Shown here: piece after piece, positions 1 through 64,000 of the stretch
How positions within the stretch are numbered: the first letter of the stretch is position 1
How the letters are laid out: each line of letters starts with the position of its first letter
Origin: Utricularia gibba
Lineage: Eukaryota; Plantae; Magnoliophyta
DNA length: 64,000 bases
Direction: 5' to 3'
Assembly: GCA_002189035.1 (NCBI GenBank)
Contig: NEEC01000012.1
Coordinates: forward strand, 1,116,001-1,180,000
Notes under the pieces: generated by a model
Told to the model about the DNA's origin: nothing
Database searches by the model: none
The model's input: the letters and a program-made list of their open reading frames with translations, nothing else
Program-made: the position numbers and the translations under genes

Positions 1-650
1 TAAAACGAAATACAATAAAGAAAAGTAATAAGTTCTAGGGTTCGGTTGTTTCTAGAATGGAATGGGTGATGCCTTGGGACTCCTAGGGGATGTATGCTCA
101 TCACTAAACAAACTCACACAATCCACAAATCATACAACTAACTCACAAGATCTAGGTCTACCCGAATTCTTGTTTTTCCCCCTAATCTTTGGTCTACCTC
201 TGATTAGGGTTGTTAAGTTGGGTTTCACTACTTCCCCCTCCTAGATCTATCCTGGTTTGTTAAGGAAGTGGCGTGACTCATGGGTGTTTAGATCTAAAGG
301 TTGAATAACATGTTTCTTCTCTTTTTACCCCAAAGCACCCCCCTAAGTACTTAACCACTCATGTTTAAGGTAAACGAAAGTGGAAAAGAAAACATCACAC
401 ACAGTGTGCTCATTTCATAGTTAAAGAAAAGCAAGTAATGTGAAGTGTCAACAAAAACTGAAAAACGTCACTAGCTACTCTTAGCTAGGATTAATATTCT
501 TAGAAGACAGAAATTAATCTTAAACTTCAGCTTCGTTCCTCTTTGTCTTCCTTCTTCTTCCTCCCCAGAAACCTTCTCTCCAGAAAATGTGTTCGTGAGT
601 CTCCAAGGGGAGATCTGTCTTCTCTCTCATCTTCCCTCCTTTTTTGTCCA
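1..650 (-). mobile_element. Athila-type Ty3/gypsy LTR fragment (family A2), runs off the window start
   Basis: Reverse complement of ~37960-38610; the spurious ORF MGDALGLLGDVCSSLNKLTQ at 62 recurs on the minus strand at 38297-38635. That copy ends in the Athila-like LTR terminus ...TTTATCA at 38805. Confidence 0.75.
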
Positions 651-1125
651 AAATCTCCCTTTTTCACCTCCTTGGACTTTGTGTGTACTCTTTTTCAGAC
701 TACTATCACCTTCTCTACCACCAAACTGTTCATATTCGGCTCCTTGGGATTTGTGTTGTGACCTATGCTGCATTGCTTGAAGGGAACTGTTAGAAGGTTG
801 GGACTAAATCGCACAACTAAGACTAAAAGTGCAGTTGTACGGTACTTATGTGCAAAAATATAGAAACAGGCAATTAAGCTAAATCTTTGTAGCACAAAAT
901 GAGTGAATTCCATGCATTGAGCCACTCAAAAACATCTGTTATCATCAGTGCTAATAGCAAAACCCCTAGCACCAACACATTCTGGAATATCACCAACGAT
1001 CTCTTCATCATCTTCCTTTTCCCACAATTGATATTCTTCAGAAATATTGAATCGAAGTCTCAACTTTTTTGATGTGTTCACCTCTGCATAAAGAACAATG
1101 AAAATGAATACTTTCTAATCCATAA

Positions 1126-1300
1126 ACTGCAATGAAAGCATTTTAGGGACTAAAATTTCATAATAAAATAAAATTCGCATAATTTCATAGCCACACACTG
1201 CAATGAAAGTATCAAAGTAACTAAAATTTCACAATAAAATAAACTTCATATAATTTCATAGCCACACATCGCAATGAAAGCATTACAGTGACCATAATTT
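1126..1300. repeat. Degenerate tandem repeat, ~71-bp unit, ~2.5 copies
   Basis: The motif (a)ctgcaatgaaag...ataatttcatagccacac recurs at ~1126, ~1198 and ~1268. Confidence 0.7.
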
Positions 1301-1693
1301 CAAAATGAAAAAGAATGGCGATACTTTCAGAGCGACACATTATAGTCAACACATTAGGATGACTATAATTTCAAAAACAAAGAAAGCAATCCATTCTTTT
1401 CAGATTCATGCACAACATTGATCAATACATTGATAAAAATTTTCAGATAAAACAAATGTTGAATGATTTCAGATCCTCTTGAAATAGAGTACACAATGCT
1501 ATGACCTGAAGCTATAAAAAAAAGTAAACAAAAATTGCACATAAAGCATACCTGTTATACATGAAAAAACCTTTGAAATTTGCAGATAAATGGTGGTGTA
1601 AGAAAGAAGAGTAGAATTAGAATAGTGTAAATGAATTTTTAAAATAATAATTTTTTTTGTAAAATATTATTTAATAAATTCAGGAAAATATCT

Positions 1694-1728
1694 AGGGTTT
1701 AGGGTAAACCTCATTTACCCTAAACCCT
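1694..1728. repeat. Perfect 15-bp inverted repeat built from plant telomere-type units
   Basis: agggtttagggtaaa (1694-1708), loop cctca, then tttaccctaaaccct (1714-1728). Confidence 0.85.
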
Positions 1729-2284
1729 TAACGCTATAAATCCATTTGATTAATGCTTTAAAGATGAGATTAAAAACTATGATCATATATTGAACATACT
1801 TATGAATTACATATGATTTCCAACTTATTACAATTTTTTTACATACATGATTGATATTCAAAAGAATGTGAAATGAATGTGTATGTAGTGTTTTAGATAT
1901 AGTAATAAGAATGTATTCCATTGTGAAGAATTATTCGAATTTTATTTTTTTTACTCGAAAAACAGTAAAAGTATATACATACTCTCTATTGTATCATACA
2001 CGTACACTTAATCACACATTTTTAAGTTGTTAAACATACTAAATATTTATTAATTTGTGTAATTTTTATTATATCTTTGGATGCTCACTGGTTTCTCCAT
2101 TGCGGTGTGCCGCCTATCTTCCATTATCAGCCGACAACACCGATAGCTACATATTCCAAGACCAATAAATCGACTGACATGTGTCTCCATATTTGGGACT
2201 CACATGATCCAATTATTCAAATTCAATGGCCTTTTTAAAATCATACTTTCATCTCTCTCCTGAAGCTCATCTTTTTACAAGCTC

Positions 2285-4270
2285 ATGCTCACATATCTCT
2301 TTATTTTGATGACTTTTAGATCTGTCTCATACAAGGTCTTCTTTGGAGGTCAAATTTATGATTACGGGAATTATGTAAGTTATATTGTGGCACCAATCCA
2401 GTTTTTTCAGTCTGATGCCGATATTTCATTGGAAGAATTAAAAGCAATGTTATATGAGATTGTTCAATTGTCTTCTTCGAGGTTCAATCTTAGGTTATCG
2501 GCCTAGTTTTTTAATGTTGTGACTAGAGAAACGAGGTACTTGAATTTAGAGACATAGAGCAACCTGGATTATCTTCACGAACCCAACCAACCATGTTATC
2601 GCTCTGGTGGATTTATTTGTGGAATACGACCCATTTTTTTCAGAAGAACCTCACTCGCAAATTGGAGACAATGGTAATGAAGATAAGTTTGAGAATTTTA
2701 AGAAGAAAGGTGATCTGTTTGAAGATAAAGAATATTTTCGAAGACAAGTTGGAGAATTTTCTATTAAAATTGAAAAGCAGTTCACTGATGGTGACACTGA
2801 GCCTATAGTCTTGGAGATGTATCGCAAACAACGTGACATTCGAAATTGTCACTGGAGGATTTGTGTAGCACATATTGGGAAAATGGAAGATCTCAAAGCT
2901 TATTGAGCCTCACACATGCAAGCGGCATGGGATGGGATTCTTTTATCACAGAAATATCAATCATGATTATATCTTTGAGATTGCCAAGCCGTATATTGAA
3001 GCAGACATTGGGATCAAAGTGTCAACTATTATTGTAGTTGTGTTGGATAGAACTGGTTATGAAGTACCGTACAAACGTGCATGGTATGGAATCAGTGAAG
3101 AAACTCTCAACTTTCTTAAATGAAGTTGCCTTACAAAATCCAAGCACCATAATCCAATGGAGGAATAAGAAAGATGGACTTACATTGCACTATTACTTTT
3201 GGGCGTTTTGACCATGTATACTTGCCTACCAGCACACTCGCCCAGTTATTTTAGTCGATGCAATACACTTGTATGCGGCATATAGGCACAAAATGCTAAT
3301 TACGGTGACCGTCTCTCAATGTGGAAAGATTTTGCCACTTGCCTTTGCCATAGTAGATGAAGAAACGGATGCTTCTTGGCTATGGTTTCTAGAGCTAGTG
3401 GGAACTTAGCTCTATTCGAAAGGTAGCAATCAGAGTTACAGCATTCAGTAAGAATTTGGAGGATGTCATCACAATTGCTTTCACCATTTTCGAGCAAATA
3501 TCTTCGACAGATTCAAATATGAGCCGGTTCGAACATTATTCCTTAAAGCATCATTCACCAAGTACGTGGAGAAATTCTATGATTATATGGAAGAGCCCAA
3601 AATGATAAATATCGTAACTTGGAACTACTTAATGAATATTCCTCCCGAGGCTTGGACAATATCTCACGATCGTGGCCGAAGATATGGAACAATGACTACC
3701 ATCCAAGTTGAAGGAATGAACGGTGTGTTTTGAAAGGAGCGCGACATCTCCCACTTACGGCATTAGCTCAGATATGATTAATTTGTGTTTTATATTTCAG
3801 AAAGTTTGGAGTTGGCACTAGAGGCACAAAGGAAGAATCAAGTCATTTTTACACAAGCGCAACAATTATTTTATCATTGGGACAAGCCTAATCCTTATTC
3901 AAGAGTAGAGATTTATGATCACTATGAAATGATAGTTCATGTAATCACCCGAAGAAAAGCAAATGGGAAAGATAATGTTTGTGTGGTGCGCATCAAGGAG
4001 GGCAAATGCATGTGCTACAAATAGAAAAATTATGGAATACCATGCTCATATGCACAATAGGTTAGACTATGATTTAATATTCATTTATTCAATATCAAAG
4101 TCATGTTTATTTCAAGCGTGCAAGAGACTTGGAGTTGATTCAAGACAATATGTGGATCCCATGTATTTTCAACAACATTTGTTGAAAACATACAAGGTCC
4201 AATTCCATCCACTTCGAGTAGAGAGACATTGGCCAGCAACAATGCCTCAAATTCAAATGCTACACATAAA
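2285..4270 (+). pseudogene. MuDR/MULE transposase pseudogene (copy 1)
   Basis: Fragments include CHWRICVA..KISKLIEPHTC, RPVILVDAIHLYAAYRHKMLITV...ILPLAFAIVDEETDASWLWFLE (MULE domain, ~3240-3395), SWIM-like KGKCMCYK and YVDPMY...TYKVQFHP. Multiple stops and frameshifts. Confidence 0.85.
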
Positions 4271-4642
4271 AAGGTGATTAGACATGGTCGTGCATGTAGT
4301 TCACGATATAGGATGAATATTAACCGGGGAAGGAGCGCAAGAAGGAGAAGTGGACATAGTGGGAGACCAACATTTTCACAAGATACAGCTTCACTTGCAC
4401 ATAGTCCACCTCAAAGTCATCGGGTATCTATTGATGTACCATATCACTGTGATTTCGAAGGTGTTTCTCAACAAGCATGGTCATCTCTTCAACAACGACC
4501 TCAAGGTATGAACACAAGGTTTGATCTTCTTAGATTGTCTACTCAACAGCCTAGGAAGCAGAAGTCACTTGTGCATAAATTTTTTGAATCGTTTACGAAA
4601 TTAGGATAAATATTATCAATATGTCAAATACTATTTGACTCA

Positions 4643-4925
4643 TAACTATAATTGATGAATTACAATGATCGGCAAAAATATGCAATTATCGTTTTCTTTA
4701 TATTACTTTTATTTTTGATAATTGTAATTCACGATTACAGTGATTGTAAAAAATAGATTATTATCGTATTGCTTATATTACTTTCATTTTAGGTAACTAT
4801 AATTGATTAATTACAATGATCGGTAGAAATATGCAATTATCGTTTTCTTTATATTACTTTTATTTCTGATAATTGTAATTCATGATTACAGTGATTGTAA
4901 AAAATAGAAACATATCGTATATAGT
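4643..4925. repeat. 151-bp tandem duplication
   Basis: taactataattgat..ttacaatgatcgg..tatgcaattatcgttttctttatattactttt starts at both 4643 and 4794. Confidence 0.8.
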
Positions 4926-5599
4926 AAAACATGAATTCTATTATCATATTGTAAAAAAAAATCGAAACATTATAGATATATATGTATTATAATGATACAT
5001 GCAAGATATATCTTTGTATTTTTTAAAAAAATTCGAATATTTTGTGGAATATTATAAATATAAATATTTTATTTTTTTATTATTTTAAAATTCTTGTACA
5101 TTTCAAGTAACTGTAATAGATTATTACGGTTATAGAAAATCTCAGACAACATAATTTATATTGTAGACATCAATTTCAATATAAATTAATATATATAAAA
5201 TTTGTTTACACTAAACAAAATATAAGTATAATATATAGGAAAACATGATTTCTATTAGTGTATGTTAAAAAATAATGATACATATATAATATATACATAT
5301 AATATATATGCATTATATTTGTAATTTTAAAAAATGCAAATATCTTTAGGAATATTAGAAATATAAATATGTGTATTTTTTTAATTTTAAAATTATACCA
5401 TTATAATTATGATTAGCTTTTTTAAAAATATTTTATTTATTTAGTAGTTTGAGTGATATAAACAGTTTTTTTAAAAAAATTGAAATATTTATATCAGAAA
5501 TTATATTATTTAAATGTTATATATTTATTTTGTTTTAATATATACGATATCTAAGAATAAAAGTAATTAAAAAAAGAAGGAAAAAGTTAGAATGGATGT

Positions 5600-5680
5600 T
5601 TTCATACACATACTACACAATATGGGTGGTTTTGGAATTGGATTTTTTTTACAGTGGGTGATTTTTAAAGATGACTAGGT
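5600..5680 (-). repeat. Probable right TIR of MULE copy 1
   Basis: Its reverse complement (tagtcatctttaaaaatcacccactgtaaa) resembles the left TIR start of MULE copy 2 (gggtcaatttgaaaactacccattgtaaa). Confidence 0.45.
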
Positions 5681-6434
5681 GATCTATCGAAAATACTATA
5701 AGCAAATTCAGATCAATCCTTTCAAGCGTATTGGGTCAATTTGAAAACTACCCATTGTAAACAAGTATCTTTAGAAAACAATCTACCATGTAAACTGTAT
5801 ATATTTAAATTTAGAAAATTACTCATCTTATTGTTTATTTGTATATACGTATTATAAATGCAATAATTTTTATTTTATTAATATAAAACATCTAATTTCA
5901 AAACAAATGGAATCTACATATTTTTTATTATAATATTATTTGAAAATATTTTTATTTTCTGAAACACGTATCTATAATATGAAAATTATTAACTAAAAAA
6001 ATATTCATTATGAAAAAAGAATTGGTTATTATTACACAAAAATAATAATATATTATTTATTTAAAATATAAGTTTCAAAAACTTTTCATTAAATTGTTAG
6101 GACAATCTAAATTTTTTTTAAAATAAATATTATAAAAGTTTTGAAAAACAATTATTCTGGTTTTTAAGAATCACAAATCTCTAATTCTTCAAAACAATTC
6201 TAAAAATTTAAAAGTATTAATTTTCATTTTTCAAAAATTTTATTATTAAACACTTTATTATTAAAGTTTCAAAATTACATATTTCTAAATATTTCTAAAT
6301 TAAAAATGTCTATAATAAAATGAACAATTGCCTACATACAAATATAGAAACGAAAGGTTGTAGTATAGTCATTGTAATTAATCGATTGCAATGACTATGT
6401 AAATAATATTTTTAAATGGATAAGTCATTGTAAT

Positions 6435-6610
6435 TAGAGATGTTCATGAGTCGGTTCTGGGTCGATTTTAAGCTAACCAAGAACCAACCCAACTAGAAAG
6501 ACAAAGACCTGGAACTGACCCTGACGCGATTAAGAACCGATAGACCCAAAACCACGGTTCTTTATTGGTTCTGGGTCGGTTTTGGGTCCTTGCTAGTTCC
6601 GGCTTTAACT
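6435..6610. mobile_element. hAT-type MITE fragment
   Basis: Begins tagagatgttcatgagtcggtt, followed by repeated ggttc/gaacc subterminal motifs. Second terminus not identified. Confidence 0.4.
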
Positions 6611-6739
6611 AAAAACATTGAATTTGAAAGCTTTTAAATAATATAAGAATAATGCATTAAAAGGCGTAGAAAGTTGACAAACACTAGAAAAAATGTCCAT
6701 ATAAATTAAAAGGCCTACGTTAATTTTTGATACAACAAA

Positions 6740-6920
6740 AGGGCTATTTCACACATTTGAACACACATTTTTGTAAAAATCACATTGAAAACAAATGTTT
6801 TCTAGTATTTAATTGATTTGATGCAAATGTTTTCGTAAATTTAATTTTGAAACAAATGTTTATCAAAACACATTGTTTTCAACCCAAACGTTTACCAAAA
6901 AATCTTATTAAACACCCCCT
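6740..6920. mobile_element. Possible Tourist-like MITE
   Basis: Starts gggctatttc and ends aaacaccccct (imperfect inverted ends), with repeated aaacaaatgttt inside. Confidence 0.3.
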
Positions 6921-7189
6921 TCTCAGACACACTCACGATACATGTGGGTGCTTGGAAAATGGTTTCAGGCGCTCTAACGACACACTCTCTTAAATTGTCT
7001 CAAATACTCCTTCCGAGACACTCATATAAGAAAAGTAGGTGCCTCAAAATGATATTACCCACTTTTTCCAGACACCCACACAATGCATTGTTTTGTAGAT
7101 GCCGTCCAACTCTATTTCCATACACCCTCTTGAGACACCCACATGAGCCGAGTGGGTGCTTGGAAAACTTTCTTAAATACTTCTTCTCG

Positions 7190-7370
7190 TACAAAAATAA
7201 ATTGTAAGATTGGTAAGCGTAATCCGCAACGAAAATGTTCAGTAGAAATAGCTATACCTTTAGTACCGACCCGTTCCGATAATGGATCGGTAATCTTCTC
7301 ATCACTCATTTTGTCAAACTTTGATATTCATCCGGAACACGAAACCGCACCTTGAGCTTGAGGGAAGTAT
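7190..7370 (-). pseudogene. Fragment of a Tat/gypsy accessory ORF (Transposase_28-like)
   Basis: The minus strand reads FRVPDEYQ...EKITDP...IAISTEHFRCGLRLPILQF, resembling the GLRLP motif of these ORFs. Confidence 0.4.
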
Positions 7371-8307
7371 TCATTCTAGGGGCCATAAGAGAAACAAAGA
7401 AATGCTCAAAATGACTTAAAGATCACCGTAATGCTCTCATATATAGAGGTAAAAACATGGAAAAGCTAGTTTTCAAAAAAAAATATATCATTACAAATCA
7501 AATCTAAGATAATAAAGTATCATTTTCAAAAGAAAATATTATAGTATGTGTTATTAAATGTAAAAAAAAGTCAAAAACATCTAAATTTTTGAAAGTTTTT
7601 TTTAATGAGTACTACCTAAATATAATTTATCATGTTTTCAATCATTGCATGCTTTTAATTTAGTTTTTGTACTTTGTAATTAATTTTTTCACATAACTAT
7701 ATTTAATTCACACACTAAGACTCACTGTAATTGTATTCTCAAATCATAATCTTGTCGTTTTGTATGATGCATTATTGACGCAAGATGGAGTACAACTATA
7801 CTCCACATATTAAAAGAATCCATATAATATTTTGTTATTTTAATAAATTATTCAATTCAAATGTATTTTTTTATATATTATTAAATATATAATAAAAATT
7901 ACTTAAATTGAAGTGCATACTTCTAAATATTGCGGATATTCAAAAAATCAATTGGTTTAAAAGTTTTTTTTTAATAAATGTCACGTCAATATACTATGTT
8001 TGCAATTAATTTAGCTTTTGCACCTTCTAAATAATTTTTCACAGAATTACATTTAATTAAAACAATAAGACTTACTATAATTGCATTACCAAATTACAAT
8101 CTTGTCATTTTCTCTGATGAATAATTGACATAATGTGGAGTACAGCTATGTCTACCATATTTAAAGACTCAATATAATATTTTGTTAATTTATTAATATT
8201 ATATTGTTGTGGTATCCTTAAATCAATTATGACACAATGGATGTGTCTACAATTCAATGTTCTTCTTCTCCACAAAAAAATTTGCAAGCTTTTGCTTTTC
8301 CAACATC

Positions 8308-9644
8308 ATGGCTTCTGAGTTTGTTACATATAAAGTATTTTTTGAAGGCAATATACTCAACTATGGAAGTTATATTTCTTATGACAAACCACCAATACAA
8401 ATCATACAATTTCACATTGATGCTACACTGGATGATCTACAATCCGAGCTATATGAGGTAATTCAAGTTTCAACCTCTCTATATGATATGCGGCTCTTAG
8501 TGCAGTATTATGACTCTGAAAGCAGCGAAATGCACTATATGCAACTATCACCACAAATGGATTTACTCTTGTTGCACAACCCTAGTCATACCACTATTCC
8601 GGTGGATTTATTTATCATACTTGATAGTTATTCATTCACTACAAGCTCTAGTGGAGTTTATATTACAGGACATTCATCTCAACTGTTTGGTTATTATCAA
8701 ATACCAGATCTGAATGGGGTGGTTATGTGGAATATGACTTCGGTTCAGCCCCAAATATTGATGGTGATTCAATGATAAATTACAATAATGATTATGAAGT
8801 TCCTGGTGCAGATATTTCCCCTAAAGGAGATCATGATAACTTAGATTTTGAGACAGAAGATGAAAATCAAGAAGAAGATTTAGGAGATACAGAATGGGTA
8901 CCAATGGCTGCTTTGGCAGAAGGGGGAGATCCCTTAGATGAACCACTTTCACCTGCCTACGTTGATATTTTCTCGGAGGGACAATGGTTTTCTACAAAAA
9001 AAGATTTTCATAAAGCAGTCCAAGACTTTTCAATATAATTTGGAATAGAGTACACGGTCGCTAATAATGAACCGGGGGGCTTGGTATGATATGTAAACAT
9101 CACAAAGAAACCAATTGCAATTGGAGAATTCGTGCCGCTTATCATAAAAGGATTGGAGAATGGAAAATTACTAAGCACACTAACCCTAATACGTGTAGAT
9201 GGCTCGGAGTTGGTTTTTTCGGACACAAAAATGTTAATTCAGCATACATTGCAAAGATAGCGAAACCATTTGTGGAAGCAGATACAGGTAAAAAGGTGGT
9301 GATAGTAATTATTGCTGTTGAAACTACTACTGGTTACAAAATCCCGTATCATCGTGCATGGTATGAGCTATATAAGGCTTTCAAGCTCATTTATGGTACT
9401 TGGGAGGTATCTGTGCAAAAACTTCCGAGTTTTTTGAATGAGGTGGCTATTCAAAATCCTAGAACAGTGATTGATTGGAAACACAAAGATGATGGTGTTA
9501 CTATGCACTATGTTTTGGTCATTTGGTCCATGTATCCGTGCATATCAACATTCAAGACCAGTTATATCAGTTGATGCAACTCATCTATACAATACTTATA
9601 GACACATGCTGCTAATCGCAGTAACTCTATCACCTGAAGCATGA
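8308..9644 (+). pseudogene. MuDR/MULE transposase pseudogene (copy 2), 3'-truncated
   Basis: N-terminus YKVFFEGNILNYGSYISY parallels copy 1 (YKVFFGGQIYDYGNYVSY). Also CNWRIRAA..WKITKHTNPNTC and RPVISVDATHLYNTYRHMLLIAV, ending at TGA 9642-9644. Frameshifted. Confidence 0.85.
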
Positions 9645-9676
9645 TCCAACACGTACGAGAGCTATTAGTAGAGGCC

Positions 9677-9760
9677 GGTACCGTAGTAAACAATTTCAAA
9701 TGTCGATGGATAGGGGTCGGTACCATAGTAAACGATTTCAAATGTCGATGGATAGGGGTC
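9677..9760. repeat. 42-bp tandem duplication
   Basis: ggtacc(g/a)tagtaaac(a/g)atttcaaatgtcgatggataggggtc at 9677 and 9719. Confidence 0.9.
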
Positions 9761-11282
9761 GCGGGTACGAGGTTCAAGGCAAATCAACGAGACATTCCGA
9801 TCAACCTGATGCTGAATCCCCCCAACTATGCATAGAGTTTCAATGGATGAGGACCATGGATGAGGCAAGTTTACAAGAGATACCATAGCAACCCAATTTG
9901 AATCACCCTCATCTATGCCACCACGAATGCATAGAACATCCGTCGACATTCAAAGAGAGGAACTATATGATCATTTCCATCATCCGCCGCATGCCTCTGT
10001 TTAAGAACTATATGATAATTTTTTTTCAAAAATTTTTAAAATATTTATTTAAAAAAAATTAGATTGTTCTAACAATTTAATAAAACGTTTTTCAAACTTA
10101 TATTTTAAATAAGTAATATATTATTATTTTTATGTAATAATAAATAATTCTTTTTTTATAATGAATATTTTTTAGTTAATAATTTTGATATTATGGATAC
10201 AGTTTTCATAAAACAAAAATATTTTATATAAATATTATAATAAAAAGTATGTAGATTCCATTTTTCTAAAATGAATATTGCATATTAACAAAATACAAAT
10301 TATTATATTTATAATATGTATATATATTAAATAATAAGATGGATAGTTTTCTAAATTTGAATACACATAATTATTCACATGATGGATAGCTTTCTAAAAA
10401 GATTTTTTTACAGTGTATAATTTTCAAAATGACTCCAAGCATATAAGGTAACTGATTTTCTCAGAAATATGTCAGTGGATGGTGTTCAATAGGAGCCAAG
10501 TTTAGAAGAAATTTATTTTGCATTCATTGAAATCTTTGGAATTCCCTTACTTTCACCTAGTAAAACCTCTTTCTTCGATGAGTTCCTCTATATTCATGGT
10601 TTCGCGTGACAACGATTATCGCATACAAATCCTCGTCTGCTTTTCTTGTTTTCCAAATAAATCAACAAATTAGTCTCAATCTAATTTTAAACCACAACAC
10701 GATCAAAGAAGATGCCTCAACATATAGGCCCTTTCTAGGCCCTATCAACATTTTATACTTGTTCACCACCTAAGATGTTGGGACATATTTCTTAGTGAAA
10801 AAATACCCCACAAAGTAGTGAACCTGGGAGTTACATGTTCACCTCTAAGATAAAAACCAGTTGAAATATTTGGAAAGGACGATGGAAAGACTCCCAAACG
10901 GTATTGAAAGAAGAACAAGTGAAGAGAGTCTGTAAGAACACTTCCAGAAAGTTGAAATGACTAGGGATGGTATACTTAAAGCCACTTCCCCTTTTATTTA
11001 ACATGTCAAATTGATGAGAATTGTGTGATGAAACGGCACTAAGGAATTCAGAATGACACTGGAAAAATTCACTACAAATCCAGAATATCCATCATAGATA
11101 CCAAGAATGCATTCATTGCATTATTTACTTTTTACCTCATCCCAAGGGGCAAAAGGAATTTTCCGTCACACCGGCCTCAACTATCCTTGTCAGGACTTTC
11201 CAAAGTTAGATACTCTTCCTATCTAACCTGAAAGTCTTTCAAGGGTGGAGTGAGTGTAATGGAGAAATGTTGTAAAGATGAT

Positions 11283-11912
11283 TGTATTAGAACATACAAT
11301 CCCACATTGAGATTTGAAAATAAAATAGTCAAATATATAAAAGATTATGGATTATTAATAATTGATTGGGTCTAATCTTTTCGAATGTGATTCTTGTTTT
11401 CTATGTACTTATATTTCACGTTTACTTGACTGACTATTAGATCCTGAATTTTAACATGTTTTCTGTCTGAGATTTGGTTAATTAAAAAAAAAGAACAAGA
11501 AGATGCATCGGGCTTAGATGATAAAAAATAAGAATGATGTACGACCTGTGCACTAATCACAAAAAAAAAAAAACAAATGTTAACCAGATCGAATACTAGA
11601 TCAACTTGAGGGGAGAGGAGGATGTTAGAATACACAATACCACATTAGGAAACGGAATTGTAATGATTAAGTATATAAGAAATTGCATATCACTATTAAT
11701 CAGTTAGGTCTGATTTTTTTTTATTGTGATCTATATTTCTTGTGTATTTTAACATCACGTGTGCGCTCGCCAATCCATCGAATACTGAATTTCAATATGG
11801 TCAGAGCATTTGCCTCATGGCACAGCTTGAGTGGCCAAGAAGGGTTTCATATTGGTCTGAGATTCAAGTTAAAAGAATAAGTTTTAATCAGATTAAGAAC
11901 TAGTTCAACTTG
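11283..11912 (+). mobile_element. Degenerate tandem TRIM (LTR-internal-LTR-internal)
   Basis: Two homologous ~175-bp LTRs (11283-11456 and 11623-11796; tgttag..ccacatt..tatataa..ctgaattt(t/c)aa(c/t)a). PPT cttgaggggagaggagga precedes LTR2 and PBS-like tggtcagagc follows it. Both internal parts end aa(c/t)cagat...actag(a/t)tcaacttga. Confidence 0.65.
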
Positions 11913-13026
11913 ACGGCAGCTATCAGAACAAACAATCCCATGTAGTAGAGGAAACTCTTAGTGAAGTTGCCAGGAGCACTGGAAACAGCCCCACTGAGAA
12001 AGAAAACATATTCTATTGATACATTCAAATAATTATTCATTGCACAATCAATAAACTGGAGTTATTGTCAAAACAAGGAGAAATTGAACTCTTGAAACCA
12101 TATTCCTAAGCAAAGACATAAATACACTCCTAAAGATAAGTAGATGTAGGAAGTCATGTTGCTGAAATCACTTTAACCATAGTGTGTAAATACGTTTCTT
12201 TAGTTCATCCAACGTATATTAACATTAGTGTTTTAAATTTGGAAAACAATTGTTAATCGCTTCAAAAAGCAACTAGTTTTACTGACTAAACCGACATTTC
12301 AATCGTGATTCAAATTAAAAAATAAATTTTAAATATTATTATTATGAAAAACATCAAATCATCATTGATGGTATTTAAAACGTGGTTGAATCGTGATACA
12401 TTTTTTATGCTTTAAAACAATTCAAATTAAACTCAATCGCTATCCTAAATGATTAACCCAAATCATCATTTTGTTTTAGAAAAAACTTATTTATCAGTAT
12501 AATGATTCTTTTCCACATATGGTTACTTAGAAAACTATCTACTGTTAGTAAATGGTTTAGAAATCTATCACTCCTGCCATATACTTAGAAAATTATCCAT
12601 CCTTTGATTTTTATAGAAATTATAGTATAATTTTAAATTACTATAATGATATAATCATTATGAAGCTATTTCATGTATTTAAAAAGACTAAAATAATCAA
12701 CTTTTTTTTTATTAAAATTCCCAAAACAATCTACATAATGACTATTTATTTAAGATTTTTACATTTCTAGAGTATTATGTTTTTGTCCATTACAATTGTC
12801 GATCAATCGTGCCGATAATAATTGAATTAAATATAATTTATAAATTCAATAAAGAAATAAGATTTCTTTATATTGATTTTATAGTTATAATAATATAAGG
12901 ATATATTATATACTTTTTAAGCAACCTTTTAAACAACTCATTTTCCAGTCATCCAGATGAATTATAAATTGGAAATTGTTTCTAGCTTGACGTTTGGGTT
13001 TGATACCATATAAATGAATTTAATTA

Positions 13027-13033
<7 letters not shown>

Positions 13034-13064
<31 letters not shown>
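13034..13064. repeat. (TA)n microsatellite
   Basis: Uninterrupted TA run. Confidence 0.9.
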
Positions 13065-13069
<5 letters not shown>

Positions 13070-13605
13070 TTAAATATAAAGTTTCTATACATGGCCACTT
13101 ATATTAGAAAAATCAAATGATGGAAAAGTTTCTTAAAAAAAAAAACAATTGATATGTTGGGCCCCTGGTGTAATTTCATATCATGATTTAAAATTAAAAT
13201 AATTAAATATATATAAAATTATAAATTACTAATAATCGTTTAAATTTTAATTTTTTAATATAATTTATATTTTTTATGTATTGAAATTTTATACATGATC
13301 ATCTAATCCATTAAATTGTTAATTTCAACATGACTCTCTTGCAGTAAATTTGTGGTATAGAACAGGAGGGCACAATGTACATTGCACTGCTGTTTGGTTT
13401 CAGTTACTCTCAGGAAACCCTATATTGCCGTCCCCAAATTGAACTAGCAAGCTCTATCTTGCCGTCCTGAACTTCGAAAGGTATTTACAGTCACATGAAT
13501 CATGAATGTAATCAATCCAGATATTCAAACATTTTCTTCTGTTTGTCAGGTCGTGCTTCTGCATTTTTTCCTTTTAATACTACTGACACGCAGATGCAAA
13601 TGTAA

Positions 13606-14283
<678 letters not shown>

Positions 14284-14351
14284 TAAATACTAGAATCTTC
14301 ATGTTTTCAGGTTCACATCTTTGCAATACATCGTCACCGGATTAACTGTAG

Positions 14352-14770
<419 letters not shown>

Positions 14771-15859
14771 CATTCGCTCCAAGCAAGATTGCCCTACGTA
14801 ATAACTCAAATTTGAATAATCAAATTTATATTACTTTTAAAATTAGTTTTATTAATAAATATGATGCATTCATATTTCAAAAATATTTATTATTATTTAA
14901 AAAAATAAGCACATCATAATTTATATTTCATTAGAAGTGATTTTTTTAAAAAATAGTTTAAAAATAATAAGATCGAATACTTGATTCTTGTGGTTTGGAT
15001 GTAACATCACTATCATCTATAAAAGTACTTATACTTCATTTATCTCTTACATACTTAGCACAAAAAATTATATATAGGGTGAGTAATTTTATCACACAAT
15101 CATTTATTCATTTCGACTGACCTTTTTGAGTTCCAGGAATTGAACAAGTTTTTGGGACTATCCAACATAGTCTCGTTGCTCCTCCTATAAACATGCTTCC
15201 GCATCCATATTTTTTTATGGTGATCTAAAATTCCTAAAAACATTCAAACCATCTCTAGAACCATAATATATTTTTAGCTTTTAAATTAAAACGATTTTCT
15301 AATAGGTTACATAAAATACCAAAGATGTCTCATCTGATTCTCAAGTTCTCAATGAATGCGCTATTCACATTACTCACCAACCAACTAATATACTCAACTT
15401 GTTTAATAATCTTTTCTGTAAGGGAATACCTGAGTCTCACCCTATATCCCGTACGACAATTTTTCGAATATAAGTATATTAACACATTTATTCCAACCAA
15501 GTATTCGATTAATACTGCCACAACTGCACTCAAGATGACATGACCCTCACTGGAAAAATCTATATCCCCTCAACAATAACCAAAATCGAGCAAAAGAAAT
15601 CCACACACACAAGACCACTGATTTTGAAATTGGAAAATCAGAGAACACAACCACTATAGACATGATGTAGTAAATAAACGCACCAAGAACAGAAAAAAAA
15701 ACGTACCGTAAGACCCAACTATTTGCGCCCAAAGTGCATGAATGCGACGCCGCCAGCAATTCGCAATCCTTGCAGCTGATGTTTGTATATTTGTGTTCAA
15801 ATTTATACGAGGTTGAGGGTAAAATTGGAAAGTGATTGAAGTTAATAAATAATTTGTCT

Positions 15860-18396
15860 CACTCACATTTATATTTTTTTAGAACTATCTTAAATGGTTT
15901 TTGTATCCTTTTGATTTCAGTTTTCCTATGTTTTTAAATGAATTTTATATCTTTCATATTATTTTTATCTTTTTGGAGATAAAAAGTTATTGTAATTTTT
16001 CATTACAATTTTGGCTTAATTTAAAGGAAATTCAAGCTTACCTTTAAATGGACAAATATTTAGTCTATTTGAATGAATATTTAATCAAGATTATTATATA
16101 AGATAAGATTTAAATCTTATTGTTGTGTGTCGTTTCCTCAACAAATTTTAAATATTTTAAAACGTAAAACACTAGAAGGCGTAGTACGAGTATCAATCTC
16201 AGGGAGTTGTTTTTCGTGAAAAGTGTTTGCAAGCAACTTCTACAAAATGTCACGGTTTTGTAAAAGGGGTTTTTAAGATGCAGAAATGAAAGATACAACC
16301 TAAGTAATGGGCTTTGACTACGGGACGCAGTTCCTGGAAATAAGACTCCATCTCCTTCCTTTGTCCGTCCTTGCCTCGGTTTTCACTGATTTCTTCCGAA
16401 TAGCTGATTATAGGAGCAAGGAATAGCCTAATCTCCCTTACACTCTGATTGACAAGGAGGCACGGGAATAGCCTCATGTGATTCCCCTTTGGACGATTAG
16501 GAAGACAAGAGGATTGCCTTCGATTGCCTTCAAAACCGAATTGTGCGCGTATGCCCAGCTATTGCCAATGGCCAGTGGCAGGTCTGAGGTCACAACCTGT
16601 CCACTATCGCGGTACCTAGGCCACAAACAATCTGCTACTTCCCTCAAACCAGTAGGGTTGGAGTTGGTGCTCTTCACCTTAATCTTCACCAAAATCCGCA
16701 AGAAGTGGCCTGCTACTCATGGATCTTGACTAAGAGTCGTTATAGAAAGACTGCAACAAGATGCGTGGAAGTATGCGGAATCCGAATTGAATTCAGTGAA
16801 GAACCGAGTGTATTGCTCAGGACTTGGAAGGAAATTTCATCTACTTCCCAGAAACTAAAGGTTTTTAGCCCGAAAGGGCCATGAAAACAGAAACGAAAAG
16901 AAACTAAGTGTTCTTCCTCCTTGAGAGGAGGAAGAACTCAAAAGTTCTAAGTACAAGAGAAAAATGTTCAAAAGTCCTAAACTAAGTGCTCCAAGTGCCT
17001 TTTATATGACTTCCCACGTGCATTAACTCCTTTGGGTCCCCTTCCCATCATTCCTTCTGTCTTGCGTGCGCCAACAGACTTTCTTTGCGTGCAAGTTTGC
17101 GCCCAATAATTGCTGCAGACTCTGACATGCCGTAAGTCATGGGCCTTGACCAGTGTCAGTCTTCCGCCCACAATCATTCCAACTTGCGTACAAGGCACGA
17201 AAACTCAGAGTCTGACCACCTGCAATACTCCTGCAACACTCCTGACAGTCTCCTGACATGCCTCGGTCAAAGTGTGAGAAAAAAATGCATAAAATATACA
17301 CAAAATGGGAAAATAGGAATTTTCTAGTAAAAATCAAATACTTAATAATAAGACTCATAATTGGGCGATTTAGCACTTAATTAATACATAATAATACCTA
17401 AATAATAACTAGAAAATGACAAATCACACTTATTTATGTCTTATCCTAGAAGATTCGGATAGAAGATTTAATATGAGTGCATCAAAAAAGCTTAATAAAT
17501 CTCTACCATTATATAAAAACTTGAGTACCAAATTGTTGAAAGAGACCAAAGACCTGAGTCTTAAAGTCAGTCTTGAAGTCAAGGATCAAGTCTTGCACCT
17601 TTGAATTCATTTTACATCTTTTTTCATCTATTCTCATGTGTTAAAGTGAAACAAGTGCATGTTAGACCTTGTGGCTAAGGATCTATGATGATTAGCTAGA
17701 ACCCTAGAAATATCTTAAGGTGAAGCATGGTGGTGTGGGTCTAGAATTCTTAGTAAAATTCATCATTGTTCCTTAGTTCTTGTTTCTAACATTCCATGGG
17801 TAGACCTAAGGAGGGGAGCAAGTAACTTTGCAACTAAGAAGCTTGGTTTAGAGATAAACCAACAAATCAAGGCGGGCATAGTAGGTGTTAGTCCGGAGTA
17901 AAACCAGTAGAATCAGGTAGACCTAGTTCTATATACTTTACATACGAGTCAACCTAATTGCAAGGTTGGTAATGATATTTGAGACTAGATTAGCCGAAAA
18001 TTTAACAAATAACCTGAGTAGACCTAGGTGATTTGAGGTTATGAGTATAGGAACATGGTATGTTAACTTGCATATTTTAGCACCATCTGCAAACCCTTAA
18101 GGCATCCTCGTATTATTCTGAATTAGAACCAGTTGTTGTTACCTTCTGCATTGAAACTTGACTTCATTTATTGAACTTACTTGCCATTGCTATTCCGAGC
18201 TTAGACTAAAATCATTGTATTCCAAATTATGCATCTATTAAAATACTTAGCAAGCACAAGCTTTTTGTGATCGACCCTGAATTTCACTATACACTTTGTA
18301 TTTAATTTGTATTTTGTGAAGATTAGGGATTATAAATTTATTTGATACGGGGATCTGCTTTATTTGTAATGACATTGCTCAAATTTCCATTTATCA
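15860..18396 (+). mobile_element. Athila-type LTR (family A-like) interrupted by a family B solo LTR
   Basis: 17430-18396 shares gtagacctag motifs and the terminus gattagggattataaatttatttgatacgg...tttatca with 58953-60329. Left boundary approximate. Confidence 0.6.
16121..17428 (-). mobile_element. Solo LTR (Ty3/gypsy family B), 1308 bp
   Basis: On the minus strand it reads TGTGAT...CAACA, with perfect 5-bp TSD CTTAT at 16116-16120 and 17429-17433. Homologous to 19581-20150 and 36780-37845. Confidence 0.85.
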
Positions 18397-19580
18397 GTAT
18401 GACTATAACCCCATACATGTTTTGTAGGGACGTTTGCGAATGAGGGCATGGATGGGATCGATGTGGTGGATGGTGAGGATGGGGCAGCCGAGTGATGGTG
18501 GTATCACGCACACGCGCAAGATGCACGTCACAGGACGCCTTGCGGGTGAAGTGTGCTGTTGCAATCACGCTAGTAGCATGTGGAGATGCTTTGCCTGACT
18601 AGGGTGTCGTGATGGATTGTCACACTGGGCCATATCCTCAGAGTGGGTTAACGCCATGAGACTAGGATAATCTGTTTAAGGTAGGGATAAATTGGTGTTT
18701 TCATCTTTTACAGCAGTCACTATAGATGAAAGTGTAGTCCCAACCGACCCTGCCCGGCCCAGCTTTCATGTAGGACAATAGTAGTCGCCATGCAGTGCTT
18801 CACTTTAATAATTTGGGTAAAAATGTCTTTCATCTTGCACAATAGTAGTTGACATACAAAACTTTGTTGTTCATAATTTAGAGAAACACTATTTTTTTTC
18901 TTTTTCTTTTCCAAAAATTGTAAGATTCTCACACAATTTAAATAAATAAATAATTAATTACACAATTTTGGTAAAATCAACTTTTGACGGAATATTATAA
19001 AATTGTGTTCAACTCATTATTCTATTTATGTTTGAATTAATTGAAAAATTAAACATATTACAAAAAATAAAAATAGTTTTGAATTTAATATTTTAAATTC
19101 TATATTAAAATTTTTTAATTAGATATAAAAAATAATAAATTCAAGTTGAAGTAAATTTAACTAAGAGACGTCATGAGTGGGAAGGAGCATGTTTTCAGAG
19201 TATCCAAAACTTGCCATCCTAGAGTGAAAAAGTTTAGGAACAACTTTCATAAGGTCAATGGAATGTGAGGACTTAGAAAAGCATGTTTCATTATTTCATC
19301 TAAATTTTCAAGGTGAATGGAGGAGAAAAGATCAAGATTTTCTGTCAAAGTTATAAGCAACAGTTGAACTTTTGGACAAGGATACTTTCACCAAGGGAAA
19401 GTGAATTGTAGCTGAGGCTAACAAAGGGGAAGTAGGAGAAAAGAAAACAATGGAACCATTGGAAAATTGACAAGTGGTTGGAACCATGTCTTTCCTAAAT
19501 TGCATCGGAGAACATGGCTTCACTCAATATTTATTCAATTGTAATTTTATATGAATAATAATATATTATTTGAGACAAAG

Positions 19581-20150
19581 TGTTGAATGTTGTTTCCTCA
19601 ACAAATTTTAAATATTTAAAATGTAAAACACCAAAAAGCGTAGTACGAATATTGATCTCAGGGAGTTGTTTTTCGTGAAAAGTGCTTTGTAAGAAACTTC
19701 TACAAAATGTCATGGATTTGTAAAAGGGGGTTTTTAAGATACAGAAATAAAAGATACAACCTAAGTGATGGGCTTTAACTACGGGACGTAGTTCTTGGGA
19801 AGACGATTCCATCTCCTTTCTGCGTCCGTCCTTGCCTCGGTTTTTACTGATTTCTTCCGAATAGCTGGTTATAGGAGCAAGGAATAGCCTACTCTCCTTT
19901 ACACTCTGATTGACAAGGAGGCACGGGAATAGCCTCATGTGATTCCCCCTTGGATGATTAGGAAGACAAGAGTATTGCCTTCGATTGCCTTCAAAACCGA
20001 ATTGTGCGCGTATGCCCAACTGTTGTCAATGGCCAGTGGCAGGTCCGAGGTCATAACCTATCCACGGTCACGGTACCTAGGCCACAAACAATACACTACT
20101 TCCCTCGAACCGATAGGGTTGGAGTTGGTGTTCTTCACCTTAACATATAC
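19581..20150 (-). mobile_element. Truncated family B LTR (3' part)
   Basis: High similarity to 16121-16690; it yields the same spurious ORFs (MRLFPCLLVNQSV, MIPxWxIRKTR). Confidence 0.85.
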
Positions 20151-20333
20151 ATAAGGATTCAATTTCGAATCATTGCGAAATTGTATATTTCGTAAAATTA
20201 AAATTAATTAAAAAATATAAAAACATTAAAAATGATTAATTAAAATATTGAAAATTTTAATTTTCATTAATTACAAATTTTCATTAAACTAATATTATCA
20301 AAATGAAATATTTTATTTATCATAAAATCTATA

Positions 20334-20335
<2 letters not shown>

Positions 20336-20366
<31 letters not shown>
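20336..20366. repeat. (TA)n microsatellite
   Basis: Uninterrupted TA run. Confidence 0.9.
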
Positions 20367-20372
<6 letters not shown>

Positions 20373-20899
20373 AGTTTGTTTTATAGTTTTTCTAATAAAA
20401 ATTTGTTTATTATTATATTAAATATAATATATATAAAACTTAGGGCTATTTAGCAAAAAAAATAAATAAAGTAAGACTATTACGTAAAGGTTTCTAAAAT
20501 AGGGTCATATAGCAAAGTGATTTTTGGCAGAGGACTAATTGACCAATTTACCCATCAATTTTGTCAAATTTGAGTGTTGCACTAAGGGGAACAAGCAAGG
20601 GTAAATTGGCTATGTGTCTGTCTTAGAATGTATTGGTAAAATACCCAAGTTTGATATTATATTTATCATTTATTTATATTTATGACCTTTTAAAATACAT
20701 GAAGTTCAAAAGTTCTTTGCAAATTAATTTTTAAATTTAATTTAGCATTTTAAGTTATTAATTTTTTAATTTTAAATAATATTATATTTTTTAAAACCAA
20801 AAATATTAGTTACAAGATTAAATAGAGTGTTTATATCTTTATAAATTCTCAATAGTTGGGGATTTTCGATAGAACTTCATCCTTGCAATTAATGGTGGA

Positions 20900-23460
20900 C
20901 AATCAACTCATTGTTTAAAAATTTTTATAAGGTATACCTTCTTTCTTTGGTTAGAATGATGGCATCTATTTTCTTCAAATATCTCAATAGCTTCATACAT
21001 TATATATTTGCTTCGATTTTAAATGTAATAGAGGAAGTATTGATTACAAGAATCTACAAGTTCACAAGTCCTCCAATAAGATTAGGAGCAACATTGAACT
21101 TATCTCTAGCAATCAAACAAAGGTATCTCAGATGGATGAGTAGCGTTATTTTCATAGGAAATAATGAAAATTTCAAGCTATTTCCAATAAAGATCCTCCG
21201 AAGTAATAAACTAATACAATAGAGAAAACTAATAAACTTCTGAATTTGATTGTACCTAAAATGAGATAGATGATGTCTTGGGACTCTTAGAGTTAACATG
21301 CAAATTGCTACAAAAGCAGAAAAAATCTTCAAAAGTAAGCTTGTTTTCTTGGATCATCTTCCTCATTCTTCTATGAGTTCTTCCCTCTCTAGATACTTCT
21401 AAGAAGTATGTGCCGTGATGTTCAAGGGTCAAGATATTTATTCTCTATCCCATCATTTTCAAAAATCCTTTTCTTTTCTTCCTTGGGATTTTGTTGTACT
21501 CCTTTAAGCCTTTTATTCATATTCTTTACAATTTCACTATGTTCTTTTTGGCTCCTAAAAAATTGGATTGTTGACATATACTACATTACTCTAGAAAATT
21601 ATTAGAACTAAGGTTTAGTCCCAACTAAGAATAAAAGATGCAAAAGTGGTACTAGTTGTAAAAGTATCAAAATACATAATAAACTTGAGTTTTGTAGCAT
21701 AATATGAGTTATTTTTTTATCCTTAAATACTCAAAAATATGTGTTATCAATTTGAATATTACCAATAACCAAATGATCCAAATAAAAGATTACTATCTGT
21801 CCATTAAGATAGAGTACTATATGTGAATAAATCATTACCTCGATCGAACTAAAAGGATAGGAGATGACGATTTTCACCCTATTTCAAAGCAACGCTTAAC
21901 TACTCATAAACTCTAACCAAGATGCATGGTAGTAGAGGTGGGCATACAAATGTTTATTATAACAAAAAATACTTTGGAACAATGTAGTGATCCTTTTTTT
22001 TTTGTCTAATCTACTTATTAGATCCAAGCCCAAGTCAAAAAAATAGTATTGTGAGTTTAAATATAACTTTTCAAATCTCAGATTTAGGATTTGAAAGAAT
22101 TTCATTTTTACTATTTTTTACACGTTTTTAGTAAAATTTTCAATCCGATTTCCTCTAGTATTTTGTTGCTTTTCACCACTTGTGACTTTTATCTGAATTC
22201 TATGTGTTTTTATTTGTGTATGATCTTTGTAGATGATTGAATCATTGAACCCTTCTATCCCACAGCACCACAATGAAAGTATCTATATCGATGCCATGGA
22301 CATGGAGGATGAATGTATTGGAGATTCTAGAGGAGCTTCTTCGATCTCAAACAAGAACAATCATCTTTCAAGACTGACATGATCATTGCATGCATAACAA
22401 GAACACATATTCTGCATAAGTATGTAGTATAGGTCATTTTTCTTTTGTTTCATCAAGTGTTTTTCTCTTATTAATTGATTCTACTTATATCGATTGCTGA
22501 CTCATACATTAATTGAGTAAAGGATCAACTTGTGGCGGCGGGTTGGACTCGGCAAGTCAACTAGCTTGCCCTTTACTCATCTAACTCAACTAGAACACAT
22601 ACAAGTCAGACTTGTACCTTTACATTGCAGAAAGTCTAGAATATATATACCTATGGAAATATGTGAAATCCTAAAGAGATCTAGAGATAAAAACGAGATA
22701 ATTGCTCAAAATGTAAACCGAATCCCATCCATACCCTCATTGATAAAGTGTGCCTTGCCAAGGTTTCACCAAGCAAATCTTATCTTGTGTCACACTAAAT
22801 ATTTTCTTTTCTTTACTTTTTTGAAACAAAAACAGAAAATAAAATACAAAGGATCTAGGCACACAAAACATTTAAGTTGATCATAGTACAAGTTGAAGCT
22901 TAACATGTGAACTAGAGGAAAATTTGAATTTCTGAGGTAACCAGCAATGTTCAAGAACCGATGTGTGCACATGCACAAGCTTGTTTGAATCATGAAAGCT
23001 TTTGGAGACTTAAGAAGCATGGTGTGAGATGTACATTAAAAGAAAATTAAAATATATATATAAAAAAAGAACAACTGCAAAAGCGTATACAAAGCATGGT
23101 TGCAAAACATCATTCATGTAATCCTAGTGCCCAGAATATTTATGAAAACATGGATAATAAATGCCTCACCTACACTTAATTATGAGGATATTCTCATCAT
23201 GGAGTATGGGAGATTCTACCTTAGTCATAGAAAATCGTGTCTTTCTTCACAAAAGGAATTCAAAATGCTATTAATTCTTCACCATAATGTCCCTATCTAT
23301 TTTCTTGCTTCTATGCACCTTAAAAAAAAAACAGATGGAAAATTTTTCATTGATTTTATCTAGCATCTCAATTACTTCATCAAAACTACTTGCTTTAGAG
23401 ATTTGAAGTAGTTGTTGGTCAAAAAGTAACATCTGGATGATTGTCAAAAGAGGCACATGA
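20900..23460 (-). pseudogene. Highly degraded hAT-like transposase relic
   Basis: Scattered motif-like peptides in the expected order: SPILHDENI, CACAHI, DSNLLF..TKLKFI, LIARD, TSSITFKIEANI*CM. No continuous ORF. Confidence 0.3.
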
Positions 23461-23829
23461 CAATAACATTATTCACTGTTTCTCATGTACCAAAAACATT
23501 TAGAGGTCATATGCTTTAGAATTTTTATTTCTTAGTTAAATTGTAAATTGGTAGTAGAAAGACTGCCTTCCACACGCGCCTTCTCAAAATATCTCTCACA
23601 AGAACTTTCACCTTTCTTTGTAATTTTTTCAGTAAATAAATAATACAATAATGAACTTACAAACATAATTAATATAATATATAATATACCTTGATAAAAA
23701 AATATTTAACCCAAATGATACAAAAAAATACGAAAATGTACTCGATACCTTGATTGTGGGAAGTACACATTTGATTGTAGGAATTAAACTGCTCCCATTC
23801 AGGATAATGAGCTTGATACTCAAAGTTTA

Positions 23830-24411
23830 GTTGGGATTAGAACAAAGTGTATAGAGCCAAGCTCTATGGGGAGAGCTTCAGGAAAGATATCAAGTGTCTC
23901 GGATTGAACTAATGAAGATTAATACAGATGACAATATTGCAAATATGATGATCAAAATGTTAGCCTTTTGCCTAACACAAGATGTTGGTTAAAGACGTAG
24001 GTGTGCTACAACAATGATAATGTCAGTGTCACACTTCCACCCAGGAAGTGATTGTGCTAAAATGTGGTGACGATTTCCCTCATTGTGTGGCAGTTGCACA
24101 AGGTGAGTGTGTTTAGGTGACAGAATGCTATGGTTTGGGGGTTGATGGTTAGAGAATAATGAATTTTAGTTTTATTGTGTGTGATAGCTATGCTTTGAAT
24201 TAGAGTATTAGGTAGTAGGAAGGATAAGTGATTATTTGAATAGCATAATGAACTGACTGCTGTCATATTTCTCTAATGTATTGTGTAATTTAATTCTAGT
24301 GAGTTTATCGGTTGAGACAAGTTCTCAACAACCAGAGTTTTCCCCACTATTGAGGGTTTTACCTGGCTAAATTTTTTGTTCCCTATTTTTCATTAAGCAC
24401 ACACATCCAAC
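23830..24411 (+). mobile_element. Ty1/copia 3' remnant (RNase H end plus probable 3' LTR)
   Basis: IELMKINTDDNIANMMIKML resembles the copia RNase H end (DN.AD..TK). Followed by an LTR-like segment ending ...catccaaca. Confidence 0.5.
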
Positions 24412-25049
24412 AAACTATAGAGTGTTTACACCGTTGTAGGGGTTTACTGGAGATCTATATGGTTATACTATGTCGATGTTTAGAAATGAAACAAAACAGT
24501 ATATTTGGATGTTTGCTAAAGATAACAAAGCAAGACTTGCACTTGTACGTAATGAATATGATATACATTGTGACAAGTTGAAGAAAAGCACACAAGGAAG
24601 CAGCTTCCCAAATGATTTTCTATAGGTGTTTTTTTTAAGTTTAACTAGTACAACATGTATTTTCTTAAGGTTTTTGCTGTATGTTTCCTTAGGAAAACTA
24701 CTACAGCAGCTATCTTATTACGGTTTTTGTTATATGGCTCCTTAGTTGAACTATTGTGGCAACAACTAGTTCATGTTACATTTTGATATTATTTACAATG
24801 ATGTAAGTACTAAATTCAATTGCACTACACATGACTCACGCACAAGATGGACTACAATTTTTGTAGTACAAATTAGACAAGTATGAATTTTTGAAGACAC
24901 ATTGAAACCATAAATGGGTAAAGTAAAATACTAAGCTACTACTGTTCTAATATTATTGTAGTAGTATTCCAAAGACTACCAAGTATCATCAAACCTCCAT
25001 AAACAAGTACAAGTATAAATGATCAATACTTAACACACTATGCAAACCA

Positions 25050-25400
25050 AACAAAAAGTTCTCAAGTATCAGCTTCCATTCTCAATTGAAGCTATCTCGA
25101 AGTGCATTGATTTCATAGTCCATAGTGTCATCTAGATCATTTATCATGTATTCATCATTATACTCCACTACATCTTCCTCAAAATCTGGATCATTCATAT
25201 TCATGATTTAAATGAAATTATATATAGACATTGTAGCTATAATTATTTGAACCTGCATTTTCCAATGAATTAAAGAAGGGATATCATTAACCAACTTAAA
25301 TTTCTTTTTTCATATGTGGAATGATCATTCAACAGCAGACTGAAGAGATGAGTGCTTGAAGTTAAACAATTCCTTTTCATTCATCCACTTGGGATTTCTT
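25050..25400 (-). pseudogene. PIF/Harbinger transposase C-terminal fragment
   Basis: The minus strand reads KELFNFKHSSLQSAVE*SFHI*KR (cf. ELFN.RHSSLR..IER.FG.LK.RF), then an acidic tail and EINALRD. Cut by the LTR at 25409. Confidence 0.55.
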
Positions 25401-25408
25401 TGAAATTT

Positions 25409-27674
25409 CCATAAATGGAAATTTCTCAATGTCATTGCAAAAATAGAAATTTTGTTATCAAATAAATTTATAATCCCTAATCTACACAAAATAAAAATTT
25501 AGAAAACTTATATAGTGAATATCGGGGTTGATTACAAAGAGCTTGTGCTTGCTAAGTCTTTTAGTAAATGCATAATTCGAAATAAAAGTTATCTTAATCT
25601 AAGCTCGGATCAACAGTGGTAAACAAGTTCGGTAAACAAGATCATGTTTCAATGCGAAAGGTAACAAGTACTTGTTTTAACTCAAAATAATACGAAGATG
25701 CCTTAAGGATCTGCAGGTGGTGTCATGCTAAGGTGCCTAATTTAATTTACCATGTTCCAACACTTACAACTTCAAATAACCCAAGTCTACCCAGATCATT
25801 CATCATATTTTCGGCTGAATTAGTCCCCATTATCATAACCCACATTGCAATTAGGTCTACCCTTATGTAAATCATATAAAACTAGGTCTACTAGGTTCTA
25901 CCCCGGACTAACACCTACTGCACCCGTCTTGATTTGTTGATCTATCTCTAAACCAAGCATCTTAGTTGTGAAACTACTTATTCCTCTCCTTAGGTCTACC
26001 CATGAATTGATAGGAACAAGAGCTAAGAAATGAACATAAATTTCATTATCAACCCTAAGCACACACCACCATATTTCACCTTAAGGCATCCCTAAGGCTT
26101 TAGCTACTCATATTTTGAAGGTAAAACATGATAACATTCACATAAAGCAACGAAAATGTCAAGAACATCGTGAAAGAGTTGGTTGCATAAACTGAAAAAC
26201 ATCAACAAATGAAAATAAAGCAGTAAGAGTTCTGGTTTCCGTATGCTACTGTTCCTGGGCCGGAACTATAGCGCTAGACTGGGCTCTGATGCTATTCTTG
26301 AGGATGAAGTTCTTCTACTCTCCTGGTTGAGTGCTCGTCGTGTTGGGGGAGAAGCCCCTCCTCGGGTTTGCCCGTCTACTCTTCCTTCTCCCTTCTCCAA
26401 AAATATCTTCATATCTTTTTACCATTTTTCAAAATCAGTCTACTATTTCTGACATCTGTACTATTCCTGGCCTAAGCCTGTAGACTATAGGCGATTGAAT
26501 AGTGCATTATGTATCCTCTTTTAATGCTGCCCATTCTTCCAAATCTTCACATGCACGAAATTCATGTCTCCTTCCTGATTTTTGAACGTTGATGCTGGAG
26601 TAGAAAAAAATGTTAATAACATGGGATGGGCTAAATCCTGTGATTTAGCCCATTAACACATAAAAAAACATTATGTCCTAAAATTTGGTAAAAATACTAA
26701 AAGATATAAGATAAACACTTAAAACATGATTCAAAAACATAATTTTCTTATTCTAATAATAGGAAAATTCGTATGTTATCACACTATGCTACAAAGACAC
26801 TAGACTTGTCCTCAAGTCCAAACTAAGACTAATAAAATCCTGTTTTCGAAAATTTTCATGATAGACATGAATGACCATGTTCAGATTTCAGATGCATGAA
26901 CCATAGGTGTACTTGTGTGCAAAATAGGTAACACTTCAACATGCATGAATAGATTATTCTTGGAGAGTGCTTTCAAAGATTAAAACAATGAATTAACATA
27001 TTCAAAGCAACCAAAAGATTGTGATTCTCAACTCGGTTTTTTCGTTTCTTGCATCTATCCCTCTCTTTTTTTTTGATATATATGAGATAGCAAATGAACA
27101 AACATTTCAAAATCAATCTAGACATAATTTCAAGACCTCTCTTAATACAAAGAGTGTTGGCCAAGTACTCTCACCTTATGAATCCAGGTCAACTTCCACT
27201 CCTCTAAACAAATTCATCCTGTCTTATTCATTCACTTCTCAACGAGTCTACACACGCTTTTCAATTGTGCGTTGCTTTTTAGACTCGGGTCTCATTGCTT
27301 TTCAAATGATGATGCTTTTCTTGACCCTTATTCTCTCTTTTTTTTTCATCAGCAATCCTTGTAGCAATGAAATATATCAACTCATGGAAACAAATCTAGA
27401 TTGTACTCTTTAGGTTCCTCTAATCATGCTTGCACTCACATAACAAAATAATTGGGATTCATGCTCACAAGGTTTCAGAAGGCTTCAAACAAAGCTCGTG
27501 CATCCTAATCATCACAAGGCTATCATATCCCATGATTGAATTATTCGAAACGGGATTTGGAGTATCAAGTAAAAACACATTCTACAAAAACAAACAAATA
27601 ACTCCTAGCATAGAATTAGAGACATAAATGGTCCAAAGTGGATGGACTCAAATTGTGTGTAAGAAAACCTGAAT
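25409..27674 (-). mobile_element. 3' end of an Athila-type element: 3' LTR (25409-26781, ~1373 bp) plus 3' non-coding internal region
   Basis: The LTR starts TGATAAC at 26781 and is homologous to 30164-31541 and 58953-60329. The upstream motif ttagtcttag..gacttgaggacaagtc is shared with 44809-44838. Confidence 0.8.
26782..26798 (-). other. tRNA-Asp 5'-end-like 17-mer at the PPT position
   Basis: Minus-strand gtctttgtagcatagtg vs tRNA-Asp(GUC) nt 1-17 GTCGTTGTAGTATAGTG (recalled): 15/17, directly abutting TGATAAC. Confidence 0.7.
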
Positions 27675-27700
27675 AAAAAAAAATAGACAAACAGCGCTTG

Positions 27701-28836
27701 TGATAACACCATTTTTATGGTATTTTTATATATGTTTTTAAGTGTGTTTTGTAAGGTTAAATGTTGCTTAGGGTGCTAAAATGTCTTCTTTTGCGTATTT
27801 GGACTATTGAAATATGTTTATTGTGAAAATAGCCAAAACCTCTAATATTTCGTCTAATCTGTGTTTTAAATCATACCAGGGTAAGAGCTAGTATTGCAAT
27901 AGCGTACTTTCCAAATTGACAAGCCAGAAGGGACAAGAAAAGCTATGTAAAAGCCACCTTTTGTCGAAAGTAGCCACTCTTCTAAGAGTATAAGATTTGG
28001 AGCAAAGATTTCCCTTCTAAAAGCCTGAGGAAAAGATGACGCTACCCTTACTTTTAAGCTGCAAAAGGGGAAAAAGAAGAGAGAGAGGAGAGGGCGGACA
28101 CTGTGCACATAGAGTGCACAAAGGGATGAATAGGAGCGAGTGGGAGCAAGGAGAACTACTTTTCTCCGGCAGATATATGATCAAGAGCAAACACTAGACA
28201 CTTCATTTTCTATTTTCTGCACTTATATTTCGTTGACAAACTAGCTGTTGTTTCCTTCTGCGCTTTCATGCTTTCAGTTACGTTTCGGTGCCTTATTGTG
28301 AACGGAAAATTGTCTGTAGACCTTGCTTTAACTTATAAACATGTTTCTGTTTAAGATCTTCACGTTTGGTTTTAAGCTTAATATGCTTTTTACATTTCCT
28401 GCGCACACATACTCTGTTTTCGCACACACTAACTCTATTTTCAAGCGTTTCAAAGCTAGGTTAAGCCTATGGGCTCTCTTGAGTAATACAAGAGACAGAC
28501 CATGTCGTAAAACCTAGCCAAATTACTTTTATTTTATGTTTTCTGCACCTTCACGTTAATTTCAGTGCTCCTTCAACCCTTCAACTAGTTTATTTGAATT
28601 ACTGTTATTTTAGATCTTACCCGCGTTAGAACTAAATCCCAGAAAACCCCTTGTTTCCAGTAAATGCAACGAACTTCAAGAAATTACAATCATTCCCTGT
28701 GAATTCGATCTTTGCTTGTCACACTACATTAATTCATGTGATTTGTGTAATAGAATAGCTAGGTTTATAAATTTCTTTTGATGCGTTGAATGTGCTAGGT
28801 CGTGACATTTAGCAATCTCATTTCCTACGTTCATCA
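27701..28836 (+). mobile_element. Athila-type solo LTR (divergent subfamily)
   Basis: TGATAACACC...CGTTCATCA termini with an Athila-like 3' end (tccctgtgaattcgatc...ggtttataaattt). No PBS follows and no TSD was found. Confidence 0.7.
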
Positions 28837-29649
28837 GGTTCAGAAACACTAGTCTATTGTTATTATATTATAATGTGATGTTATTCTTTATTTTGATATT
28901 TCAATATTTAGATTTTATGAAAACTGTAGTTAAAATGCATGAATTAAAGACATAAATGGTCCAAAGTGGATGGACTCAAATTGTGTGTAAGAAAACCTGA
29001 ATCAGCCCAATTTTGTATTACTCTGGTACCCAAGTGGGCATAATGCTATATTGTATTTGTACCGGCCTAGTCCAAGCAACGCACAATCTAAACATTGTGT
29101 GAGAATTTTGTGGGAAAAAAATGGAAGCTCAAGTTCTAGTGGGAAACTGAAATAGGAAAGAGAATGTAGAAAGAAAGAGTGTGATGATGAGGGGAAAGAA
29201 TTCCATAGGGGAGAGGGATTCCAGCATGGGGCTGGAAGAGATTAAAGATCAAAACTTTAAGGGAAGATGGTTACAATGATTTGAACATCGAAAACCTAAA
29301 GAAGAAAAGCAAACAACCAAGTATAAGTACTAGACTCTTAATACTTTGCACTTGTCAGAAAAACAAGAGCATACTGAGGGAAACAAAGGAAATAATCAAA
29401 ACATACATGTTTGAAGATGAAAACCAATCAAAAAATTTCAGAACTTTTTTTATTGCTTTCATTATTTAGACGTATCAACTTTGAAACAGCTTATTTCAAT
29501 GCATTTATTCTGCCTCATTATGCTTATTTACCATTATCATTAAAATTGCATTAACTTGGAAATGTGTTTACCAACATTTAATCAAAACATGTTTTACTAA
29601 AAAAAAGAATACTTAGCAAATTTTGGTACGTGATTTTCCTAATTGGGGT

Positions 29650-32600
29650 CTCTGCTTTTATTTGTGAATTTCATCTAAAATAACTTATTTAAATATTGAA
29701 GTACCGGTTAACATCTTGTCAAATGCTGTGTAGTTTAGCTTATTCATAAGATTTACGGTTGAAAGCCCATTTTTTCTTTTACAAGTCAATTTGGACTTAT
29801 TGTTACTACATTTATTTTTTAATAGAATATTTGTAGGATATTTATTCAGTATATAAATATTTTGATGGAGAAATATTTTTAGACCCATGGAAACTAGAGA
29901 AATTTCCATCCAATCAATCAGTAGAAAAGAATCCTTTCAGATAGACCTTTGTGGCTCCATTGATTCCTAGATCAACATGCTAAGAGAAACTCCTATTGAA
30001 GTTCACTATCAATCTTTAGGTAATTATTATGAGATTTATGGAGGAAATTTGAGAGTAAGAAGAATACACCAATAAATTCTCTTTTAAACATTGGAGACAT
30101 TGTTGGTCACATTTTTCTTTATCAAGAAGTTGAAGAAGCCATGTGGGGTTTTGTGAGGCCTCTTGATAACACATATTTCATTAGTGTTTTAAGTTATAAA
30201 ATTGATATGTTTAATGATAAAATTAGGTTTTTTAATTATAATTTTTAATATTTTTTTAATTATAGTATTATTTGTTTTTTTATGCATAATATAAATTAAA
30301 TCCATGATTTAGTCTATATTTTGATTTCTAATATTCTTCCGAGTGTTAGCAGCAGCATTATGAATCACATTTAGCTAGTTTATGAGAATAATTCAAAGGG
30401 GCACAAGACATAAGGAGGAGACATTATTAATATTCAGCCCTCTATAGTCTTCAGGTTCAGGTCAGAAATAGTACAGATGTGAAGAATAGTGGATTGACTT
30501 TGGAAAATGAAAAAAATTTTATGTGAAGATATTTTAGGAGAGGGGAGGAGGAATATAATACAACCAGACCCTAAGAGGGGGAGGAAGAATACGAAAGAGG
30601 GAAGATGAAGGTGATTTCTCCAGAAGTAAGACTAAAGACTTGAAGAACAGCATTAGAGACTCAATTCAGCACTACTCTATCGAGCAGTGAACAGTAATAG
30701 ATCGCGAACAAAACACTCTACTTTATCTTTAGTTGCTGGATGTTTCGTTACTTTGACTGTTTTTTTACAATGTCTTTGTTATTCTCTTCAATTTATCTTA
30801 ATGATATTATGCTTTATCTTCTATACATGAATAGCTAAGCCTTAGGGAATGTCTTAAGGAATAGAATGGTGGTGTGAATTTAGGGTTAATAATGAAATTT
30901 ACATTTCTTTCTTGTTTCTATTATTCCATGGGTAGACCTAAGGAGGGGAACGATTAACTTCGCAACTAAGATGTTTGATTTAGAGGTAGATCAACAAATT
31001 AAGACATGAGCAGTTGGTATTAGTTCAAGGTAAAACCAGTAGAATCGGGTAGACCTAGTTTGATATATACTTTGCATGCGAATAGATCAATTTACGGGAT
31101 AGGTGATGATATTGAGGACTATATTTGCCAAAAACATGATGAATAACTTGGGTAGACCTAAATTATTTGGAGTTGTGAATATAGGAACATGGTAGATTAA
31201 GTTAGACATTTTAGCACCACATCACCTGCACACACTTAAGGCATTTTAGTATTACTTTGAATTAGAACCAGTATTTGTTACCTTTAGCATTGAGACGTGA
31301 TTGTTTTTTTTTTATTGAACTTGCTTACCACTTTTAGTCCGAGCTTAGATTAAGAACTACCATTATTCCGAATACTACATCTACTGAAACACTTAATAAG
31401 CACAAGCTCCTTGTGATAGACCTTCAAATTCCACTATACATTTTGTGTTTAATTTTTATTTTATAAGGATTAGGGCTTATAAATTTATTTGATACGAAGA
31501 TTTCTATTTTTGTAACGACATTAGAAAATTTTCATTTGTTACCTTTTCATGTATGTGATACCTAACTAGGCAAAGGAATCCTACGATGCTAGCAAGAATT
31601 AAGATCTCTCACGACATTTATTTATGGAGTTTTGCAATTTCAACGTATCAAGAAAAGCAAGTTTTTAAACAAAAAAATAAATTTTCGAATCATACTCAGC
31701 AAAATATGGAGATATTTATGACATAAAAGAATAACCCGAAATTTCACAATAAAATGATAGACATAACTACCATGAAACTACTTATTAGCGAGTTAATAGA
31801 TAATTTGTAATGGCATGCATCCCACATCCTGGACCAAGCAAATTCTCTAAGTTTTGAACAAGTTAAGGGTTTAGACCCTAAACAAGTTACCTCTGCATCC
31901 AATTCATTAGGATTTGATGATCTTTTAACAAAACTGTTAGTTCAATATATTGAAGAAAAAATTTTTATTTTGGAAACAACATCATCATCAAAATGTAAAT
32001 GTAGTATAAAGTTATGTCAATCTATTGAAATATGCTATGCCACAAGTGAATGTTTTCAAAAATAAATAAATCCGAATTGTAGGATGATTGACCCCCCCTT
32101 AATTCAGTTCGTATGAATCTTTTTCGGGAGCTGAGGTAAATGCATCACAAGCACATCAATTAGTAGATTTGGGAGGATTAATGTCGAGGACAAATGATTA
32201 ATTCACCCATCCAAATCAAATTAGGGGAAAGACTTTCTTTAACAAAGCATATCATTTATTGCCATACGGATGTCGAATGCTAAATATCATATGTGTAGAA
32301 TTGTTCAAGTATAGTTATACACTGAACCGATTTGGTACTATCCATGCTATTTCTTTGAGTCCTCCCGATGCAATGATACTAAAAAGAATTTTTATCCAAA
32401 CATTAAAGGGTCATAATGTATATATTGGCATCTGGGTGAATGGCCACCCAAAATCAAGACAATGGAATTAAATTTATGAATAAAATCATAAATCAAGAAA
32501 ATCTATCGTATTCAAACTCCTTTTACTTGAGTGCATCTTGATTCTATGGACTATGCTATGGCCCAAGGGATCTATAAGAAAAGTGACCACTTTTTTACCT
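29650..32600 (-). mobile_element. Degraded LINE (L1) relic: ORF1 (DUF4283/zinc knuckle-like) then ORF2 endonuclease, interrupted by a solo LTR
   Basis: Minus-strand peptides PFNVWIKIL..LKEIA and TFTCG (~32030-32450), then VDLGING...FFSTD*L (~29900-29990), in ORF1-to-ORF2 order. Confidence 0.4.
30164..31541 (+). mobile_element. Athila-type solo LTR (family A), ~1378 bp
   Basis: TGATAACAC start and degenerate tttgtta end. Flanks cctct (30159-30163) and ccttt (31542-31546) are a 4/5 TSD. Confidence 0.8.
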
Positions 32601-33529
32601 AAATATATAATGTACTTTTTGAAATAAATACATGAATTTTCTTATTTTAAAAAAATAAATTTATTTAATTTTGAAGTTGTTGTTATGTATGTTGTTACAT
32701 TTATTTTATGAAGTAATGATTCTTAATTTTGAATGGCTATGATATAACGTGGTACCTTAGGAAAAAAGGGGAAATGTGTATAACCTTTGCCTAGGATTTG
32801 AGACTTATGTTAATGTATTTTTCTAATAAATCAAAATAGAGACAAAAGGAGAAAGGATTAATGCATGTAAGTTAAAAAATCCAACTTAGAAGTATACTTA
32901 ACCCTAAATCCAACCTTAGAAATATACCGAAAAGATGAGATGTGCTTTCATAGATAATATGTTTGGTGAGAGATAACAAGGATAGGGACATTGTCTTATT
33001 TGGCATACGCAATGGTATACCTAAGTATAAAATGGTTTGGAAAACTTAAGAAGATAAAAATAAAAAATCATAGAAATGGGTTGAGTTAGATTTCGACAAT
33101 GTTGGGTTAATAAACACTTTAGAGTTGTATGGTCATGAGTGAATGCATTCCCCTATAATCAATCCTTCACACACCCAAGTTTTCATTAAATGAAATTAAG
33201 TTTTAGTATTTATTGAATTGTTTTCTAAAATTTATTATATTATCATTGACACATTATTAATTTTAGTTAAGATTTAAAAATTGATTATAACAATCAGAAT
33301 GCATGAACTTTTACACCACAAGCATGTGTTCTTTGAGTTCAACCTTGAATGTACTTTACATTTTTTTCGATTTTTAGTTTGTATTCATTAAAGCTTTATA
33401 AATTTCTTTGATTAAAAATTTTTAATATTACAATGACTAGAAATTTTTGTATATCACATGAGAAGAATTGCGTATGTTTGGTTTTATAGATTCCTATTTT
33501 GTAAGATCTAAAAGCACTTTGGGTTATTT

Positions 33530-33970
33530 TTTTACTCTGGAAGTGGCATGGTTTGTTTTTCTTCAATGGGGCAATTTGTTATTGCTGAATCGATTGTAGA
33601 AGCTGAGTATTATGCTGCTTCTAAAGTCTATAACCAACCTCTTTGGCAGCACAAACTTCTCGGCAATTTGAACCTGAGGCACTATGGTCCAACAAATATT
33701 CAACACCGCTCAAATTCTGAAATTTCAGCCACTAAGAATCCTATTTTCTTCTGGCTGCATGAAGATTATTAATGCCAAATACCATGCTCTCAGTGAAGCT
33801 CAAAGTGGTGGATTTGTGAAAGGTAGTGTTCTGTTCAACTACAGAACAAGTTGCCAATTTACTCACCAAACCTTTGACCATTTCCAGATTTGAAGATCTC
33901 TTAGCGATTTGGAATTGAATATTCTCCACATTATTGAGGAGAAGAATGTAGAACATGTATAATAATGTAT
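33530..33970 (+). mobile_element. Ty1/copia RNase H remnant with PPT
   Basis: VIAESIVEAEYYAAS, KNPIF, INAKYH and QVANLLTKPL, then ttgaggagaagaa|tgtag. Confidence 0.7.
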
Positions 33971-35970
33971 TATAAGATGCAATCTTCGACTATTAGATTA
34001 GGGAAATTACTTAGCAGTTAGTGTGGATAAATAATAGTTAGTTATAAATTGATGTTTTCTAGTTGGTCACATACATGTAGCCTTATTAAAGGCATTATCC
34101 GTTATCAATAAAATGTGGTTAAAAAATGTATTACAGGATTTTTTTTGAAAGGTCTTTAGTTCTTTTGATGGATTCAATATCAATGAATTTAGAAAAGAGT
34201 TTTGAAGGTTAGAATGTATGTATAACAAAGGTTCTTGGAATTCTATATCCATTCTTAAGCTAAGTATAGGGTAAAGTCGTAAATTTATTGTAAATAAGAT
34301 TCAAAAGATGCTGATTTTGGAAGATGGAATGTCAAATGCTCTTTTTTACCCAGAGAACTAATCTGGGTGTCGCGAGTAGAATGAATGAGATTCACGTTGA
34401 AGTGGTTTGTTACCTAGCACTATTGTTGATAATAACTTGAATATCTTTGAATACTTAAAGTTTTGTATCTGAAACTAGTTATAAAGAAATGGCTAGAGTT
34501 TTAGCAAAAGTACCTCTATAGGGTTGAATCATTTGGTTGAAACAATTGAAAGAGAACATATTTAATAAATGAAAAATCCAGAATATTGTAAAATATTGGA
34601 TTTTTTTGAAAACAAAGAGTTTAATGCTCGTTGTGTGAAAGTTCATAAGTTATGATGTCGAATACAATTTTTAATTTTAACTACCATTTGCATAAATTAA
34701 ATAGTAATTGGGAAATGAGGAGGAGGAGGAGACGGTATGTATAAAAGATTCGAATTATAGAATGATGCAAATGTCCCTAATTACATCAAATTTACACTAA
34801 TGTTGTTAAATTCAACGTTCGACAGTTTTGACCAAATCATTTTTGATGAATCAGTATTGATTAGATCATAGATGCTATAGATTATCCCAATAAAGATAAT
34901 GGATAAAACATTAATAATTCCCCAATGATTTCAGTTTGGCCAATCACTAGATTAAGAGCAATAAGGGATCAAGAAACGCTTAAGAGCTTATAGGTCAATC
35001 AACCAAGCTATGAGGTGTTTGGCATGCCATTCAACATTATAAAAGTGGATTAACTTAATTAGAGAAGACCCATTATTACCCAAATACATTATTATTATTA
35101 CTTTTTCTCAAATAAGGCCCAACTCTTCATCTATATAAAAAGGTCTTACCGTTGTTTTGGACAACTTTGATTGTAATCACTTTTGAGAGCTATTATATTT
35201 TCTTGAGTTCTTGTGGAACTTAGACTTATTAAGCCTTGCTTGTGGTGTTTAGTGTGTAGTTTATCACTCTCAATTCCTTCCTTAATTATGTGAGTGTGGT
35301 ACCAATTTATAATTTGGGTTGTAAGGATATTTTCATTTTTTAGGTTCAACTTCTTTTATTTGAGGAATTGCTTCTTTTCATCTAATATCTGGTTTGCCAA
35401 TCACTTATTGATTGGAGCGTCGTATCAGGTATAAATATTTGTTCAAAACTCCACTATAATTAAATAATATATAAATACAATATGGCAATAAAATACATAA
35501 AAATGATTCAACTTTTGAGATCCCAATGTGATCAATACACAGCTCAAAACTGTAAAATTCACTCAAGTACTAAAACTATGGCAGCTAGTTTTGGTACAAC
35601 TCGTAAACATTTAGGCAACAGTTAATATTAATATCATATAATACATATTGTTCACAAAAAAGAGAAAATAATATCCTCTAAGAGGAAATGAGATATACCC
35701 ATATTTAGGATTTAATCACTCTTAAAACTTGAAAGCTGATTCATCTTTTTGAAAATCAAATAGTAAAAGCAAAGTACAGAAACAATACATTAGAAGTTGA
35801 GGAACTTGAGAATGGAAAAACAAAAAGACAACCATTTTCCAAAAAGTGACACGGTTGTCATGACCATTTTCCTTTTGGTCTGCTACCATTCATGATTTAT
35901 TTTTTTTTTGTTTTTCCAGATAACCACGAGCTAGTCTTCTTGCATTTTTCCACAAAATCATCCGTCACAC

Positions 35971-36560
35971 TAGGGATGTTAAATGAACGAACAATTCGTG
36001 TATGAATTATGTTTGACTTGATTAAGATCATTTCTTTTTGTTTGAATACTATAAATAAACGAACATAAACAAAATATATGTTAGATTACACTATTGACAA
36101 ATATAAACAAGATCAATATTTGATTATGTTCAATTATAATATATAATAATATATTATAATTATGATTTTTTAATTCATATAAAATATGTTATATTAATTA
36201 ATATATAAATATAATATAATTATTTTTACAATATATATAATATTAGAAATTATTTTTTCTGTTAATATTTAGATTATAAATAATTTTAAATCATTTTTTT
36301 CAATTAAAATACGTGAAATACTTATTGTATTAAAAATATTATATTTATATTCATGTTAAAATACTAATTTATTTATATTTATATTAAAATATAAATATAT
36401 TATATTTATTCATGAATTTTCGAGAAAATTCATAAACTTTAAATAGATAAATATGAACAAAATTTTTGTTCAATTAACTCAAATAAACGAACATAATCAA
36501 ATTTTTTTATTTGATAAAATTAAACAAATGAACATAAATATAGATGTTTATATTTGTTCA
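35971..36560. mobile_element. hAT-type non-autonomous element (MITE-like)
   Basis: Starts tagggatgttaaa and carries repeated (c/t)gaaca / ataaacgaacataa subterminal motifs near both ends. Confidence 0.45.
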
Positions 36561-36779
36561 GGGTTCAAATAACATATAGTACAAAAGACCTTTAAAAATA
36601 CCAAAACTCCATACCACTATCTAAGAAATCCTCTAATTATATGATAAAATCTTGTATTTAGAAAATACATTCAATTTTTTGAATCAGTTATTTTTTATTA
36701 AAAAATCTATCAAATAGATGAAAAGAATTAGAAATATTATTTGATTAGTTGGTATTCAAAAAGAAAGTTGATAGACCAA

Positions 36780-37845
36780 TGATGCGTGTTATTTTCACAA
36801 CAAATTTTAACATTTTTAAAACTCGTAAAACACAAAAGCGTAGTATGGGTGTTGAACACGAGGAGTTGTTTTCAAGTGAAAGGTGAGATATCCCGAATAC
36901 AACTATTACAATTTATAAACGGTTTTGAAGCTAAAAGTTGCGAGAACATTGATGGTGATGCTTGAGTAAGGGAATAAGAGGTGTTTTGAGCAAACAACTA
37001 AAATAAACGTAAGCGATGAACCTTAAATAAAGTAAATGTTCTTGGGTTTGGAATCCTATTCACCTATGTTCGTTGCGTCTTCACTCTTCTCTGATTCTCT
37101 CGAGTAGTCGATTATAGGAGTAAGAAATTGTCTACCTCCACTTACACTCTCTTGCTATAAGGCACGAGAATAGCCCGATGTTGTTACTCCTTGGACGAAC
37201 GTGAGAATAAGAGGTCCTGCCAGCGTACCCTCACAGCCGAATTGCACGCGTGTGCCCGAGTGTTGCCAATGACCCAATGAATCCAGATACGAGGTCACTA
37301 CCTATCGATTGATCCTGAGGTACGGCCACAGACAAAACGTTGTCTTCCTCCTGCCAAAAGAGCTCGAGTTGGTGCTTTCCACCTTGATCTTCTCCATAAT
37401 CTGCGGGTTGTGATCAGCTAACCATGAACCTTGAATAAGGGAACTGTTACAGAAATACTGCAACATAGACGCGCGAAGACATACGAAACTCGTTTGGATT
37501 CAGAGAAAATGTGAAGTTAAGCTAACGAAGCATAGTTTTGGAGGTGTTCCAACCCAGAAACGGAAGTTTCTTGCCGTGAACGGCTAGACAAACTGAAGGA
37601 AAGGAAAACAAAGTTCTAAAGGAAAATCCTCTAGAGAGAGAAACAAAAGAGGAAACTAAACTTACTACTAATTGCCTCTCGTCTGAACAGAACTCCCACT
37701 TTATTGAGGGTGTGAGATTTAGTGTCTTTGTGATTCTGCTGAACTTGGGATGACTTGCAAGCAACATCTGACACTGGTACGCTAATGATGTCGCCTGTCA
37801 GAGACTCTCGTGTTCTGCACATCAAGGCTCATAATTAAGCGTCTA
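36780..37845 (-). mobile_element. Family B LTR, truncated at its 5' side
   Basis: Ends ...cacgcatca on the minus strand at 36780 and is collinear with 16121-17370. Confidence 0.7.
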
Positions 37846-38805
37846 CAGTCTTCCGAAAATCAAGGGAATGTCAGCTTGGGAAGATCCAATTTGTTGCCAT
37901 CTGATGATTTATTTCTCTCTTTTTCTGCCACTTGTGCGTCTCTATAAAAACTCAGGAAAGGTGGAGAGAGAAGCAAATCTCCCTTTGGAGACTCACGAAC
38001 ACATTTTCTGGGGAGAAGGTTTTCTAGGGAGGAAGAAGGAAGACAAATAGGATCGAAGCTGAAGTTCAAGATTATTTTCTGTCTTCGAAGAATATTACTC
38101 TTAGCTAAGAGTAGCTAGTGACGTTTTTCAGTTTTTGTTGACACTTCACATTACTTGCTTGTTTGCTTTCTGGTATTTGACTGTGAAATGAGCACATTGT
38201 GGGTGATGTTTTCTTTTCCACTTTCGTTTACCTTAAGCATGAGTGGCTAAGTACTTAGGGAGGTGCCTTGGGGTAAAAAGGGGAGAAACATGTTAATCAA
38301 CCTTCAGATCTAAACACCCATGAGTCACGCCACTTCCTTAACAAACCAGGATAGATCGAGGATGGGGAAGTAGTGAAACCCAACTTACCAACCCTAATTA
38401 GAGGTAGACCAAAGATTAGGGGGAAAAACAAGAATCCAGGAAGACCTAGATCTTGTGAGTTAGTTGTATGATTTGTGGTTTGTGTGAGTTTGTTTAGTGA
38501 TGAGCATACATCCCCTAGGAGTCCCAAGACATCACTCATTCCATTCCAGAAACTACCGAATCCAAACTTGTTACTTTTCTTTACTGTATTTCGTTGTAGT
38601 CCTAACTTAGTCCTAGTTAAGATCAATTTTACCAACGTGACACTGATTTCATGCTTTGGCTAATCACTTGACAAGCACCTGCTCTTCGTGTTCGACTCTA
38701 ATCACTATGCTCATAATTGTTTTATGCTTGAATGTGGGTTAGGTTATAAATTTATTTGATAGGAAAATTTGCATTTAACGACATTGCATAATTTTTCGTT
38801 TATCA
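37846..38805 (+). mobile_element. Athila-type LTR 3' part (family A2)
   Basis: TATA-like ctctataaaa at ~37940 and terminus ggttataaatttatttgata...gtttatca. Inverted homolog at 1-650. Confidence 0.75.
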
Positions 38806-39039
38806 AAAAGTAAATCAAAGCATTTTGTTCTGAAATGCTAGTCTGCTCAAGCAACACAATGCGACTTTCACATTCGTATATGAATCAAAGAGAGATGTGA
38901 TTTGGCAATTCAAAATTTTTCAGGCGCATTCTTGTAGAAGTGAAATAGAGGGCAACAAACATAGAAACATTACAGTGAGTTTTATTGGATGATATTTGGT
39001 AGATTATGTTTGGAATATGCAAGGTAATATTTTTATAGT

Positions 39040-40620
39040 ATTTAATAATACTTTTTATTTTTTATTAATTCGAATTAAAATTTTAAATCTATTTAATTAT
39101 GTTAGAATTGATCGTGGGTATAGCAATAGTTGAGATACAAGTCAAGTATAATTATACTATTGATTATGATAAAGCATGGTTTGGTGTGCAATATGCATTT
39201 GAACTTGTACATGGATGTTGGAAATCTTCAATGAATAAATTACCACGTCATATGTTAGCTGTTCAAATGACGAATCCCGGTACAATTGTAGAGTGGTCTT
39301 TTTATGATACACAATCATGACCTAATCATAAAATATTCCGCTAATGTGTTTTGGGCTTTTTAGCCTTGCCTTGATGCGTATCAACTATGTGCTCTGGTGA
39401 TTCCTATTGATGCAACACATCTTTATGTAACGTAAGGTTTTTAATTTTAGAATTTTGATTTATATATTTTATTATCTCTAATTTACAATTTTATGCATAG
39501 GTATGATTATAAATTGTTATTCGTTGTTTGTTGTGATTCTGGTGAACATATAATACCAGTAGCATATGCTATTGTGGTTGATGAAAACATAGAATCGTAT
39601 TCTTGGTTTATAGAGAAGCTAGATGCTTTCATTATTCGATGTCAAACATGTACAATCATCTCAGATCGTCATGCTCGTATATTAAGTATTGTTAGTTCTA
39701 TGTAGGCATTTACAGATGGCAAGCTTATTCATCGTTGGTGCCTTCAACATTTTGTTTCCAATTTTTACAAGTCTGTAAAAATAAAGGCTTAAAGGAGCAT
39801 TTATATGTGATTGGTGCTACACCAAATAAGGTAAAATTCCAAGGATACATGAAGAAAATCTTTACTCATCACGCGGCAGCACAATGGCTGAATCATTGTG
39901 AGATTTTGAATAATACTGACTAATAGATGCTTGCATTTGACAATGGCAAGTGTCACGGATATTTGATTGCAAATCAGGTAGAATGCATGAATAGAGTTTT
40001 TAAAAAAATTCAAAGATATCCAATTTGCAGCATTGCATATTCTACTTTCTCTTGGACACAAACAATGTTTATTACAAGGCATAAGAGATCACTCATTTAA
40101 ATGTTAATAGAGAGGTATGTTATTTCAAATTATTTTGTATTGAAATTCATAAATGATACATAATGTATTTGATAATAAAACACATTTCACGGACAAGAAA
40201 AATGCATGGTTTCATAAACAACAACAAAAAGTATGGCAGTTTCAGTTATACTATTGGGATCTTTATCGTCTTGTTGGTTATGTTTATGTTGTTTCGTGAA
40301 AACAAGCAAAATGGAATCGAAAAATAGTTTATTTACAATCACAAACATGCACATGTGCAAAATGGTTGATTCACCCACTTCCTTGTGCTCATGCTCTAAA
40401 ATGTGGGAAAATATGCCTATTGGCATTAAACCAAATGGTTATTCATGAATCGACTTTGGATTTGTTGCAGATGCAGTATGCAGATAAGATATTACAAGAT
40501 TTAGGTCAAGAAGACAGATGGCCTCAATCAATTTGGTACTTGTATCATGACAAACATTGTGAGAAACATGGAAGAGGTCATCCTCATCGCACTAGAATTC
40601 CAAATGAAATGGATGCCTGA
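39040..40620 (+). pseudogene. MuDR/MULE transposase pseudogene (copy 3, different family, with introns)
   Basis: YDKAW, KLPRHMLAVQMTNPGT, IPIDATHLY, IIPVAYAIVVDENIESYSWF, TIISDRHA, HRWCLQHFVSNF and TCKMVDSPTSL. Confidence 0.85.
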
Positions 40621-41149
40621 TGTATTGTATTTAATGTTAGTGCTTTTGTTTTTTGACTCTAAGTAACCATTGAATAAATAAAATATTGTCCTTCAATAAA
40701 TATTCTTATTCCTTAGTATATTAAGCACTATATATGTCATGACTCAGACCATACTTTCAGAATTTCTTTCATTTTCCTAATTCACATCACACATATTACG
40801 CATAGTATGCATAAAAATAGTTCTACAAATGCTTAAACTAGATATATTTTGGAAGCCTTAAATTTAGCTGAAAATCGTGAAAATTCATTTGAAAGATAAG
40901 AAGTAGATCTACTTAAAGAATCAAAAATCATATAAATCCAATCATCCAATATTAAGTTACAAATTTTTGAAGTTGGACCCCGAAAACTGTTTCGGAAAAA
41001 GTGCATAACTTTCTACTCCTAGCTTCAAATCCAAACATTCATTTTAAGCATGAAAGGCAACACACTAAACTACAAAAGTCATGTTTATAAGATCTTTAGA
41101 TTTGCAGCTAGGTATAATATAAAAATGCATGAACAAGCAATAATTGTTC

Positions 41150-42680
41150 AAGACACACCAACACAGAAATAAACAAAAGTCAAGTTCTAGTTGTTTTCAT
41201 CCTCCTCTTCATCATATCTATTTTGCCTAATACCCAAGCTAGATGAAGGTACCATTGGATTAGGTCTTGAAGGTACAGGTGGAGTGGTAAAATTCTCATA
41301 TAACCATGAAGAAGGCCTTTCCACCATCGAAGAGAACCTCATATTCTTGTCAACAACCTAAGGTGGTGTCTGAAATTCATAAGGTGTACTCCACTATGTT
41401 GGGCATGGATGCATGTAATGGGGGGTAAATTGTGGATCAAAACTCTCCTGAGTTGGATATGTCAGCATCGAATTACCAGAAAACTACAAAGCCTGCAAAT
41501 AATCCTATGATGGATATCCTAAAATAGAAGGGTTGTTTACATGCATCAAAGGCCAATATGATCTATTAAATACATAATTTTGTGGGATGCAGTCTCGGCT
41601 AACTCCCTCATCTTGGTCGGATCAGTAGAGGACGTATTGGCCATGTTCTCAAATTGAGATGTCTGCATAATGAAATGTAAGAAAAAAAAATATTACTAAC
41701 CAAACTAGTTATATAAGACTCTTCAAAATTTAAAAAGTAGATAAAATTATACTATTATTACATATGCAAGAGGCTGTGCAACTTCTCCTAATAAACCTTT
41801 ACTGAACATTATCGGCATGGTACCAAGAAATCTTATTGAAACTCTTTCATACCACTCACAATATTTTTTCTCACTTGCTACGGAATCCGGGGACTGATAG
41901 TGGTTCTCCATCCTTACATTCCAAGTCTCAAAATAGAGATAATTTCTTGATTCCCAGCGTTGATCTTTAAAAGTCCAACGTTTTGGTGGAGGGCCGATTG
42001 GATTTGGTGGAATGCACAATGGTAATCCATACTGATGTATCACTCTGTATACATTGTGCTGTTCAGATATTCCAAAAAAGAGTAATGGCCCACAATATGT
42101 CTGAATTTTACGTCAATCTTATTCAACAACTTGAAAATCTTCATTCAAATACAGTTGCCAAATAAACTGGAAATAAAAAACTTAGAAAGATACATTAAAA
42201 AGTTATTTAGTTTGATTTTCACCGTGTCATGTCCAATAAAGTATAGACTATCTCTAAAAAAAATTCAGTTGATTGTGAGCCGTAGTCGTCTATTCCATAT
42301 ATGTAACATACCTTCATTAAAAAACAACAATTATTACGAAAAATATATTTATGTTAAAAATATTCATAAATTGTTTACCTCCAACTTTAAATCATGCAGC
42401 ATTATACATCATATGATGTATCAGGAATCAGCATGTGCAAACTAGGTGATAAAGTCCAGATTCAACTCAAATCCCATATCTAAAAACAGTCTTTTATATT
42501 TTGAAGAATTAAAAAAATATGTATGAAAATTTTATTAACAAACCTGTAAAAGTTGCATAGGTCCACCTAAAGTCCAACGTTCCTAGATAGATCCCTTGGT
42601 TAACATACAATAAAGATAAACCAAAACAATTGAACCCCAACTAAATCACTTGAAAGTTTTTTATGAAAATTCTAACATGT
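41150..42680 (-). pseudogene. Plant mobile domain (PMD, aminotransferase-like) gene relic, convergent with MULE copy 3
   Basis: SWGSIVLVYLYC..LGGPMQLLQV (cf. SWGSAVLA.LY...GG..LLLQ.W), RVIHQYG (cf. RV.RQFG) and YCEWYERVSIRF. Confidence 0.7.
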
Positions 42681-43065
42681 TCACAGGAAATCTAGAAGTG
42701 ACCAAGCTGATGGATGCTCCAGAAACGTAGCCACACGAGAAGTCGGGTCCAAGACTATAAACAAGGGTGCTTATGGGAGGCAATCCATGGTTAAGTTTTT
42801 AATTTCGACATTTTAATTTTAGTTTAATGTTGTTATTTTAGGACTTTTTTCCGTATTTGTGCTGTTGGGAAATGATTTTTGGTGTTAAGAGGAGTTATTG
42901 ATGGGGAGTTACAAAAATCAGACCGTTGAGATGAGTGGGAAGTTGCACCGGAGGGGAATGACAGAAATGCCCCTACTGCTTGAAAGTACTTGGAAGAACA
43001 GTTACTGTTCTTCACTTTACCCATTTGTCTACGATTTTTCTGCAAAAAATTACAGCTGTAGAAAC

Positions 43066-44710
43066 ATGATGCCAGCGACACGAAGCGCAAAGAAGGCCAC
43101 AAAGGAGAAGTCTGGCCAGAAAAAGATGAGAAAGGAGCAAGCGAAGGAAAGAACAGGAGATGCTGAAGAATCCACCGCTGTTGCTCCGACCCAGGAAGAA
43201 GTGGTTCAGCCTACCGCTGATCCCTCAAACAGCAGAGGTGGGAGAGCCCTCTACACGGAAAAAGCAGAAGGAACCATCCTCCAAATTGGAACACACCAGT
43301 CTGCATCAACGATTGAAGGGCATGCATGCGACTTACAAGAAGAGAAAAGCTCCAGTGGAAGAACCACCTGCAGAGCCGTAGGTCTCGCCTAAGAAACAGG
43401 GGAAGAAACATGGAAAGAAAATGCAGAAGGCACCACTGGAGGAACCTATGCCTGAGAAAGAATCTGCTGCACCGGAAGGACACACGCTGTCCACCACGGA
43501 GAAAAATGCAGAAATTTCCAGAAACTAAGAAGCAGCAAAGGAAGAGCCTAAGGCTGAAAATAAAATTCTGGAAATAAAAATATAACGGGACGTGCATAGG
43601 AAATGGACGAAAGGGGTGTGCAGCCACTAGTCCGAGGTCAGAAAGAGTAGGGAACTCCACCTGCAGAAACTGTTGTGAGCACAACCAAAGAGGAGCAGGG
43701 AGAGATAGAGAAGGTAAAGAAATTCCTCCCAAAATTAGTCCCTATGTTCATGAATGCAGGGAAATTTGTAATGGAAAGGGAGCGGTTTCAAAGACAAATG
43801 ACCGGAAAGGGAATCCCTTACTTCAAGCATCATGCAAACATGTTGAATGAAAAGTACCTGAAGTTCGAAATAGCAGAACATATGGATCGGAATGGAGAGG
43901 TAAAAGGTATTACCCTGCCGTCATATTGATTTCGAAATTCTTGTTGAATTGAACATAGTAGACAAGGTTTACACCATGTTTGAGAATTCTGACTTCATCA
44001 TTTTATTTGAGTTAAAACTCCCTGCTTATGTGGAACTGTCCTACGAATCTGCCTCCACATTTACTTACAAAATTCCAGAAACTGTTTTAGAGCCTACTGT
44101 TGTTTCCTTTTGTTTGATGTGCGCTGAATTTTTGTTTTCATTGGCTGAGTGGAATGTTGCCCTTGGTTTTTGTTCAAAACACCAAGTAGATTCGCATAAT
44201 TTTGCTGCTTCTTTATTCGATTATCCAGTAGACTTTGATGCTGAAGAATTTTATGGAATTTTGACTAATCAGCATGTCATTGAATTTAAGGCAAAAGGAA
44301 CAAAGGGTGAAAGGGTGAGCAAAGATATTAAAAGAGTATGTGCGAACTCAATAAGTAGTGAAAGGGTGAGCAAAGATATTAAAAGAGCATGTGCGAACTC
44401 AATAAGTAGTGAAAGGGTGAGCAAAGATAAACTAATCCGGAGGAGTATGAAGGAGCCTAGTGTTATAAGGTGTGAGTGCTTGGCCAACACTCTGATGAAG
44501 AAAAGGGGCAGTCACATTATGGCTGGATTAGTCTGGAACAAGCTGCCCCTTCACTACCCAAAAAAAAAAGAAAGGAAAAGAAAAAAAAAGGAGAAGAAAA
44601 AAATTGAGTTGGCAACCGTGATCTTAAGTGACTTTGGAGGGATCAATTCTATAAGGTATTATCTTCGAAAACACTCCTCAAGAGGAATCTACTCATTCAC
44701 ATTTGAGTGA
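43066..44710 (+). pseudogene. Athila accessory (ORF-1/env-like) ORF, frameshifted
   Basis: Lys/Glu/Ala/Pro-rich N-terminus, then AYVELSYESASTF...VSFCLMCAEFLFSLAEWNVALG, resembling the ATHILA ORF-1/plant-transposon-protein domain. Confidence 0.65.
44309..44429 (+). repeat. 51-bp in-frame tandem repeat (~2.4 copies)
   Basis: gaaagggtgagcaaagata at 44309, 44360 and 44411; the unit encodes ERVSKDIKRxCANSISS. Confidence 0.9.
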
Positions 44711-44841
44711 TCAAATGACATGCTCACTTGCATTTCTGTAGCTCTTGCACCGAAATTTAGTCTTAGTTTTTATGTTCATCACTGATGCTAAAGGAATCGG
44801 TTTTCTGTTAGTCTTAGGTAGGACTTGAGAACAAGTCTGGT

Positions 44842-44858
44842 GTCGTTGTAGCATAGTG
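44842..44858 (+). other. tRNA-Asp 5'-end-like 17-mer at the PPT position
   Basis: gtcgttgtagcatagtg vs tRNA-Asp(GUC) nt 1-17 GTCGTTGTAGTATAGTG (recalled): 16/17, directly abutting TGATAAC at 44859. Confidence 0.75.
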
Positions 44859-46354
44859 TGATAACACACAAATTTTCATGTTTTAGGATATGAAAAATCA
44901 TAAATTTTTAATTATGTTTAAGTGTTAATTTCATAGTTTTAAGTATTTTTATTTGATAAGGGAAAATATGATTGTTGGTGTATTAGTGGGCTAAATCAAA
45001 GGATTTAGCCCACCCCATGTCTAACCCGATTTCGGAATCTAGCAGCAACCCGAAAGTCAAGTAAGAAATCTAGGTGTCATGCAAGTCACCAGGCTGCAGG
45101 GGGCAATGAGTACACTGTTACGGTGGCAGTCTGCAAGTCAGGGCCATGAGCAGCAGATTTGTTAAAGAATGTACTTGCCTTGGAGGCGAGAGAAAGATGA
45201 GGAGGAGAGAGAGTCACAAAAAAAGAGGGGGGGAAACAAGCAGCATTTTCAGAACACACACGAGGGGTTTTCTCCCCCAACTCGAACACGAAGAATAGTG
45301 AAGGAGAAGGGGAATCGAGTAAACCTAGTTCTAGATGCTTTGCATGCGGGTAGACCTAATTGCAATGTTGGTGATGATATGGGGGACTAGCTTAATCGAA
45401 AATATGATGAATGATCTAGATAGACTTATGCTATTTGAAGTTATGAGTATAGGAACATGGTAAATTAAATTAGGCATCTTAGTGTCATTTTGAGTTAAAA
45501 CCAATACATGTTACCTTAGCGTTAAGACTTGATGTTGTTTACTTATTTTTTTTACTGAACATACTTGCCATTGCTAGTCCAAGTTTAAACTAAGGCTTAC
45601 CATTACTTTGAATTCTGCATCTGCTGAAATACATGACAAGTACAAGCTCCTTGTGATCGACCCCGAATTCCGCTGTACACTGTTTTTAATTTGTATTTTG
45701 TGATGGTTAGGGACTATAAATTTATTTGATACGGAAATTTGGTTTTAGTGCAACGACATGCTAAAATTACCGTTTATATATAGAAGTACATTCCAGCTAT
45801 TCTTTTTTTTTAATTCCTACGTTTTTCAAGATCAAATATTTATTTTTTAAAGATGATAATTTTATTTTATGTGATATCTTACCATGCCCATGCTTGGTCA
45901 ATGCTGCTTTATGACAATCTCGATGAGTCGTTGAGACTCCCTGACATTTGGTCAAGATAGTCAAACAGTCTAGATGAGTCATCAAGATTGTTCATTTTCT
46001 AGATGACTTATCGAGAATGAATCCTATTTCTCCAATTAATTGTAAAAGTAGCCTATATTTCGCTTTTCCCGTGCCTGGATGGACTGTATTGTTGAAGAAA
46101 TGTACAAGCCAATTGTCTCAATTATCTCTCAAACTGTACATCCAGCATTTCACACTTTTTTTTTCTAGGAACTAGCTGCTGATATGTTTAAGTGCTTCCA
46201 GGCTAGAGCCTAAGACAGCAGAGTAAAGCCGGTTTGCTATAGATAAATAATGAATTATATTGTTCGGCCCATAACCCCATATGAAGTATATGTTGTTAAA
46301 AGTTTATATAAAAGCATATAATATAAAAGTATATTATACTTGCCTTATCATGCC

Positions 46355-46450
46355 GACTTCCCAGAGGTCACTCATCCTAGCACTACTCTTACCCAAGCAC
46401 ACATAACTTTAGAATTATGATGGAATTCGGTGTATCCGTGTTGGTATAAT
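46355..46450 (-). pseudogene. Dispersed 5S rRNA pseudogene
   Basis: The minus strand aligns by eye to plant 5S rRNA nt ~8-104 at ~80% (19 differences in 97), including agttatgtgtgcttggg (A box) and aggatgagtgacctc (C box). Differences are mostly transitions. Confidence 0.85.
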
Positions 46451-49262
46451 AAACTATACATCATACTCTTCAGTTTAGGAATTAACAGTTACCAATTCTT
46501 TCCGAGCTCGACACTCTCGACAAACTCCTCCGTGTGCTACCAATTGTTCAATTGTGCAATTAACAGTTACCAATTGTTAAAATACTCAAAGGAGCATATT
46601 TATTATTTATTTTGTATATAATGCATATAAATAAAATAATATACATATGTCAGCTCAACGGCATATGCATATTAATGACAAATTTGATGTTTATGTAGCA
46701 ATGTGAAATTCAATGTTTCGTACGGATGAGTTGGCAGCCTCGTTCACATGCAGCAATAAAAAATGAAATGTGAATTTTCCTGGCATTTTGGTCGACGCAT
46801 GTCGAGCAGAGGGATGGACTGGGAATGGCCCTATTGGGGAATCGGATTGTTTAATTAAAAGAAAGCATTGGGATGATCCCAGCGGATGCTCACGCACAAT
46901 TAATAATCACAACTTAATACAAATTATGCCTAAACTACATAAAAGCCCACATTTTAGTAAATTAGTCTTAAATTGCAAAAAATGACTAATCTACAGTGAC
47001 TCTTTCCATTGAATATATTGAGCATTTTTACTAGTAGCCGCTGAACAGATTTTCGTTTCTAGAAAGAAATAATCCAAGTCAGGTTTTTTATTGTAACTCT
47101 TATTAATGTAACTCTCATTACTATGCCTACCGGTAACTGATTTATGCTCAATATAATAGTTCATAAATTGTTTTTAAATTGATATCTCCTTGATTTCTTA
47201 AATATTATAGATGCCTAACGATGATCTTGATGTGCCGTATACATTAATCTCCGAATGATGAAATCATTAATGTACTAGTGTAAGAATAGTAATTCTCTGA
47301 CAAGTTACTCTAGTCTACAATAAGACTAGAAGTATATGAAAAATTAGATAGAAATAGTTCAATTTCAGTTCAGATTTGGATTCTAGTTTCAGTTTTAATT
47401 TTAGACTTTAATTTATCTCTATAGAGTATTTTACTATAATTTTTCTTTAGAACTTGCTTTGGTTTTCCTAGCTTTATGTGGTTGCTCATGGCTAGAAATT
47501 TTTGTTTTTGAATTAGGAGACTCCCAATTTTATATTTCATTAGTTAATCTTCATTTCTTATTTGAATCTAATTAAGTTCTATATATCTTCATGTAATTAT
47601 ATTGCAGTTTTTCTGTAACATACTATTTATTCAAGATTTATAACTAGATGATGGGTCCAACCAAAAGGGTGCTACTACCTCTATACATTATTTCTAAGCA
47701 ATTTACTTCCATTGGTACTACTACATGTATACATTCTTTATTATAGGTAGGCGACACCAAGACATCTTTGGACACTACTCATTATCCATTAAATACATGC
47801 AATCAACGCTAAATGTTATTACACATAAGCAATGTTCAATGTTGTTTGGCTGTTTCTCATTGTTTTTAAGCTGAACCCAAACATCTTTCAACCTTGCTTA
47901 TTGTTTTTTTAGATGATTAATCAAATGGGGTATTTTGCATGATTTTTATTATTATTGACTTTTAAGTGAATGAACATATAAGTCAATTATAAGCAAATAG
48001 TGTTTGATTTGATAAATGTATTAAAAACTTAAAAATTAAATTGTTATAATTTGAATATCTTAACTTATTCTTATGTTCAATACTAATCTACCCCTTATTA
48101 TTAAATAATATTAAGTATGAAAAGTTCTGTTTGATAAACATATATTAACATTTTATTTGATCAGTATTGTACATGAATTTTGATTAGAACTTTCCATAGC
48201 AGGATACTATTTATTTATGGCACGCTTAAATTGCCAGTTACAAAAATGGACACAAACGTCTTAGACTAAAATTTTAAAATAATAAAACATGATATATTAA
48301 ATAAATTATAAAATACATTTGTTTGATATCATAGTTCATGATTAGTAAAAAAAATTAAAATTTCTAAATATATGCTTGCTATAAATAATTATTATTTCTA
48401 AATAACTAGTTGGACCTATACAACAGTGTGAAAAATAATCCACATTCTACGAGGTAGAGCAAGTTTAAATGTCCTAAAAACAAATCGGTAGCAGCAGTCC
48501 GTCGGTTTAAAACGTACACATTAAATCTAATTTTTATCTAATACCCATGAATAATATTTTATTTTGGAACAAATGCTAATATTTATTTTTTATTTTAAAT
48601 TGATAATTATATGATTTGAAATAAAATGAGGATTAAATTTAATACACAGTATACACCTGTAAATCTTCTAGGTTTTCTTTTTTAGTTTTTATCCTCTGAG
48701 ATATTAATATTTAATATGTAGTAAATGGTGTTTGGCTGATCTGATGGCGGATGGGGGATGTTGTCCCTTTCACGTCTCCATCCTCCGGCTTGGAATTATT
48801 CCTGCTTCGGATTGTATTATGTTTTTTCAAGGTTCTCCATTACGAGCACCTCTCGCATCCCTTTTCTTGCTACTTTTTAGGTCATATTATTGAATGAAAT
48901 TGGCCGCCGTATGTCCAGTGGCTTTGTGAATTTTGCTGGGTTTCTATTAAATTTTGAAGAAATCAATATTCGCTCGCTGTGGTGCCTGAGATGGGGTCAC
49001 ACTTTGCGCAAGATAAGAATGATATGCGATCCACTACAGAGGAGATGATTCTTGCGCGCCACCCAAGACGAAAATTGTGTCGAGAGCAACATGTTGGCTT
49101 GTTAACAAGCTTGTTCAACATGTTGCAATCGAACATTCGTCAATTATTTTTATCTAACTGACGAATCTTCGATTAAAGAAGCAAGAACAGGTTCTCTAAC
49201 AATTCTTCATAATGTTTTTAAGGTAACTTTTTGTTATATATATTTGGTATGCTCATATATAT

Positions 49263-49716
49263 TTGGTATGCTCACAAAAAATCATCTATTAGAGTAAGAC
49301 GACAATTTGTAATAGTTTATTGTTTTATGTGATTCCCAAACATCGCACTAAGTAAGATCACAAGATTGTTTAGAAGTAGATGAATTGAGTGAAAATGAAA
49401 GTCGATGAAATTTAGAATATATACAAATATCGCATGATTCTATCATTTAAGCTAAAAGTAAACATCATTCTATTTGCATTAAATTGTCTTATTGCTTACA
49501 TTTGATTATATATGTCATTTTATTATAGCTTAAATGATGAGCCATGTAATATTTGTAAATATTCTAGATTTCATCGATTTCTATTTTCTCTCCGTTCATT
49601 CAATTCTAAACAACTTTTTTATCTTATTTAGTGCCATGTTTGGAGCTCACATAAAACAATAAACTATTACAAATTATCGTCTTACTCTAGTAGATGATTT
49701 TCCATGAGCATACCAA
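49263..49716. mobile_element. Foldback/MULE-type MITE with ~210-bp inverted arms
   Basis: ttggtatgctca..aaaatcatcta(t/c)tagagtaagacga(c/t)aatttgtaatagtttattgttttatgtga at the left end; its reverse complement ends at 49716. Confidence 0.8.
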
Positions 49717-50329
49717 GCATCTATAATTTTAGCAGATCTATTGAAGAGCAGTTTGCGAAACTTCAGCAATGTTCGTCTTTTAATTCGTTTTTCTTTTGCT
49801 GTTTGTGGATTTTTGTTTTTATTGTTTATGAGATTTCTTCAGCTATGTTCAAGAGGAATAGGAAGAAAAAGAATAGATGAAGAAGGAGAAAAAAAGAAGG
49901 AAAAAAGAAGAAGAAAAAGAATAAGGAGAAAAATAAGAAGAAAAAAGAGAATAAAAAGAAAAAAAAAAGTATTACAATTGTAAAAAGGTATTACATTTTA
50001 TTATTATATTGTGCTTACTACAAAATATAATTAAAAGATTGGATTTTTTTAGAATAGGTATATTAGTAATTTTTAAGAGGGTTATTTTATTACCAATCCG
50101 TTGAAAATATACATACCCGGACTTTCAGATTTTTACTCTGTCACATCTATCAACGTACAATTGAAAATCATTAGTCGATTAGCATAGATCAATTGTAGTT
50201 AATTAATTGGATTTTTACTCTTATAAATTCACATACTATAATTTTAAAACCCTAGAAAACCATGATCCAATTCAATTGTGATTACGTGGAATTCATCCCA
50301 ATTCAATTTGAGGCCCGTTTAAGTTTTTG

Positions 50330-50493
50330 CAACACTGTTTTGTGAGAAGAGGTAGGGGGGGGGGGGGGGGGGGGCGAAATTTTAGATAAATTTTGTAAAA
50401 ATTTTGAAAATTGTAATTGAGTTTCACCTTCATTTTCTAGTTTCGCCCCCCTCCTCCGAGTCTAGCCCTACACAAAATCCTGGGTCCACCACT
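50330..50493. mobile_element. hAT-type MITE remnant with a G20 run
   Basis: Ends aatcctgggtccaccact (reverse complement agtggtggacccaggatt); G20 at 50355-50374. Confidence 0.5.
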
Positions 50494-50944
50494 TTATACA
50501 ACCTTATTTATAACAGAAAGTAAACATGAAACTGGCTGTTGCATCAAGATAGCCGTCCGTGAACCATCAAAATATCTTTAACTGAATAACTCCCTGCGGC
50601 TTCTGTGCTGATGCACCCGTGGGTTCATGAGGTTTGATAGGAGGCCCGAACCGAGACTCTGTCTTTAGTTGTTTGCATCATTCGGACTGTATTGTTGTGG
50701 ATGCTCTATGCGACTGTTGGCCTTTATCCTCTTCTTCGTCTCCTATGGTTCGTTTGCTGTGGCAAATGGCCCGTTCAGAGACTCCCAGCGGCTCATTTCT
50801 TTCAAGTTTTCTCTCCTCTCAATTGGAGTTTTCTCCAGTTGGAAACCGGGGGTGTCTTGAAAGAACCGAAAGGTAGAATGGTTACCAATGTGTGCACTGG
50901 TTGTTATGGGATCAGGATTTTCATACTAGTTATACAGCTAGTGA

Positions 50945-51660
50945 GGGTTGGACGAATCAAAAGAGCAATGCACTGATTTGATAAAAAAACAGTTTTGATT
51001 GATGAATATTAGCACATTACCAGCAGCTATTCTTGTGACAAAAACCATAAAAGACTAACACAAACGAACAGAACTTAAAGACAACAGAAAAAATAACAGA
51101 AACCCGTAAGTAGGTGAGTGGACTTGTTCATGACACCATAATTTTCAAGGAGGCGGTTGAGGACTTGAAGCGTGGCTGACTAAGTCAAGAACTGACGTGG
51201 ATCATGTATTTATCACTGATATTGAGGCTTGCTGACTTCATATGATCCAACAAACTCCCCCTTGAAGTCAGCACTACTCACAAGTCCAAGCTTGCTCCGG
51301 AACGCTGCAAATATACCAGCTGACAGAGGCTTGGTCAGCATATCCACAAGCTGCAATTCTTTGGTACAGTATTCAACACATATTTACTGATCCTTAAGCA
51401 ATTCTCTCATGGCATGATACTTGATAGAAATATGCTTGGTTCGACCATGAAACACAGGATCTTTGATCATAGCAATTGCACTTGAAGAATCACAATGAAG
51501 CTTAATTGCCACAGTCTGTTCCAAACCTAGATCTTTCAGCATTTTTCACAACCATACAGCATTGTTTGCTGCTAAGAAAGCAGCAATATATTCAGCTTCT
51601 GCTGTGGATTGAGCAACCAGGCTTTGTTTTTTGGAACTCCAGCTGATCATTGCAGTCCAA
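50945..51660 (-). mobile_element. Ty1/copia 3' remnant (RNase H, PPT, probable LTR)
   Basis: ISWSSKKQSLVAQSTAEAEYIAA, HCDSSSAI, RTKHISIKYH and VDMLTKPL, then PPT ttcaagggggag followed by TGTTGG at 51252. Left LTR edge approximate. Confidence 0.85.
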
Positions 51661-54600
51661 TGTGGAAAACATTGATAAACCTAAGCAGAACATTTGTGGC
51701 TACACCAATATAATAAAATATGCTTATTTAAGAATAACATACTTCCTAAAATAATTGGAATTCTCTCAACTTGTCAATGAACGAGTGTAATAAATGAGTA
51801 ACTTTAAGTAAATACACACACACATATACATAAGGTATTTGTGAGACATTGAATTGGGGTAGGTCACAATTCACTTCATTCCAAAAATGAGTTTGCCTAA
51901 TTATTTGGCCTACATTCACCTAAGTAGTTGTAAATCTGGATCCCACTCTTGAAGCAATAATCTACGAAATTTCTTCGTAGAAGATCCTTTAGCATTTACA
52001 AATGAATTCTTGTTCCACGCATGCATTGAAATTATATGATACTTTAAGTAGTTAGTGTTTGGTGAATCTATTCTAAAGAAGTATAAAGTATAAAAGGGGA
52101 AAAAAACAATTGGTCACTATAGTTCTAAATCATACATCCATATACTTTTTTTTTTCATACAACTAATTTCATTACAAAATTCATTTATTAAATTTGATAT
52201 GTAAAAATACTGTCATTCATGTCCTATGTCCTAGTTCAAAGGTTATGAATGTGAGAAGTAGAATCCCATAAAGTGACTAGAAGCGACCGTTTTAAAGGTA
52301 AGGAGAGAAATAATTGCCTAAAATAGTATGGAGTAGACTCTGGAGGATTGTTAGTTAATTAATTTAAAAAAGGTAAAATGATGCAATTTTCTGAATAAAA
52401 AATAAGATACGGATAATTTGTGTAATAATTAATGTCATACTTGGCAAATATATCAAGACGGCAATGGCTTGTCGATCTCTGTTTCTTCCCTCTTGTGCAT
52501 TTCGATTCCTCGCTTTCGTTTCCATTCTTGTATACTCACTTCTTTCGCTGCTTTTTGCTGTAAATTTAGAGGTTTTCACCACTGACTGGTGTACAGAATA
52601 TGGCAACCTAATTCTGACTAGTAGCAACTAATACTCAACCTAAACATCCTAGAACCTGATCCCAACAATTAACAGCAAAAAAAATTTGAAGAAATGAAAA
52701 TTACACCAGATTTTTAGCATGGAAAACCTTGTACTAAAAACCATGGGTGCTCTACACACCAGGCATAAACCATCCACTAAATCACTGGTTTAAATGTCCA
52801 AACGAAATCAAAAACAGATTTCAAAACAAGCTCATAGGCTTATAAACATCAGAATGAATTCCCCTTTCAAGGTTTACAAATCAATGAAACCAGATGAATA
52901 CTTCCACAAAATGAGCACATAAGGTGGATTTAGTAGCTGACTTAGATGTGACCCCTTTTATAGTCAGCCTACAAATCTCACCCAATAGCTAAACTTCATA
53001 CGTCCTTCAAACTTGAGTATGAGACATCAATCCCATTTTGAGCAAACAGGATTGATGCTGAGTTGATGACAATAGTTTTATTAAAACATCCACTACATTC
53101 TCTTGAGTAGATACCTTTTTCAATTCAAGTTCATTGCCTTTCAAAACTTCTCTTATCCAATGCCACCTTTAATCAATGTGTTTTGTCATTGCATGAAATG
53201 CTGAATTCTTGCTAAGTTGAATAGCACTTTGACTATCACTTAACACTTATGGTTTTCCCATTAAGAATCCTGGTTCATCCAACAATCTGTCTATCCAAAG
53301 AGCTTCCTTAAATGCCTTAGTCAATCCCATATATTCAGATTCCATTGTAGATAATGCAACCATTTTCTATAGCTTAGAACTCCAAGTTACTGCTCCACCA
53401 GCCATAACAGTTATCATACCAATTGTAGATTTCCTGCTATCAAGATCTCCTACTTAGTTAGCATCTACATAAACCATAGGAACTATATTTTCTTTGCTGT
53501 AACATAACTTGAAGTTCTCGTTTCCCTTAAGATATGTGAGCAACCTCTTTGCTCCTTCCAAGTGTTGCTTTCCTGGATCAGACATGTATCGACTAACAAT
53601 GCTAGCAGCAAATCTGATATTTGGTCAAGTACAAGTTGTGAGATACATCGCTGAGCCAACAACCAGACGCATATGGTACCTTGGACATGTGTTCTCGTTC
53701 AAGATCTATTTTTGTTGACATAGTCTTATAGAATTTAAGGTGTGGAGGCAGAGGGCAAGAAACTGGTTTTTTTTCACTCATGTTGAACCTATTAAGAATA
53801 TGGTTAATATAGCTGGTTTCTGACAACGTAGGTAGATTCCTTGATTTGTCCTAGTAGATCTCTATTCCTAAAATTTTCTTAGGAGGTCCCAAATCTTTTG
53901 TGCAAAAATCACCAGCCATTTATTGCTTCAAATCATTGATCCTTTGCTTGTTTGGGCAGGCAACGAGTATATCATTGATATATAGTAATAGAAAAACAAA
54001 CTCTGCATGATTGAATCTCTTCCAATATGCAAAATGATTACCTAATGTTCTATGAAATTTATTTTGTGTCATAAACTCATCAAACTTCAAATACTAATAT
54101 CTTGGTGCCTTTTTTAATCCGCAGAGACTTTTCTCATACCCTTCAATCTGCTTCATATATATTTCTTCAGTTAGATCTCCATGAAGAAATGTAGTTTTAA
54201 TGTCTAGTTGCTTGAGTTCCCAATCATAATATGCTGTTAAAGTAAATATGATTCTAATAGTGGATAGCTTCATTATAGGATCAAAAATCTCTTGAAAGTC
54301 TATGCCTTCCTTTTATCGAACCACAATTCTAGCCTTGTGTGTAATTGATCCATCCAAGTGTGCTTTCATCTTAAACATCCATCTGCTATCAAGTGATTTT
54401 CTATCAACAAGGAGTGGTACCAAGTCATAGGAATTATTCTATCATATAGAATTCAGTTCCTCATCCATAGCTTCTTTCGACAATGCTTTATCTTTCATTT
54501 CCAGTGCTTCTTTTACCAACTCTTGTTCTCCTTTCTTAGAAATAGAGATATACTTATCTATAGTATATTTGGTTGATGGCGTCTTTAATCTGGTAGATCT

Positions 54601-56161
54601 TCTTAGAAGCTGACCATCATTACCGATTTCTACTAATGGTTCTCTATTTTCTATATTTCGAGCAGCACCATTCTCTAACAATTGATCTTCATCCTGCACA
54701 GGTAAAAGGGAGTTAGAAGCTGAATTTAAATGTAGCTTGATTACCTGATTTTTCTCAACAACAAGGATGTCATCAATGGTCTGATCCTTATAAAATCTAG
54801 CATCTGTAGAACTGAAAACCTTCTTTTTTCAATGCCCCAAAGCCTACATCCCATCTGATCTTCTCCACAGCCAAGCAATATACACAATATTGTTCTTTCA
54901 TCCAATGTCTATCTATTTTCTTTCAGAATATGAGCATAGGCTCTACACCCAAATACCTTGGTTTCCTTCCTATCCAGATTTCTTAAGGAATGTAAAACTT
55001 CAAAGGTGTTTTTGGAGATCTGTTTGATAAAAAACATGTGGTTTTCAAAGCTTCTCCCTCAAAAAATTTAGGCAGCTTAGCAGTCCTCAACATGCATCTT
55101 ACTTTGTTCATAAACCTTTCTCCATTTGCATTATATACTGGAGTCTTTAGTGTTGTTATTTTCTTGATTCCTTCAGTTTTGCTGTAGTTTTCAAACTTAG
55201 TTGAACAATATTCATCACCGTTATGAGACTTGAATATTTTTAGTCTTTTGTTTGTTTGTCTTTCGAGCAGATCTTGAAGCTCTCTGAAGTGCTGAGATAC
55301 ATCACTTTTTTTTTCCATTAATGTAACCCAAGACTTTATTGAAGCATCATCAATGAAAGTGACATGAAATCTTTTTTCCCCTACTAATGCAACTTCAACT
55401 AGGCCTCTCACGTCAAAAACATCACTTTAACAGTTCTTCACTTTTCTTAAAAACATTTTTAGCTCCTATTCTATAATCTTTCCCTGCTATGCAATTTTCA
55501 CATATGATTTTAGGAGGTATCTCTTTTTCAATTAGATTATGCTGTTCTAGAAATCTCATTCTTTGCTATAGAGGTGTCCTAGTCTCTTTTGCCACAGAAT
55601 ATGACTAGTTTCTATGTAGCTAGTGAGATTCAAATCAGATGGATCTAACTTAACTGCTATTCTATACGAGGTTCCATTTAGCTCTCCTTTGGCCACAACT
55701 GTGGATGCTTTGACTAGTTTTCATATGTTATTTCCAAAGGACCTGATATATCCTGCTTTATCTAGGTGATTTACTAACATCAAAGTTAATCTTATTGAAA
55801 TAAATGGTCATCTGAGTGATAAGGAAGAATGAAGAGATAAGGCTGATTGGAGTAATAAGGAGGCTGACCATATTATGTTGGAATGTGCTGATCATCTAAT
55901 GATTCATGCTATCCCTCCTATACACGATGAAGTTGAAAGATGCCATCTCTATCCAAGAAGATGAGGGTTACTTAATGCAAAGATCACAACGGCACCAACA
56001 ATTAGGAGATTATACTTAGTCTTCTCCAATATTTTAGGAAATAGTTTAGGACCCTTAACTAACGTTAACCATCTTTTTCTATTTAAGTTGTATCATTGTA
56101 CGCTCCTGGTGTGAAGAAATCAATTTGCTTCTTATCCGGTTGTCATCCATCGTCTTCCTAT

Positions 56162-56173
56162 TGGTATCAGAGC
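56162..56173 (+). other. Primer binding site (tRNA-iMet)
   Basis: TGGTATCAGAGC immediately after the 5' LTR. Confidence 0.9.
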
Positions 56174-58952
56174 AAGCGGCTGTCATCCTTCAGCCGTCCT
56201 TTTCTCTTTCCTCTCACATTCACGCTTCCGCACATCCTTCCTTCCCTCCACCATGGCAACTGGAAATGCTATTAATGTGTCAAACTTCATCACCGTCAAA
56301 CTAACCAGCAGCAATTACCCGCTCTGGAAAGAAATGGCTATTGGGCTTGCAGATAGCCAAGGTCTCTCCGGCCATCTAACCGGTGAGACAACACCACCAC
56401 CAGAATTTGATCTCCAACCAGGAGTGCAGGATTCATCTACACCAGCAAACCCATCTACAGAATTCATAAAGTGGAAACAATCAGACCGTCTCTTGCGTAG
56501 CTGGCTCTTAGGTACAATTTTTGAAGAATCATGGCCGCTGGTTATCGGTTGTGAAACCGCCGCCAATCTTTGGTCTGCTCTTCGAGATGCATATGCCAAA
56601 AAATCTGAGGAGCGTCATTATACCGTGAGGTATCAATTCGCTCAAAACCGAAAACGCGCAGATCAAAACCTGGATGAATATCTCCGTAAATTTAAGTCCA
56701 TCTGTGACCAATTAGCTGCTATTGAAGACCCAGTCGCTGAAGATGAGAAGGTTTATTTCCTTCTCACAAGTCTTGGATCTGGCTACGAGGCGTTCACCAC
56801 TTCCATGCTCAAATATCCACGTCCCTCGTTTAGGGATTTAATCTCACAACTGCAAAGTTTTGAGATGCGAAAACAAATCAATGAAGACATTGAACGGCAG
56901 TACACCTCACTCTCTTCCCCTATGGCATATCAAACCCAATACAAGAGTGCACCGTCAACAGCTCACTTTACCTCTGACGGTCGTGGGTTTCAAGCACAAC
57001 GCAGCCAATTCCCTCAACAACAACAACAACAACCTCTTGCAATGACTCATCAACAGCCTCGCACTCAATCTCGCCAAGGACGTGCACCCCCACCCCCACC
57101 AGGAAAACGTCAGATGACACCATTTGAAAGAGATCTCTATAAAAATGAAGTCTGTCAAATCTGCAATGTGACAGGTCACATTGCCAAAATCTGCTGGAAA
57201 CTCCCAGGTCCCCAAGCTGAGCCAAAGACTGATGCAATTCCACAAACCCTGGCAAACCTGACTCTCGACAACTCCCTCACCGAAACTGAGTGGATTGCAG
57301 ACACTGGTGCTACCAATCACATGGCAGGTACAAAAGAAGTTTTTATTGATCTTCAATCTTATACAGGTCATGATGGAGTTAAAGTTGGTGATGGCACATC
57401 ACTACCCATTACGGGTATCGGTACATCTAAACTCACACAGGGAACATCCACTATGCCATTAAAAAATGTATTATTTGTACCAAAACTAACAAAAAATCTC
57501 CTTTCTGTTGCACAGATGACAACACAAGAACCTGTTAATTGTGAGTTTACTAATTTTGGTTTTTTTGTCAAGGATCGAGCAACAGGTCTTCCCAAGTTGA
57601 CCGGCCATCGCACGGGTGATTTATATGTAGTGAATCATTCACATGAAGCCTTCTTTTCATATCGTTTTCAGTCTTCCACACCAGACATATGGCATCAACG
57701 TCTTGGGCACCCCCAGGATTCCATGGTGCCAATTCTTAAAAATAAAGGCTTGATTACAGTTATTAAACCAAATCAGCCTTCCTTCTGTGATAGTTGTCAA
57801 TTTGGAAAAATGTCAGAACTTCCATTTGCTGAGTCCGAAAATATTACTACTATTCCTTTTGAAAAACTTTACTGTGATCTTTGGGGCCCTTCACCTGTCA
57901 TTTCTCGAAATGGGTTTCGTTATTATGCTTGTTTCGTTGATGCATATTCACACTTTATGTGGTTTTTCCCATTACGAAAAAAAGTGATTTTGTGGATACC
58001 TTTCTTCAATTTGAAACCTATATAGCTCGACAGTTTGACAAGACCATTAAAGTGCTTCAAACCGACAATGGTGGAGAATTTGTCAATGAATGTCTCAAAT
58101 CTCATTTTTTAAAAACCGGTATGATTCATCAACTCTCTTGTCCGTACACTCATGAACAGATGGGAATGGTAGAGCGACGACATAGAACGATCAGAGAACA
58201 CGGAATGACCCTACTCTTCCATGGCGGATTACCACTATCCCTGTGGGTTGAAGCCTTTGCTACAGCCGTTCATCTTCAAAATAGACTACCATCTCCTTCA
58301 CTCAAAAGGGAGTCTCCTTACTCAATCCTATATAATCGCAGCCCCGATTATTCAATATTACGTGTTTTTGGTTCGAAATGCTTTCCGTATTTATGGGATA
58401 GTAGGAAGAATAAATTTTCTCCAAAAACTGCATTATGTGTTTTTATTGGATATAGTGAAAGCCACAAAGGATACAAATGTTATGATCCACAAACAAAAAA
58501 AATACACATTTCAAGACATGTCATTTTTTATGAAAAATCGTTTCCCTTTAAGCATCTTGTAGTACCGACATGCTGTCCCCTGAAAAGGTCTCTAAACTGT
58601 TTGCACTGTGGATGCAGGAAACACTAGGTTCAAAGACTTCTCAAGAACGTGCTCCTACACTAGAACACAACGTTGCAACCACCGGAGAGTTATCACCGAT
58701 AACTTCATCAATGACTTCTACTCTACCTACAATAATTCAGACTGAATCGGTGGCCCTTCATCCCGTTGATTCAGAGCCGAGTCAGAATGATAATTCAGAA
58801 TGATGAGCATCAACACCAGACATAGAGTCTCCAACTGGGTTAACAAATGACACCATTACTTCGAGCGCCACCAGCCATGATTGCTTGAGTGACCCATGTG
58901 AGGTGGGGACACTCTCCCTTACACCCGTCAGAGTAGAAGATGGAGTCCATAT

Positions 58953-60329
58953 TTATAACACAAAATAGCTATATTTTATTATGATTTGAGTTAGATAAAT
59001 ATGGGTTTTAATGCTTTAGTGGTGTTTATGTTAATCTTATTTGATTATGTTAAAAAGTGGACTAAATCCTTTGATTTAGTCCACAACTTTTGTTACTAAT
59101 GTTTTAGTAAGTTTAGCAGGGAAATCAGCAGAAAATCAGACGTGCAAACATGTGGAACAAGTGAAGAAGGGCGCAAAATCCGGAGAAGAACAAAGAGCAA
59201 TGTTTTGCTGCTACCGTAGTCTGCAAGTTCAGAACAGGAACAGTACTGACAGTCAGAAACAATGCAATGGAGTGAAGCAAAAGAAAAGGAAATTAATTTG
59301 AAAAAAGAAGGAGAGCGTAAAGAAGCGAGGAGCGAGGGGGACGCAAAGGGGGGTCTTCTTCTCCAACAGGAAAAACACCAACCAGAAGGGGGAAGGGAGG
59401 CCTCCATCATCAAGAACAGCACCAGAGCCCAGTCTAGCGCTACTGCTCCGGGCTGTGAACAGTAGATAGCGGGCGGAAAAACATTATCTATTTGCTTTCC
59501 GTTTTTCTGAACATTTCAAGTTTCTGAATTTGAATTGTTACAATGTTTCTGCCATTTTGGCCAGCTTATGTGAATGAAATTGTGTTTTATTTCCAAAGCA
59601 TGAGTGACTAGAGTCTTAGGGATGCCTTAAGGTGAAGGGGTGTGGTGTGTGCTTAGGGTTAATGATGAAATTTATGTGTATTCCTTAACTCTTGTTTCTA
59701 GCAAACCATGGGTAGACCTAATGAGGGAAACAAGTAGTTTCACAATTTAGAAGCTTGGTATAGAAGTAGACCAAAAAACCAAGATGGGAGCAGTCGGTGT
59801 TAGTCTAGAATAGAACCAGTAGAACCGGGTAGACCTAGTTGTATATACCTTGCATGCGGGTAGACCTAATTGCAATGTTGGTTATGATATTGGGGACTAG
59901 CTTAAGCGAAAAAAAAAGATGAATGACCTGGGTAGACCTAGGTTATTCGAAGTTGTGAGTGTAGGAAGATAGCAAATTAAGTTAGGAACCTTAGTATGGC
60001 ACCACCCGTAGATCCTTAAGGCGTCCTCGTATTAGTCTGAGTCAAAACCAGTACCTGTTACCTTAGCGTAGAAACCTGATATTGCTTATCTACCTTGTTT
60101 ACTGAACTTGTTTACCTCTGTTGGTCCGAGCTTAGACTAAGACTTCCTGTTATCTCGAATTATGCATTTACTAAAACACTTAGCAAGCACAAGCTCTTAG
60201 TGATCGACCCCGACATCCACTATACAAGTTTTCCAAATTTGTATTTTGTGTAGATTAGGGATTATAAATTTATTTGATACGGATTTTCTATTTTTATTAC
60301 AACGATATTAGGAAAATTTCCGTTTATCA
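58953..60329 (+). mobile_element. Athila-type solo LTR (family A, ~1377 bp) inserted in the copia integrase-RT linker
   Basis: (t)ttataacac...gtttatca; flanks ccata and ccatg; homologous to 30164-31541 and 25409-26781. Confidence 0.85.
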
Positions 60330-60516
60330 CCATGACACGCTTCCCCCCTCCTATGACATGTCCTCTCTCTCTCCTGCATCATCTAATGATGTTCAAGACT
60401 TAGATGGAGATGATCGTATCAGCTCACCACCAAGTGCAACAAAGCAGCAACCTCCCGCTCAACCTGCTGGTGTCTTACCCCTACGTGTTGGGACTAATGA
60501 AAACTACCCACTATCA

Positions 60517-60662
60517 GGAGATGCACCAGATAATGAGAATAATGAAGGCGACAGGGAGGAGTGCACGCCTACGGATCCAGGACCTCAAGGCGATGCACCA
60601 GATAATGAGAATAATGAAGGCGACAGGGAGGAGTGCTCACCTACGGCTCCACTACCTCAAGG
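60517..60662 (+). repeat. 72-bp in-frame tandem duplication
   Basis: GDAPDNENNEGDREEC(T/S)PT encoded twice, starting at 60517 and 60589. Confidence 0.9.
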
Positions 60663-63600
60663 TACAACAAACTATGATAGTGTGTTTGATACCTCGAATT
60701 TCCCTGTGCAGAGAACTCATCCGATGACAACAAGGTCACGAAGTGGGATTTTCAAAGCAAACCCGAAATATGCTCTCCATGTTGCACAACATTATTCCAT
60801 ACCGCCTGAACCACAAAATGTTCGAGACGCTCTTCACCATCCTGGTTGGAAAAAGGCTATGATTGAAGAGTTAGAGGCATTGCATCACAATGACACATGG
60901 ACATTAGTCCCTCGGGAAGAAGCTCAACATATTCTAGGGTGCAAGTGGGTGTTCAAAGCTAAACTCAAATCCGACGGCACACTTGATCGCCTAAAGGCCC
61001 GCCTCGTAGCAAAAGGGTATGACTAGGTAAGATGGTCTTGACTATATAGAAACCTTTTCGCCAGTCATTAAACCAGGTACTATTCGCCTTATCATTTCAA
61101 TTGCAATTATCAACCATTGGGAAATTAGACAACTTGATGTGAAAAATGACTTTTTGCACAGTACAATTCATGAGGATATCTATATGGAGCAACCTCCAGG
61201 TATGAAAAATGCTCACCTTTCTTCTCATGTTTGCAAATTGAATAAGGCATTATATGGTCTTAAGCAAGCCCCACGAGCTTGGTTTGATCGTTTTAGTTCT
61301 TTTCTTCTATATCTTGGTTTCTTTTGCAGTCTGGTAGATCCCTCATTGTTTATTGCACACTCTGGAAAGGATACTCTGATCCTACTTCTTTATGTAGATG
61401 ATATCATTATGACGGGGACAACATCTGAATTGATACATAAGCTCATCAAGACATTGTCTATAGAGTTTGCTATGAAAGATTTAGGAGTTTTGCATCACTT
61501 TCTTGGGATTCAAGTCACACACACTGATGATGGTCTACATCTCTCACAAACTCACTATGGGTTATCTATCTTCGACAGGTTTGGACTAAGAGATTGCAAA
61601 CCATCCACTACTCCTCAAGTTTCTAAACTAAAAGACGTTGGCTCTTCAAGATTCCTCCCTGATCCAACATCATTTCGATCTCTAGTTGGAGCTCTACAAT
61701 ATCTTACTTTTACAAGACCTGACATTGCATACAGCGTGAACTATGTCTCCCAGTTTATGCAATTACCAGCAGACCATCACATGTCATTGGCTACTCGTAT
61801 TCTGAGATATGTGAAGAACACCCTGGACCTTGGAATCTCCTACTATAAGAACTCATCCATGCAACTTGAAGCCTATTCTAATGCAGATTGGGCAACTTGC
61901 CCTCTTACTCGACGATCCGTTACTGGATACTGTGTTCTTCTAGGGATAAATCCGATCTCACGGAGCTCAAAAAAACAGCACACCGTATCACGCTCAAGCA
62001 CAGAAGCATAATATCGAGCCATGGCACACACAGCTGCTGAGGTGACATGGTTACAATTTGCCTGGAAAGATTTGAAGGTCAAGCTAAAGGGAACTCCCAC
62101 TCTACACTGTGATAACATGAGTGCCTTGCATCTTACTGTAAACCCAGTCTTCCACTCTCGGAGTAAGCATGTTGAAATCGACTATCATTTTGTACGGGAG
62201 AGAGTAGCATTGGGTTATTTGGTGACTAGGCACATTCCAACTCAGCACCAAGTTGCTGATTTATTTACAAAGAGAATCTCCTCACAACGGCTGATATTTC
62301 TTAGAGGCAAACTTGGCCTCAACCCACGGCCTAGTTTGAGAGAGGGTATTGAAATAAATGATCAGCGAAGTGATAAGGAAGAATGAAGAGATAAGGCTGA
62401 TTGGAGTAATAAGGAGGCTGACCATATTATGTTGGAATGTGCTAATCACCTAATGATTCATGCTATCCCTCCTATACACGATGAAGTTGAAAAATGCCAT
62501 CTCTATCCAAGAAGATGAGGGTTACTTAATGCAAAGATCCCAACGGCACCAACAATTAGGAGATTATACTCAGTCTTCTCCAATATTTTAGGAAATAGTT
62601 TAGGACCCTTAACTAACGTTAACCATCTTTTTCTATTTAAGTTGTATCATTGTATGCTCCTGGTGTGAAGAAATCAATTTGCTTCTTATCCGGTTTTCAT
62701 CCATTGTCTTCCTATAAATCTCAATTCAGGTACATGTTAGACATCATCAAGTTTCAATTGGATCCAACTAGATCACCTATTCCAACAATATCTTGCTATG
62801 GTTGAGTTTCCCATTCGAACGGGTTGCGTGAAAACTTGCTGCTGAGTCAATCATCCAATTTGAAAAGCTACCCTTGGTACATGTTTCCGCTACCATTAGT
62901 GTTGGTAATTCTTCTTCATTTATGACTAAGGCTGAATTTCCAGGTTCAGTTTTCTGTTGATTTTTGGCTGCATCACTACCTTACACTATCCTAAGCCAAA
63001 ACTTACATTGTTTCTTGATGTGCCCAATCTTCTTGTAATAAAAACATATTCTAGTTTCCTTCTATCCACCTGAACAAGTACCTTTGTGATGTTCCTGAGC
63101 ATTATTTTTATCTTACCAAACTTTCTTATTTCCGTAATGTTCTTTATCACCTTTTTTTCTTATCTTTTTTATCAGTAACAAACAGAGTACCCTAAGTGTC
63201 TTGCCTAGATCATGTTCTTCTTAATTCTTCCTATAGTAGAGCATCTGAAACATAATCAAGTGTGAGATTTCTATGAGCTGAATGCGTAAGTGTGATCACC
63301 AAAACTTCTTAGTTAGTTGACAATTTTTGTAGTAACTTAATAGCTTTTATTTTATCATCTAGATTCATTCTTATAGCTGCCGTGTCACCTATTTTTTTCT
63401 TAAAACTTACTCAAGTGATCACTCATAGAATCTCTATCTTTATTTTTAAGGTCTATTAGCTTTTAATCCAATACTATTTTATTCATTGTACTTGATACAC
63501 GAAATGTATCTTCAATCTTTTTCCACAGCACCACTACATTATCATCTTCTTTAAACTTGTTGTGAAGTGAGTTCTCTATGGATAGTTGCATATATGCTGC

Positions 63601-64000
63601 TGCCTTGAGTTGCATATTGCTCCAAGTTTATGTATCAATCTTTTCTGGTGTTTTAACCCCAAGAACAATAGGGCTCCATAGATCTTTGCATATAAGAATA
63701 TCTTTCATCTTCGATCTCCATAGAGAATAATTTTGACCATTTAACTTGATCATTCCTATAGAATCTTCAATATTTTTGGATAAAAAAACACTGAAAAACC
63801 TCTACAATCTATTCCAAAAAAGTCCAATACGTATAACCAAGTTCTTATACCAATTTGTGAGGATTATGACAATGGAATTCTGAGTAACAACAACTTATAC
63901 TCAACCTAAACAATCTAGAACCTGATCCCAACAATTAATAGCAAAGAAAGTTTTAGAAAAATGCAAAGAATACAAGATTTTAAGCATGGAAAATCTTGCG

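Follow-up and report, generated by a model that had tools for sequence, protein, structure and literature searches.

To our knowledge, plus-strand priming from a purine-rich, RNase H-resistant tract beside U3 is treated as universal for LTR retroelements. Annotation tools rely on a polypurine tract (PPT) beside U3. Members of the Athila lineage carry a primer-binding site (PBS) that is complementary to tRNA-Asp at its 3' end (PMC1142308, PMC2844528, ATHILAfinder preprint); for FIDEL, whose authors describe its PBS as complementary to the tRNA-Asp 3' end, a G-rich PPT core is reported as well (PMC2844528). In yeast Ty3 (and Ty1) the PBS is bipartite, and a second tRNA-related sequence lies towards the genome's 3' end, not far from the PPT/U3 boundary (PMC5371799). 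Half-tRNA priming is described for Drosophila copia and for the plant Osser, Bryco and Bianca lineages (PMC6317226, PMC5371799), and a reverse-transcribed tRNA has been found beside the 3' end of a provirus, in this case a whole tRNA-Gly that lies outside the provirus and is associated with deletions (PMC12220202).

The canonical 3' junction of the Athila lineage was reconstructed from five relatives (L002, L003, L128, L129 and L132), which come from four other plant assemblies, lie on contigs encoding relatives of the copy B open reading frame (ORF) described below and each possess a tRNA-Asp-type PBS. In the plan they share, a hairpin whose loop is 4 nt long stands 27-28 nt ahead of the LTR, and the end of this interval is a G-rich purine core. 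The last 13 nt before the LTR are the core GTGTGGGGGAATT or a close variant of it: the core is identical in the 3' junctions of L002, L003, L128 and L129, and 1-2 letters of a 15-nt match differ in L132 and in a second, reverse-strand junction of L129. According to the ATHILAfinder preprint, this junction is conserved in 97% of Brassicaceae ATHILA. The distance from hairpin loop to LTR is 27 nt in L002 and L003, as it is in copies A and B of the present study, and 28 nt in L128 and L129.

Covariation across 12 modules supports the hairpin: 90.6% of cells were paired and 7 of 8 pairs had changed on both sides, a degree of pairing reached by 0 of 500 shuffles, with slid controls at 21-42%. The support comes from this covariation and not from folding energy, since thermodynamic folding alone did not single the hairpin out (z -0.3 to -0.8). 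An earlier interpretation of the window made from its letters alone (hereafter the sequence-only reading) had listed the stem-loop as a shared feature of the motif discussed below. It is present in both copies, as stated, but it is not specific to the motif; judged by its covariation, the hairpin upstream of the PPT is a lineage-wide Athila structural element tied to the PPT and not a novelty of the window copies. As a cis-element for annotation it should be useful. We rejected the idea that the hairpin is conserved merely through encoding 'LEDK', because the stem changes are compensatory and not conservative at the amino-acid level. In two chromovirus contigs (L126, 1257-1304; L127, 1074-1121) the hairpin has the same sequence, which codes for ..RLEDK.. 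immediately behind the Chromo domain and is followed by a purine run and then TGATAGG at the same 27-nt spacing; the common 'LEDK' end of chromoviral polyproteins may overlap a cis-acting hairpin. The five relatives also contain in their interior a second module of hairpin and G-rich purines, situated 1-1.5 kb upstream of that at the 3' end and resembling a central PPT (L002 14780, L003 9348, L128 11764, L129 11357, L132 11266), which is absent from the window copies.

The window, by which we mean the whole 64-kb stretch of DNA that was analysed, holds five copies of one LTR family, with 65-83% pairwise identity over the 3' 700 nt of the LTR. Copy A comprises a 3' LTR at 25411-26781 (minus strand, 1371 nt), homologous to the four other LTR copies with homology ending at 25411, and a remaining internal region at 26799-27265 (minus strand), which is ~59-64% identical to 44378-44841 of copy B. 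Copy B comprises a 920-nt 3' LTR at 44859-45778 (plus strand) and, upstream of it, the remnant of a post-integrase Athila ORF at 43874-44707 (plus strand; ATHILA ORF-1-like part 43874-44380, open stretch 43904-44707). The remaining three copies, all on the plus strand, are solo LTRs at 30164-31545 and 58953-60329 and a 5'-truncated LTR at 17688-18397. The LTRs are 920-1382 nt long, begin TGATAAC and finish ..TTTATCA, and so have the TGATA...TATCA-type Athila termini, of which TATCA is described in the ATHILAfinder preprint.

Although the ORF at 43904-44707 had no direct Pfam match, a full HMMER search found 31 relatives carrying PF03078 ('ATHILA ORF-1'), and in one of them (P0025) this domain lies downstream of RNase H and integrase within one polypeptide. 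Through these relatives, copy B can be assigned an ATHILA ORF-1 domain following integrase, the arrangement that characterizes the Athila lineage; copy A lacks the remnant. Reverse tblastn (E down to 4e-18) placed the sole Athila-protein homology of the window at 43874-44380, on the plus strand only. Since this homology lies on the same strand as the copy B motif and just upstream of it, copy B is a 3' end in sense orientation and its LTR a true 3' LTR. Going by homology, copies A and B are fragments of Athila-lineage Ty3/gypsy elements, and both junctions are true 3' LTR junctions. No pol homology of the Athila clade was found anywhere in the window, and a search that allowed up to 2 mismatches found no tRNA-Asp PBS there. 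Each copy is a 3' fragment, and neither retains a 5' LTR-internal junction; their gag-pol, 5' LTR and PBS are missing rather than broken.

Several other features surround these copies. The solo LTR at 58953 is nested in a Ty1/copia element (55793-62715; 369-bp LTRs 96.7% identical; Pfam gag, integrase and RT), whose polyprotein frame is broken in at least three places, once by the nested Athila-type LTR and two or more times by a change of frame or a stop. Direct repeats at 16098-16682 and 19558-20143, 89% identical and 3.4 kb apart, lie around the truncated Athila-type LTR and are probably the LTRs of a small non-autonomous element. A MULE transposase remnant with MULE and SWIM domains (39451-40617, plus strand) sits in the interval from the solo LTR at 30164 to copy B. 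At 54986-55426 (minus strand) there is a lone fragment of an integrase core. The window also contains an inverted repeat (1-645 and 37946-38598; 90% identical, 37 kb apart) and an exon-like ORF with a polyprenyl synthetase domain (13606-14283, plus strand), probably a host gene. Within the LTR U3, a second hairpin with a 10-12-bp stem and a 3-4-nt loop occurs at ~26625-26648 (minus strand), ~44988-45011 (plus) and ~59057-59084 (plus); it is 93% conserved between copies A and B, and the solo LTR at 58953 keeps the pairing with both arms changed (GGGC/GCCC to GGAC/GTCC).

At the copy A junction, the minus strand reads through the hairpin of the Athila-lineage PPT module (26802-26819; 7-bp stem, 4-nt loop), three bases and a 17-mer (26782-26798) into the LTR, which begins TGATAAC at 26781. 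At the copy B junction, the plus strand reads through the corresponding hairpin (44821-44838) and a 17-mer (44842-44858) into an LTR that begins TGATAAC at 44859. The hairpins are identical at 17/18 positions (5' arm GGACTTG, 4-nt loop, 3' arm CAAGTCT). When the letters were re-read on the minus strand (26835..26775) and the plus strand (44808..44865), both junctions proved to be as the sequence-only reading had described them, with 17-mer, hairpin and TGATAAC, a copy A 17-mer 16/17 identical to the copy at 44842 (a single differing position) and a C at position 11 common to both. The same reading had noted that the solo LTRs at 30164 and 58953 lack the motif; both indeed begin at the same LTR terminus with no motif upstream, which places the 17-mer in the internal region and not in the LTR, again in agreement with that reading.

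Our comparator for the 17-mer was a published plant tRNA-Asp sequence, represented by the primer 'tRNA-Asp_1F' (GTCGTTGTAGTATAGTGG; PMC6521008), whose letters are also the start of a 23-24-nt soybean small RNA (PMC3519564). When the acceptor 3' strand is worked out from FIDEL's tRNA-Asp PBS (PMC2844528), nucleotides 1-7 of this comparator all pair with it (7/7, one of them G.U). Against tRNA-Asp nt 1-17, the copy B 17-mer matches at 16/17 positions, the sole mismatch being C for T at position 11, and the copy A 17-mer, which also has C at position 11, matches at 15/17, the score claimed in the sequence-only reading. Identity to the tRNA stops at nt 17, exactly at the first LTR base. At the level of the letters, this match shows that the 17-mer derives from the tRNA-Asp 5' end.

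Set against the canonical junction, the window copies retain both the hairpin and its precise 27-nt spacing, and the purine core alone is exchanged for tRNA-like letters. Over the 17 nt adjoining the LTR, the window copies agree with the tRNA at 15-16/17 positions; six canonical Athila junctions reach 6-7/17, and the chromovirus contig L126 reaches 5/17. Purines in the slot run for no more than 2 nt in the window copies, versus 5-10 nt in the comparison junctions (5-7 nt in the Athila-lineage relatives), and a scan of the window for the G-rich core with up to 3 mismatches allowed gave nothing but one spurious site. Aligned on hairpin and LTR terminus, the junctions show the tRNA-like 17-mer occupying the PPT slot exactly. 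L126 has the same upstream 22 nt, the same spacing and a TGATA start, so that only the intervening 15 nt differ from the window copies, which argues for replacement rather than slow decay. As read from this alignment, the swap is a length-preserving replacement of a primer-sized segment and not gradual decay.

The sequence-only reading had called these elements 'PPT-less', a description that holds for the slot adjoining the LTR, which has no purine run, but not for the DNA farther upstream. Copy B contains a 44-nt uninterrupted purine run at 44560-44603 (plus strand), 255 nt upstream of the LTR, and copy A has a tract with 34/38 purines at the matching place (27037-27074, minus strand). In both copies this upstream purine tract might serve as a further, internal site of plus-strand initiation. 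As the solo LTRs begin at TGATAAC, it cannot be what defines their start, and we rejected on this basis an LTR that starts at the upstream tract.

Both copies are truncated 3' fragments whose slot has no purine run, they lie just 18 kb apart in inverted orientation, and a third copy was not found in the collections searched. These features would be accounted for if one aberrant reverse-transcription event had placed tRNA letters in a single copy's PPT slot, after which normal replication of that copy could not be completed, and if both loci had descended from it at the DNA level, with no transposition, by old duplication, rearrangement or ectopic conversion between elements. We regard this history as unlikely given the results on INDEPENDENCE and inheritance. 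In local alignments of the 1 kb past the LTR ends and past the ~480-nt shared internal part, the flanks of copies A and B scored no better than shuffles (z -0.3 and -0.9), whereas element controls aligned strongly (z 55 and 99). Homology between the loci ends exactly at the LTR end and is confined to the element; with unrelated flanks, copies A and B are not a segmental duplication, and the earlier claim that they are independent insertions is upheld. Furthermore, copy B is the outgroup of the five LTRs, at 65-69% identity to all others, and the copy A LTR nests among the solo LTRs, being nearer to these (at most 83%, with the one at 58953) than to copy B, with which its identity is 65%. This pattern of relationships is hard to reconcile with local duplication of one copy.

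Copies A and B therefore lie on opposite sides of the deepest split among the window LTRs. This comparison of five LTRs bears out the claim that the motif survived in diverged sublineages. As judged from these two sequences, the simplest account of a motif present on both sides of the split, C at position 11 included, is that it goes back to a founder early in the family's history. The sequence-only reading had also held that the motif is more conserved than neighbouring internal DNA and that the internal DNA upstream and the LTR have diverged, and both statements agree with our measurements: over the 59 nt of the junction, copies A and B are identical at 53/59 positions, versus 59% in the rest of the shared internal DNA (Fisher 1e-6) and 65% in the aligned LTR, and no other 59-nt stretch anywhere in the A-B alignment is as well conserved. 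Because the junction includes the integrase attachment site and the hairpin, high conservation is expected for any LTR end and is, alone, no proof of a functional 17-mer. That elements of this kind were still transposing, as the sequence-only reading proposed, is plausible from two truncated, decayed copies, and on the same two copies inheritance of the motif through transposition is likely. No further family members were found by a word-index protein search with the 268-aa ORF, a 167-aa piece and a 139-aa solo-LTR open stretch, or when metagenome contigs were scanned for exact matches to the 20-nt junction. A second metagenome scan returned two chromovirus contigs only, and a loose hairpin-plus-LTR pattern gave only chance phage matches in viral contigs.

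The 17-mer might instead be a decayed polypurine tract that resembles tRNA-Asp by accident, and canonical junctions do share 6-7/17 positions with the tRNA 5' end. To raise the match from 7/17 to 16/17, however, some nine particular substitutions would be required, with no change relative to L126 in the 22 nt upstream or at the start of the LTR. The analytic chance of a match of at least 16/17 is 3e-9, and even at up to 3 mismatches a scan of the whole window found the tRNA 17-mer at these two sites only, against 0.05 expected. The tRNA matched is, moreover, the lineage's own primer, and we consider accidental resemblance very improbable. Scarcely credible is a misread anatomy, in which the motif would be a PBS for a 5' tRNA half beside a reversed 5' LTR, of the kind that half-tRNA primer sites in some plant Ty1/copia lineages might suggest (PMC6317226), or the remnant of a tRNA gene or tRNA-derived SINE that was interrupted when the LTR inserted: the former was rejected on the orientation of the copy B ORF homology and the lineage-specific hairpin upstream at the exact canonical spacing, and the latter is at odds with the lack of any cloverleaf or tRNA similarity past the first 17 nt and of any tRNA gene detected in the region by ARAGORN or by Rfam, at the gathering threshold or at E up to 10.

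We favour, with a probability of roughly 0.55, an explanation in which a captured copy of tRNA-Asp nt 1-17 replaced the PPT core once, in the family ancestor, and was inherited through reverse transcription. The tRNA concerned would be the one that the Athila lineage packages as its minus-strand primer, and its copy would have replaced the G-rich core in one family, leaving the hairpin, the 27-nt spacing and the LTR terminus untouched and being passed on by later rounds of reverse transcription. The captured letters would have come from the packaged primer tRNA, through a template switch or because mispriming left a footprint that became fixed. We infer that the family kept transposing after the swap, in which case plus-strand DNA would still have begun at the first U3 base, and the swapped site would still mark, or at least allow, that start. 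Against this explanation is the fact that the copies are only two, both 3' fragments that offer no 5' LTR start or target-site duplication of their own for comparison.

Two primers can be envisaged under inheritance of a captured tRNA segment, and we give them roughly equal weight. The primer may be RNA of the element itself that survives RNase H, the cut being placed with reference to the hairpin, or it may be a 5' fragment of tRNA-Asp annealed to minus-strand DNA. The shared C at position 11 mildly suits priming by a tRNA fragment, as the minus strand would still pair there with U11 of the tRNA through a G.U wobble. The reported 5' tRNA-Asp small RNAs, at 18 nt or more, mildly count against it, since even the shortest extends one base past the motif and would have a 3' mismatch. 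In a bolder version, which we think distinctly unlikely, one host tRNA would supply both primers: a tRNA-Asp 5' fragment ending in the D-loop would prime the plus strand at the former PPT slot, its 3' end setting the first U3 base. The swap would then be the fixed footprint of the first mispriming by such a fragment, which would explain why a primer-length segment was exchanged with the spacing unchanged.

If the family did spread with a non-purine slot, all the more one that reproduces the 5' end of its own primer tRNA, the rule of purine-tract priming can be bypassed, and the conserved hairpin or tRNA fragments would be alternative determinants of the U3 boundary. The junction would also provide a concrete sequence signature for finding similar cases.

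Limited full-text literature searches did not bring up any account of a PPT slot occupied by a copy of a tRNA 5' end, and the known systems nearest to it are alike only in part. The internal-3' LTR junctions of Athila, Calypso and FIDEL type share with the window copies the TGATA...TATCA termini, the post-integrase ATHILA ORF-1-like domain and the hairpin at a fixed distance from the LTR; the window copies, in contrast, have no G-rich core, and their 17 nt are 15-16/17 the tRNA-Asp 5' end instead. The Ty3 bipartite PBS similarly involves, near the PPT/U3 boundary, the same tRNA that acts as minus-strand primer. The Ty3 site, however, is a complement of the tRNA, to which it binds as part of the RNA genome, whereas the window motif is tRNA-sense on the coding strand, is not complementary to the tRNA on genomic RNA and could pair with it only as minus-strand DNA. 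Half-tRNA priming resembles our case in that a part of the tRNA other than its 3' end would serve as primer, but the primers in those elements start the minus strand beside the 5' LTR, while the window motif lies at the plus-strand start beside the 3' LTR.

The 5' tRNA-Asp small RNAs ('miR6300'-type tRFs), reported in several plant species, have the same letters as the motif, though they are 18-24 nt long and not 17; we know of no report linking them to retrotransposon replication. The tRNA-Gly found beside a provirus is a precedent for joining reverse-transcribed tRNA to retroelement DNA, but it is not an in-place, length-preserving swap of a primer tract inherited by a family. The nearest known cases thus differ from the window copies in sense, position or primed strand, and the tRNA-like slot may represent an undescribed way of starting the second strand.

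What the first reader, a model, noticed from the sequence alone, without database searches (positions are those of the whole stretch)
44809..44870. Athila 3' LTR preceded by the 5' end of tRNA-Asp instead of a polypurine tract: candidate tRF-primed plus-strand synthesis
Seen: between the element's 3' internal region and the 3' LTR (TGATAAC, 44859) there is no purine tract. The 17 nt abutting the LTR are gtcgttgtagcatagtg, preceded by a hairpin gacttg-agaa-caagtc. Established: LTR retrotransposons normally prime plus-strand DNA from a PPT at exactly this site (Athila: ...TTTGGGGGAG-like); Athila PBSs typically use tRNA-Asp; plant cytosolic tRNA-Asp(GUC) begins GTCGTTGTAGTATAGTGG (recalled from memory); D-loop-cleaved 5' tRNA fragments of ~15-20 nt exist in plants. 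The match is 16/17, starts at tRNA nt 1 and ends in the D-loop; chance for one given 17-mer at a fixed site is ~52/4^17 = 3e-9. The single difference (C for T) would form a G:U wobble between the tRF and minus-strand DNA. Inference: this lineage may use a 5' tRF-Asp as plus-strand primer, possibly both ends of one tRNA species for both priming steps. Alternatives: a one-off template switch onto tRNA fixed in an ancestor, or a tRF target site on antisense RNA. The first 11 nt tggtgtcgttg could also pair with the tRNA-Asp 3' end. No PBS of this family is visible in this window, and I cannot check the literature for prior description.
Basis: partly seen in the sequence, partly recalled or inferred. 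Interest (0 to 1): 0.92.

Follow-up and report, generated by a model that had tools for sequence, protein, structure and literature searches.

The report
tRNA piece replaces retrotransposon primer tract
In two old, truncated copies of an Athila-type plant retrotransposon, the G-rich purine tract that normally starts second-strand DNA synthesis is replaced by the first 17 bases of tRNA-Asp, the tRNA that relatives of this element use to start the first strand; this hints at an unusual way of priming but does not prove one.

Summary
GTCGTTGTAGCATAGTG (44842-44858, +) abuts the LTR start TGATAAC (44859). It matches 16 of 17 bases of the plant tRNA-Asp 5' end as printed in three papers. A second copy lies at 26782-26798 (-), at the same junction of an independently inserted copy.

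The element is Athila-type, on the + strand, and this is its 3' LTR. An ORF just upstream (43904-44440) has homologues carrying Pfam ATHILA ORF-1. In annotated relatives that domain lies between integrase and the 3' LTR.

Nine 3' junctions from Sesamum and Buddleja relatives share the same covarying hairpin and a GTGT. They then carry a G-run tract (GGGGG/GGGGA plus three or four bases) before the LTR. In the window that tract is replaced by tRNA-Asp nt 3-17.

The replacement is therefore real, derived and inherited. Whether the tract is the plus-strand priming site is inference, and priming by a tRNA fragment is a further inference. Both copies are old and 5'-truncated. No 5' LTR, PBS or young copy of the lineage could be examined. 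The usual 19-nt 5' tRF-Asp would mismatch at its 3' end. Priming from an upstream purine tract is not excluded.

The parts
44842..44858 (+). 17-nt tract identical to tRNA-Asp nt 1-17 except T11->C. It occupies the place of the G-run polypurine tract.
44823..44836 (+). Conserved hairpin (5-bp stem, 4-nt loop; extends to 44821-44838) lying 23-24 nt before the LTR. It is shared with Sesamum and Buddleja Athila-type elements.
   Evidence: Alignment A7. Covariation: 88.9% of cells paired, 3 of 5 pairs with compensatory changes, 0/500 shuffles reach the score.
44859..45779 (+). 3' LTR, copy D. It is shorter than the other copies through internal deletion. It starts TGATAAC; its end is degenerate.
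43904..44707 (+). Open frame whose first ~180 codons are a remnant of the ATHILA ORF-1 domain, the domain found downstream of pol in this lineage. It fixes the element's orientation. The tail is tandem-repeat and purine-rich sequence.
44560..44606 (+). Uninterrupted A/G tract about 250 nt upstream of the LTR. Similar tracts lie 530-660 nt upstream in Sesamum relatives that also have the border G-run. It is a possible alternative plus-strand start.
44465..44493 (+). 29-nt island conserved with copy B (93%). It contains the palindrome TTGGCCAA.
45596..45757 (+). LTR 3'-terminal region of copy D carrying short blocks antisense to the tRNA-Asp 5' half: CTTACCA at 45596 and CAACGAC at 45751. Fuller sets occur in copies A, C and E.
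26782..26798 (-). Second copy of the tRNA-Asp-like tract (GTCTTTGTAGCATAGTG), abutting LTR copy B.
25409..26781 (-). 3' LTR, copy B (1373 nt). Its 3' flank is unrelated to that of copy D.
26799..27245 (-). Internal 3' remnant of copy B, collinear with 44400-44841 of copy D.
30164..31541 (+). LTR copy C of a related subfamily. It starts TGATAACAC and has no tRNA-like tract upstream; a G-run (TGTGGGG) lies 15 nt upstream.
58899..60329 (+). LTR copy E nested in a Ty1/copia element. Its 5' bound is ambiguous (58899 or about 58954). It has no tRNA-like tract.
17688..18396 (+). LTR fragment A (3' half only).

Best explanation
Shown: an Athila-type (Ty3/gypsy) lineage has lost the G-run polypurine tract that abuts the 3' LTR in its relatives. 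In its place is a sense copy of tRNA-Asp nt 1-17: about 15 new bases, plus a GT that was already there. At least two separately inserted copies carry it.

Inferred origin: during minus-strand synthesis the reverse transcriptase switched from the genomic RNA, at the U3 border, onto a packaged tRNA-Asp. It copied the tRNA to its 5' end and returned to the genome at the GT microhomology.

Inferred function: because the lineage went on inserting, the tract most likely serves as the plus-strand initiation site. The primer could be the element's own RNA, spared by RNase H. It could instead be the 5' end of tRNA-Asp annealed to the minus-strand DNA and cut about 17 nt from its 5' end. From general knowledge, that is the distance at which retroviral RNase H cuts from an RNA 5' end. 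I lean slightly to the tRNA-supplied primer. A random replacement of the tract should be lethal, whereas one matching an RNA that the particle already packages need not be.
For: - Sequence and position.
- Identity with tRNA-Asp/miR6300.
- Orientation and lineage: the + strand ORF has 32 homologues. Seven of ten homologues scanned hit PF03078 ATHILA. In P0095 the domain follows RT_RNaseH and rve. In L043 and L044 the gene order is the same. tblastn back to the window hits only 43874-44440 (+).
- Ancestral state: nine junctions in L037, L043, L041, L044 (three), L038 and L045 read ...GTGTGGGG(G/A) plus three or four bases before a TGATA/TGTTA LTR start. None has the tRNA 17-mer at up to 3 mismatches.
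- Literature: the ATHILAfinder preprint reports a conserved junction with a polypurine tract in 97% of Brassicaceae ATHILA. The FIDEL paper calls 'ttgggg' the conserved core of Athila-like tracts.
- Shared context proves homology of the site: the hairpin box, the GTGT, and a 23-24 nt spacing.
- Two insertions: copies B and D have unrelated 3' flanks and LTRs about 78% identical. The tract differs at only 1 of 17 positions, and the junction block from -34 to +16 is 88-92% identical.
- Relatives use the tRNA-Asp-type PBS.
- Their LTR ends, and those of this family, carry blocks antisense to the tRNA-Asp 5' half. So this part of the tRNA may already be engaged by the lineage.
Against: - Only two copies were seen. 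Both are old and 5'-truncated: gag and pol are absent from the window.
- No 5' LTR, PBS or target-site duplication of this lineage could be seen. So it is not shown that its LTRs still begin at TGATAAC.
- Conservation of the tract (1 difference in 17, against 3.7 expected at 22% divergence; P about 0.09) is no higher than that of several other LTR islands.
- An uninterrupted purine tract lies 250 nt upstream and could prime instead.
- The common 19-nt 5' tRF-Asp would have two 3' mismatches against the LTR start.
- Both copies have C where published tRNA-Asp has T11. The host tRNA could not be read: there is no tRNA gene in the window or the fetched loci.
- No relative of the family outside this window was found.
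Confidence: 0.45

Rival explanations
1. Passenger patch. The template switch destroyed the border tract. The lineage survived because plus strands start at another purine tract, such as 44560-44606, which lengthens the LTR at its 5' end, or because it was copied only a few times. The tRNA-like tract then has no function of its own.
For: A 47-nt pure A/G tract followed by TG lies 250 nt upstream and has a counterpart in copy B. Such tracts are ancestral in Sesamum relatives. Conservation of the tRNA-like tract is not significantly above background. Only 3' LTR contexts of the lineage are visible.
Against: The alternative start (TGAGTT) matches the LTR end poorly as an inverted repeat: 3 of 6, against 6 of 6 for TGATAA/TTATCA. 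In copy B the corresponding dinucleotide is CG, not TG. Related LTR copies C and E align from TGATAAC, not from further upstream. Relatives with upstream purine tracts still use the border tract.
Confidence: 0.27
2. RNA pairing element. The sense copy of the tRNA-Asp 5' end pairs with the blocks in the LTR 3' end that are antisense to that same part of the tRNA. It could bring the genome ends together or compete with the primer tRNA. This would be comparable to the Ty3 bipartite primer-binding site or other long-range 5'-3' contacts.
For: Collinear antisense blocks (CTTACCACT, CCACTATAC, (TA)CAACGAC and others) are confined to the last ~220 nt of the 1.4-kb LTRs. The chain test against shuffled queries gives P<=0.0015 in copies A, C and E. 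Similar blocks occur at -60 to -42 or at -19 in four unrelated Athila-type LTRs. The Ty3 precedent is described in PMC5371799.
Against: Predicted duplex energies between the tract and its own LTR end are no better than shuffles (P 0.17-0.27). The antisense blocks fit the tRNA (T11) better than the tract (C11). This role does not explain why the tract ends exactly at the LTR border, nor how plus strands start without the G-run. The block analysis was post hoc.
Confidence: 0.13
3. The element runs the other way. The tract is then a primer-binding site, or a small-RNA target, complementary to the tRNA-Asp 5' fragment just downstream of a 5' LTR.
For: The geometry is symmetric and the LTR ends are inverted repeats, so sequence at the junction alone cannot tell the two readings apart. 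Half-tRNA primers are known in Ty1/copia lineages.
Against: The ATHILA ORF-1 remnant is on the + strand, upstream of the junction. In relatives that domain lies between integrase and the 3' LTR. The junction context is homologous to 3' junctions of relatives whose LTR pairs and PBS fix the polarity. The LTR's variable part is on the left and its conserved part on the right, as expected for U3 and R-U5.
Confidence: 0.03
4. Chance resemblance, or gradual point mutation of the G-run tract.
For: In one register the canonical junction already shares 7 of 15 positions with tRNA-Asp nt 3-17.
Against: A match of 16 of 17, starting at tRNA nt 1, to the tRNA that relatives of the element use as primer. 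Shuffles give 0.05 matches per window even at 3 mismatches. Eight simultaneous substitutions toward one tRNA are not credible.
Confidence: 0.02

Closest known systems
Canonical Athila-lineage (Ty3/gypsy, Metaviridae) 3' junction, as in L037/L043 (Sesamum radiatum), L044 (S. indicum), L041 (S. alatum) and L038/L045 (Buddleja alternifolia), and as described for Brassicaceae ATHILA and peanut FIDEL
   Same: Long LTRs with TG..CA ends and a TGATA-type start. An ATHILA ORF-1 domain lies downstream of pol. A covarying hairpin lies 23-24 nt before the 3' LTR, followed by GTGT. A/G-rich tracts lie further upstream. Relatives have a tRNA-Asp-type PBS.
   Different: The G-run tract between GTGT and the LTR is replaced by tRNA-Asp nt 3-17. 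The 3' non-coding region is shorter: about 0.4 kb from the ORF remnant to the LTR, against about 2 kb.
Half-tRNA primers of Ty1/copia lineages (Drosophila copia, Ty5, Osser, Bianca)
   Same: A fragment of a tRNA, rather than its native 3' end, is proposed to prime reverse transcription.
   Different: Those prime the minus strand from a site complementary to the fragment, next to the 5' LTR. Here the tract has the same sense as the tRNA, lies next to the 3' LTR, and would concern the plus strand.
Hepadnavirus plus-strand primer (from my own knowledge, not tested here)
   Same: The plus-strand primer is not a polypurine tract. It is a 5'-terminal RNA oligomer of about 18 nt left by RNase H, which anneals where the minus strand carries a matching sequence.
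   Different: That primer comes from the viral pregenome, not a host tRNA, and the virus family and genome architecture are different.
Ty3 bipartite primer-binding site and tRNA contacts in U3 or U5 of retroviruses
   Same: Sequences near the genome's 3' end, or in U5, relate to parts of the primer tRNA outside its 3' 18 nt. The antisense blocks in these LTR ends fit that pattern.
   Different: Those sequences are complementary to the tRNA. The tract studied here has the tRNA's own sense.
5' tRF-Asp(GUC), often listed as miR6300
   Same: Same sequence as the tract (nt 1-17, one change). It is abundant in many plants.
   Different: Reported species are 18-24 nt. Nothing links them to reverse transcription.

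Membership tests
Athila lineage LTR retrotransposon | LTRs longer than 1 kb with TG..CA ends and TGATA...TATCA-type termini | tested here: met
   LTR copies are 1.37-1.38 kb, with TGATAAC...TTTATCA ends. The TATCA terminus is reported for ATHILA.
Athila lineage LTR retrotransposon | ATHILA ORF-1 domain (PF03078) between pol and the 3' LTR | tested here: met
   The window ORF itself is below Pfam thresholds. Its homologues hit PF03078 above the cut-off and show the expected position.
Athila lineage LTR retrotransposon | [quoted passage not shown] | tested here: inconclusive
   There is no such PBS in the window, but no 5' LTR junction of the lineage is present either. Relatives have it.
Athila lineage LTR retrotransposon | gag and pol in Ty3/gypsy order | tested here: not met
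   No gypsy-type domain appears in any ORF of at least 60 aa in 1-55.8 kb (copia domains only in 55.8-64 kb), nor in ORFs of at least 35 aa near copies B and D. tblastn with polyproteins P0095 and P0104 hits only the ATHILA part. The copies are truncated, so this says nothing about the lineage.
Athila lineage LTR retrotransposon | G-rich polypurine tract abutting the 3' LTR | tested here: not met
   Replaced by the tRNA-like tract in both copies. This is the finding.
tRNA gene or tRNA-derived SINE | Cloverleaf, or at least A and B boxes and tRNA body beyond nt 17 | tested here: not met
   ARAGORN finds no tRNA. Rfam gives nothing near threshold. Identity stops at nt 17, where the LTR begins.
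Minus-strand primer-binding site | Complementary to a primer's 3' end and located just downstream of a 5' LTR | tested here: not met
   The tract is upstream of a 3' LTR and has the tRNA's sense. The TGG-like prefix is not conserved in copy B.
Plus-strand priming by a tRNA 5' fragment (proposed, no known members) | Primer-identical sequence ending exactly at U3 nt 1, with no polypurine tract | tested here: met
Plus-strand priming by a tRNA 5' fragment (proposed, no known members) | Carried by independent insertions | tested here: met
   Two copies with unrelated flanks and diverged LTRs. Two is a small number.
Plus-strand priming by a tRNA 5' fragment (proposed, no known members) | Present in young, full-length copies whose 5' LTR starts at the same base | not testable with these tools
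   The host genome is not in any searchable collection. The metagenome scan gave only chance hits. No same-species proteins were found.
Plus-strand priming by a tRNA 5' fragment (proposed, no known members) | Physical plus-strand 5' ends joined to tRNA-derived RNA | not testable with these tools
   Needs sequencing data from the host.

The most novel reading that the evidence does not exclude
One tRNA species serves both priming steps of an LTR retrotransposon. [quoted passage not shown] Its 5' 17 nt, annealed to the minus-strand DNA where the polypurine tract used to be, start the plus strand. The lineage would then be independent of an RNase-H-resistant purine tract.
Probability: 0.2. Interest if true: 0.9.

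Novelty: new variant of a known kind. Interest (0 to 1): 0.66.

Why it matters
All textbook schemes for retroviruses and LTR retrotransposons start the plus strand from a purine tract of the element's own RNA. Here a lineage kept inserting after that tract was swapped for a piece of the tRNA its relatives use as primer. One possibility is that the requirement for a purine tract is looser than assumed. The other is that a host RNA can supply the plus-strand primer.

Either outcome would bear on three things:
- how reverse transcriptases and their RNase H choose primers;
- how LTR borders are defined, and so how annotation tools that seed on polypurine tracts miss elements;
- the link between tRNA fragments and transposons in plants.

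The question is directly testable by a census of the family in the host genome.

Two side results would be useful for Athila annotation if they hold up: the covarying hairpin 23-24 nt before the 3' LTR, and the LTR-end blocks antisense to the tRNA-Asp 5' half.

Tried and rejected
- **Metagenome scan.** The junction 18-mer gave 33 hits, about the number expected by chance, and none had flanking similarity.
- **Protein searches.** A word-based search with the 253-aa ORF found nothing. The full HMMER scan was needed. An exact look-up of the copia ORF also found nothing.
- **Host species.** The best copia hits are only 46-63% identical. ATHILA-ORF homologues are mostly from Lamiales, so the host is probably a Lamiales plant, but this is not established.
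- **Rfam.** Scanning the junction and LTR gave nothing.
- **Single-sequence folding.** The junction does not fold better than shuffles. The hairpin became convincing only with relatives.
- **PBS-like reading of TGGTGTCGTTG.** Rejected. It has 4 mismatches to the 13-nt PBS, it is TAG... in copy B, and its first bases are ancestral Athila sequence.
- **SINE or tRNA-gene reading.** Rejected.
- **Reverse-orientation reading.** Considered seriously until settled the polarity.
- **Nucleotide BLAST.** The window's LTRs found no homology in the nine plant loci.
- **Junction sequences in papers.** Supplementary tables that list ATHILA junction sequences are not held as text, and one key paper is not held.
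- **Copy E.** Its 5' bound could not be settled.

- One search printed three-frame translations of two stretches of the copia element beside the nested LTR, so stops are visible in that output. In my reasoning I also compared reading frames across the nested LTR.
- The tRNA letters used in tools come from the papers cited. The finding's quoted tRNA letters were used once, as a literature search term.
- Consensus lines printed by the alignment tool were not used.
Full report
**What is in the sequence**

The 17-mer GTCGTTGTAGCATAGTG lies at 44842-44858 on the + strand. It is followed at 44859 by TGATAAC. No run of purines lies between them.

A self-comparison of the window shows five copies of one LTR family, 70-78% identical to each other:

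| Copy | Coordinates | Strand | Note |
|---|---|---|---|
| A | 17688-18396 | + | 3' half only |
| B | 25409-26781 | - | |
| C | 30164-31541 | + | |
| D | 44859-45779 | + | |
| E | about 58954 (or 58899) to 60329 | + | nested in a Ty1/copia element |

The family's ends form an inverted repeat, TGATAA...TTATCA. This fits the TATCA terminus reported for ATHILA.

Copy B is preceded, on its own strand, by the same tract with one change (26782-26798). Copies B and D also share collinear internal sequence for at least 450 nt upstream. This includes a 29-nt island and an A/G-rich tract. Their 3' flanks are unrelated. They are therefore two insertions, not one duplicated block, as far as this window shows.

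**Is it the 5' end of tRNA-Asp?**

The window and the fetched plant loci contain no tRNA gene, so I took the tRNA sequence from papers:
- a primer named tRNA-Asp_1F (PMC6521008);
- soybean small-RNA reads (PMC3519564);
- 'miR6300' with its flanking sequence (PMC5831935).

Against that sequence copy D has 1 mismatch in 17 (T11 to C) and copy B has 2. Shuffled windows give 0.05 matches even at three mismatches. The identity starts at tRNA nt 1 and stops at nt 17, exactly where the LTR begins.

Fragments from the 5' end of tRNA-Asp, 18-24 nt long, are widely reported in plants.

**Which way does the element run, and what is it?**

This mattered because the geometry is symmetric. On the opposite strand the same bases would be a primer-binding site for a 5' tRNA fragment.

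No gypsy-type protein domain is detectable in the window. However, the + strand ORF at 43904-44440, about 420 nt upstream of the junction, has 32 homologues in a full HMMER scan.
- Seven of ten homologues tested carry Pfam PF03078 (ATHILA ORF-1).
- In the 980-aa Sesamum radiatum protein P0095 that domain follows RT_RNaseH and integrase.
- The gene order integrase, ATHILA ORF, 3' LTR recurs in loci L043 and L044.
- tblastn of these proteins back onto the window hits only 43874-44440 (+).

So the element is Athila-type, + oriented, and copy D is its 3' LTR. Its gag and pol are absent from the window. Copy B keeps only about 0.45 kb of internal sequence.

**What relatives have at this place**

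Through the ATHILA-ORF homologues I fetched nine plant loci. Seven of them hold Athila-type elements with LTR pairs 91-99% identical:
- L037 and L043 (Sesamum radiatum);
- L041 (S. alatum);
- L044 (S. indicum);
- L038 and L045 (Buddleja alternifolia);
- L039 (Hibiscus).

Each has a PBS matching TGGCGCCGTTGCC, the tRNA-Asp/Asn PBS printed in the ATHILAfinder preprint, exactly or with at most two mismatches.

Comparison of each element's 5' and 3' LTRs fixes the border to the base. All nine Lamiales 3' junctions read ...GTGTGGGG(G/A), then three or four bases, then the LTR start TGATA or TGTTA (alignment A7). S. indicum LTRs even start TGATAAC. None of these loci has the tRNA-Asp 17-mer at up to three mismatches.

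The window's copies share three features with them:
- the box CTTGAG(G/A)ACAAG;
- the following GTGT (L037 shares TCTGGTGT);
- a spacing of 23-24 nt from that box to the LTR.

Between GTGT and the LTR, however, they carry C(G/T)TTGTAGCATAGTG in place of the G-run. The tRNA match therefore consists of about 15 new bases plus an ancestral GT.

The literature agrees that a G-rich tract is the rule. It reports a conserved junction with a polypurine tract in 97% of Brassicaceae ATHILA, and 'ttgggg' as the conserved core in FIDEL and Athila-like elements.

**The hairpin**

Across the ten aligned junctions it covaries:
- 88.9% of cells are paired;
- three of five pairs show compensatory changes (CTTG/CAAG against CACG/CGTG);
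- no shuffle of 500 reaches the score;
- every slid control collapses.

It is an ancestral element of these 3' ends, not part of the novelty.

**How it most likely arose and works**

*Shown.* The replacement is derived. It sits exactly at the plus-strand start site. Two separate insertions inherited it, and their LTRs have since diverged by about 22%.

*Inferred origin.* A template switch occurred during minus-strand synthesis, from the genomic RNA at the U3 border onto a packaged tRNA-Asp. The enzyme copied the tRNA to its 5' end and returned at a GT microhomology.

*Inferred function.* A lineage without a plus-strand start should leave no descendants. So the tract probably supports plus-strand initiation.

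Two primer sources are possible:
- the element's own RNA over the tract;
- the 5' end of tRNA-Asp annealed to the minus-strand DNA.

For the second, a 17-nt primer is needed, because the usual 19-nt fragment would end in two mismatches against the LTR start. From general knowledge, retroviral RNase H cuts 13-19 nt from a recessed RNA 5' end. That would give a primer of about the right length. This is reasoning, not evidence.

*Survivorship argument for a tRNA-supplied primer.* Among random replacements of the tract, the one matching an RNA already in the particle is the one likely to survive.

I put the general functional reading at about 0.45 and the tRNA-supplied primer at about 0.2.

**What speaks against it**

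- Both copies are old and truncated.
- No 5' LTR, solo LTR or PBS of the tract-bearing lineage is visible. So it is not shown that its LTRs still begin at TGATAAC.
- A 47-nt pure A/G tract followed by TG lies 250 nt upstream (44560-44606) and has a counterpart in copy B. If plus strands started there, the LTR would simply be longer and the tRNA-like tract would be a passenger inside U3. Two observations weigh against this. The alternative start pairs poorly with the LTR end as an inverted repeat. Sesamum relatives have similar upstream tracts yet use the border tract. It is not excluded.
- Conservation of the tract between copies B and D (1 of 17) is suggestive only. P is about 0.09 at 22% divergence, and several LTR islands are equally conserved.

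**A related observation**

The last ~220 nt of these LTRs hold collinear short blocks antisense to the tRNA-Asp 5' half. No other block of at least 7 nt antisense to it occurs elsewhere in the 1.4-kb LTRs. The chain test against shuffled queries gives P<=0.0015 in three copies, but the copies are homologous and the test was post hoc.

Four unrelated Athila-type LTRs carry similar blocks at -60 to -42 or at -19. This resembles the extended primer-template contacts known for Ty1, Ty3 and retroviruses. It suggests that the lineage already engages the 5' half of its primer tRNA.

It also raises a rival role for the tract, as an RNA that pairs with those blocks. Predicted duplexes are no better than shuffles.

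**Novelty**

I found no paper describing a tRNA-derived replacement of a polypurine tract, or a tRNA-fragment plus-strand primer in LTR elements. The library is incomplete, so prior description cannot be excluded.

I class the finding as a new variant of a known kind. The descriptive result is firm. The mechanism is open and can be tested by a census of the host genome.

Declared slips are listed under 'tried and rejected'.

Noticed in passing
window 45596-45779; also 18160-18396, 25409-25650 (-), 31300-31541, 60090-60329; L037 7228-7241, L038 3501-3518, L039 8078-8087, L041 about 3532-3543: The 3' ends of Athila-type LTRs carry short blocks antisense to the 5' half of tRNA-Asp (D arm and acceptor strand). 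This holds in this family and in Sesamum, Buddleja and Hibiscus relatives. They may be extended primer-binding contacts.
   Followed up: partly
window 44823-44836 and 26804-26817 (-); alignment A7 columns 15-28: A hairpin with a 4-nt loop lies 23-24 nt upstream of the 3' LTR. It is conserved, with compensatory changes, across Lamiales Athila-type elements.
   Followed up: yes
window 55793-62715: A Ty1/copia element with 369-bp LTRs 96.7% identical (55793-56161 and 62347-62715). Its polyprotein frame is broken at least four times and carries one nested LTR of the Athila-type family (copy E).
   Followed up: partly
window 58894-58960: The 5' bound of nested LTR copy E is ambiguous. An exact 5-bp direct repeat (CCATG) fits a start at 58899. 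A 4/5 repeat fits a start near 58954, where homology to the other LTRs begins. The 55 nt in between contain a G-run.
   Followed up: partly
window 30139-30163: LTR copy C is preceded by TGTGGGG and then 15 nt before its TGATAAC. This resembles the canonical G-run junction only weakly (z about 2). Copy C may be a 3' LTR with a shifted or padded border, or a solo LTR with a 4/5 target-site duplication (CCTCT/CCTTT).
   Followed up: partly
window 44307-44429: A 51-nt tandem repeat (2.4 copies, 98% matches) inside the open frame downstream of the ATHILA ORF remnant.
   Followed up: no
window 44465-44493 and 27151-27179 (-): A 29-nt island 93% identical between copies D and B, about 370 nt upstream of the LTR. 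It contains a splice-donor-like AAG|GTGAG and the palindrome TTGGCCAA.
   Followed up: no
window 44987-45012: A perfect 10-bp inverted repeat (GGGCTAAATC / GATTTAGCCC) early in the LTR. It is conserved in copy B and partly in copies C and E.
   Followed up: no
window 16098-16682 and 19558-20143: A pair of 585-bp direct repeats (89%) flanking a 2.9-kb stretch that contains LTR fragment A. This is probably another small LTR element.
   Followed up: no
window 1-645 and 37946-38598: An inverted repeat, 90% identical over about 650 bp, of unknown nature.
   Followed up: no
window 13606-14283 (+): An exon-like ORF with a polyprenyl synthetase domain (PF00348, E 2e-31). This is the only ordinary host gene fragment noticed.
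   Followed up: no
window 16.1-44.7 kb and 1-13 / 45-55.8 kb (ORFs not individually located); 54986-55426 (-): MULE transposase, SWIM and plant-mobile-domain hits occur among ORFs. A second copia-type RT fragment and an integrase fragment (54986-55426, -) are also present. The region is a nest of transposon remnants.
   Followed up: partly
L041 2089-4418 and 12811-14946; L044 whole locus: Sesamum loci show tandem or nested Athila-type arrangements, such as an LTR followed again by a PBS and internal sequence. L044 holds three junctions and three PBS sites within 21 kb.
   Followed up: no
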